In this document: one piece after another, positions 1 through 24,000 of the stretch
Layout of the letters: each line of letters opens with the position of its first letter
How positions within the stretch are numbered: position 1 is the first letter of the stretch
Notes under the pieces: generated by a model
What the model was told of the DNA's origin: nothing
Databases searched by the model: none
What the model saw: only the letters and a program-made list of their open reading frames with translations
Program-made: the position numbers and the translations under genes
Assembly (NCBI RefSeq): GCF_040096355.1
Contig: NZ_JBBMEX010000002.1
Span: 272,483 to 296,482 of the forward strand
DNA length: 24,000 nt
From: Maccoyibacter intestinihominis
GTDB taxonomy: Bacteria; Bacillota; Clostridia; Lachnospirales; Lachnospiraceae
Reading direction: 5' to 3'

Positions 1-1
1 A

Positions 2-946
2 TTCGATAGCAAAATTTTATCATGGCTATACTGGCGTATAGATATGATTTTTATTTTCTATCTAATCATTGGTTTTGTATGTATATTTAATTACTTCTGG
101 AAAAAACCATGGGGATATTTGGATGAAGTTATTTCCGCAACACAGACAGTTTATGAGCAGAATGATCATCCTGTAGCATTGTCTGATCCCCTTAAAGAAT
201 TAGAGGAACAACTTAACCAGATTAAACTGTCTGTGTTGTTAAGCAAACAGGTAGCAAAAGAAGCTGAGGATAGGAAAAATGAAATTGTTATGTATCTGGC
301 CCACGATATACGCACTCCCCTAACAACAGTGATTGGATATTTAAGTTTACTCCACGAAGCACCGGATATGCCTGAAAAACAGAAAGAAAAATATGTTCAA
401 ATTGCATTAAGTAAGGCTGAACGACTTGAAAAGCTTATCAATGAATTGTTTGAAATTACAAAATATAATGCACACACTGTCTCGTTAAAGAAAGAAAAGG
501 TAGACTTACAGTGTTTGTTGGCACAGGTAGTTGATGAAATATATCCCTCTTTATCTGCAAAAGGCAATTCGGCTGCTTTTACGGTTGATGATGATTTAGT
601 TGTATATGCTGATCCGGAAAAGCTGGCAAGGGTTTTTAGTAATCTTTTGAAAAATGCAGCGGCATACAGCTATCCTAATACAGAGATTATTATAACTGCA
701 AAGCGTTGTGGTAATAGCGTTCAAATAAACTTTGAAAATCATGGACGGACTATTGAACCTGAACAAATTTCTGGCATATTTGAAAAATTCAATCGCTTGG
801 ATGAAGCCCGCCTTTCTGATACAGGCGGTGTAGGATTAGGACTGTCGATTGCAGAGGAAATTATACGATTACATGGTGGAACCATTACTGCGTTTAGCGA
901 AAATGAGATGGTGTCTTTTGTGATTATGCTTCCCATTTCTGATTAG
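2..946 (+). CDS. VanS-type sensor histidine kinase, 5' end outside the window
   Basis: The frame stays open upstream of ATG 44 to the window edge. It has an H-box (MYLAHDIRTPLTTVIGYLSLLHEAPDMP) and HATPase_c N/G boxes (LLKNAAAYS, DTGGVGLGLSIAEEI). Long stretches parallel enterococcal VanS as I recall it. Confidence 0.85.
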   Translation, partial: FDSKILSWLYWRIDMIFIFYLIIGFVCIFNYFWKKPWGYLDEVISATQTVYEQNDHPVALSDPLKELEEQLNQIKLSVLLSKQVAKEAEDRKNEIVMYLAHDIRTPLTTVIGYLSLLHEAPDMPEKQKEKYVQIALSKAERLEKLINELFEITKYNAHTVSLKKEKVDLQCLLAQVVDEIYPSLSAKGNSAAFTVDDDLVVYADPEKLARVFSNLLKNAAAYSYPNTEIIITAKRCGNSVQINFENHGRTIEPEQISGIFEKFNRLDEARLSDTGGVGLGLSIAEEIIRLHGGTITAFSENEMVSFVIMLPISD

Positions 947-962
947 GCATTTAGAAGTAAAA

Positions 963-981
963 TCTTAGGAATTTCTTAGGA
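963..981 (+). promoter_or_regulatory. Direct repeat TCTTAGGA x2 with 11-bp register, candidate OmpR/VanR-family response-regulator site
   Basis: TCTTAGGA occurs at 963-970 and 974-981, between the kinase stop and the ABC operon. A TACAAT -10-like hexamer lies at 1024-1029 with no good -35, which fits an activator-dependent promoter. Confidence 0.45.
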
Positions 982-1077
982 GATTTTGTTCCATATCTTT
1001 GAGATTAAACTGTTTTTGTTCGGTACAATAGTTACTGAACAAGGACAGTTTTTTGTTTAAGAGAAAGGAGTACACCT

Positions 1078-1965
1078 ATGGAATTAAAGATTGAACACAT
1101 CAGCAAACAGTTCAAAGATAAAACTGCAGTCGATGATGTCAGCCTTACATTAACAACTGGCGTATGGGGATTATTGGGGGCAAATGGGGCTGGAAAAACC
1201 ACTCTCATGCGAATACTTGCAGACATTATGACACCTAGTAGTGGTCGTATATCTTTGGATGGGAAAGACATTCATAAAATGGGAGCAGATTATCGCAATA
1301 TCTTTGGCTTTTTGCCACAAGATTTTGGCTATTCCCGCGATTTTACGGTCAAAGACTATCTGGAATATGTTGCTGCACTAAAGGATGTGCCGCTCAGAGA
1401 AACCACAAAGAAAATCAACTATCTGTTGGATATTCTTACCCTTTCTGATGTGAAGCGAAAAAAAATTGCACAACTATCTGGTGGTATGAAACGTCGTGTA
1501 GGAATTGCACAGGCCATGCTGAATGACCCTAAAATTCTTGTTATGGATGAGCCAACAGCAGGACTTGACCCTGGAGAAAGAGTACGGTTTAGAAACTTCA
1601 TTTCGGAATTTTCCCATGACCGTATTGTGTTGATTTCTACGCATATTGTTTCTGATATTGAATATATTGCAACTCGTAATGCGATTATGAAAGCTGGAAA
1701 GATTATTGATGTGGGAACAACAAGCGATTTGGTAAAACAGATTGAGGGGAAAGTATGGAGCTGTGCGATTCCTGCTCATAAGATGATGGACTATGAAATG
1801 CGTCTGAGGATTATCAATCAGCGAGGCGAGGACAATAATCAAATATCTATTCGTTATCTTGCAGAGCACTCCGAAGTAGAGGGTTCCATTCTTGCGGAGC
1901 CGCGTTTGGAAGATTTGTATTTATGGTTGTTTCCACAAGAAGATGTCGAAAGGGAGGAAAAATAA
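1078..1965 (+). CDS. ABC transporter ATP-binding protein (ABC-2 type)
   Basis: RBS AAAGGAG lies upstream. Walker A is GANGAGKTT, the signature is LSGGMKRRVGIA and Walker B is ILVMDEPTAGLD. Confidence 0.9.
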   Translation: MELKIEHISKQFKDKTAVDDVSLTLTTGVWGLLGANGAGKTTLMRILADIMTPSSGRISLDGKDIHKMGADYRNIFGFLPQDFGYSRDFTVKDYLEYVAALKDVPLRETTKKINYLLDILTLSDVKRKKIAQLSGGMKRRVGIAQAMLNDPKILVMDEPTAGLDPGERVRFRNFISEFSHDRIVLISTHIVSDIEYIATRNAIMKAGKIIDVGTTSDLVKQIEGKVWSCAIPAHKMMDYEMRLRIINQRGEDNNQISIRYLAEHSEVEGSILAEPRLEDLYLWLFPQEDVEREEK

Positions 1966-1966
1966 T

Positions 1967-3205
1967 ATGCGTTTATTTTGTTTAGAAGTAAAGCGTGTCC
2001 TGAAATCACGACGCACACTTATCTTAATTGCTGTGGCTCTGGTTATGTCTGTTGTTATGGCATATCTGCCGATTGCTTTTGAGTCCATAAATCGTCCAAA
2101 CCCAGATGGAACAAAAACAGAACTTGATGGTATGGAGGCAATCGAATTTAAGCGTGATTTATATTCTGCTATAAATGGCGAAGTTACTCCAGAAAAAGTG
2201 AGTGAGGCTTTGAGAATTTATCAAAGTTTGATAAACGAATATGGTCCTATGGAAAGTGACACATTTCCGCTTTCTGTCAGTATTAAACAGATTGTACCTA
2301 TTCGTCCATTGCTTAAAGCGTTGCCAGAACTATATGCTGATCCGTTAACTGGAATAGGACCTGATCTTATGGATATTGATCCAGAAGATGTTGCACAAAA
2401 TTATTATCAGAAATGTGAAACTCATCTGGCAGATGTTATGAGGAATGAGCAACGCAATCATCCGGCCGCACAACAACAAGCCTTAGAACAATATAAAAAA
2501 GTCGATATGCCATTTCAACTTTATGCAGGATATTCCAAAGACGCGTTTGACTATGTTGAGCTTTATATTATGATTTTGGCAATTTTATGTGTTTCCATTA
2601 TCACGCCTATTTTTTCTGGTGAATATCAATCAGGCGCGGATAGTATTTTGCGTTGTGCAAAGCATGGTCGTACCAGATTAGCTATTACAAAGATATTGGC
2701 TTCCAGTATGATTGTGATGGTTGTGTATACTATGTGTATTACACTGCACTTAGCAATTTCAGATATCACATTTGGAACAAATTGTTTACAATCTTCTGTT
2801 CAAATGTTGTTTTCTATTATTAACTTGCCAAACTGGGACTTAGCACAGATGCAGATTGTTATTTCGTTAGTAGGGTTGATATCTGTTTTAGCTTGTGTTT
2901 ACTGTACTTTTTTTTTATCAGCAAAATGCAAAGATACATTGACGGTATTGTTGATTGCTATTGGCATAGTCCTTATTCCGACTTTTGCTTACACAGCATT
3001 AGGGGTAAATTGGATTTCAGCTATTTTTCCATCTGCGGGACTTGGTATGCAAAATAATTTTCTGTATCAACTTATCAATTTTAATTACCTACATATTGGG
3101 GGAATGAGTTTTTGGACACCGTATACTATATTAATTTCCGCATTGATTGAGATTCCTGTTTTCTTATTTCTTACAGTTCGAACTTATTGTAGGCACCAGA
3201 TGTAA
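1967..3205 (+). CDS. ABC-2 family permease with a large extracytoplasmic loop after TM1
   Basis: ATG 1967 lies 1 nt after the ATPase stop (the ORF-track start at 1892 overlaps the ATPase gene). The protein has an N-terminal TM helix, a ~190-aa hydrophilic loop, then multiple hydrophobic helices. Confidence 0.75.
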   Translation: MRLFCLEVKRVLKSRRTLILIAVALVMSVVMAYLPIAFESINRPNPDGTKTELDGMEAIEFKRDLYSAINGEVTPEKVSEALRIYQSLINEYGPMESDTFPLSVSIKQIVPIRPLLKALPELYADPLTGIGPDLMDIDPEDVAQNYYQKCETHLADVMRNEQRNHPAAQQQALEQYKKVDMPFQLYAGYSKDAFDYVELYIMILAILCVSIITPIFSGEYQSGADSILRCAKHGRTRLAITKILASSMIVMVVYTMCITLHLAISDITFGTNCLQSSVQMLFSIINLPNWDLAQMQIVISLVGLISVLACVYCTFFLSAKCKDTLTVLLIAIGIVLIPTFAYTALGVNWISAIFPSAGLGMQNNFLYQLINFNYLHIGGMSFWTPYTILISALIEIPVFLFLTVRTYCRHQM

Positions 3206-3248
3206 ATATAAGGAAAAAGGGCTATATTCATAAAGTATAGAGGATTTA

Positions 3249-3308
3249 TTACATCAAGTATCGAAATTGTTACATCAAAATATATTTTGGGGGATTTATT
3301 GATATAAT
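3249..3308 (+). promoter_or_regulatory. Candidate regulated promoter of the rSAM operon
   Basis: TTACATCAA occurs at 3249-3257 and 3270-3278 (21-bp register). GGATTTATT occurs at 3242-3250 and 3292-3300. An extended -10, TGaTATAAT, lies at 3300-3308 with no good -35. Confidence 0.45.
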
Positions 3309-3348
3309 CGGTTCATAATAAAAAATCCAAATGAAAGGAGTGTTTAGA

Positions 3349-4902
3349 GTGAAAGAGCAGAAAAAAATATCTTTAGAATCGCTGGTATCTGAAATCGAAA
3401 AAAATGGAAGAATTGGGCGCTTGGGTAAAGTTTTTAAGACAGAAAAAAATTATTATTTTTATGATACAGGAACTGGAAAAGTTGCCAAATTAAATTCGAA
3501 CGTTTACATTGTACTGAAAAGTTTATTGGAGGGAATGCCAGTCGAAGATATTAAAAATCTTCAATTAAGTAAAAGTGAGTTTGAGGATGCAATTTCAGAA
3601 ATTAAGTCGGCAATGGAAAATGAACATATTTTACAAGCTCCACCATTAAAAACGCTGACAGGTGATGCAGTAACAGAGTTAGATGATATTCTTGAAAATA
3701 AGGTTGAGAATGTTACTCTTGAAGTTACTGAAAAATGTAATTTACGTTGCAAATATTGTATTTATCATCCTTCTCATCCAGAATACAGGGCGTTCGGACA
3801 TGAAAACATGAAATGGGATGTTGCAAAAAAAGCTATTGATTTTTTAAAAGAGCATTCCCAAAATGCAGAAAATAGGCACATTGGATTTTATGGTGGAGAA
3901 CCTTTACTAAATTTTGAACTTATTGAAAGAGCAGTTGAATATGCTAAAAAATTATTTGGCGAGGATATGTCCTTTGCAATCACTACAAATGCAACATTGG
4001 TAAATGATAAGATCGCAGAGTATTTTGCCAAAAATAATTTCAATATTATTATTAGCTTGGATGGTCCTCAGGAAATGCACGATGCAAATCGGCTTATGGT
4101 TAATGGGACAGGTAGCTTTGAAAAAACAGTTATGGGAGCAAAAAAACTATTTGAAGCATTCCATAAGGAAGGAAAGAGTTCTAAGATTGGATTTAATATG
4201 GTTGTATCGGGACCAGGTTATCTTGAACAGTATACAAAAATTCAGGAGTTTATCGAAAAAAGTGAATGGATTCCCAAAGACGTTATGATTTTGACTGCAA
4301 CGGTAGATCATGGACCGTCAGAGAGTGATTACTTTTTACCGCAAGGAAAAGAAGATAGATGGTTTATGGAAGAGTTTTATGAACCTTTAATGAAATGGGA
4401 AGAAGTGTATAAATCAAATCCAGATAATACAGAAAAAACTTTGTTTACGGATGGTTATATGGATAAGGGAATGATGATTATACACAAACGCTTGTTGACA
4501 GAAACACCTATTCAACAGTATGGAATGAATGGATGCTGCGTGCCGGGACAAAGAAGGATTTATGTCACTACAAAAGGTGAATTTTTACATTGTGAAAAAG
4601 TAGGAAATATACCTTGTTTAGGCAATGTGAATGAGGGATTTGATAAAGAAAAAATTAAGAAACTTTATGTTGAAGACTTTATAGAAGAAGCAAAAGAGTA
4701 TTGTAAAGAATGTTGGGCAGTTAATTTATGTACATTATGTTATGTTAATTGCTACGATGCTAATGGATTACATCTTTCATATCGACATAATTCATGTCGA
4801 AACGAAAGAAAGTATTTGGAAGACAATTTAAGACGATATCATGCATTAATGGAGGCAAATCCAAGCGAATTGGAACAATATAATGAAATGGAAATTCATT
4901 AA
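3349..4902 (+). CDS. Radical SAM / SPASM-domain peptide maturase
   Basis: The protein carries CNLRCKYC (CX3CX2C), FYGGEPLL, and C-terminal auxiliary-cluster cysteines (CCVPG...KGEFLHC, then CKECWAVNLCTLCYVNC). A ~130-aa N-terminal extension precedes the rSAM core. RBS AAAGGAG at 3334-3340 favours GTG 3349 over ATG 3331. Confidence 0.88.
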   Translation: MKEQKKISLESLVSEIEKNGRIGRLGKVFKTEKNYYFYDTGTGKVAKLNSNVYIVLKSLLEGMPVEDIKNLQLSKSEFEDAISEIKSAMENEHILQAPPLKTLTGDAVTELDDILENKVENVTLEVTEKCNLRCKYCIYHPSHPEYRAFGHENMKWDVAKKAIDFLKEHSQNAENRHIGFYGGEPLLNFELIERAVEYAKKLFGEDMSFAITTNATLVNDKIAEYFAKNNFNIIISLDGPQEMHDANRLMVNGTGSFEKTVMGAKKLFEAFHKEGKSSKIGFNMVVSGPGYLEQYTKIQEFIEKSEWIPKDVMILTATVDHGPSESDYFLPQGKEDRWFMEEFYEPLMKWEEVYKSNPDNTEKTLFTDGYMDKGMMIIHKRLLTETPIQQYGMNGCCVPGQRRIYVTTKGEFLHCEKVGNIPCLGNVNEGFDKEKIKKLYVEDFIEEAKEYCKECWAVNLCTLCYVNCYDANGLHLSYRHNSCRNERKYLEDNLRRYHALMEANPSELEQYNEMEIH

Positions 4903-4965
4903 CAAAGGTAAATACGTTTATATTTACATAGATGTATTTAAATTACAAAGAAAGGAGGAATCGTT

Positions 4966-5166
4966 ATGAAGTTTGTAAATCCAATTGGAAGAACACCTGG
5001 ATCAGGAGTGCAGCCGAGAGCATGCATGTGTACTGATGGATATGCAGGTTACAGAGGCAATGATGATGGTTGTGTTCATTGTGGCTGTGGCTGTGGTGGC
5101 GAAGGAGAGTATCGTACAGGTAACAGAGTAAATGCTGTTGCTACATTCCGTTCTAGTACTCTCTAA
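4966..5166 (+). CDS. Cys-rich RiPP precursor peptide candidate (66 aa, 6 Cys)
   Basis: A strong RBS AAAGGAGGA at 4951-4959 lies 6 nt before the ATG. The peptide is MKFVNPIGRTPGSGVQPRA-CMCTDGYAGYRGNDDGCVHCGCGCGG-EGEYRTGNRVNAVATFRSSTL. It sits between the rSAM maturase and the ABC exporter. Confidence 0.75.
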   Translation: MKFVNPIGRTPGSGVQPRACMCTDGYAGYRGNDDGCVHCGCGCGGEGEYRTGNRVNAVATFRSSTL

Positions 5167-5180
5167 GAGGTAGTAAAAAC

Positions 5181-5211
5181 GAAGGCGTAGTACTATATGT
5201 GCTACGCCTTC
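5181..5211 (+). terminator. Stem-loop between precursor and exporter genes (possible partial terminator or mRNA stabiliser)
   Basis: GAAGGCGTAG (5181-5190) pairs perfectly with CTACGCCTTC (5202-5211). No U-tract follows it. Confidence 0.4.
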
Positions 5212-5230
5212 ACTATATAGGAGAAAAATC

Positions 5231-7006
5231 ATGCTAAAAAAAATAAAAAGGAATATTTTTTTGATTTATTATACGATAAGATTAATTTGTAAAATATGTA
5301 AAGCAAAATTTATTCTGGCATTTATTTTGTCTATAATAAATGGAATTCTTCCTGTTTCGTCCTTATTGGTAATGCAACAGTTGTTAAATGAAATACAAAA
5401 CAAGACACAATCATATCAATATGTGGTGTATCTTTTGATTTTATATTTCGGGCTAATTATCTCGGAATCGCTTTTACAGAATTTAGCAAGCTATAATTTA
5501 AACAATTTAAACAATCATTTAGTTTATGGAATAAATTACATTCTTATGAAAAAATGTGGGGATTTATCATTGGAAATGTTAGAGAGAACAGAAACATATG
5601 ATATGATAAATCGTTTAGAACAAGAAATTGGAAATAAACCATATCAGACCATGCAAGGGGTATTAGGCTTAGCATCTAATTTAGTTTCGTTATTTTCAGC
5701 CGCAATGATACTACTTTCATGGAATCCAATTCTTGTGATTATAATGATTGCTGTGTCAATATTAATGTTTATAGGACAAATTTATGTTGGTAATAAAGAA
5801 TTTCTAATGAGATATGAGCGCAGTGGAAAAGAAAGAAAAGCGTGGTATTATACATATTTACTTACACATGATACAGCATTTAAAGAGGTAAAAGCATATG
5901 GATTAAAAAAATATTTGCTGGATAAATATTGTAGCTTAGTCAAAACTTTCATAAAACAAGCCAATGAAATTGAAAAAACCAGAGCTGTTTTAAATATGAT
6001 TATTTCGTTTATACAAGATATAGTTTGTATAATTATAATGATTATTGCAATATATTTGGCTTACGTAGGGAAAAAAATGATAGGAACCACTATGTCATAT
6101 TTAAATGCTGTGTCCATGATGCAAAATGCTACAAATAGCATTGCCTCTAATGTTTATTCTATTTATAACGCAAATTTATATATACAATTACTAAAAGATT
6201 TTTTAGAAATAAAAGAAGGGGAGAATGCGTTAGGTGGTACAAAAGTAGATAATATAAAGACAATTGAACTAAGAAACGTATCTTTCGATTATCCTCAATG
6301 TAAAATGGCACTATCTACCATTAATTTAAAAATTAAATCAAACGAACAGATTGCAATTGTAGGAAAAAATGGATCTGGGAAAAGCACTTTATTTAAAATT
6401 TTATGTGGGTTATATAAACCTACTAGTGGGAAGCTATTTGTTAATAATCTTGATTTGGAGAATATTGATGTAAAGAGTTACAGGAATTGTATATCTGTTC
6501 TTTTTCAAGATTTTTTAAAGTATGAAGGTACATTGGAAGAGAACGTTTATATAGGAGATATTAGTACAGAAGTCGATGAAAATAAAATTAAAAATTCATT
6601 GTGCAAAGCAAACGTTGATTTTTTAAAAACCGAAAGAGGATACGAACTAAAAAGAGGATTAGGAAATTGGTTTGATGAAGGAGGTCAATTATCAGGTGGT
6701 CAATGGCAGAAAATAGCGTTAGCAAGAACCTATTATAAAAATGCAGATTTATATTTGTTGGATGAGCCTAGTTCCGCATTAGATGTAACAGCAGAAACCA
6801 AAATTTTTAAGAGTTTTTTTGAGGTGAGTAAAAATAAGATAGCAATATATATAACCCATAGAGTAAAAATTGCACAGGATGCTAATAAAATAATTGTATT
6901 AGATGGGGGTAAAATAGTAGGTATAGGAACACATGCAGAGTTATTGAAAAATTGTAGTGTATATCAAGATTTATATAATCAAGAGAACCTAAAAAATAAA
7001 GGGTAA
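5231..7006 (+). CDS. ABC exporter, fused TMD-NBD, without an N-terminal C39 peptidase domain
   Basis: RBS AGGAG lies at 5219-5223. The hydrophobic N-terminal half starts at residue ~20. Walker A is GKNGSGKST, the signature is LSGGQWQKIALAR, Walker B is LYLLDEPSSALD, and the H-loop is ITHR. Confidence 0.88.
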   Translation: MLKKIKRNIFLIYYTIRLICKICKAKFILAFILSIINGILPVSSLLVMQQLLNEIQNKTQSYQYVVYLLILYFGLIISESLLQNLASYNLNNLNNHLVYGINYILMKKCGDLSLEMLERTETYDMINRLEQEIGNKPYQTMQGVLGLASNLVSLFSAAMILLSWNPILVIIMIAVSILMFIGQIYVGNKEFLMRYERSGKERKAWYYTYLLTHDTAFKEVKAYGLKKYLLDKYCSLVKTFIKQANEIEKTRAVLNMIISFIQDIVCIIIMIIAIYLAYVGKKMIGTTMSYLNAVSMMQNATNSIASNVYSIYNANLYIQLLKDFLEIKEGENALGGTKVDNIKTIELRNVSFDYPQCKMALSTINLKIKSNEQIAIVGKNGSGKSTLFKILCGLYKPTSGKLFVNNLDLENIDVKSYRNCISVLFQDFLKYEGTLEENVYIGDISTEVDENKIKNSLCKANVDFLKTERGYELKRGLGNWFDEGGQLSGGQWQKIALARTYYKNADLYLLDEPSSALDVTAETKIFKSFFEVSKNKIAIYITHRVKIAQDANKIIVLDGGKIVGIGTHAELLKNCSVYQDLYNQENLKNKG

Positions 7007-7172
7007 TGCATGATGCCTACTCTCCTTTTGGAAATAGAGAGAAATGCTGCTGTTCTAACATTTCCCAACAATTATTTATAGGATGAATATTCGGTGGATA
7101 TGCACAACTTTAAAATTAGGCGCTTGCATAAAACGGAACATATCTAATCTGAAAAGTAAGAAGCATATTCAT

Positions 7173-7363
7173 ATTATTGTGAACTTCTGTGAAAATTAAC
7201 GCTCGATTGAAACAACTGAGTGTTTTCAATGTTTCCATCGGATTTAAAGTAAAATTCTGAGAGTTAATTAACTCTACGAGGAATTTATAAAATTCACTGT
7301 AAACGGCTGAAATAAACTATTTTTAGAAAATGAGAGTTAATTTTTCAGGAAGTTCACAATTAT
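7173..7363. repeat. ~190-bp noncoding segment bounded by 15-bp inverted repeats (14/15 match)
   Basis: ATTATTGTGAACTTC at 7173-7187 matches GAAGTTCACAATTAT at 7349-7363 as an inverted repeat. Inside are a perfect 14-bp palindrome GAGTTAATTAACTC (7261-7274) and the direct repeat GAGAGTTAATT (7259-7269 and 7332-7342). Confidence 0.5.
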
Positions 7364-7499
7364 AGAAAAGATGGCAGAGATAGAAATTATGTAAAAAGTA
7401 AAAATAACTAAAAAAGTGCCGGATGTTGGATATTTCGTTCGGTATTTCTTTCTGGAATGGGAACAGTTAGAAATTTATAAATCAAGAGGAGGCATACAG

Positions 7500-7829
7500 A
7501 TGAAGTATGTTTTTCCAGAATATAAAGAGAATGTAGTTTTGGGCGATGGAAAACTGCAGTTAAATCCAATGTCCTATCAGGTTATTTACGAAGGAAAGGA
7601 AATAGATTTAACGCCCAGGGAATTTGAAGTTCTGTATCTTTTAGCCCAAAGGCCAAATTGGGTTATTCCAAAGAAGAATATCTATTGTTCGGTCTGGGAG
7701 AGTAATTATTATGATGATCAGATTCCGTACAAAACAGTGGAACACGTAGTATGGAAGATACGAAAAAAGATGGGGCATGATATTATAGAAACATTGATCA
7801 ATGTAGGGTATAGACTAAAAAAGATGTAA
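7500..7829 (+). CDS. Stand-alone OmpR/PhoB-type winged-helix DNA-binding protein (no receiver domain)
   Basis: RBS AAGAGGAGG precedes ATG 7500. The Trans_reg_C-like sequence runs LTPREFEVLYLLAQRPNWVIPKKNIY..VW....VEHVVWKIRKKMG...IETLINVGYRL. The 28 codons upstream in the ORF track do not look like a receiver domain. Confidence 0.75.
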   Translation: MKYVFPEYKENVVLGDGKLQLNPMSYQVIYEGKEIDLTPREFEVLYLLAQRPNWVIPKKNIYCSVWESNYYDDQIPYKTVEHVVWKIRKKMGHDIIETLINVGYRLKKM

Positions 7830-7866
7830 AGGCAGGATAGTGTGAGTAAAAGTTTTTATATTCTGA

Positions 7867-7895
7867 TTGAATTTTTGGGAGATACGCCATATAAT
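7867..7895 (+). promoter_or_regulatory. Sigma-A-type promoter candidate
   Basis: TTGAAT (7867-7872), a 17-nt spacer, then TATAAT (7890-7895), upstream of the 8017 gene. Confidence 0.5.
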
Positions 7896-8016
7896 ATTGG
7901 CAACTATAAGAAAGCGCGTACATACGTCATTTGACTAAATATCACGTTGTAACTAGAAATTGAGATAAACTCTTACAGAGCTTTTGTGGACTATCCAAAG
8001 AAAAAGGAGGCTGACT

Positions 8017-8625
8017 ATGAACGTATATGAAGAAATAGATCAGGAAACAATGATGTTGCTTTTAGATTCCTTGTGTAAACGGACAGTGGAGGGAAAACAG
8101 ATATGGGAAAATATGGAGTATAATCCTATTTCCTTTTTACAGAAAGATATTTATGAAAAAGAAGGTACCTGTATATCACAAATGTTTGAAGCAACGACAG
8201 TGTTCAATAACATTGAATATGAATTAGAGCTTTCAGAGTCAATCGAACTTCCGTCTGGCAAGGGAGATATTTTTGGAACAATTTCTTATGAAACAGAAGA
8301 CGGAAAAGAGAATACGTATGATTTCTCTTTGTCTTTTGATGTAGAGAAATATGATGATGCGAATGCGGAAGAATTGCAGGGGATTTTTGGGAGCTCAATC
8401 ATTGTACAGTTTACAGATGCAATAGTGGGAATATTTGAAAATTCAGATGCGGTAGCTGAGGGATTTGCTTATGCAAGATACTATCATCAAACAGGAATTG
8501 ATTCGGAATGGGAAACCAATCCTCTTGTGAAACTTGGTGAGAAACTGATGCAAGAGCACGCAATGCTGGATTTTCATAAAATAGTATTGGATACAGCTTC
8601 TAGGGAGCGTTTATTGAAACGGTAA
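8017..8625 (+). CDS. Hypothetical protein, strongly acidic
   Basis: RBS AAAGGAGG precedes ATG 8017. By my count there are about 41 D/E against 16 K/R in 202 aa. I recognise no motif. Confidence 0.6.
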   Translation: MNVYEEIDQETMMLLLDSLCKRTVEGKQIWENMEYNPISFLQKDIYEKEGTCISQMFEATTVFNNIEYELELSESIELPSGKGDIFGTISYETEDGKENTYDFSLSFDVEKYDDANAEELQGIFGSSIIVQFTDAIVGIFENSDAVAEGFAYARYYHQTGIDSEWETNPLVKLGEKLMQEHAMLDFHKIVLDTASRERLLKR

Positions 8626-8673
8626 GTAACGGGTTATAATAAGATACAACCAATCAATTTTTTGTGGAAACTA

Positions 8674-8702
8674 TTGATATTTCTTAGGGTATCGCATATA
8701 AT
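8674..8702 (+). promoter_or_regulatory. Near-consensus sigma-A promoter
   Basis: TTGATA (8674-8679), a 17-nt spacer, then TATAAT (8697-8702). It sits exactly at the AT-rich to GC-richer transition. Confidence 0.65.
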
Positions 8703-8708
8703 ATAATT

Positions 8709-8961
8709 AAGCCAAAAGGTTTCGTGTAGCGGCACGTAAAAGCTGTACTGTGCCCGGGCAGGGTAATTACTGGGACTATTTGATACTCGGAAGGGTATTA
8801 CGCCCACACCAGGGAGATACGGTGAGTCCGCGCCGGGGACTCAATGATACCGGCGACATTTTAGACATTCGGAAGGATGTCGCGGCTGACAGCCAGCATA
8901 AAACCGCTTTTTAAGATTATGGGCACTGGATAACAAAAAAGTTGTCCAGTGCTGTTTTTTT
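8709..8961 (+). ncRNA. Unclassified structured leader / ncRNA (~250 nt) ending in an intrinsic terminator
   Basis: The stretch has no ORF and is locally GC-rich. A candidate closing helix pairs 8714-8722 (AAAAGGTTT) with 8901-8911 (AAACCGCTTTT, one bulge). Local hairpins are 8723-8736, 8783-8798, 8824-8842 (GAGTCC/GGACTC) and 8864-8881 (GACATTC-GGAA-GGATGTC), followed by the terminator. Confidence 0.55.
8923..8961 (+). terminator. Rho-independent terminator
   Basis: GCACTGGATAAC (8923-8934), an A6 loop, GTTGTCCAGTGC (8941-8952, one G-U pair), then TGTTTTTTT. Confidence 0.8.
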
Positions 8962-8990
8962 ATACTATAGTGATGATTGGGAAAAGATAG

Positions 8991-9623
8991 ATGGGAAAAC
9001 AACAGGATAGAGAGAAAATTGTACAGGAGATTAAAGTAGCTGCTGATCTGTATAGGAAGCATTTAGTAGGTAAAAGATTTCTATATGTATTTGAAGGCAG
9101 ATATATTGAGGTGCTTTATAAAGCTGCCAATTTTAGGCACTTGACAGGTGTGGCCACGAACCTTTCAGCAAAAAAGTTTTATAGTTATGCAGCAAAAAAA
9201 ATGCTTCAGGCTTCGCAGATATTTTTTACACCGCAGCACCCTTTTTCATTGTGTAAGCGTAAGATTAAGCATATCGGACAGATTGCAATGCTGGCTGGCT
9301 CAGAAGGATTTATGCTGGAAGAGATTGTCACAGACACGAGAACTTATAAGTTTGGCACAACAGATCTTAATTTTACTCTATGCTTAAATAAAGAGTATGA
9401 TGATAAGGGGCAGCAAAAGGGCGATTGCTTTGTAGTAGAATCGCTGCGAGATGAAGATTGCTTTTCTAAAAGTAGAACAGCATATACAGTAACTCATATT
9501 TTTTCAGCGCCGAATGATGCGAAAAAATATACAAATTTACTGTTTTTAGATGAAAATGCAACGGTAGACGGTCTTCCAGATGAAATTAAAAACATGCTGG
9601 ATCAAACTTTACTACATAAATAA
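8991..9623 (+). CDS. Hypothetical protein (210 aa)
   Basis: A long ORF with normal composition and a weak RBS (GGGAAAAG). It lies downstream of the leader and terminator. I cannot place it in a family with confidence. Confidence 0.6.
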   Translation: MGKQQDREKIVQEIKVAADLYRKHLVGKRFLYVFEGRYIEVLYKAANFRHLTGVATNLSAKKFYSYAAKKMLQASQIFFTPQHPFSLCKRKIKHIGQIAMLAGSEGFMLEEIVTDTRTYKFGTTDLNFTLCLNKEYDDKGQQKGDCFVVESLRDEDCFSKSRTAYTVTHIFSAPNDAKKYTNLLFLDENATVDGLPDEIKNMLDQTLLHK

Positions 9624-9718
9624 AAATGGAGAGTACAGGTCTTGGCGTATAGAAAATACTGCAGGATCTTCTTACGAAAGAATTTTTTAAGATATGAGAG
9701 AAAAGAGGTGCTTTCTAT

Positions 9719-9898
9719 ATGGCTACATCAAGTATCCTTACAGAGCTTGTGATTGAAGACCCCAAAAAGGCAGAAGCATTTATTAATGCACTGGAACTGT
9801 CCAGTCAAGATCCAGTATGCAGCCCGTCTGCCCCGTTCATTCCCATATTAGATAGTGTGGAAGAGATACGGAGGTTCCTGGAAAGAAAAAACAAGTAA
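9719..9898 (+). CDS. Small hypothetical protein (59 aa, below the ORF-track cutoff)
   Basis: RBS AAAGAGG at 9702-9708 precedes ATG 9719. The product is MATSSILTELVIEDPKKAEAFINALELSSQDPVCSPSAPFIPILDSVEEIRRFLERKNK. A terminator follows. Confidence 0.45.
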   Translation: MATSSILTELVIEDPKKAEAFINALELSSQDPVCSPSAPFIPILDSVEEIRRFLERKNK

Positions 9899-9939
9899 GC
9901 CTATGTATTGGCAAATATCTTAGATGAATAGAAGCTATT

Positions 9940-9975
9940 GGAGAGGAGTCGATATGTGACGTTCTCTCCTTTTTT
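9940..9975 (+). terminator. Rho-independent terminator
   Basis: GGAGAG (9940-9945) pairs with CTCTCC (9964-9969), with an inner GTC/GAC pairing, followed by T6 (9970-9975). Confidence 0.65.
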
Positions 9976-10176
9976 ATGCCTAATTGAAGAGATAATGCAG
10001 TGCTTTTTCGTAAATGGTGCAAAAATCGTTTTCAACTCGTTCAGATATAATAAATCTCTAAAACCAAAAAAGGAAAGAAATGGTAATGAAACTGGGAAAT
10101 CTTGCCTCCATAGTCCATTACCAGGGAAAGGATTTGTAATTATAATAGAGCCTGTAATCAACGAGGAGATAAAAGA

Positions 10177-10533
10177 ATGCAGAATGAACTTTATATTGTA
10201 GCAGATGCCATAAAAGCCTTGCGGGAATCCAGGGGACTGACTCAGGAGCAGCTTGCAGAGAAAGCAGATATTTCCGTATCACATCTGGCGAAGATTGAAA
10301 CACATGCCAGACTTATGGGAATGAAAACTTATATCCGGCTGTTGGAAGCTATGGATATTCCCATAAAAGAACACTTTATACACATGGGTACAGCGAAAAA
10401 AGATATGATGTTGAAGGAAAAAATCTGGTATCTGGTACAGGATTGTGATGAAAGAGAAACTAACCTTTTGATCTATTCCATAGAGGGAATTAAGAAAGGG
10501 CTAAAGAAATATCAGCAAGACAGCAGGAAGTGA
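10177..10533 (+). CDS. XRE-family helix-turn-helix transcriptional regulator
   Basis: RBS GAGGAG precedes the start, and TATAAT lies at 10141-10146. The HTH_3-like segment is LRESRGLTQEQLAEKADISVSHLAKIE. Confidence 0.8.
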   Translation: MQNELYIVADAIKALRESRGLTQEQLAEKADISVSHLAKIETHARLMGMKTYIRLLEAMDIPIKEHFIHMGTAKKDMMLKEKIWYLVQDCDERETNLLIYSIEGIKKGLKKYQQDSRK

Positions 10534-10559
10534 GAATACAGATAGGGAGGAAAAGGGAA

Positions 10560-11015
10560 ATGTTATCAAGAGAAAAGGTGGAAGCAGTATTATTTAAAAT
10601 GGGAATGCCTGCCAATGTAAAAGGATTTGGCTATATTGTAGACAGTGTTTTGCTTCTGGAAGAAGACAGCAAGATTAAAACGACATATCTGTATTTTAAG
10701 GTGGCCCAGCAACATGGCACGACAGGGCAGCGGGTAGAACGGGCAATCCGCCATGCGTTTGATATTGTCCGAAGCTGCAGAGGTGATTATGATGTGGTGA
10801 ACCATTATATCGGTTTTATCAACTGTGCCAATTCCCCTTCCTTATCCATGCTCACAATGAAGATACGGGAGGAAGCACTGGAAGTACCGGAACCAAAACC
10901 GGAAAAGAAAGAAGAGAACGTGATTACGGGAATTACCGAAGACCGGCTTTTGGAGTTGATGCGGCAGGCATGTACGGAATTTTGGGCAGATATGATTATC
11001 CGGTTAAAAAAATAA
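10560..11015 (+). CDS. Stand-alone Spo0A C-terminal (DNA-binding) domain-like protein, no receiver
   Basis: RBS GGGAGG precedes ATG 10560. GMPANVKGFGYIVDSV and GTTGQRVERAIRHAFDIV parallel B. subtilis Spo0A GVPAHIKGYLYLREAI and NTTASRVERAIRHAIEVA. Confidence 0.8.
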   Translation: MLSREKVEAVLFKMGMPANVKGFGYIVDSVLLLEEDSKIKTTYLYFKVAQQHGTTGQRVERAIRHAFDIVRSCRGDYDVVNHYIGFINCANSPSLSMLTMKIREEALEVPEPKPEKKEENVITGITEDRLLELMRQACTEFWADMIIRLKK

Positions 11016-11038
11016 AGAGAAATGCAGACCGAAAACAG

Positions 11039-11076
11039 TCTGCCAAAACACATCAGGGTTATGGTGTCTTTTGGCA
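11039..11076 (+). terminator. Terminator-like hairpin after the Spo0A-C-like gene
   Basis: CTGCCAAAACAC (11039-11050) pairs with GTGTCTTTTGGCAG (11063-11076, 2-nt bulge). The U-tract is weak. Confidence 0.4.
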
Positions 11077-11432
11077 GGCTGATGTTTTCAGCCGGGAAGA
11101 ACCTTGAAAACTGAATATCAGTATGGTGATATTTTTTTAAAACAAACGTGTCATTTCTGACGCTAATCTATAGAAATATCTTAAAGGACACAAAACATTT
11201 CGGCACATTCTATTTTGTATGATGCAGGGTCATGAGCTGTGCGAAGATACACTTGTCCGCAGTGGCAGCAGGTAAGGCAGAAAAGAAGCGGATCAAACAA
11301 GGAATCGTAGAAGATGAAGGGAAAGTGTGAGCAGCGCCCGGACATAGGCTGTGGGTGGCAGGCAGTCTGAAAGCCGAATGATAATGATACCTTTGCATAA
11401 AACACTGCAACCAGGGTAGCGTCTGGGACATG

Positions 11433-11611
11433 CTGCAGCGGGAAAGGGTGCTGCAGGGTGTCAGGCGGCCAGCCGGGCCGGTCCTACATGCTCCCGTTCA
11501 CACCGGGGTGAGAAAATAAAAAACATGCTGGCAGGGAAAGCCCTGCCAGTATGGTGTGTAAAATGGGTTCATTTTAGGGCTATGGGGAAACGCCGGTTTC
11601 TTTATAGCCCT
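11433..11611 (+). other. Cluster of three strong GC-rich hairpins in a noncoding stretch
   Basis: CTGCAGC/GCTGCAG pair at 11433-11456. CTGGCAGGG-AAAG-CCCTGCCAG forms at 11528-11549. AGGGCTAT...ATAGCCCT, with an inner GAAAC/GTTTC, forms at 11576-11611. Confidence 0.5.
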
Positions 11612-11650
11612 GGAATGAAAACAGGAGCCAAAGAAAGAGGAGGCAGAGCA

Positions 11651-12196
11651 ATGAATAGAGAGATGTTACAAAAACTGTTTTCAGAAGATAAAGAGATCTT
11701 TCAGGGAGGAATGTTATTCCCTGCATGGATCTGCAAAGGAAAAAAAGAGATAGAAAATAGGAACAGTCCCCAGCGGGCGGCAGTGTATCTGGATATTCCC
11801 ATTCCATGTGCCGGGCTTTTGTATTATGAAAAAGAAAAAAGCCTGCATTACTGTGAACAGCAGACATACCATGTGGTTACTTTACTGGAAGGTGTAGGGT
11901 GTGGTAATTCCATAGAAAAAGAAAACTGGCAGAGGCTGGCAGTGCTTGCAGGAAAAGGCATGATTGATGTGATTGTGGTATCCGGGCTTAGCAGGTTATC
12001 CTATTGTCCGGAAGAAATTTTACAGACTATGGAACTGCTCCAGTCTTTTCAGGTGCAGATAGACTGTATCGGTTATGGGATTTTAGATTATGCCAGACTG
12101 AAACAGTATTTAATGCACACCTGGGAGAAACAGGAACAATTTGAGCAGGACTTAGATGCGTATCTGTGCAGTTGCTGTACCAGGGAAGGGATATAA
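11651..12196 (+). CDS. Resolvase N-terminal-domain-like protein lacking the catalytic serine
   Basis: A strong RBS AAAGAGGAGG precedes ATG 11651. AAVYLDIPIP occupies the position of the Y-x-R-x-S nucleophile motif. IDVIVVSGLSRLS matches the conserved ..DLSRL.R motif. There is no recombinase, zinc-ribbon or HTH extension. Confidence 0.6.
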   Translation: MNREMLQKLFSEDKEIFQGGMLFPAWICKGKKEIENRNSPQRAAVYLDIPIPCAGLLYYEKEKSLHYCEQQTYHVVTLLEGVGCGNSIEKENWQRLAVLAGKGMIDVIVVSGLSRLSYCPEEILQTMELLQSFQVQIDCIGYGILDYARLKQYLMHTWEKQEQFEQDLDAYLCSCCTREGI

Positions 12197-12450
12197 TGCT
12201 CTCGCGGGAAGAACTGCTGAAGATGCGGGAAATGACGTTTGAGGACATTGACCCGAAAGAGATACAAGATGTAGAGAAACTGAAGATTGATGTAAAAAAG
12301 AGCAAACCGGAGAAGGTCCGGGAAATCCTGGAGTCCGGAAAGAACCCTTATTTTCTGAAATATAAGGGGATCACCATAAAGATTGGGTTTGCTTCTACCA
12401 ACCGTACCATAGAGGAAGCCATGCAAAGCCTTGTGCAGATGAAATGGTAA
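12196..12450 (+). CDS. Hypothetical protein (84 aa), translationally coupled to the preceding gene
   Basis: The TAATG stop/start overlap is at 12194-12198. The product begins MLSREELLKMREMTFEDIDPKEIQD. Confidence 0.55.
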   Translation: MLSREELLKMREMTFEDIDPKEIQDVEKLKIDVKKSKPEKVREILESGKNPYFLKYKGITIKIGFASTNRTIEEAMQSLVQMKW

Positions 12451-12600
12451 AGCCACGACAGGGATAGGGAAGAAAGCGGATTGTTGGCAGATTACAGGGT
12501 GGACAAACCTTCTGGACTATGGTAGGATGATGGCAAGGACCCAGTAGCCTCTATCATTTAGGGAATCGGCTGACGAATCTAAATGATAGGAGCGAATACA

Positions 12601-14268
12601 ATGAAAAATCAAATACTTAAAAAAATCTATCGTGCGGTTGTTTACCTGCGCCTTTCTGACGAAGATGGTGATAACAGGGAAAGCGACAGCATATCAAACC
12701 AGAGGATACTAATCCATAGCTTTTTAAAGAGCCACCCTGAAATTCAGGTGGTAAAAGAATGTGTAGATGATGGATATACCGGCACAAACTTTAACCGCCC
12801 CGGTTTTCAGGAAATGCTGCGTATGCTGGAAGAGGGGGAAGCAGACTGTATTATTGTCAAAGACCTTTCCCGTTATGGAAGGGACTTTTCCGGTGTTTTA
12901 CAGTATGTGGAACGTATCCTGCCGAAAATGGGTGTGCGCCTGATCCTTGTCAATGACAATTATGACAGCCTCACGCCAAATCGTGATTTCCTTACCCTGA
13001 GATTTAAAAGTTTAATCAATGACCTTTACCCTGCGGATACTTCCAAAAGTGTGCGTTCCCATTTGTATGTCAAAATGACAGCCGGGCAGTGTGTAGCGCC
13101 TTTTGCTTTTTATGGTTATCTGAAATCCGAAGAGGATAAACATAAGCTGGTCATGGACGAAGTGGCAGCTTCTGTTGTACGGGATATTTACCACATGAAA
13201 ATGCAGGGCTACAGCCTGACGGATATATCCGAAGAATTAAACCGGCGTGGGATCTTGACGCCTCTTCGGTATAAGCAGGTATATTTAAAACAGAAATTAA
13301 AGACAGGGTTCCGTCTGACGGAAAAACCGGTCTGGATGCCAACTATGGTGCGTCGTATCCTTCTTGATGAACGCTACACCGGAGTGCTGATACAGGGAAA
13401 AACCACAACGCCAAACCATAAAGTAAAGGTTGTGATCCACAAAGAGGAAGCTGAGTGGATACGGTATGAAAATGCTTTTGAGCCGGTTATCAATAGACAC
13501 CAATATGAAGTGGTGGGCAACCTGATGAAAATGGATACCATGAGAGGTGCAAAGGGGCTAGCGCTTCTTTCAGGCCTGGTAAAATGTGGGGACTGTAAAG
13601 AAAGCATGGTACTGAAAAGCCCAGATAAAGTCCACCACTATTATGTATGTTCGACTTCCCTTTATGAAAAGCAGTGCAGTTCCCATAGTATCAGTGAGAA
13701 AAAACTGGTAGGAGCTGTGACAGAGGCAATCCTGCATTATATTTCTGTTCTGGTGGAGCTGAAAGAGATACTGGCGTATGTAAAAACTGCCTCAATCCCA
13801 AGACAGCGGCTTTTGGAAGAAGACAAAAAACTGGAGATGCTGGAAAAGGAGAGCCAGAGGATTTTAAACATTAAAGTAAAACTGTATGACAGTTTTGCAG
13901 AAGAAATCCTGGACCGGACAGAATTTGAAACCTTCAAAGCAAAGTATGACCAGTCTTTAGAGGAAATCCGGCAGGCAATGGAGTGCCAGCAAAGGGAAAT
14001 CCGAAACTTGCAGGAAACCCTTGAAAAACAGCAGGAGTGGCTGGAATATTTTCTGGAATACCGGGACCGGACGGAAGTGGACCGCTTAATGCTGGTAAAC
14101 CTGGTCAAACGGATTGAGGTATATGAGCAGAAGCGCATTATCATTCATTTTTGGTTTGAAGATGAATTTGAAAAGGTATTGGGACTGCTGGAAACGGTAA
14201 ATAGAGCAAAGCCGGATCAGCATGTGGAAGCCTTCCTGAAAGGAAAGGGGGCGGAAGCAAGTGCCTAA
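12601..14268 (+). CDS. Large serine recombinase 1
   Basis: RBS TAGGAG precedes ATG 12601. The protein has YLRLSDEDG...SISNQR, IIVKDLSRYGRDF, a zinc-ribbon CGDC...C..C segment and a C-terminal coiled-coil-like region. Confidence 0.9.
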   Translation: MKNQILKKIYRAVVYLRLSDEDGDNRESDSISNQRILIHSFLKSHPEIQVVKECVDDGYTGTNFNRPGFQEMLRMLEEGEADCIIVKDLSRYGRDFSGVLQYVERILPKMGVRLILVNDNYDSLTPNRDFLTLRFKSLINDLYPADTSKSVRSHLYVKMTAGQCVAPFAFYGYLKSEEDKHKLVMDEVAASVVRDIYHMKMQGYSLTDISEELNRRGILTPLRYKQVYLKQKLKTGFRLTEKPVWMPTMVRRILLDERYTGVLIQGKTTTPNHKVKVVIHKEEAEWIRYENAFEPVINRHQYEVVGNLMKMDTMRGAKGLALLSGLVKCGDCKESMVLKSPDKVHHYYVCSTSLYEKQCSSHSISEKKLVGAVTEAILHYISVLVELKEILAYVKTASIPRQRLLEEDKKLEMLEKESQRILNIKVKLYDSFAEEILDRTEFETFKAKYDQSLEEIRQAMECQQREIRNLQETLEKQQEWLEYFLEYRDRTEVDRLMLVNLVKRIEVYEQKRIIIHFWFEDEFEKVLGLLETVNRAKPDQHVEAFLKGKGAEASA

Positions 14269-15952
14269 GGTAAGCAAAAGAGGACAGAAAAGACAAAGCA
14301 GCAAGCCGGAAATGAAGTATCTGAGAACCTATATTTATGTAAGGCTTTCCGAAAAGGACGGAGGGCATGGCAGAAGGGATTCCATTTATATCCAAAAACA
14401 GATCTGTGAAGACTACGCAAAGAAACACCCGGAAATGCTGGTGGTAAAAGTCTATGCGGATAATGGTGTGACAGGTACAACGTTCCAAAGGAACGCATTT
14501 GAAGAGTTGATGGAAGATGTGGCAAATAAAAAGGTTGACTGCATCATTGTAAAGGATTTTGCCCGGTTTGGAAGGGACGCCTTAGATGCTGTAGATTTGA
14601 TTGATGTAATTTTCCCAACTTTAAATATCCGGTTTGTTTCCGTTATGGACGAATATGACAGTGCGAACCCGGCTTGTGTAGAAGACCGGACCACCAATAT
14701 TTTGAAGCACTTTATGAATGATTATTATGCCAGGGAAGTTTCAGAGAAACTGGTACAGGCACACCGGCTGTCCAGGGAGCGGGGAGAGTTCTGGGGTTCC
14801 AGACCTCCTTATGGATACCAAAGGGCAGAGGAAAACAGCAAGAAGCTGGTGCCGGAACCAGAGGAGGCAGAAATAATCCTGCAGATTTTTTACTGGTATG
14901 TGTTTGAAGAAATGTCAAGCTATGATATAGCAAGGGAACTGAATGGCAGAAAGGTATTAGGACCGGAGGACAGCTATCAGAAAAGGAAACAGGGAAAGGA
15001 GCCGGAAAAAAGGCGGTTATGGAGATCAGACGGTATCAGGAAGATTTTACAGAACCCCGTTTACATTGGTGCTGCTGTTTATGGGAAAACAAAACAGATG
15101 CTTGCACAGAATATTCCTCTTCAGATGATACCAAAAGAGCAGTGGGAAGTGTGTGAAAATGCCTGGGAAGCAGTTGTGGAACGGGCGATTTATGAAAAAG
15201 CACAGGAAATTGCAAAGGAACGCTGGAAAGATACGTTAGATAACTGGGCTGCAAACCCAAAAGAAAAACAGGGGGCAGATGGTTCTTTTAAGGGAAGAAT
15301 TTTCTGTGGACATTGCGGAAAACGCCTTGGAAGGTGCAGGAGCGGAGGCAATGAGAAACATAAATATATGGTTTATAAATGCCCTTCTTTTTCCCTTACA
15401 GATCATACGGAATGTTTCCGCACGGTGAATGAAATCTACATCAATCAGGCAGTCAAGGCAGCACTCCGCTACCAGATCCAGCTTGCTGTGGAAAGTAAGA
15501 AGACCTATGGTGCAGAGTTTTATCAAAAGCTGGAGCAGGAGGTAGCAGAAAAAATAAAAAATGCCAGACAGAAGTATGAGAAATATGGAAGAAAACTGGA
15601 AATCTTGTTTGAGCATTATGCTACCGGACTGTTGGACTGCAAGGAATATCAGGAGATTAAATCAATCTATCAGGAAGAACAGCAAGCAGCCAAGCAGAAT
15701 ATGAAGCAGGTACAGCTTCGTGGACAGAACCTGTTAGATCAGGTGAAGGCAAGAATGGACTGGACAGAGGAACTTCTAAAGTACCAAAGATTCCAGAAGA
15801 TAGAGAAAGGGATTGCTGACCGCTTTATTGAAAAGATTACGGTATATTCCAAAGACTATGTGGAAATCGTGTTCTGGTTTGGGGATTTATTTGAAAAGGA
15901 GCTGGAAAAAGAACTGGTCAATATGGAAGGAGGTCTTCCGTATGCAGTATGA
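14261..15952 (+). CDS. Large serine recombinase 2
   Basis: GTG 14261 overlaps the recombinase 1 stop by 8 nt; ATG 14312 is an alternative start. The protein has YVRLSEKDG, IIVKDFARFGRD and CGHCGKRL...YKC. Confidence 0.88.
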   Translation: MPKVSKRGQKRQSSKPEMKYLRTYIYVRLSEKDGGHGRRDSIYIQKQICEDYAKKHPEMLVVKVYADNGVTGTTFQRNAFEELMEDVANKKVDCIIVKDFARFGRDALDAVDLIDVIFPTLNIRFVSVMDEYDSANPACVEDRTTNILKHFMNDYYAREVSEKLVQAHRLSRERGEFWGSRPPYGYQRAEENSKKLVPEPEEAEIILQIFYWYVFEEMSSYDIARELNGRKVLGPEDSYQKRKQGKEPEKRRLWRSDGIRKILQNPVYIGAAVYGKTKQMLAQNIPLQMIPKEQWEVCENAWEAVVERAIYEKAQEIAKERWKDTLDNWAANPKEKQGADGSFKGRIFCGHCGKRLGRCRSGGNEKHKYMVYKCPSFSLTDHTECFRTVNEIYINQAVKAALRYQIQLAVESKKTYGAEFYQKLEQEVAEKIKNARQKYEKYGRKLEILFEHYATGLLDCKEYQEIKSIYQEEQQAAKQNMKQVQLRGQNLLDQVKARMDWTEELLKYQRFQKIEKGIADRFIEKITVYSKDYVEIVFWFGDLFEKELEKELVNMEGGLPYAV

Positions 15953-17516
15953 TTTTATTTTTGCTTATCTGCGTCTTTCCAGAGATGATAAAGAAAAAAT
16001 GGAGGAAAGCAACAGCATTAAAAATCAAAGGCTTTTGATCCAGCATTTTGTAGAAAAACAGCCGGAATTTGCAGGGGCAAAGGTTTTCTTCTTTGTAGAT
16101 GATGGTTACAGCGGTACAACCTTTGACCGCCCGGAATTTAAGCGCATGATGGGGCTGATTACCAGGAGAAAACGGATCTGTATCATTGTCAAAGATTTGA
16201 GCCGCCTGGGAAGGGATACCATAGAAACACAAAACTATATCGAAAAAATATTTCCGTTCCTTGGGGTGCGTTTCATTTCAATCAATGATTTTTATGACAG
16301 CAGCCAGAAACCTTCCGAAAGAAAGGATACGGAGATTAAATTTAAGAACCTAATCAATGGGATTTATCCCCAGATTTGTTCCGACAATATCAAAAAAGTT
16401 ATGAGGAAACAGGCTGAAATGGGACAATATCATGGTTCAATCCCAACATACGGATATTGCTTCCATGACGGTGTTCATACAAAACTTCATCTGGATACGG
16501 AGGCAGCTTCCGTTGTAAGGGGGATTTTCGACCAAAGGTTGGAAGGAAAGACCTATGCAGACATTGCCAGGGACCTGAATAAAAAAGAAGTTGAAACACC
16601 TACCGTATATCTTCAAAGGAAAGGCTGGGCGCCGGAAGCAAAGAAATCTGTGAAATTCTGGGACGGAAATTTAGTAAAGCTGATTTTGTTTAATCCGGTT
16701 TATGCAGGACTGACGGTAAGAGGGAAAACAGAAACCAGGGTTCCGTCAAAAAGAGAGTACCGATATATTTCAAGAGAGGATTGGATTTGCGTAAAAGGAG
16801 GACACGAAGCGATTGTAACGGAGCAGGAGCTTCAGAAGGTCCAGGACATGGTACAGAAGGACAGAAAATATCATGGGTCTACACCGTCTTCTGAGAATAT
16901 TTTTGCAGGCCTGATCCGCTGCGGGCATTGTGGTCGGAAAATGCGGATACGGACAGAATACAAAGAAAAGCCGATTTATTGTAAAAGTGTTACGACAGCC
17001 CCCAATGCTTCCTGTTATCCAAAGAAATATAAGCAGAAAGAGTTGGAAGAACTGGTGCTAATTATGATAAGACAGCAGGCAGCCCTTGCAGAGGATACCA
17101 TAAAGCAGTTAAAGAAAGCCAATCAGACTTTGAATATTCCGAAACTCCGGTATCGGAAAAAGCAATATGAAAAGAAGCTGGCACTTTGCAAACAGGAGAA
17201 AATGGAACTATATGAACAATATGTAGAAGAACAGATTTCTTTGAAGGATTACCTGGCACGAAAACAAACCTATATGGAGAAAATAGCAGCTTATCAGCAA
17301 AAGATACAGGAGATAGAAGCAAAAATTTTAAAGGGGGAGGAGGAAAAACAAAAGGAGAAATCAGAGGGACTGCAACTTTTTGTAAAATATAAGGGATTGG
17401 AAGAGCTGTCTTATGAAGTTCTGCATGAGCTGATTGAAGTCATAAATTTTTATGATCCGGAACATATTGAAATTGTATGGAAATACAGGGACGAATTTCT
17501 GGAAGCAGTAGAATAA
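15942..17516 (+). CDS. Large serine recombinase 3
   Basis: RBS GGAAGGAGG precedes ATG 15942, which overlaps the recombinase 2 stop by 11 nt. The protein has YLRLSRDD...SIKNQR, IIVKDLSRLGRD and CGHCGRKM...YCKS. Confidence 0.9.
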   Translation: MQYDFIFAYLRLSRDDKEKMEESNSIKNQRLLIQHFVEKQPEFAGAKVFFFVDDGYSGTTFDRPEFKRMMGLITRRKRICIIVKDLSRLGRDTIETQNYIEKIFPFLGVRFISINDFYDSSQKPSERKDTEIKFKNLINGIYPQICSDNIKKVMRKQAEMGQYHGSIPTYGYCFHDGVHTKLHLDTEAASVVRGIFDQRLEGKTYADIARDLNKKEVETPTVYLQRKGWAPEAKKSVKFWDGNLVKLILFNPVYAGLTVRGKTETRVPSKREYRYISREDWICVKGGHEAIVTEQELQKVQDMVQKDRKYHGSTPSSENIFAGLIRCGHCGRKMRIRTEYKEKPIYCKSVTTAPNASCYPKKYKQKELEELVLIMIRQQAALAEDTIKQLKKANQTLNIPKLRYRKKQYEKKLALCKQEKMELYEQYVEEQISLKDYLARKQTYMEKIAAYQQKIQEIEAKILKGEEEKQKEKSEGLQLFVKYKGLEELSYEVLHELIEVINFYDPEHIEIVWKYRDEFLEAVE

Positions 17517-17572
17517 GAAAGAACCGGGAGAGCTTATTGTCCTGGATTCCGGTAGAGAAAAAGATTTCATAA

Positions 17573-17610
17573 AAGAGGAGGAAAACGCTGCGGTGTCTTC
17601 CTCTTCTTTG
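17573..17610 (+). terminator. Terminator-like hairpin after the recombinase operon
   Basis: AAGAGGAGGA (17573-17582) pairs with TCTTCCTCTT (17596-17605, one G-U pair), followed by CTTTG. The same hairpin recurs at 19831-19870. Confidence 0.5.
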
Positions 17611-17650
17611 TATTAGGAGAAAATTAGGCAAAGAAGATGGGGGAGGAGCC

Positions 17651-18121
17651 ATGTATCTTGAAACATATTCTATGGAAGAACTGATGGAGCTGATAGAAGA
17701 GAAAGGGTATTGCTCTGTGGAGGCAGTAGAAATCCTGAAAGAAATGGAACAGGCAAAAAAAGAGTATGATTTTTTACTCCGGGATTGTGAGGAAAAAGCG
17801 TGGAAAACAGACCAGGTGGTAGTTGATTATTACCGGCATCTCTTAGAAGAATTACGGAAATCGTTGCCCTATGATGCTATGGGAGGGCAGTACACAATTC
17901 CGATTTTGGTGTTACAGGAGTTCCGTAAACCGGACATTGTAGAAAAAATCAGGGATTTTATTGGTTGTCAGGCTGGATTTTCCGATCATGCTCTGTTACA
18001 GGAAATACAGAAATTTATGACCGTACATCTGGACCCGCAGGGAATTATCCTCTATATGGACGTATTGGGAAACCAGCCGGCGGCAAGGAATGTTTACAAA
18101 CAGGGAGGACAAATGTGGTAA
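17651..18121 (+). CDS. Hypothetical protein (156 aa), intact copy
   Basis: RBS GGAGG at 17643-17647 precedes ATG 17651. Its stop overlaps a GTG that starts only a 27-codon remnant of the 20202 gene. Confidence 0.6.
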   Translation: MYLETYSMEELMELIEEKGYCSVEAVEILKEMEQAKKEYDFLLRDCEEKAWKTDQVVVDYYRHLLEELRKSLPYDAMGGQYTIPILVLQEFRKPDIVEKIRDFIGCQAGFSDHALLQEIQKFMTVHLDPQGIILYMDVLGNQPAARNVYKQGGQMW

Positions 18122-18300
18122 AAGAAAGAGTATTGGCGGTTCTCGACATCATTATGAAAATAAGATATAGGAAGATTATTGAAAAAGTGGTACAATAAAA
18201 TATAAAGAAAAATAAGCATTAAAAGTAATATAAAAACCAAAGAAAATATGATAGGTTAATAATTTAACTTAGAAATAGAATACGAATGGAGATGTTTAAA

Positions 18301-18879
18301 ATGGGTACATTGATACGTGAAAATAAAAGGAAAATAGCACTTAGTCTTAATATGGGTTTGTTGTTAATGGGATGTTTAATGTTAACGATTGGTGCATATC
18401 CAGCCTTATATAGTGGTGGAGCAAATGAAACACGTTTATCAATAGGAGCAACATGTATTGCATTTTGGTTTATTAGTTTTCCTGCTTTATCGAGAGAAAC
18501 TAAAGAGAAAAAGATAGTTACAGTAAGCATCCATGCCATTACTGCATTTTCTGTTTTAATTATATTTTCTTGGGAGATACATTATATTCTTGTTAATTGG
18601 AAAAAAGGATCTCACTTGGGAGATATAGGATTTTGCATAGGGGGCATAATCGTGTGTTCCTATTTGTGTTATATACTTATCTCGTTCATTAAAACATTTT
18701 ATTTTTTAATACAGAAGGTAAGGAGATTACTGTTTCCTAATAGTACAAATCAAAATGTTTCCAGAATTGTACATCTGCTAGAAATGGCTTCTTCGTTAAT
18801 AGTATCTTTAACAGCTTTTATCGGAAGTCTAACAGCTGCTTGTGTAGCAGTGCAAACATTTTTGGAACATATTTACTAG
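18301..18879 (+). CDS. Integral membrane protein (about 5 TM helices), unknown function
   Basis: GGAG at 18288-18291 favours ATG 18301 over 18286. There are five hydrophobic segments, for example IALSLNMGLLLMGCLMLTIGA and IGFCIGGIIVCSYLCYILISFI. Confidence 0.65.
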   Translation: MGTLIRENKRKIALSLNMGLLLMGCLMLTIGAYPALYSGGANETRLSIGATCIAFWFISFPALSRETKEKKIVTVSIHAITAFSVLIIFSWEIHYILVNWKKGSHLGDIGFCIGGIIVCSYLCYILISFIKTFYFLIQKVRRLLFPNSTNQNVSRIVHLLEMASSLIVSLTAFIGSLTAACVAVQTFLEHIY

Positions 18880-18892
18880 GAGAGAAAAGAAA

Positions 18893-19798
18893 TTGGACAG
18901 ATTGGTTATTATAGGAAATGGTTTTGATCGGGCACACAATTTGCCCACTTCGTATTATGATTTTAAGGAGTATTTGAGAATATATGCTCGTGAATTTTAT
19001 GAAGCTATATGTAAATATATACCAGAAGAAGAATTGTGGTTTCAATTTGAAATGGCTTTAGGCGAATTAGATAAATATCAAGTGCAAGAAGAAAATGCTT
19101 CATATTATCTTGATTATGGTGACGAAAATTGGAAAGACAGTGCTAATCATGACTTTCAATTTATGGTTGAGCAGGATTTGGCATTTGCATCTTATATTCC
19201 ATATTATTTTAAGAAATGGATTGAGCAAATAGATACAAACGTTTTACCTTTGGTATCAAAGCGTATAATAAATAATACGTGTAAGATTCTAAATTTTAAT
19301 TATACGGATACATTAGAAAGAGCATATAAAGTACCTGCTGAGAATATTTTATACATTCATGGAAAAGCCCTGAGCAGTAAGAAACTTGTAGTGGGACATC
19401 ATGATATTTCTACTTTTCAGTACGGAGCTGTTTCTCCATTTAATGCAGCGGAAGAACATGGAATATATATACAAGATGATGATGAAGATTTTAGAATAAC
19501 TGAAACAAAAGAAATCATTAAAGCCTATTTTCAAAAGACATATAAAGATACGTTTGGTATTATACAAATGAATCAAAATTTTTTTGACTCTCTTATAAAT
19601 ATAAATGAAATATTTATATTAGGTCATTCGTTATCTTCTGTAGATATGGATTATTTTGTTGAGATTAGAAAGAGAGTATTACATTCGTGTAAATGGTATA
19701 TTTCATATTTCTCAGAAAGTGATTTAGATAATATGGAATATTTTGCAAAAAGGTTAGATATTAAAAATTTTCAGCCGGTAATGCTAAGTAATTTATAA
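18893..19798 (+). CDS. AbiH-like abortive-infection family protein
   Basis: A TTG start lies 13 nt after the upstream stop, with AGGAG at 18878-18882. The N-terminal LVIIGNGFDRAHNLPTSYYDF, then NFNYTDTLE, LYIHGK and IFILGHSLSSVDMDYF, match my recollection of AbiH (PF14253) hallmarks. Confidence 0.7.
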   Translation: MDRLVIIGNGFDRAHNLPTSYYDFKEYLRIYAREFYEAICKYIPEEELWFQFEMALGELDKYQVQEENASYYLDYGDENWKDSANHDFQFMVEQDLAFASYIPYYFKKWIEQIDTNVLPLVSKRIINNTCKILNFNYTDTLERAYKVPAENILYIHGKALSSKKLVVGHHDISTFQYGAVSPFNAAEEHGIYIQDDDEDFRITETKEIIKAYFQKTYKDTFGIIQMNQNFFDSLININEIFILGHSLSSVDMDYFVEIRKRVLHSCKWYISYFSESDLDNMEYFAKRLDIKNFQPVMLSNL

Positions 19799-19830
19799 TA
19801 CGATTATACAGTCAGAAAAGACTAATAAAA

Positions 19831-19870
19831 GAAGAGGAAAACGCTGCGGTGCCTTCCTCTTCTTTTATTT
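19831..19870 (+). terminator. Rho-independent terminator after the AbiH-like gene
   Basis: GAAGAGGAA (19831-19839) pairs with TTCCTCTTC (19854-19862), followed by TTTTATTT. Confidence 0.6.
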
Positions 19871-19908
19871 AGAAGAAAATTTAGAAAAGAAGGAAGGGGA
19901 GAAGAGCC

Positions 19909-20190
19909 ATGTATCTTGAAACATATTTTACGGAAAGACTATGAAAAAAGCTAGCATATAATGCTATGGGAGGTCAGCACACGATTCCGATTCTGGTGTT
20001 ACAAGAGTTCCGTAAACGGGATATTGTAGAAAAAATCAGGAATTTTATTGGCTGCCAGGCTGGGTTTTCTGATCATGATCTGTTACAGGAAATACAGAAA
20101 TTTATTACCGTACATCTGGACTCGCAGGGAATTATCCTCTATATGGACGTACTGGGGAATTTGCCGCGTGCAAGAAATAGTTACAAGTAA
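19909..20190 (+). pseudogene. Internally deleted copy of the 17651 gene
   Basis: The ATG and first 19 nt are conserved, but the frame stops after 11 codons (MYLETYFTERL). The 3' part (MGGQHTIPILVLQEFRK...) is homologous to residues ~77-150 of the intact copy. Confidence 0.7.
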
Positions 20191-20201
20191 GGAGGACAAA
20201 T

Positions 20202-20948
20202 GTGGTAAAAGAAAGAGTATTAGCAGTTCCAGATACAAGCATTTTTATTGCGGAGTTGCCGGAAGCAACCAGAAATATCATACGGAAAGATTTAGAGGAA
20301 CATGCAAGGGAACATCATTACCGGCTGGAATGGGACCGGGAAAGTAAAGATTATGTGGCAATGAGCCGGAGATTTTGCGATATGGAAAACATTTATACGG
20401 ATACATATCTGCATTTCTGCGAGACAGGGGAAGATATAGAACCCTATGAAAAAAGCCTGAAGCGGACTATTTCTATCAGGTTGTATCAAGATGAGGTAGA
20501 AGAGCTCTGTAGGAAGTCTGGAAAAGTTGGGCTATCAATCGGTGAACTATTTGAAAACTTTGTTGCAGATTTGATTTGTGGTACACATACCAATGGTTCT
20601 GATGAACGCATGTATATTGAGCAATGGTTTGACCGGTGCTATTTCAGTATTATGCCAGAGGAAACATTTTTATCTTATCTGCTTGAAATGCGGGAGATAG
20701 ACAGTGTTTTGGAATGCTGGGAAATCTTGCAGGAGTTGAAGGAGCTGGAAGAGCCGGATTGTTATGATAAAGAGGAACTGGAGATACAGCAGAACACTTT
20801 GGAAGACTATTTTCAGGAATATAGAACCTATACAAGAGAAACGACAGAAGACCAGTTGGAAGCTGCTATGGAAAAGGTGCTGGAATGGAATAAAGAAAGA
20901 GAGTATTTGTTGGAGGGAAATGTCCCAGATAAGTCTTTGGGACGGTAG
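20202..20948 (+). CDS. Hypothetical protein (248 aa)
   Basis: RBS AAGGAGGA at 20188-20195 precedes GTG 20202. I recognise no motif. Its first 9 codons are duplicated at 18115. Confidence 0.6.
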   Translation: MVKERVLAVPDTSIFIAELPEATRNIIRKDLEEHAREHHYRLEWDRESKDYVAMSRRFCDMENIYTDTYLHFCETGEDIEPYEKSLKRTISIRLYQDEVEELCRKSGKVGLSIGELFENFVADLICGTHTNGSDERMYIEQWFDRCYFSIMPEETFLSYLLEMREIDSVLECWEILQELKELEEPDCYDKEELEIQQNTLEDYFQEYRTYTRETTEDQLEAAMEKVLEWNKEREYLLEGNVPDKSLGR

Positions 20949-20973
20949 CCGGATTGGAGAAAGGAAGAAAACA

Positions 20974-21495
20974 GTGATAAGTAATGCGGAAAGAATTGTG
21001 TTAAGAAATATGTACCCACCGGGGTGTCGGGTAGAGTTGGAAGATATGGAAGCTGATCCGTATGTAAAACTGAGTCCCGGTGATTTAGGAACCGTACAGT
21101 TTGTAGATGATGCCGGACAGATTCATGTATCTTGGGATTGCGGACACAGCCTTGCTATGGTATTTGGTGTTGATCATTGCAGATGTATTATGAGAGAGGA
21201 ACGTTTGCAGGAGCTATTACAAAGAGTACAGGCTATGCCATTTGAGAGTTTGGAAAAAATGGAACTGTATATTAGGGAAAAATTATCCGGGGCTTTCCCT
21301 AAAATCAGTTTTCAGGAGAAAGAAGGGCAGGAGGCTTTTGTAGATATGGGAGTTGCTGCATTTATGAAAAAAGGTCTTGGTGTGGCAATTCAATATGAAA
21401 CTGACAGCCAGCAGCACATCTTTATAAAAAAGATGGAAATGCAGGGACAGGAGTTGGAAAGGAAAAATCCTTTTCCAGTACAGAAGAAGCGATAA
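20974..21495 (+). CDS. Hypothetical protein with a DUF4314-like N-terminal domain
   Basis: YPPGCRVELEDMEADPYVKLSPGDLGTVQFVDDAGQIHVSWDCGHSLAMVFGVD resembles my recollection of DUF4314 from clostridial mobile elements. The start is uncertain: GTG 20974 follows AAAGGAAG, while ATG 20920 would overlap the upstream gene. Confidence 0.5.
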   Translation: MISNAERIVLRNMYPPGCRVELEDMEADPYVKLSPGDLGTVQFVDDAGQIHVSWDCGHSLAMVFGVDHCRCIMREERLQELLQRVQAMPFESLEKMELYIREKLSGAFPKISFQEKEGQEAFVDMGVAAFMKKGLGVAIQYETDSQQHIFIKKMEMQGQELERKNPFPVQKKR

Positions 21496-21556
21496 GAATG
21501 GTTTCTTTTAATTGCAAAAATCGACAATTTTTTTTGGATATAACTTGACAGGATAG

Positions 21557-22126
21557 GGAAAATCCACCTTATTGAATATTATAGGAGGAATTGAAACAGC
21601 CGATGAGGGCAGCATCATCATTGATGGCGAGACCGTAGAGAACATGAATGACAAGCAGCTTTCCCTGTACAGAAGAAAGCACTTAGGATATGTGTTCCAG
21701 TCCTACAATCTGATTCCGAATCTGACGGTAAAAGAAAATATTGAAACGGGTGCGTACTTAAGCAATGATCCACTGCCGTTGGATGATATGTTAAAAACAC
21801 TCGGACTCTGGGAGCATAAGGACAAAATCCCAAACCAGCTTTCCGGAGGACAGCAGCAGAGAACAGCCATCGGAAGGGCGATCATCAAAAATCCGGACAT
21901 ACTGCTCTGTGATGAGCCAACCGGAGCTTTGGACTATAAGACCTCGAAAGAGATTTTAAAACTCATTGAGACCGTAAATCAGAAATTTGGAAATACCGTC
22001 ATCTTAGTCACACATAATGATGCGATCCGCCATATGGCAGATCAGGTCATAAAGCTGCATGACGGACAGATCCGCCACAATGATAAGAATGAGCAGAAGA
22101 TTCCTGCCGTAGATTTAGACTGGTAA
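21557..22126 (+). pseudogene. 5'-truncated MacB/FtsE-type ABC ATPase
   Basis: In frame, the sequence reads TAG (21554-21556) then GKSTLLNIIGG, so it starts in the middle of Walker A (GxxGxGKST). The Q-loop FQSYNL, signature LSGGQQQR, Walker B ILLCDEPTGALD and H-loop VTHN are intact. There is no RBS or plausible start. Confidence 0.75.
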
Positions 22127-22138
22127 GGAGGGAGCTGT

Positions 22139-24000
22139 ATGAAAAATCCATTACATAAAAGATATCTGCGGGAGTTAAAGCAGGATGCCGGAAAATATCT
22201 GGTACTGTTTTTGTTCCTGACACTGACGATTGGATTTGTATCGGGATTTCAGGTTGCTGACAGCAGTATGACCAAGGCATATGATGAGAGTTTTGAAAAA
22301 TATAAAATAGAAGACGGACATTTTACACTTGCAGTCAAAGCAGATAAGGAATTAAAGAGTAAATTAAAAAAAGAACATCTGAAACTGAGTGAAATCTTTT
22401 ATAAAGATGTAGAGCGTAAAAACGAACATTCCGTGCGTATTTATACCCAAAATGACGATGTCAATAAAATCTGCGTCATGGATGGAAAATTCCCAGAGAA
22501 TAAAGATGAGATCATCATAGACAGGCTTTATGCGGAAAATAATGGGATCGCTATCGGAGACAAGTTTGATGTTGACGGGAAAAAGTTTACGGTCAGCGGA
22601 GTGGCAGCATTTTCTAACTACAGTGCGTTGTTTAAAAACAATACGGATATGATGTTTGATGCTAACAAGTTTACCGTTGCCATGGTAACGAAAAAGGGCT
22701 TTGAGAGGTTTTCTGATGATGAACTGCATTATTGCTATGCATACCGCTGGAATTACCGCGGATATTCGGAGCAGAAAGCATCGGATAAGTCAGACGATGT
22801 CAAAGACATTTTAAAGGAGACCGGCTTACTGACCGATTTTGTCAAGGCAAGTGATAATCAGGCGATCACCTTTACCGGTGAGGACATGGGCGGCGATTTG
22901 GTCATGATCATTACCCTGCTCTATATCGTGATGGTCGTTCTGGCATTTGTCTTTGCCGTAACGACACGCAGTACGATAGAAAAAGAAGCATCAACCATAG
23001 GAACCCTGCGGGCACTCGGCTACACACGGGGTGAACTGATCCGGCATTATCTGACCCTGCCGATCCGGGTTACGCTGATCTCAGCAGTTATCGGAAACAT
23101 TTTAGGATATACCTGTATGAAAGATGTGGTCGTAGATATTTATTATCACAGCTATTCACTTCCGACTTACGAGACGATCTGGAATACGGAAGCCTTCTGG
23201 CTGACGACCGTAGTTCCATGCCTGATCGTATTTGCGATCGTGCTGTTGATCTTAGTTTCCATGATGCATCTGCCACCGTTGCAGTTTTTACGTCACGAGC
23301 TGCGGAAAAAGAAAAAGAAAGGCGTGATACATCTGCCGGAGTTTAAATTTTTTACACGTTTCCGGCTGCGTATCGTATTCCAGAATATTTCAGCATACCT
23401 GCCCCTGTTTTTAGGTGTATTTTTTGCAAGTTTCCTGCTGTTCTTTGGCATGATGATGTCACCACTGTTACAGAACTTTAAAACAGAAGTCATCCATTCA
23501 GAAATTGCAAAGTATCAGTACATTTTAAAGGCACCTGTTCAGACAGAGACAAAGGGTGCGGAAAAATATGCAGTGATGTCCTTACAGACAGAGCGGGGCG
23601 AAGAGATCACGGTCTATGGTGTGGAAGAGGATTCTACCTATTTGAAGGATGCCAAGATCCCTTCCGGAAAAAATAAAGTGCTTCTTTCCGATGGATTTTT
23701 AGAAAAATATGGTCTGAAAGAGGGAGGAAAAGTAACCTTAGAAAAGAAATATGAGGATGATTCCTACACCTTTACCGTCAGTGGTACATATGATTATCCG
23801 GCGACCTTGTCGGTATTTATGAGTATGGAGAATTTTAACCGTATCTTCGATTATGATGAGGATTATTTTAACGGATATTTTACAGATAAAAAAATAAAGG
23901 ATATTGACAGCAGCATGGTTGCATCCATTATCACACAGGATGACCTGACCGTCATTGCGGACCAGTTAGAGGATTCCATGGGCGACATGATGTGGCTGAT
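22139..24000 (+). CDS. FtsX/MacB-type ABC permease, 3' end outside the window
   Basis: RBS AAGGAGGG precedes ATG 22139, and the frame is open to the window end. The N-terminal TM helix (LVLFLFLTLTIGFVSGF) is followed by an extracytoplasmic domain, then an FtsX-like TM bundle (TIGTLRALGYTRGEL). Confidence 0.8.
   Translation, partial: MKNPLHKRYLRELKQDAGKYLVLFLFLTLTIGFVSGFQVADSSMTKAYDESFEKYKIEDGHFTLAVKADKELKSKLKKEHLKLSEIFYKDVERKNEHSVRIYTQNDDVNKICVMDGKFPENKDEIIIDRLYAENNGIAIGDKFDVDGKKFTVSGVAAFSNYSALFKNNTDMMFDANKFTVAMVTKKGFERFSDDELHYCYAYRWNYRGYSEQKASDKSDDVKDILKETGLLTDFVKASDNQAITFTGEDMGGDLVMIITLLYIVMVVLAFVFAVTTRSTIEKEASTIGTLRALGYTRGELIRHYLTLPIRVTLISAVIGNILGYTCMKDVVVDIYYHSYSLPTYETIWNTEAFWLTTVVPCLIVFAIVLLILVSMMHLPPLQFLRHELRKKKKKGVIHLPEFKFFTRFRLRIVFQNISAYLPLFLGVFFASFLLFFGMMMSPLLQNFKTEVIHSEIAKYQYILKAPVQTETKGAEKYAVMSLQTERGEEITVYGVEEDSTYLKDAKIPSGKNKVLLSDGFLEKYGLKEGGKVTLEKKYEDDSYTFTVSGTYDYPATLSVFMSMENFNRIFDYDEDYFNGYFTDKKIKDIDSSMVASIITQDDLTVIADQLEDSMGDMMWL

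Follow-up and report, generated by a model that had tools for sequence, protein, structure and literature searches.

Ruminococcin C (PMC6779426, PMC6760926, PMC8188230), a sactipeptide of type II with a double-hairpin structure, is made by Ruminococcus (Mediterraneibacter) gnavus E1, where the precursors RumC1-5 are accompanied by the synthases RumMC1/2. A syntenic relative of the locus described here was reported in 2011 by Murphy et al. on the Anaerococcus prevotii plasmid pAPRE01 (PMC3132745). A further group of clusters, that of CcpM (TIGR04068) and the CLI_3235 family, for which SacP23 of Paenibacillus polymyxa (PMC10731318) serves as our example, also combines Cys-rich clostridial or bacillary peptides with a radical SAM/SPASM enzyme and an ABC transporter.

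Here we describe a locus in a 24,000-nucleotide stretch (the window) of a Lachnospiraceae genome, whose identical proteins elsewhere carry Agathobacter rectalis names. We read it as a RiPP cluster of bacteriocin type that belongs to Apre_1838 (TIGR04067/PF27802), an already catalogued family of putative sactipeptides, and give this reading, in its full ruminococcin C-like form, a probability of roughly 65%. Judged by its sequence, the cluster is intact, and its peptide is probably cross-linked by the radical SAM enzyme into an antibiotic. The enzyme gene, the 66-aa six-Cys open reading frame with its ribosome binding site, the stem-loop and the exporter gene, all pointed out in an earlier sequence-only reading, are present (Table 1), and their interpretation as a RiPP cluster of radical SAM/SPASM enzyme, Cys-rich precursor and ABC exporter is borne out by profile matches and synteny. 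The locus is very common in gut bacteria, which makes its moderately interesting RiPP product a highly prevalent yet uncharacterised one.

Table 1. Features of the cluster and its surroundings, with positions in the window
Feature	Position	Strand	Basis or remark
VanS-like sensor histidine kinase, 3' part (gene of 354 aa, begins upstream of window)	1..946	+	HisKA + HATPase_c
Direct repeat TCTTAGGA-N3-TCTTAGGA, 11-bp period, upstream of ABC immunity genes	963..981	+	sequence pattern
Long hairpin followed by T-run, between kinase and ABC ATPase genes	1007..1051	+	terminator-like, 19 pairs
ABC transporter ATPase, 295 aa	1078..1965	+	ABC_tran
ABC-2-type permease, 412 aa, partner of the ATPase	1967..3205	+	weak ABC2_membrane_2 match
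Perfect 9-bp direct repeat with 12-bp spacer, TTACATCAA-N12-TTACATCAA	3249..3278	+	LytTR-type (AgrA-like) activator box architecture
Promoter-like extended -10, TGaTATAAT	3300..3308	+	consensus match only
Radical SAM/SPASM peptide maturase (RRE + rSAM + SPASM)	3349..4902	+	NF035951 RumMC match, motifs, AF2, CteB fold
Ribosome binding site of precursor gene, AAGGAGG	4952..4958	+	read from sequence
Precursor peptide, 66 aa	4966..5166	+	TIGR04067, PF27802, RefSeq name, family alignments
Stem-loop between precursor and exporter genes, no T-run	5170..5216	+	folding, equivalents in other loci
ABC exporter, 591 aa, fused TMD-NBD, C39-less	5231..7006	+	ABC_membrane + ABC_tran
Orphan winged-helix (Trans_reg_C) protein, no receiver domain	7500..7829	+	PF00486, 56.8 bits; 109 aa in L001-L008

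The maturase gene can start at ATG 3331 (523 aa) or at GTG 3349 (517 aa), both of which are used by gene callers, the latter having the better-placed ribosome binding site (AAAGGAG). In the numbering of the 517-aa form, the CX3CX2C motif reads CNLRCKYC at residue 130, GGEPLL stands at 182, and CKECWAVNLCTLC lies within a Cys block at 396-483 with the spacing CX13GX4CX36CX2CX5CX2CX18C. The CX2CX5CX2C element, previously taken to depart from the textbook form, is part of the published RumMC motif (PMC6779426), whose spacing is identical throughout. The best curated enzyme model is likewise RumMC (NF035951; 475 bits, E 3e-142, profile positions 9-509 of 510), with a score below the equivalog cut-off of 720 bits, and the same model ranks highest for all 39 members of the enzyme's clade, which are 40-67% identical to it. 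CcpM comes second (317 bits, nearly full length, cut-off 500), while the PapB, SCIFF maturase and anaerobic sulfatase-maturating enzyme (anSME) models reach 168, 159 and 92 bits. A suggested kinship with SCIFF or CcpM-type families did not hold: the enzyme is not a SCIFF maturase and stays below the CcpM cut-off, its precursor is of another family, and the TIGR04066 and TIGR04069 proteins and the subtilase of CcpM clusters are absent here. An AF2 model (pLDDT 91.5) displays an N-terminal RRE-like fold followed by radical SAM and SPASM domains, in agreement with the domain positions of RumMC2 (RRE 16-94, rSAM 120-297, SPASM 394-481), and its top PDB fold match is CteB, over the whole chain (E 2e-21); the model thus favours the earlier proposal that the N-terminal extension binds a leader. 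We take the maturase clade as the sister of that of the ruminococcin C synthase RumMC, and the enzyme itself as a probable thioether (sactionine) synthase.

The RiPP class, which the sequence-only reading had left unassigned, can be named from the precursor. The peptide matches TIGR04067 ("Apre_1838 family putative sactipeptide bacteriocin") with 105 bits (cut-off 45), its Pfam family is PF27802, its exact sequence carries the Apre_1838-family name in RefSeq, and the cluster type was in print by 2011 (PMC3132745). Because the peptide is already filed in a named putative sactipeptide family, the cluster is, by sequence, a typical representative of a predicted family that was already known, and no new class. 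Beside Apre_1838, the family bears a second name, CLOSPO_01332.

The precursor can be divided into a leader of approximately residues 1-18 (MKFVNPIGR...QPR) and a mildly acidic predicted core (pI 5.5) of approximately residues 19-66, which holds all six Cys (20, 22, 36, 39, 41 and 43) in the pattern CxC...CxxCxCxC. All six are invariant in the family alignment, the pattern recurs in 70 of 75 diverse full-length representatives, N53 is invariant in 14 of 14 aligned sequences, and D34 is nearly so in close relatives. The six Cys would allow up to six thioethers, and we infer the type, number and topology of the cross-links in the product from sequence. The four Cys of RumC1 (CxC-16-CxxxC) align without gaps with C20, C22, C39 and C43, although the core itself resembles RumC1 only marginally (E 0.057), RumC1 is not retrieved from the PDB by the family profile, and the two precursor families are distinct. 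The present cluster has six Cys, a single precursor and a single synthase, compared with four, five and two in ruminococcin C. As in RumC, there is a trypsin-type site, here Arg18-Ala19, so that the basic residue at the leader/core junction fits trypsin activation; R or K stands ahead of Ala-Cys in 42 of 70 representatives, and the other 28 have no basic residue there. Thurincin H, a type I sactipeptide with four nested sactionine bridges, offers another comparison: its donor block CxxCxxCxxC with C-terminal tail resembles the CxxCxCxC and ~23-residue tail found here, and its leader ends in VQPR, compared with GVQPR in the present precursor. However, there is no detectable sequence homology and ThnB is from another lineage of sactisynthases, and the resemblance is a lead for bridge topology only.

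The genes for maturase, peptide and ABC exporter are adjacent in 10 of 10 relatives examined (five named genera plus metagenome contigs; enzyme identity 41-65%), and since the peptide family follows the enzyme clade in every one of them, the features are not due to chance. Exporter homologues lie 3' of the peptide gene in every relative examined downstream, with extra ABC genes in between in pAPRE01 and Sarcina, and the cluster is plasmid-borne in three genera. The pAPRE01 peptide, Apre_1838, is 66-67% and its enzyme 57% identical to those here, and the genes follow the same order: kinase, ABC ATPase, permease, a 517/518-aa radical SAM enzyme with CNLRCKYC, peptide and ABC exporter. The plasmid differs in that a further permease gene separates peptide and exporter and VanZ lies downstream, whereas here VanZ and the regulator are upstream, the locus is chromosomal and lies by an agr-like system, and a separate promoter with a LytTR-type box precedes the enzyme operon.

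Synteny also bears on the extent of the cluster, which had been described as compact and minimal: because the histidine kinase and the ABC ATPase/ABC-2 permease keep their place in relatives, both belong to it. The cluster predicted from sequence is therefore larger, with a response regulator and VanZ outside the window. The kinase gene is seen in full in L001-L008 (gene calls), with an OmpR-type response regulator and VanZ as neighbours, both of which lie just beyond the window edge here; the kinase scores 354 bits against NF033091 (cut-off 400) and has homologues in loci L010, L013 and L015, and VanZ recurs in five contexts. The ATPase resembles DrrA, GldA and lantibiotic-protection ATPase models, with every score below cut-off, and is probably a subunit of a self-protection (immunity) transporter; its homologues (51-69% identical) and those of the permease (26-47%) are syntenic in L010, L011 and L013 (tblastn), and gene tables place the module in L017 and L018 as well. 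Hairpins comparable to that between the kinase and ATPase genes are found at this site in L013 and L018 as well. Like ruminococcin C, the cluster comes from human-gut Lachnospiraceae and includes a two-component system, an ABC exporter and genes for immunity. The orphan winged-helix protein, whose membership in the cluster is uncertain, may act as a regulator by itself or may be a remnant.

Alignments of the exporter, named NisT/SpaT-type by JGI, to peptidase-containing bacteriocin and NHLP exporters begin only at profile position ~155-161, past the peptidase domains, so that it has no C39 domain. As the sequence-only reading had it, no protease, LanB/C/M or YcaO was found among those open reading frames of the window that were scanned, so that an outside protease would be needed. 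Candidate leader proteases encoded in relatives, a Peptidase_S8 in C. botulinum and a Peptidase_M16 like RumPc in Paenibacillus, indicate that the peptide family uses such enzymes, but no RumPc-type M16 peptidase is present here. The stem-loop after the peptide gene (-24.9 kcal/mol, z = -5.65, with 0 of 200 shuffles folding as well; 13-bp inner stem at 5181-5211) has a strong counterpart at the equivalent position in all six other loci folded, and is probably an attenuator or mRNA-stabilising hairpin that lifts precursor over exporter mRNA.

Bacteriocin promoters under LytTR control (agr/com/pln-type) carry 9-bp repeats 12 bp apart just upstream of the promoter, and a 9-N12/13-9 rule is established for AgrA, ComE and PlnC sites. 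The repeat found here ends 24 nt upstream of the extended -10. The same TTACATCAA box recurs at L004:1332 and L004:1894, ahead of the neighbouring AgrD/AgrB-like genes, and the neighbouring genes outside the window also specify an AgrC-like kinase and a LytTR response regulator. Four box pairs were observed in 20 kb (0.08 expected; at least three in 0 of 300 random sequences). That the cluster and agr-like promoters have this box in common suggests that the maturase-peptide-exporter unit is under agr-like quorum-sensing control, although the candidate site TTACATCAA differs from the published LytTR consensus. No LytTR-type box was found ahead of the cluster in the other genera examined, where it is wired instead to OmpR-type systems. 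The TCTTAGGA repeat is a candidate OmpR-family response-regulator box, and related TCCTTA/TCTTAGGA elements precede the ABC ATPase gene in L013 and L018 and the response-regulator gene in L001.

In the mechanism we propose, the adjacent agr-like quorum-sensing system would drive transcription of the enzyme, peptide and exporter genes via the LytTR-type box, and the hairpin would hold precursor mRNA in excess. The RRE, a fold supported by the model, would bind the conserved leader of the precursor, M-x-F-[IV]-N-P-x-G-R; the three-cluster maturase would then abstract hydrogen and form thioethers between the six Cys and acceptor carbons further downstream, most likely at C-alpha (sactionine), giving a double hairpin like that of RumC with as many as six bridges. 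The C39-less exporter would carry the modified peptide, leader included, out of the cell, and an outside protease would remove the leader by the logic known from trypsin activation of RumC. The producer would be shielded by the upstream ABC ATPase/ABC-2 permease, alongside the VanS-like kinase, OmpR-type regulator and VanZ.

It is unlikely, but conceivable, that the cluster makes a ranthipeptide, in which the Cys sulfurs are bound at C-beta or C-gamma, for instance in the Asp/Asn-rich stretch N32-D33-D34 or at N53, whose conservation would suit such acceptors. In sequence, the RumC/thuricin CD/huazacin synthases reportedly lie closer to ranthisynthases than AlbA/ThnB do (PMC10288494), so that overall similarity helps little in choosing between C-alpha and C-beta/gamma chemistry, and the best solved structural match, CteB, is itself a SCIFF maturase (PapB/SCIFF models, E 1e-46 to 1e-49). 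Yet RumMC, for which C-alpha thioether synthesis is proven (PMC8188230), scores ~300 bits above any ranthisynthase model and shares its exact SPASM Cys spacing, and the only NCBIfam matches of the peptide at E <= 0.01 are two putative sactipeptide families. A reading of the enzyme as an anSME or other non-RiPP SPASM enzyme beside an incidental small open reading frame is effectively refuted. It could draw on the UniRef label "Anaerobic sulfatase-maturating enzyme homolog YdeM" and on anSME structures as second-best fold match, but the anSME models give 67-92 bits against cut-offs of 349-484, the RRE-like domain is absent from anSME, the window holds no sulfatase, and the peptide gene, far from missing in syntenic loci, is conserved beside the enzyme clade in 10 of 10 relatives.

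Rather improbable, in our judgement, is a cross-linked peptide with a signalling, metal-binding or physiological role instead of an antibiotic one, as suspected for other widespread Cys-rich radical SAM peptides. Neither structure nor activity was found for any TIGR04067/PF27802 member in the literature searched, the core is non-cationic, the locus is tied to quorum-sensing genes and is often disrupted with the strain apparently not lost, and CxxCxCxC resembles metal-binding motifs. Against this stand the recurring immunity hardware (ABC ATPase/ABC-2 permease, VanS-like two-component system, VanZ), the usual bacteriocin pattern of a dedicated exporter and plasmid carriage, and the antibiotic nature of the closest characterised system, RumC. 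That the locus is a horizontally acquired cluster now silent or decaying in this lineage, either unexpressed or yielding no product, we hold to be very unlikely. Its GC content is 29-33% over 3-8 kb of the window vs 40-45% in the flanks, the GTDB representative-genome scan revealed no close relative of the enzyme, some cluster members have chimeric or truncated gene products, and the orphan regulator fragment lies downstream. Four independent IS/transposon insertions in or just before the maturase gene disrupt or uncouple it in 4 of 8 near-identical loci displayed, from which the locus appears dispensable. In the window, however, every gene is intact with good ribosome binding sites and all catalytic Cys, the promoter box is perfectly repeated, and the exact 66-aa peptide sequence is kept in >21,000 assembly blocks.

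The locus in Maccoyibacter intestinihominis is a genuine radical SAM/SPASM RiPP cluster, with a conserved precursor from a named putative sactipeptide family and a maturase that is sister to RumMC1/2, the sactisynthases of ruminococcin C (RumC) of Ruminococcus (Mediterraneibacter) gnavus E1. The components described in the sequence-only reading, namely an enzyme with the reported motifs, an RBS-led six-cysteine 66-aa ORF, a stem-loop and an exporter, are all present in the sequence, so that the observation is confirmed, while its interpretation is partly supported. Because the class is not new, the value of the locus lies in unanswered chemistry and ecology: the product itself, its predicted quorum-sensing control, and its very high prevalence in human-gut assemblies.

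Features of the RiPP cluster and its surroundings (window positions)
Feature	Position	Strand	Details
Direct repeat TCTTAGGA-N3-TCTTAGGA	963-981		followed by a long hairpin; 5' of ABC immunity genes
Insertion site, L005	3209-3220		
Box TTACATCAA-N12-TTACATCAA	3249-3278		perfect 9-bp direct repeat, 12-bp spacer
Enzyme ORF, ATG start	3331-4902	+	523 aa
Insertion site, L003	3337		in RBS
Enzyme ORF, GTG start	3349-4902	+	517 aa
Insertion site, L008	3440-3452		inside enzyme gene
Insertion site, L007	4247-4250		inside enzyme gene
Precursor ORF	4966-5166	+	66 aa; preceded by AAGGAGG; Cys 20, 22, 36, 39, 41, 43
Stem-loop	5170-5216		-24.9 kcal/mol, z = -5.65, no T-run
ABC exporter	5231-7006	+	591 aa; transmembrane and ATPase domains
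Orphan Trans_reg_C ORF	7500-7829		winged helix, no receiver domain
PBECR4, HTH_3 and Spo0A_C-domain genes	8991-9623, 10177-11015		
Resolvase-like fragment	11525-12196		
Weaker box TTACATCAA-N12-CTACATCTT	12266-12295	-	3 mismatches
Large serine recombinases	12583-17516		three in tandem; 561, 563, 567 aa
AbiH abortive-infection gene	18893-19798		195 bits
ABC_tran ORF	21572-22126		184 aa

The precursor had been taken as a member of an unassigned RiPP class, but it scores 105 bits against the NCBIfam model TIGR04067 ("Apre_1838 family putative sactipeptide bacteriocin"; cut-off 45), with residues 1-57 aligned to profile positions 1-58 of 59; its only other NCBIfam match is a weak one to NF035954. 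All of its homologues carry the precomputed annotation PF27802 (Bacteriocin_CLOSPO-01332); the Pfam copy searched, which predates PF27802, gave no match for the peptide. The RefSeq entry for the identical peptide bears the Apre_1838 name (MULTISPECIES, Clostridia), and a homologous cluster on the Anaerococcus prevotii plasmid pAPRE01 was described by Murphy et al. in 2011 (PMC3132745). Its class assignment is therefore of long standing, by bioinformatics only, and the literature searched reports no structure or activity for any Apre_1838-family member. SacP23, estercticin A, taglucticin A and gnavucin D were considered as members and rejected, each having a different precursor family, as were the "sactipeptide-like" clusters of one gut-isolate paper, whose subject is SCIFF.

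An exhaustive profile search of 1.84 billion representatives places the family in 86 clusters at 50% identity, and the exact 66-aa sequence is present in 21,173 assembly blocks; the family is therefore small, and one of its variants is extremely common in the gut. The carriers of this variant are Agathobacter rectalis-type Lachnospiraceae. In an alignment of 14 sequences from five named genera and metagenomes, M1, N5, P6, G8, the six cysteines and N53 are invariant, and R/K9, G14, P17, R/K30 and G31 almost so. Of 75 full-length representatives (each at least 60 aa), 70 have the core pattern CxC...CxxCxCxC; 53 of these 70 also have an NPxG[RK] leader motif, and in 66 the first cysteine is preceded by alanine, with arginine or lysine before that alanine in 42. 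The leader/core junction of the window peptide reads Q-P-R18|A19-C20, a trypsin-type site.

Both start codons of the enzyme gene occur in public gene calls, the GTG being preceded by a well-positioned AAAGGAG. In the 517-aa numbering, CNLRCKYC lies at 130, GGEPLL at 182 and CKECWAVNLCTLC close to the C-terminus. The CX2CX5CX2C spacing of the last, which had been regarded as a departure from the textbook, arises because the RumMC-type SPASM pattern has exactly this spacing: the published RumMC cysteine pattern, CX13GX4CX36CX2CX5CX2CX18C (PMC6779426), is matched exactly at 396-483, as is CX3CX2C at 130-137. Against the RumMC model NF035951 the enzyme scores 474.8 bits (E 3e-142, profile positions 9-509 of 510), short of the equivalog cut-off of 720, and 39 homologues at 40-67% identity all match the same model (E from about 1e-142 to 1e-151), likewise far below its cut-off. 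By these profile scores the clade is a RumMC sister and not a RumMC equivalog, and it lacks an NCBIfam model of its own.

Other maturase classes were weighed against this placement. A possible kinship with SCIFF or CcpM systems did not survive the curated cut-offs: the enzyme reaches 317.3 bits against CcpM (TIGR04068; cut-off 500), 159 bits against the SCIFF maturase (TIGR03974; cut-off 425) and 168 bits against PapB (NF047865; cut-off 340), and the peptide is not SCIFF-type, so that both the CcpM and the SCIFF/ranthipeptide assignments were rejected. The fold resembles that of the SCIFF maturase CteB: an AlphaFold (AF2) model built from the 39-sequence alignment (pLDDT 91.5) gave CteB chains as its top Foldseek matches in the PDB, over the whole chain (E 2e-21, about 494 aligned columns), with anSME and ChlB next in rank. 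The anSME models TIGR03942, NF010321 and NF010308 returned 92, 69.6 and 67 bits against cut-offs of 349, 441 and 484, and a scan of the window ORFs turned up no sulfatase; assignment as a sulfatase maturase too was rejected. Ahead of the radical SAM barrel the model has a beta3-alpha3 unit (residues ~26-92), which with the CteB match supports, at the level of fold, the suggestion that the N-terminal extension may bind the leader. RumMC2 has an RRE at 16-94, a radical SAM domain at 120-297 and a SPASM domain at 394-481 (PMC8188230), and the enzyme shows the same three-part architecture at coinciding positions.

The association of peptide and enzyme extends well beyond this genome. In the window, as in each of the 10 relatives examined, a 64-70-aa PF27802/Apre_1838 peptide lies directly 3' of the enzyme gene, which bears out the co-occurrence; the relatives' enzymes are 57% (A. 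prevotii), 41% (Sarcina), 42% (Paraclostridium), 51% (C. botulinum), 42% (Paenibacillus), 43% (E. faecalis) and 58-65% (four metagenome contigs) identical to that of the window. Synteny with pAPRE01, whose enzyme has 518 aa and CNLRCKYC at Cys132 (PMC3132745), was verified directly. An ABC exporter follows the peptide in every relative with readable downstream DNA, with extra ABC genes in between in pAPRE01 and Sarcina. In all seven loci folded, a strong hairpin of differing sequence stands 3' of the peptide gene, consistent with a conserved operon feature that would keep precursor mRNA in excess.

The cluster had been described as compact and minimal, but in L010, L011 and L013, loci of relatives, homologues of the upstream kinase, ABC ATPase and ABC-2 permease keep the same arrangement, and gene tables show this for L017 and L018 as well. 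VanZ is present in five contexts of the cluster, and near-identical contigs carry, just upstream, genes for an OmpR-type regulator, VanZ and the complete kinase, with an agr-like locus ahead of them. The cluster therefore reaches left to the window edge and beyond. The Trans_reg_C ORF 3' of the exporter, which is kept in all near-identical loci, is either what is left of a second two-component system or a regulator that acts by itself.

The absence of a protease, a C39 domain, LanB/C/M and YcaO was borne out among the window ORFs scanned. The exporter has no Pfam match to a C39 peptidase domain; its N-terminus is a transmembrane segment, and where it aligns with peptidase-containing exporters (TIGR01193 and similar), the match starts at profile positions 155-161, past the peptidase domain. 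Assignment as a C39-type bacteriocin exporter was rejected on curated cut-offs and on this N-terminus. Leader proteases accompany the cluster in C. botulinum (Peptidase_S8) and Paenibacillus (Peptidase_M16, the RumPc family), with none at the window locus. RumC activity requires leader removal by trypsin (PMC6779426, PMC6760926), and a need for a host protease at the window locus would by analogy have a precedent.

The chemistry of the product is less firmly placed than its class. C-alpha thioether (sactipeptide) cross-links are predicted here solely because the enzyme is close to RumMC. Sactisynthases and ranthisynthases are not cleanly told apart by sequence similarity, and the synthases of RumC, thuricin CD and huazacin are reportedly nearer in sequence to ranthisynthases than to AlbA and ThnB (PMC10288494); homology of this kind does not settle the cross-link chemistry. 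In a gapless alignment with RumC1, whose sequence was verified against PDB 6T33, the four RumC1 cysteines fall on C20, C22, C39 and C43, leaving C36 and C41 as extras, at a marginal E of 0.057. The family profile, searched against PDB sequences, retrieved neither RumC1 nor any sactipeptide, its sole match being a spurious pilin (E 0.28). Because the alignment is marginal and the profile misses RumC1, a double hairpin like that of RumC, bridged by up to six thioethers or by four and a disulfide, is kept as a hypothesis and not as a result. Calculated masses are 6875.061 Da (monoisotopic) for the unmodified precursor, 6862.967 Da with six thioethers, 6866.998 Da with four, 6864.983 Da with four and a disulfide, and 4940.936 Da for a six-bridge 48-residue core cut at Arg18-Ala19.

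The fullest version of this proposal, to which we give roughly one chance in four, is a sactipeptide of new topology, cross-linked by six C-alpha thioethers, in which a RumC-like N-terminal two-bridge hairpin (C20, C22) would be joined to a C-terminal four-donor hairpin (C36, C39, C41, C43), the peptide being made under agr-type quorum-sensing control by a commensal that ranks among the most abundant of the human gut, secreted while still carrying its leader, and activated through cleavage by host trypsin at Arg18-Ala19. RumC and thurincin H have four thioethers each. If true, the six-bridge reading would take sactipeptide topologies beyond four bridges, possibly to six, add a second gut RiPP whose activation relies on a host protease, and, with upwards of 21,000 assembly blocks containing the precursor, make the peptide one of the human gut's most prevalent antibiotic peptides still to be characterised. 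Were the peptide to act as a RumC-like antibiotic, it could affect colonisation resistance and strain competition in the human gut.

Evidence on regulation comes from the paired repeat upstream of the enzyme gene, which ends 24 nt 5' of an extended -10 element, TGaTATAAT. Paired 9-bp repeats with a 12-13-bp spacer are the architecture bound by the LytTR regulators AgrA, ComE and PlnC. In contig L004, which is 99.99% identical to the window over 15 kb, the same box recurs at L004:1332 and L004:1894, 5' of a 137-aa ORF and of a 49-aa AgrD-like ORF followed by AgrB, with partly shared spacers and 62-71 nt from the start codons. Such 9-N12-9 pairs number four in 20 kb against 0.08 expected, and none of 300 random sequences held three or more. 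The paired repeats adjoin a putative promoter and recur at a quorum-sensing operon, near which a LytTR regulator gene lies. Since the same box precedes agr-like genes, and AgrC-like kinase and LytTR response regulator genes flank those bearing the L004 boxes, the enzyme-peptide-exporter unit is probably controlled by the neighbouring quorum-sensing system. The agr-like locus occupies L004:1-3186, upstream of the window, and comprises the response regulator, the kinase, the 137-aa ORF (receiver-like, with no Pfam match), the AgrD-like peptide, which contains ..SACCYIYHQPKMP.., and AgrB.

This wiring cannot be extended to the other loci: agr or LytTR genes adjoin the E. faecalis, Paenibacillus and L018 clusters, but a de novo search for 9-N12/13-9 repeats before the cluster in these three gave nothing convincing, and the clusters of other relatives use OmpR-type systems. 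The repeat 5' of the ABC immunity genes, to which related elements occur in L013, in L018 and 5' of the regulator gene, fits a predicted control of those genes by an OmpR-type regulator. Single copies of TTACATCAA elsewhere in the window are in modest excess (18 against 11.9 expected, a count reached in 2 of 100 shuffles). The weaker fourth box, near the recombinases, may be chance or an antisense promoter.

Several lines suggest that the cluster is accessory and moves horizontally. GC is 29-33% over 3-8 kb as against 40-45% farther right; relatives' clusters are plasmid-borne in three genera; identical proteins are common to several species, the identical enzyme being named from both Agathobacter rectalis and Lachnospiraceae; and a scan of GTDB representative genomes with the enzyme as single query found no close relative, only a distant radical SAM protein of Victivallales (38% over 144 residues).

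Independent insertions interrupt 4 of the 8 near-identical loci displayed, which are otherwise 98.6-99.98% identical, a proportion that overstates the frequency because loci with distinct neighbourhoods were shown preferentially. The inserted elements are IS66, IS110/IS4-like, an HTH_38 transposase and an IS91/integrase cassette, and their positions before or inside the enzyme gene amount to recurrent inactivation or uncoupling of the synthase. Together with the predicted agr-type control, this disruption bears on when peptide production pays off. Some public gene calls (P0037, P0091, P0092 and P0227) are chimeric, joining AgrB to rSAM (598 aa), rSAM to ABC ATPase (534 and 540 aa), or the rSAM N-terminus to the peptide C-terminus (74 aa), and suggest deletion variants or misassemblies of the locus in some samples.

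To the right of the cluster, the tandem recombinases (Resolvase, Recombinase and Zn_ribbon_recom domains) and the resolvase-like fragment that precedes them point to a mobile-element boundary about 5 kb away. Between the recombinases and the cluster, genes for a PBECR4 (phage Barnase/EndoU/colicin-like) nuclease-domain protein, an HTH_3 regulator and a Spo0A_C-domain protein resemble mobile-element cargo. The AbiH gene sits in a patch of 30-32% GC just past the recombinases, flanked by ORFs without family. Farther on lies an ORF whose match to ABC_tran covers just the C-terminal part (profile positions 29-136); this ORF may be what is left of an ABC ATPase gene broken by the mobile element.

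What the first reader, a model, noticed from the sequence alone, without database searches (positions are those of the whole stretch)
4966..5166. Precursor peptide with an unusual three-part layout: leader, CxC...CxxCxCxC core, long Cys-free tail
All six cysteines fall in a 24-residue window (CMCTDGYAGYRGNDDGCVHCGCGCGG) that is rich in Gly, Asp and Tyr. Before it lies a 19-aa N-terminal segment (MKFVNPIGRTPGSGVQPRA) with no obvious double-Gly cleavage motif. After it comes a 23-aa Cys-free tail (EGEYRTGNRVNAVATFRSSTL). Most sacti/ranthipeptide precursors end soon after the last Cys. A long follower suggests either C-terminal processing, a follower-type recognition sequence, or acceptor residues for crosslinks located in the tail. 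At the DNA level the GCGCG run is a short codon repeat (ggctgtggctgtggtggc).
Basis: seen in the sequence. Interest (0 to 1): 0.65.

Follow-up and report, generated by a model that had tools for sequence, protein, structure and literature searches.

The report
Sactipeptide-type bacteriocin precursor, known family
This is a real, conserved 66-residue gene for the precursor of a radical-SAM cross-linked bacteriocin-type peptide from an already catalogued but chemically uncharacterised family, and its Cys-free tail is the place where such peptides normally carry the residues that the cysteines get tied to.

Summary
The ORF at 4966-5166 (+) exists as described. It encodes 66 aa with six Cys between C20 and C43 and a 23-aa Cys-free tail.

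It is a genuine gene:
- It scores 105 bits against NCBIfam TIGR04067 (cut-off 45), the "Apre_1838 family putative sactipeptide bacteriocin", which is also Pfam PF27802.
- It is intact in 12 loci from other genera.
- dN/dS is 0.07 for the leader, 0.05 for the Cys core and 0.28 for the tail.
- It is the only part of a 1.5-kb stretch recovered in four metatranscriptome assemblies.

It sits in a conserved cluster: OmpR-type regulator, VanS-like kinase, ABC-2 pair, RRE-rSAM-SPASM maturase, precursor, hairpin, and an ABC exporter without a peptidase domain. The maturase's best family match is RumMC of ruminococcin C. It has exactly RumMC's SPASM cysteine spacing.

The layout is not unusual. Characterised sactipeptides place donor Cys N-terminal and acceptors in a Cys-free C-terminal stretch. 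Ruminococcin C has the same length and a similar layout.

Across 50 family members the tail keeps a rigid N-x3-A-x2-T-x-R-x-S block that usually ends the peptide. The best reading is that the tail carries acceptor residues. This is inferred, not shown.

The homologous Anaerococcus prevotii cluster was described in silico in 2011. I found no chemical characterisation of the family. Verdict: a new member of a known kind, of modest interest.

The parts
2..946 (+). VanS-like sensor histidine kinase. Its 5' end lies upstream of the window. An OmpR-type response regulator and a VanZ-like gene precede it in the genome.
   Evidence: Pfam HisKA + HATPase_c. NCBIfam VanS model 354 bits, below the 400 cut-off. 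Upstream genes in L023. Conserved next to the cluster in other genomes.
1078..1965 (+). ABC-2 type transporter ATPase, a candidate immunity/efflux component.
   Evidence: Pfam ABC_tran. 51-81% identical copies in the same position in 12 loci.
1892..3205 (+). ABC-2 type permease partner of the ATPase. The true start is probably downstream of 1892.
   Evidence: Precomputed weak ABC2_membrane_2 hit on the 412-aa gene call in identical contigs. Conserved in all loci.
3331..4902 (+). Radical SAM/SPASM peptide maturase (523 aa) with an N-terminal RRE-like domain.
   Evidence: Pfam Radical_SAM. Best NCBIfam match is RumMC, 475 bits end to end. CX3CX2C at C136/140/143, plus C402-X13-G-X4-C421-X36-C458-X2-C461-X5-C467-X2-C470-X18-C489. 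AF2 model pLDDT 91, with the best fold match CteB over about 490 columns.
4950..4958 (+). Ribosome-binding site of the precursor gene.
   Evidence: AAAGGAGGA lies 7 nt upstream of the ATG.
4966..5022 (+). Precursor residues 1-19, the putative leader. It holds the family-wide motif M-K-x-(I/V)-N-P-x-G-R, then a variable linker, then P-R-A.
   Evidence: N5, P6, G8 and A19 are conserved in at least 90% of 50 family members. Length varies only in the linker, from 18 to 26 aa. dN/dS 0.07.
5023..5094 (+). Precursor residues 20-43, the Cys-rich donor region: C-x-C, a 13-aa spacer, then C-x2-C-x-C-x-C.
   Evidence: C20, C22, C36, C39 and C43 are invariant and C41 is present in 47/50. The C36-to-C43 spacing is 7 in 50/50. 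dN/dS 0.05.
5095..5166 (+). Precursor residues 44-66 plus the stop codon: a Cys-free tail with a rigid N53-x3-A57-x2-T60-x-R62-x-S64 block, the putative acceptor region.
   Evidence: The N53-to-S64 spacing is 11 in 47/50. 27/50 peptides end at S64. Only 1/50 has a Cys in the tail. dN/dS 0.14 for residues 44-55 and 0.55 for residues 56-64.
5181..5211 (+). Stem-loop (13-bp stem, 5-nt loop) between the precursor and the exporter, with no T-run. Probably a partial terminator or mRNA-stabilising element.
   Evidence: MFE -24.9 kcal/mol, z = -6.7. An equivalent hairpin of different sequence follows the precursor in all 9 other loci folded. Three of the four RNA-library contigs end at 5169-5184 and the fourth at 5150.
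5231..7006 (+). ABC exporter (591 aa, TMD + NBD) lacking a C39 peptidase domain.
   Evidence: Pfam ABC_membrane 27-295 and ABC_tran 361-514 only. Alignments to peptidase-containing bacteriocin ABC models start at about model position 155. Conserved downstream of the precursor.

Best explanation
The ORF encodes the precursor of a radical-SAM-modified, thioether-cross-linked peptide, most likely a sactipeptide-type bacteriocin. It belongs to the Apre_1838/CLOSPO_01332 family (TIGR04067 / PF27802).

Proposed mechanism:
- The conserved N-terminal M-K-x-I-N-P-x-G-R segment acts as the leader. It docks on the RRE-like N-terminal domain of the adjacent RumMC-like rSAM/SPASM maturase.
- The maturase abstracts an H atom from acceptor residues and links them to the Cys thiols.
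- By analogy with ruminococcin C, C20 and C22 are tied to residues in the 13-aa spacer, forming a first hairpin.
- C36, C39, C41 and C43 are tied to residues in the Cys-free tail, forming a second hairpin. Candidate acceptors are the register-conserved N53, A57, T60, R62 and S64.
- The tail is therefore part of the mature product, not a follower.
- The leader is removed by a protease not encoded in the cluster, possibly after the frequent Arg/Lys at position 18.
- The peptidase-less ABC exporter secretes the product.
- The ABC-2 pair, the VanZ-like protein and the VanS-like two-component system provide sensing and self-protection.

Shown here: the gene is real and under purifying selection, it belongs to the family, the cluster is conserved, the maturase has the stated architecture and cysteine motif, and the gene is present in RNA libraries. 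Inferred: the thioether chemistry, the number of bridges and their connectivity, the leader cleavage site, and any antimicrobial activity.
For: - Family membership: TIGR04067 at 105 bits against a cut-off of 45, and PF27802 on all homologues.
- Selection: dN/dS is 0.07, 0.05 and 0.28 for the three segments, with dS above 1. The frame is intact in 12 loci from Lachnospiraceae, Peptoniphilaceae and a Paenibacillaceae MAG.
- Synteny: the regulator, kinase, ABC-2 pair, rSAM, precursor and exporter are conserved together.
- Maturase: the best family match is RumMC (475 bits, full length). Its SPASM cysteine spacing is identical to the one published for RumMC1/2. The AF2 model has pLDDT 91, with a beta3-alpha3 N-terminal domain and the best fold match CteB.
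- RumC parallels: a 63-aa precursor, a 19-aa leader, C-x-C followed by a second Cys pair, and acceptors at positions 31, 35, 53 and 61, including two in the Cys-free tail.
- Family-wide tail conservation: the N53-to-S64 spacing is constant in 47/50, and the peptide usually ends at S64.
- Known acceptors: those of thurincin H are N, T, T and S.
- Exporter: it lacks a C39 domain, which fits the absence of a double-Gly leader.
- Expression: four metatranscriptome assemblies hold only 4946-5184 of the 1.5-kb stretch laid.
Against: - No chemistry was observed. I found no paper characterising any member of this family.
- The precursor shows no significant sequence similarity to RumC (hhalign probability 1.3%; no NF035950 hit).
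- The maturase scores below the RumMC equivalog cut-off (475 against 720).
- The last nine tail residues are only weakly constrained overall (dN/dS 0.55).
- Three family members lack C41 yet keep every conserved tail residue, so there is no donor/acceptor covariation.
- The RNA evidence comes from assembled contigs of runs chosen because they hold this gene. DNA carry-over cannot be formally excluded.
Confidence: 0.7

Rival explanations
1. The peptide is a ranthipeptide. The maturase would form S-C-beta or S-C-gamma thioethers to side-chain carbons, for example of the conserved D34 or of tail Thr/Asn, rather than S-C-alpha sactionine bridges.
For: The closest solved structure by sequence and fold is CteB, the SCIFF maturase. 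A published analysis notes that the TrnC/huazacin/RumMC clade is more similar to ranthisynthases than to AlbA/ThnB. D34 is conserved in 44/50 members. Sequence alone cannot assign regiochemistry.
Against: The RumMC model scores 475 bits, against 168 for PapB and 159 for the SCIFF maturase. RumMC2 has been shown to abstract the C-alpha hydrogen. The SPASM motif spacing is identical to RumMC. There is no SCIFF-precursor hit for the peptide, and no repeated C-x3-D motif like the one in PapA.
Confidence: 0.12
2. The tail is a follower. It would serve mainly as a recognition or solubility element, or be removed by C-terminal processing, and all cross-links would lie within residues 20-43.
For: Residues 56-64 evolve faster (dN/dS 0.55). 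RumMC2 modifies a leaderless C-terminal fragment, and its RRE matters even then, so recognition determinants can lie in the C-terminal region. There is no direct evidence for acceptor positions.
Against: Residues 20-43 hold six Cys, but only about 13 non-Cys spacer residues precede C36. The C36-C43 donors are packed (x2, x, x), with no room for nested acceptors between them. The tail has fixed-register conserved residues and a conserved end point. The most conserved non-Cys motif is N-terminal, and the maturase has an N-terminal RRE-like domain. No protease gene is conserved in the cluster.
Confidence: 0.1
3. Only some Cys form thioethers. The rest would form disulfides or bind a metal, or all six donors would reach into the tail as one large nested hairpin (type I topology) instead of two hairpins.
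For: Sporulation killing factor combines one thioether with a disulfide. C41 is replaced by Phe/Tyr in 3/50 members. The topology cannot be read from sequence.
Against: Five Cys are invariant and the sixth is 94% conserved. A variable-length spacer of 13-21 residues separates C22 from C36, with conserved A27/R30/G31/D34. That resembles the two-domain RumC arrangement.
Confidence: 0.08

Closest known systems
Apre_1838 / CLOSPO_01332 family (NCBIfam TIGR04067, Pfam PF27802), including the Anaerococcus prevotii pAPRE01 cluster Apre_1834-1840 described in silico by Murphy et al. 2011 (PMC3132745)
   Same: The window peptide passes the family's curated cut-off. The gene neighbourhood matches: kinase, ABC transporters, a maturase of about 518 aa with a CNLRCKYC motif, and a 65-66-aa Cys-rich peptide.
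   Different: 70-84% identity to the genome-derived homologues. The window cluster lacks the second 409-aa permease-like gene of the Peptoniphilaceae version, and its VanZ-like gene sits between the regulator and the kinase. I found no member that has been chemically characterised.
Ruminococcin C (RumC1-5) and its sactisynthases RumMC1/2 from Ruminococcus gnavus (type II, double-hairpin sactipeptide; PDB 6T33)
   Same: The maturase's best family match. The SPASM motif CX13GX4CX36CX2CX5CX2CX18C is identical, and both have the RRE-rSAM-SPASM architecture. Precursor lengths are alike (63 and 66 aa) and both have a 19-aa N-terminal segment before the core. Both have a C-x-C pair, then a spacer, then a second Cys cluster, then a Cys-free tail of about 20 aa. 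In RumC that tail holds two acceptors. Both clusters carry two-component and ABC genes.
   Different: No significant precursor sequence similarity. The maturase is below the RumMC equivalog cut-off (475 against 720). There are six Cys rather than four, one precursor and one maturase rather than five and two, and no RumPc-like peptidase gene in the cluster.
Thurincin H / thuricin CD (type I, single nested-hairpin sactipeptides of Bacillus)
   Same: Donor Cys lie in the N-terminal part of the core and acceptors in a Cys-free C-terminal stretch. Thurincin H acceptors are N19/T22/T25/S28, and the conserved tail positions here are N53/A57/T60/S64.
   Different: Regular CX2C or CX3C donor spacing, shorter peptides (30-31 aa) and a single hairpin. 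The maturases ThnB and TrnC/D are more distant.
SCIFF/CteA with CteB (ranthipeptide)
   Same: CteB is the closest solved structure to the maturase (TM 0.6-0.73 over about 490 columns). Both precursors have six Cys.
   Different: The SCIFF maturase model scores only 159 bits against a cut-off of 425. The peptide has no SCIFF hit. SCIFF cysteines lie in the C-terminal 45 residues with no long Cys-free tail.
CA_C0660 family putative sactipeptide bacteriocin (NF035954)
   Same: Both the window peptide (27 bits, E = 3e-6) and RumC1 (14 bits, E = 0.03) hit this model weakly over nearly their full length. This hints that the three peptide families of about 64 aa are distantly related.
   Different: Both hits are well below the cut-off of 60 bits, so this is not a membership.

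Membership tests
Apre_1838/CLOSPO_01332 putative sactipeptide bacteriocin family (TIGR04067 / PF27802) | Score above the curated HMM cut-off over the full model | tested here: met
   105 bits against a cut-off of 45, E = 1.5e-30, residues 1-57 on model positions 1-58 of 59. PF27802 is precomputed on the identical protein and all homologues. My local Pfam copy lacks this model.
Apre_1838/CLOSPO_01332 putative sactipeptide bacteriocin family (TIGR04067 / PF27802) | Adjacent rSAM/SPASM maturase of about 515-523 aa plus ABC transporters and a histidine kinase, as in A. prevotii Apre_1834-1840 | tested here: met
   tblastn synteny in 12 loci. Description of the A. prevotii cluster.
Sactipeptides (class) | Cys sulfur to alpha-carbon thioether bridges in the mature peptide | not testable with these tools
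   Needs MS/MS or NMR of the modified peptide.
Sactipeptides (class) | rSAM maturase with CX3CX2C and a SPASM domain carrying auxiliary-cluster cysteines, plus an RRE | tested here: met
   Cysteine positions. AF2 model and CteB fold match. Sequence HMMs for PqqD/SPASM did not fire on the isolated pieces.
Sactipeptides (class) | Donor Cys N-terminal to a Cys-free acceptor stretch (hairpin layout) | tested here: met
   The sequence layout is conserved in 49/50 family members. The acceptors themselves were not observed.
RumC family sactipeptide (NF035950) / type II double hairpin | Precursor matches the RumC model | tested here: not met
   No NF035950 hit for the window peptide, although RumC1 itself scores 84 bits. 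hhalign of the family profile against RumC1 gives probability 1.3%.
RumMC family sactipeptide maturase (NF035951) | Score above the equivalog cut-off of 720 bits | tested here: not met
   475 bits. It is the best hit and full length, but below the cut-off. The same holds for maturases beside TIGR04067 peptides in Anaerococcus and Lacrimispora, and for 10 further homologues.
RumMC family sactipeptide maturase (NF035951) | SPASM motif CX13GX4CX36CX2CX5CX2CX18C | tested here: met
   C402, G416, C421, C458, C461, C467, C470 and C489 against the published motif.
CcpM Cys-rich peptide maturase (TIGR04068) | Score above the cut-off of 500 bits | tested here: not met
   317 bits.
SCIFF / ranthipeptide | Precursor or maturase matches the SCIFF or PapB equivalogs | tested here: not met
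   SCIFF maturase model 159 against a cut-off of 425. PapB 168 against 340. No SCIFF peptide hit.

The most novel reading that the evidence does not exclude
All six cysteines form sactionine bridges in a 2+4 double hairpin, with four nested bridges reaching into the Cys-free tail. This would be the most heavily cross-linked sactipeptide known, since characterised ones have at most four bridges. It would be encoded on a mobile cluster whose exact peptide is indexed in more than 21,000 blocks of the public assembly collection searched, and it appears to be expressed as a short abundant transcript.
Probability: 0.3. Interest if true: 0.55.

Novelty: new member of a known kind. Interest (0 to 1): 0.3.

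Why it matters
The family has been catalogued since 2011 (genome mining, TIGRFAM, now Pfam), but I found no structural or activity data for it. The nearest characterised relative, ruminococcin C, is a well-studied anti-clostridial peptide from the gut. This member is highly prevalent in public assemblies, appears to be transcribed, and sits on mobile DNA. That makes it a reasonable target for heterologous production. For the genome scan itself the result is mostly corrective: the "unusual" three-part layout is the ordinary donor/acceptor layout of sactipeptides.

Tried and rejected
- **PDB sequence searches** with the peptide and with the family profile gave only spurious low-complexity or zinc-finger matches.
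- **Direct homology to RumC1** was tested with a profile comparison and rejected (probability 1.3%).
- **CcpM (TIGR04068) as the partner maturase family** was considered and rejected. Even maturases next to strong TIGR04067 peptides score about 300 bits against a cut-off of 500.
- **Sequence HMMs for an RRE (PqqD) or SPASM domain** on the excised N- and C-terminal pieces found nothing. The architecture rests on the cysteine motif and the AF2 model with its fold search instead.
- **Consensus promoter/terminator scan** of 3150-7450 found no more sites than shuffled sequence gives. It missed the post-precursor hairpin because that has no T-run.
- **Literature searches** for the peptide motifs, locus tags and model accessions found only two genome-mining papers. 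Searches for six-bridge or RumC-like sactipeptides found nothing on this family. The pig-gut "sactipeptide-like" clusters are SCIFF, not this family.
- **Donor/acceptor covariation** was looked for in members lacking C41. There is none.
- **Organism name** is withheld by the tools. I did not pursue it.

Full report
**Observation**

It has:
- Cys at positions 20, 22, 36, 39, 41 and 43;
- a 19-aa N-terminal segment;
- 23 Cys-free residues after C43.

A strong Shine-Dalgarno sequence (AAAGGAGGA, 4950-4958) precedes the ATG. The ggctgt-ggctgt codon repeat is at 5083-5100. The own genome holds a single copy.

**It is a real gene of a catalogued family**

The peptide scores 105 bits (E = 1.5e-30, cut-off 45) against NCBIfam TIGR04067, "Apre_1838 family putative sactipeptide bacteriocin". 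The identical protein and all homologues carry the precomputed Pfam family PF27802, Bacteriocin_CLOSPO-01332. My local Pfam copy lacks that model.

A word-based search found 34 close relatives. A profile search of 1.8 billion representatives found 83 at E <= 1e-3.

Fourteen genome loci encode relatives, twelve of them with a full-length intact ORF. These come from Lacrimispora, Eubacterium plexicaudatum, Anaerococcus, Peptoniphilus, Ezakiella, Aedoeadaptatus and a Paenibacillaceae MAG.

Nucleotide identity to the window is only 66-74%, while protein identity is 70-84%. Pooled Nei-Gojobori estimates are:

| Segment | Residues | dN/dS |
|---|---|---|
| Leader | 1-19 | 0.07 |
| Cys core | 20-43 | 0.05 |
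| Tail | 44-64 | 0.28 |
| Tail, first part | 44-55 | 0.14 |
| Tail, last part | 56-64 | 0.55 |

dS is above 1 throughout.

Two rare database variants, P0032 and P0023, are frameshifted or rearranged in or just after the GCGCG codons. Each is a single-member cluster.

**Context**

Genes in the window, in order:
- a VanS-like kinase at 2-946;
- an ABC-2 ATPase and permease at 1078-3205;
- a 523-aa radical SAM enzyme at 3331-4902;
- the precursor;
- a 591-aa ABC exporter at 5231-7006, with TMD and NBD but no C39 peptidase domain.

Just upstream of the window lie an OmpR-type regulator and a VanZ-like gene.

The set of regulator, kinase, ABC-2 pair, rSAM, precursor and exporter is conserved in gene content across most of the loci fetched, though gene order differs between lineages. 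A VanZ-like gene is present in the Peptoniphilaceae and E. plexicaudatum versions.

The Anaerococcus prevotii version, on plasmid pAPRE01, was described by genome mining in 2011. That description names the 65-aa Cys-rich Apre_1838 and the 518-aa Apre_1837. It was listed again in 2014.

**The maturase**

- The best NCBIfam match is RumMC (NF035951): 475 bits end to end, below the 720 equivalog cut-off.
- CcpM scores 317 against 500, PapB 168 and the SCIFF maturase 159.
- Maturases beside TIGR04067 peptides in Anaerococcus and Lacrimispora score about the same, as do ten further homologues. This is a sister clade of RumMC for which NCBIfam has no equivalog model.
- The enzyme has CX3CX2C at C136/140/143.
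- It also has C402-X13-G-X4-C421-X36-C458-X2-C461-X5-C467-X2-C470-X18-C489. This is exactly the SPASM motif published for RumMC1/2.
- An AF2 model built from 41 sequences has pLDDT 91.2 and pTM 0.89.
- The model shows a three-strand, three-helix N-terminal domain at about residues 30-100, followed by the rSAM barrel and a C-terminal domain.
- The best PDB fold match is the RRE-containing thioether synthase CteB, over about 490 columns.

**Is the layout unusual?**

No. In characterised sactipeptides the donor Cys precede a Cys-free acceptor stretch:
- Thurincin H links C4, C7, C10 and C13 to S28, T25, T22 and N19 in a 31-mer.
- Thuricin CD links C5, C9 and C13 to residues 21, 25 and 28.
- RumC links C22 and C24 to residues 35 and 31, and C41 and C45 to residues 61 and 53, in a 63-aa precursor with a 19-aa leader.

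RumC defines the "type II" double-hairpin group, with Cys in both halves of the peptide. The window peptide has the same length class and a similar layout.

Across 50 family members of 35-80% identity:
- The C36-to-C43 spacing is 7 in 50/50.
- The N53-to-S64 spacing is 11 in 47/50.
- N53 is present in 47/50, A57 in 42 (Ser in the other 8), T60 in 37, R62 in 38 and S64 in 46.
- 27/50 peptides end at S64.
- 46/50 have six Cys.
- Only one member has a Cys in the tail.
- Length variation is confined to the leader linker, the C22-C36 spacer and the few residues just after C43.

The N-terminal M-K-x-I-N-P-x-G-R motif is the most conserved non-Cys element.

**Mechanism (inferred)**

The leader is recognised by the RRE-like domain. 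The RumMC-like enzyme forms thioethers. C20 and C22 link to the spacer, and C36 to C43 link to the tail, giving a double hairpin. The tail is part of the product.

No protease is conserved in the cluster, and the exporter lacks a peptidase domain. This fits the absence of a double-Gly site. Position 18 is Arg or Lys in 35/50 members, so a trypsin-like cleavage as in RumC is possible but not general.

A recognition role for the C-terminal region is not excluded. RumMC2 modifies a leaderless C-terminal fragment, and its RRE still matters in that case.

I could detect no direct sequence homology to RumC. Both peptides do weakly hit the CA_C0660 model.

**Expression**

Twelve RNA-labelled public runs hold the 291-nt precursor region, against two for the 3.8-kb cluster. 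I laid four metatranscriptomes, one from gut and three from wastewater, drawn from two studies, on window 4400-5900.

Each gave a single contig, 100% identical to the window:
- 4946-5169
- 4990-5184
- 4997-5169
- 4980-5150

Nothing lay on the flanking maturase or exporter sequence, apart from two matches of about 20 nt to an unrelated abundant contig.

A 13-bp hairpin at 5181-5211 follows the stop codon (MFE -24.9, z = -6.7). Equivalent hairpins of unrelated sequence follow the precursor in nine other loci. Together these suggest a short, abundant precursor transcript.

Caveats:
- The runs were chosen for holding this gene.
- Contigs carry no strand or depth profile.
- DNA carry-over cannot be strictly excluded.

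**Distribution**

The family was not found in any of the following genomes searched:
- the 5 other species of the genus;
- 200 other genera of the family;
- 12 other families of the order.

Three Peptoniphilaceae genera carry identical peptides and near-identical clusters. The exact peptide is indexed in 21,173 blocks of the assembly collection. In some contigs IS110, IS66 or IS91 transposases or an integrase lie directly upstream of the maturase or cut into it.

Downstream, the window carries a PBECR4 nuclease, an XRE regulator, a Spo0A-C-like gene, three large serine recombinases and AbiH. The cluster is accessory and horizontally mobile.

**Literature**

Searches for the motifs, locus tags and model accessions, and for six-bridge or RumC-like sactipeptides, found no chemical or biological characterisation of this family. 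The library searched does not cover most subscription journals.

**Earlier notes of this scan**

All earlier notes are from the same window. They agree on the rSAM-peptide-exporter cluster and on the VanS/ABC-2 module. The note that calls the RiPP class "unassigned" is superseded by the TIGR04067/PF27802 assignment.

**Verdict**

This is a new member of a known, in-silico-defined family. The most interesting open possibility is a six-bridge 2+4 double-hairpin product.

Noticed in passing
window 5181-5211; L003-L014 just after each precursor stop codon: A strong stem-loop without a T-run follows the precursor gene in the window and in all nine other loci folded. The sequences differ, MFE is -24 to -38 kcal/mol and z is -4 to -7.6. 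It is probably a conserved attenuator or mRNA-stabilising element that sets the precursor-to-exporter transcript ratio.
   Followed up: partly
window 4946-5184: In four metatranscriptome assemblies (one gut, three wastewater) the only contigs matching window 4400-5900 cover just the precursor gene, at 100% identity. The longest starts at 4946, 20 nt before the ATG.
   Followed up: partly
L023 (G000:C2:268483-272700), 2654-3867, and window 2-946: The two-component system of the cluster is Van-like. An OmpR-type regulator, a VanZ-like membrane protein and a VanS-like kinase (354 bits on the VanS model, cut-off 400) lie in a row. VanZ-like genes recur in the Peptoniphilaceae and E. plexicaudatum clusters. 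This hints at an envelope-directed immunity or sensing function.
   Followed up: partly
L023 1104-1685: An AgrB-like gene lies about 1 kb upstream of the cluster's regulator. It is not conserved with the cluster in other genomes. One database gene call (P0107) joins an AgrB domain to the identical maturase, which suggests a rearranged variant.
   Followed up: partly
window 7416-7829: Downstream of the exporter there is a stand-alone winged-helix Trans_reg_C gene (called as 109 aa) with no receiver domain. A roughly 490-bp gene-free AT-rich gap precedes it. The same arrangement appears in all six contigs that carry the identical peptide.
   Followed up: partly
window 8991-19798: Mobile-element cargo lies next to the cluster: a PBECR4 nuclease, an XRE regulator, a receiverless Spo0A_C-like protein, a resolvase-domain fragment, three consecutive large serine recombinases (12583-17516) and AbiH (18893-19798).
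   Followed up: no
L019, L020, L021 (contigs carrying the identical peptide): IS110, DDE_Tnp_1, IS66 or IS91 transposases and an integrase replace the ABC-2 genes upstream of the maturase in some contigs. In L021 the maturase is cut down to 205 aa. The exact peptide is indexed in 21,173 blocks of the assembly collection.
   Followed up: no
L009, L010, L011, L012: Aedoeadaptatus ivorii, Anaerococcus tetradius, Ezakiella coagulans and a Peptoniphilus MAG encode an identical peptide. It starts with GTG, and the cluster similarity values are near-identical. This points to recent horizontal transfer among Peptoniphilaceae.
   Followed up: partly
P0032, P0023, P0028 (database variants of the peptide): Single-member variants are frameshifted in, truncated after or deleted across the Cys-rich stretch that holds the ggctgt codon repeat. 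They could be slippage alleles or assembly errors.
   Followed up: no

Follow-up and report, generated by a model that had tools for sequence, protein, structure and literature searches.

A pseudoknotted RNA upstream of a PBECR4-domain gene in Maccoyibacter intestinihominis as a candidate RNA antitoxin

A stand-alone structured RNA of approximately 200 nucleotides, followed by an intrinsic terminator, was found upstream of a PBECR4-domain gene in a 24,000 bp stretch of the Maccoyibacter intestinihominis genome (contig NZ_JBBMEX010000002.1, 272,483 bp–296,482 bp). This stretch is referred to as the window, and positions below are numbered from its first nucleotide. We propose that the RNA is the partner, most likely the antitoxin, of the PBECR4 protein encoded 30 nucleotides downstream. 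The pair would then constitute a module of toxin-antitoxin (type III-like) or abortive-infection type, located close to the ends of integrated mobile elements. We lean slightly towards this pairing of an RNA antitoxin with a toxin on comparative grounds, because it is favoured by the layout of the locus, the pseudoknots and diverged repeats of the RNA, the prediction that PBECR4 is an RNase, the absence of a protein partner, the asymmetry with which the module decays and the clade-by-clade pairing of RNAs with proteins.

The RNA is preceded by a sigma-70-type promoter on the forward strand (8674 bp–8702 bp), in which a -35 box TTGATA (8674 bp–8679 bp) and a -10 box TATAAT (8697 bp–8702 bp) are separated by a 17-nucleotide spacer and match the consensus at 11 of 12 positions. 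The near-consensus promoter proposed by the initial annotation was borne out. Most homologues carried a -35/-10 pair at the equivalent position; the scan detected one in 37 representative RNA copies, and in 20 of these it had at least 10 of 12 matches. Homology to other loci begins just 5′ of the -35 box. The predicted transcription start is at approximately 8709 bp and the conserved RNA extends from there to 8911 bp, homology to copies in other contexts stopping at approximately 8911 bp–8913 bp. The region was locally GC-rich, as had also been annotated, and free of conserved ORFs where the annotation had given an ORF-free stretch: GC content was 51.5% between 8700 bp and 8899 bp compared to 33–40% in the flanks, and the small ORFs that overlap the RNA were not conserved as reading frames because homologues differ by indels of 1–2 nucleotides. 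The strong terminator of the annotation was likewise recovered on the forward strand (8922 bp–8961 bp), with a 13 bp stem (8922 bp–8953 bp), a 6-nucleotide loop and a U-run reaching 8961 bp, 30 nucleotides before the ATG at 8991 bp. A hairpin and U-run followed the RNA in 39 of the 50 loci with a full PBECR4 gene when a strict rule was applied; in the other 11 the U-run after the candidate hairpin was weak or interrupted. The terminator lies outside the conserved RNA block and its sequence differs between subgroups. No conserved second promoter was found between the terminator and the PBECR4 ATG. The transcript ends given here are predictions, the public RNA-seq runs holding the locus as assembler contigs of 9–48 kb or as three short pieces of low depth.

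With Rfam 15, no family reached the gathering score anywhere in the window, and for 8550 bp–9100 bp no relevant match appeared at E values up to 10, in agreement with the initial annotation, which could place the RNA in no known riboswitch class. Altogether 129 copies of the RNA with 70–100% identity were collected (91 or 80 of them unique, depending on the span compared), mostly from human-gut metagenomes, where sampling is redundant and copy counts do not represent independent events. A motif scan with 20 specified bases from the 3′ part of the RNA contributed 4 viral and 118 metagenome stretches, again mostly from the human gut, and BLAST analysis of the RNA revealed no match in 72,556 plasmid records, 50,697 phage records or the genomes of 60 relatives. 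In the Blautia loci L005–L009 homology to the window spans only 8621 bp to 9634 bp, the latter position also being the end of the module in L004, and in more distant loci it spans approximately 8671 bp to 9624 bp. Because homology is confined to these bounds, the promoter, RNA, terminator and PBECR4 gene were taken to be a discrete module of 1 kb.

The single-sequence fold of the RNA had a free energy of -90 kcal/mol (z = -4.1) and was more stable than all 200 of 200 shuffled sequences. A model of 63 base pairs was derived by visual inspection of an aligned set of 37 sequences less than 96% alike and then counted, the covariation count being made on 44 sequences that included relatives retrieved without the RNA motif. 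Across these 44 sequences 96.1% of the cells were paired and 39 pairs showed compensatory changes. The covariation score of the model was 0.339 against 0.07–0.095 for slid controls, and was reached by none of 500 shuffles. The model contains two tetraloop hairpins together with three H-type pseudoknots and two long-range helices, the pseudoknots and the long-range helices being supported by covariation. Judged by this covariation, the RNA is genuine; its promoter, its fold and its terminator are real.

From the 5′-end, the fold opens with two hairpins (8709 bp–8736 bp), P1 (8709–8713 / 8718–8722) and P2 (8723–8726 / 8733–8736), which are followed by a conserved UAAAA (8737–8741) and by GCUGU (8742–8746), the 5′ strand of the long-range helix LR2; this stretch was nearly invariant in the 44 sequences. 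Repeat unit A (8747 bp–8802 bp) consists of a pseudoknot, PK1 (S1 8748–8751 / 8758–8761, S2 8753–8757 / 8770–8774), a hairpin with a GGAA tetraloop, P3 (8782–8788 / 8793–8799), and a trinucleotide. It is followed by the central pseudoknot PK2 (8803 bp–8824 bp; S1 8803–8805 / 8812–8814, S2 8807–8810 / 8821–8824), the conserved loop of which is GGGAGAUA. Three of the four S2 pairs of PK2 were compensatory, and in S1 a C-G pair was replaced by U-A in two sequences. Repeat unit B (8825 bp–8884 bp) has the same composition as unit A, with PK3 (S1 8825–8829 / 8837–8841, S2 8831–8836 / 8850–8855), a second GGAA-tetraloop hairpin, P4 (8864–8870 / 8875–8881), and a trinucleotide; all six S2 pairs of PK3 and five of the seven pairs of P4 were compensatory. 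The GGAA-capped hairpin of the initial annotation is therefore present in two copies (8782–8799 and 8864–8881) and not in one. The conserved RNA ends with the hairpin P5′ (8885–8888 / 8894–8897), an A-run (8900–8903) and a 3′ tail (8904–8908), this terminal block occupying 8885 bp–8911 bp.

Two long-range pairings connect the ends of the fold. In LR1, a closing pseudoknot, the loop of P2 (8728–8732) pairs with the 3′ tail (8904–8908); four of its five pairs were compensatory, AGCGG/CCGCU being replaced, for instance, by AAGAG/CUCUU in L160, L183, L185 and L187. In LR2, 8742–8746 pairs with the loop of P5′ (8889–8893), and one of its pairs showed a double change, CG in 40 and UA in 4 of the 44 sequences. 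A rival local hairpin (8884–8887 / 8891–8894) was dropped in favour of P5′ and LR2 because it is broken by the G-to-A change in the P5′ loop of L160-type RNAs, which is compensated in LR2 by a C-to-U change on the other strand. The closed multi-hairpin domain that had been annotated was found, closed by LR1 and not by the helix 8714–8722 / 8901–8911 first suggested: only 57% of the cells of that helix were paired in 37 homologues, which was no better than slid controls, and its 5′ bases sit instead in the local hairpin P1. The same helix is also present in the minimum free energy fold of the single sequence, and covariation rejects it. In the subgroups of L170 and L178 the 3′ tail was divergent and the closing helix was reduced to approximately 3 pairs. 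Since the motif used to retrieve most copies comes from the 3′-end of the RNA, that stretch is invariant by selection, and the support for the helices at the 3′-end comes from the few relatives found by other routes.

Alignment of unit A with unit B gave a score of 44, compared to 14.7 ± 5.6 for shuffled sequences, none of 2000 of which scored as high, and over the 44 sequences the likeness of the two units had a median z of 5.1. The units are 56–61 nucleotides long and diverged; on this likeness they are read as an old duplication. TRF found no tandem repeat in the RNA, and the GATAC motif noted earlier as recurring had no conserved counterpart as a repeat, the repeated element being the diverged unit of 56–61 nucleotides. 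The loops of the two hairpins tend to change together, non-GNRA loops included, with combinations such as GGAA/GGAA, GGCA/GGCA, UGUA/UGUA, CACC/UACC and UAACU/UAACU. Strict identity of the two tetraloops was rejected as a rule, holding as a tendency in 45 of 80 unique copies.

The gene downstream (8991 bp–9623 bp, forward strand) encodes a protein of 210 amino acids, a predicted endoribonuclease of the BECR fold and the candidate toxin, which matched Pfam PF18813 (PBECR4) with E = 2.2e-22 and 80.8 bits against a curated cut-off of 27. PBECR4 is predicted to be a metal-independent RNase whose catalytic residue is a histidine (PMC5512222), and in most PBECR families Iyer et al. place the active site at a histidine of the N-terminal helix (PMC5512222). 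Amino acids H50 and G53, located in an F-[RK]-H-L-T-G motif, were invariant in 49 sequences from three clades, and by its position H50 matches this putative active-site histidine. The AF2 model of the protein was confident (pLDDT 87). Foldseek revealed no relatives of solved structure (best E = 0.33) and a profile searched against PDB sequences gave no match below E = 0.86; because no solved structure matches, the protein was not considered ToxN-like and its assignment to an RNase fold follows Pfam alone. No homology to ToxN, CptN or TenpN was found, Pfam giving PBECR4 only and the structure matches listed including no ToxN-type entry. PADLOC returned no match, and neither PADLOC nor NCBIfam has a model for the protein.

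The RNA accompanied every one of the close PBECR4 relatives found in genome contigs. For three proteins with 63–66% identity to that of the window (P0089, P0048 and P0077), exact-sequence lookup, a protein-based retrieval that is independent of the RNA, gave 12 contigs, all of which carried the RNA upstream (nhmmer E = 1e-51 to 1e-56). The contexts of these 12 contigs are of three unrelated kinds: in one the neighbour is a serine recombinase, in another TetR and DctM genes lie on the two sides, and in the third an AraC gene lies on one side and a phage integrase gene on the other. Among the relatives retrieved, an intact PBECR4 gene of the window clade with upstream DNA was never found without the RNA; L012, the sole 5′-truncated PBECR4 gene among the genome contigs retrieved, had no RNA match. 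Full PBECR4 genes started 61 to 101 nucleotides from the RNA (50 copies) and encoded proteins with identity down to approximately 50%. L160-type RNAs stand before PBECR4 genes encoding proteins just 32–34% identical to that of the window, and the order of promoter, RNA, terminator and toxin gene was therefore kept down to approximately 32% protein identity.

The reverse association was looser. Of the 110 RNA copies with at least 750 nucleotides of downstream sequence, 50 were followed by a full PBECR4 gene, 31 by a partial or broken one, some of which may be assembly errors, and 29 by none. At approximately 10 loci the RNA runs straight into a gene for a protein of 59 amino acids and an acetyltransferase gene (phrog_1758). 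As these loci lack exactly the terminator and the PBECR4 gene, they represent a clean deletion derivative of the window-like arrangement, and the idea that the RNA is a modular leader for various cargo genes was rejected for this main case. Retention of the RNA with loss of the toxin would be the pattern of decay expected of a toxin-antitoxin pair.

The same pattern bears on two other readings of the RNA. It could be an obligate cofactor, guide or sensor, forming a ribonucleoprotein that PBECR4 needs for its activity or targeting, with the co-varying loops as specificity elements. The joint change of the two hairpin loops, the strict co-divergence of RNA and protein, and a fold whose complexity seems to exceed what plain inhibition requires are all consistent with such a role. 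We nevertheless consider it improbable, as orphan RNAs are common and toxin-only loci were not seen, which is the asymmetry of an antidote; moreover, most of the loops are ordinary GNRA tetraloops for which no target is evident, and the terminator layout would over-produce RNA relative to protein, as in antitoxin systems. The copies that lack PBECR4, together with the separate promoter and terminator and the recombinase or integrase genes found nearby at the element ends in several loci, could also point to an independent trans-acting small RNA of the mobile element, acting on transfer, excision or host genes and merely adjacent to PBECR4. This was judged a very improbable explanation, given that the RNA and PBECR4 move as a 1 kb unit into unrelated contexts and that each of three PBECR4 clades is accompanied at this position by an RNA class of its own, which chance adjacency does not explain.

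These clades were identified from a wider search, in which PF18813 was present in 43 of 401 Lachnospirales genomes. Among the best 30 PBECR4 genome loci, 1 had the window-type RNA, 10 had a different RNA with two repeats and a terminator, 11 had the drum RNA and 8 had no assigned RNA, three of these eight being located at contig ends. The drum RNA (Rfam RF02958, 63–100 bits) was directly upstream of PBECR4 in its 11 loci, one of which is the second PBECR4 gene of the same genome (contig C5). Weinberg et al. 2017 (PMC5737381) described drum as associated with a nearby protein, improbable as a riboswitch and of unknown function. The two-repeat RNA is uncatalogued (loci L141, L142, L147, L148, L153, L157, L159, L161 and L165); its model was 93.4% paired, with compensatory changes in 20 of 34 pairs. 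In a maximum-likelihood tree of 43 PBECR4 proteins, those with the window-type RNA formed one clade (support 93/87) and those with drum another (97/93), and the clade with the two-repeat RNA was sister to the window clade (100/99). Read from this tree, each RNA class maps to one protein clade. A literature search found no paper linking drum or PBECR4 to toxin-antitoxin biology and none describing this family.

Comparison of the three RNA classes showed a common layout. Drum shares with the window-type RNA the order of promoter, RNA, terminator and gene as well as an A-run near the 3′-end, but has no detectable similarity to it in sequence or model, there being no RF02958 match for the window region at E values up to 10; its fold is different and shorter (112-nucleotide model), and its partner belongs to a distant PBECR4 clade, 8–14% identical to the window protein. 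The two-repeat RNA is more similar, with a promoter, UAAAA after the first hairpin, two units, a terminator and then PBECR4. Its hairpin loops of 5 nucleotides pair with the 5′-ends of the units, its 3′ tail pairs with the loop of the first hairpin, and both RNAs have a short motif of the type GGYUGRCAG..CA.C..AAAAMC. However, its units are shorter (approximately 52–68 nucleotides) and resemble each other more closely, GNRA hairpins and a central pseudoknot are lacking, and the RNA is not detected by the HMM of the window family.

That several unrelated RNA classes precede one gene family is also known for riboswitches. This observation is compatible with a cis-acting leader, a riboswitch or attenuator whose knotted domain would sense a small molecule, a protein or a cue of infection and set read-through into PBECR4. 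Such a leader would likewise account for the 5′ position, the aptamer-like closed fold, the many invariant unpaired bases and the terminator before the gene, and a 6-nucleotide complementarity between 8751–8756 and the 5′ arm of the terminator (8920–8925), drawn by eye, could serve it, though this may be a chance pairing of GC-rich sequence. The initial annotation had offered riboswitch-like leader and RNA antitoxin side by side, and of the two the comparative evidence fits the RNA antitoxin better: the terminator sequence varies freely between subgroups, the 3′ strand of the RNA is locked in LR1 and no conserved antiterminator was found. Additionally, with 29 of 110 copies lacking PBECR4 downstream and 31 followed by partial or broken genes, the RNA is not consistently followed by a gene to regulate, and some of the gene-less copies keep the terminator with no same-strand ORF of at least 50 amino acids listed for approximately 950 nucleotides. 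PBECR4 has no metabolic link to any ligand, and drum, which occupies the same place, was itself judged an improbable riboswitch by Weinberg et al. (PMC5737381). We therefore regard a leader as unlikely.

No small ORF was conserved 3′ of PBECR4, 22 of 53 loci having no ORF start within 200 nucleotides, and homology of the module stops 11 nucleotides past the PBECR4 stop codon; because of this, there is no candidate for a protein immunity partner. In the window the next gene encodes the 59-amino acid protein (9719 bp–9898 bp, forward strand) and is followed by the decayed start of the acetyltransferase gene (approximately 9905 bp–10,200 bp), which is intact in related loci. The 59-amino acid ORF was rejected as a protein partner of PBECR4, as it lies outside the conserved RNA-PBECR4 module and goes with the acetyltransferase gene. 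The region is a mobile element: 3′ of PBECR4 it encodes an XRE regulator, a receiverless Spo0A C-terminal domain, a short resolvase-domain ORF, three large serine recombinases and AbiH. In several loci the module is near genes for a recombinase or integrase, at the ends of elements; the flank between 7400 bp and 8660 bp had no match in two congeners.

The type III-like reading was compared with the RNA-antitoxin systems described so far. ToxIN, CptIN and TenpIN share with the window module the gene order of promoter, RNA, terminator and toxin (Blower 2012, PMC3401426; Rao 2015, PMC4627078), as well as a pseudoknotted RNA, a predicted endoribonuclease toxin, co-variation of RNA and protein, and a location on mobile elements of Firmicutes including Lachnospiraceae (PMC3401426, PMC4627078). 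Among the features by which type III systems are recognised, the window module has a same-strand upstream RNA with its own promoter, a Rho-independent terminator and a pseudoknotted RNA. Its toxin belongs to an unrelated family, PBECR4 and not ToxN, CptN or TenpN, and whereas classical type III RNAs have 2–5 near-identical short tandem repeats, the window RNA is one closed fold of approximately 200 nucleotides with two diverged units. These two units weaken the objection that the RNA lacks repeats. A further parallel comes from the phi027 prophage of Clostridioides difficile, where RCd22, a structured RNA containing a motif twice, lies directly upstream of abiF; RCd22 represses the toxin gene and neutralises AbiF in cis and in trans by direct binding (bioRxiv 10.1101/2025.04.15.648962). 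Both are two-unit structured RNAs before a non-ToxN toxin on a mobile element of a gut Firmicute; unlike the window module, RCd22 is paired with an Abi_2/HEPN-like protein, and the abiF motif was unmatched in the window.

If the RNA is an antitoxin, the module could work as follows. The strong conserved promoter fires at the predicted start, the first base of the fold, and the RNA folds into two diverged units, each a pseudoknot and a tetraloop hairpin, around the central pseudoknot, locked by the two long-range loop pairings. Most transcripts would stop at the terminator, giving an excess of RNA, and a minority would read through into PBECR4. The RNA would then bind and silence the PBECR4 RNase. 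Its two pseudo-symmetric units might accommodate two protomers, and processing might take place at the UAAAA sites on either side of the core (8737–8741 and 8899–8903). Once transcription ceases or the RNA is degraded, as in phage attack or loss of the element, free PBECR4 would cleave cellular or phage RNA. The divergence of the RNA is matched by that of the protein.

A broader proposition, which we consider evenly balanced, is that PBECR4 and its upstream RNAs constitute a fourth superfamily of RNA-antitoxin (type III-like) systems, serving defence or addiction and independent of the ToxN fold, in which the window-type, two-repeat and drum RNAs have co-evolved with their protein clades. If so, one toxin family would be tamed by structurally different RNAs, and drum, an orphan since 2017, would gain its first functional context. 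[quoted passage not shown] Sequence-specific RNases with RNA inhibitors are also of use as tools. For the Lachnospiraceae of the human gut, the finding would add a common RNA class that is missing from Rfam and would explain why the module is found repeatedly at the ends of mobile elements and prophages of the gut.

The genome that holds the window encoded a second module of promoter, RNA, terminator and PBECR4 gene, on contig C5 (~151300-152022, within locus L152). The RNA of this module was the Rfam drum RNA (L152:1327-1437, 91.9 bits), and its PBECR4, encoded at L152:1492-2061, shared only ~8% identity with the PBECR4 of the window. Additionally, a decayed second copy was found at ~270819-270940 of contig C2 (L002:1501-1625), ~1.6 kb ahead of the start of the window. 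This copy retained the final 65 nt of the RNA, with 85% identity to window 8872-8936; the remnant was joined to an apparent diverged start of a PBECR4 gene, with the terminator deleted.

Analysis of the block of ~12.9 kb that carries recombinases revealed similar motifs at its two compositional borders, 8650-8684 and 21515-21550 of the window, of the form CAATTTTTT.TGGA...TTGAYA. The -35 element of the promoter that drives the RNA falls within the left border motif. At 21572, an ABC ATPase gene was without its start, as its match to the ABC_tran profile spanned only positions 29-136. Downstream of PBECR4, the region 9719-10200 contained a 59-aa gene and, after it, an acetyltransferase gene (phrog_1758 type) of which only the decayed start is left. 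Both genes were intact in L029 and ~9 similar loci, where they resemble a toxin-antitoxin pair of type II; the toxin half of the window copy is dead.

In many gut metagenome contigs PBECR4 was interrupted at codon 23 (L017, L042, L049-L051, L063, L067, L099, L100, L107, L126 and L127), and in L016 and L106 the break was at codon 26 instead. In loci of the L017 type the RNA began only at the counterpart of window 8767, such that the remaining fragment of ~290 bp corresponded to window 8767-9060; this represents either a rearrangement that recurs or a hot spot for insertions. On a viral contig of 67 kb from IMG/VR, the RNA and a terminator (L018:9321-9544) were present without PBECR4, immediately preceded by genes encoding a serine recombinase and M78/Fic.

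Upstream of PBECR4 of the sister clade was a different, uncatalogued knotted RNA with two repeats (L147:2107-2330, minus strand), homologues of which were present in L141, L142, L148, L153, L157, L159, L161 and L165. The stem of its terminator was variable, and a YUGCGG motif within the terminator loop was conserved. A DUF3800-XI RNA (RF02975, 64.6 bits) lay immediately upstream of this RNA and PBECR4 module, at L147:2378-2425 on the minus strand.

Across the family of the window RNA, the two hairpin loops, at 8789-8792 and 8871-8874 of the window and in the corresponding columns of the alignment, tended to vary in concert, both hairpins carrying GGAA, GGCA, GAAA, GUAA, GCAA, UGUA or UAACU according to the variant; a non-identical pair, CACC/UACC, also occurred. 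The stems beneath the loops differ, and this suggests that both loops are recognised by a common partner, in preference to gene conversion.
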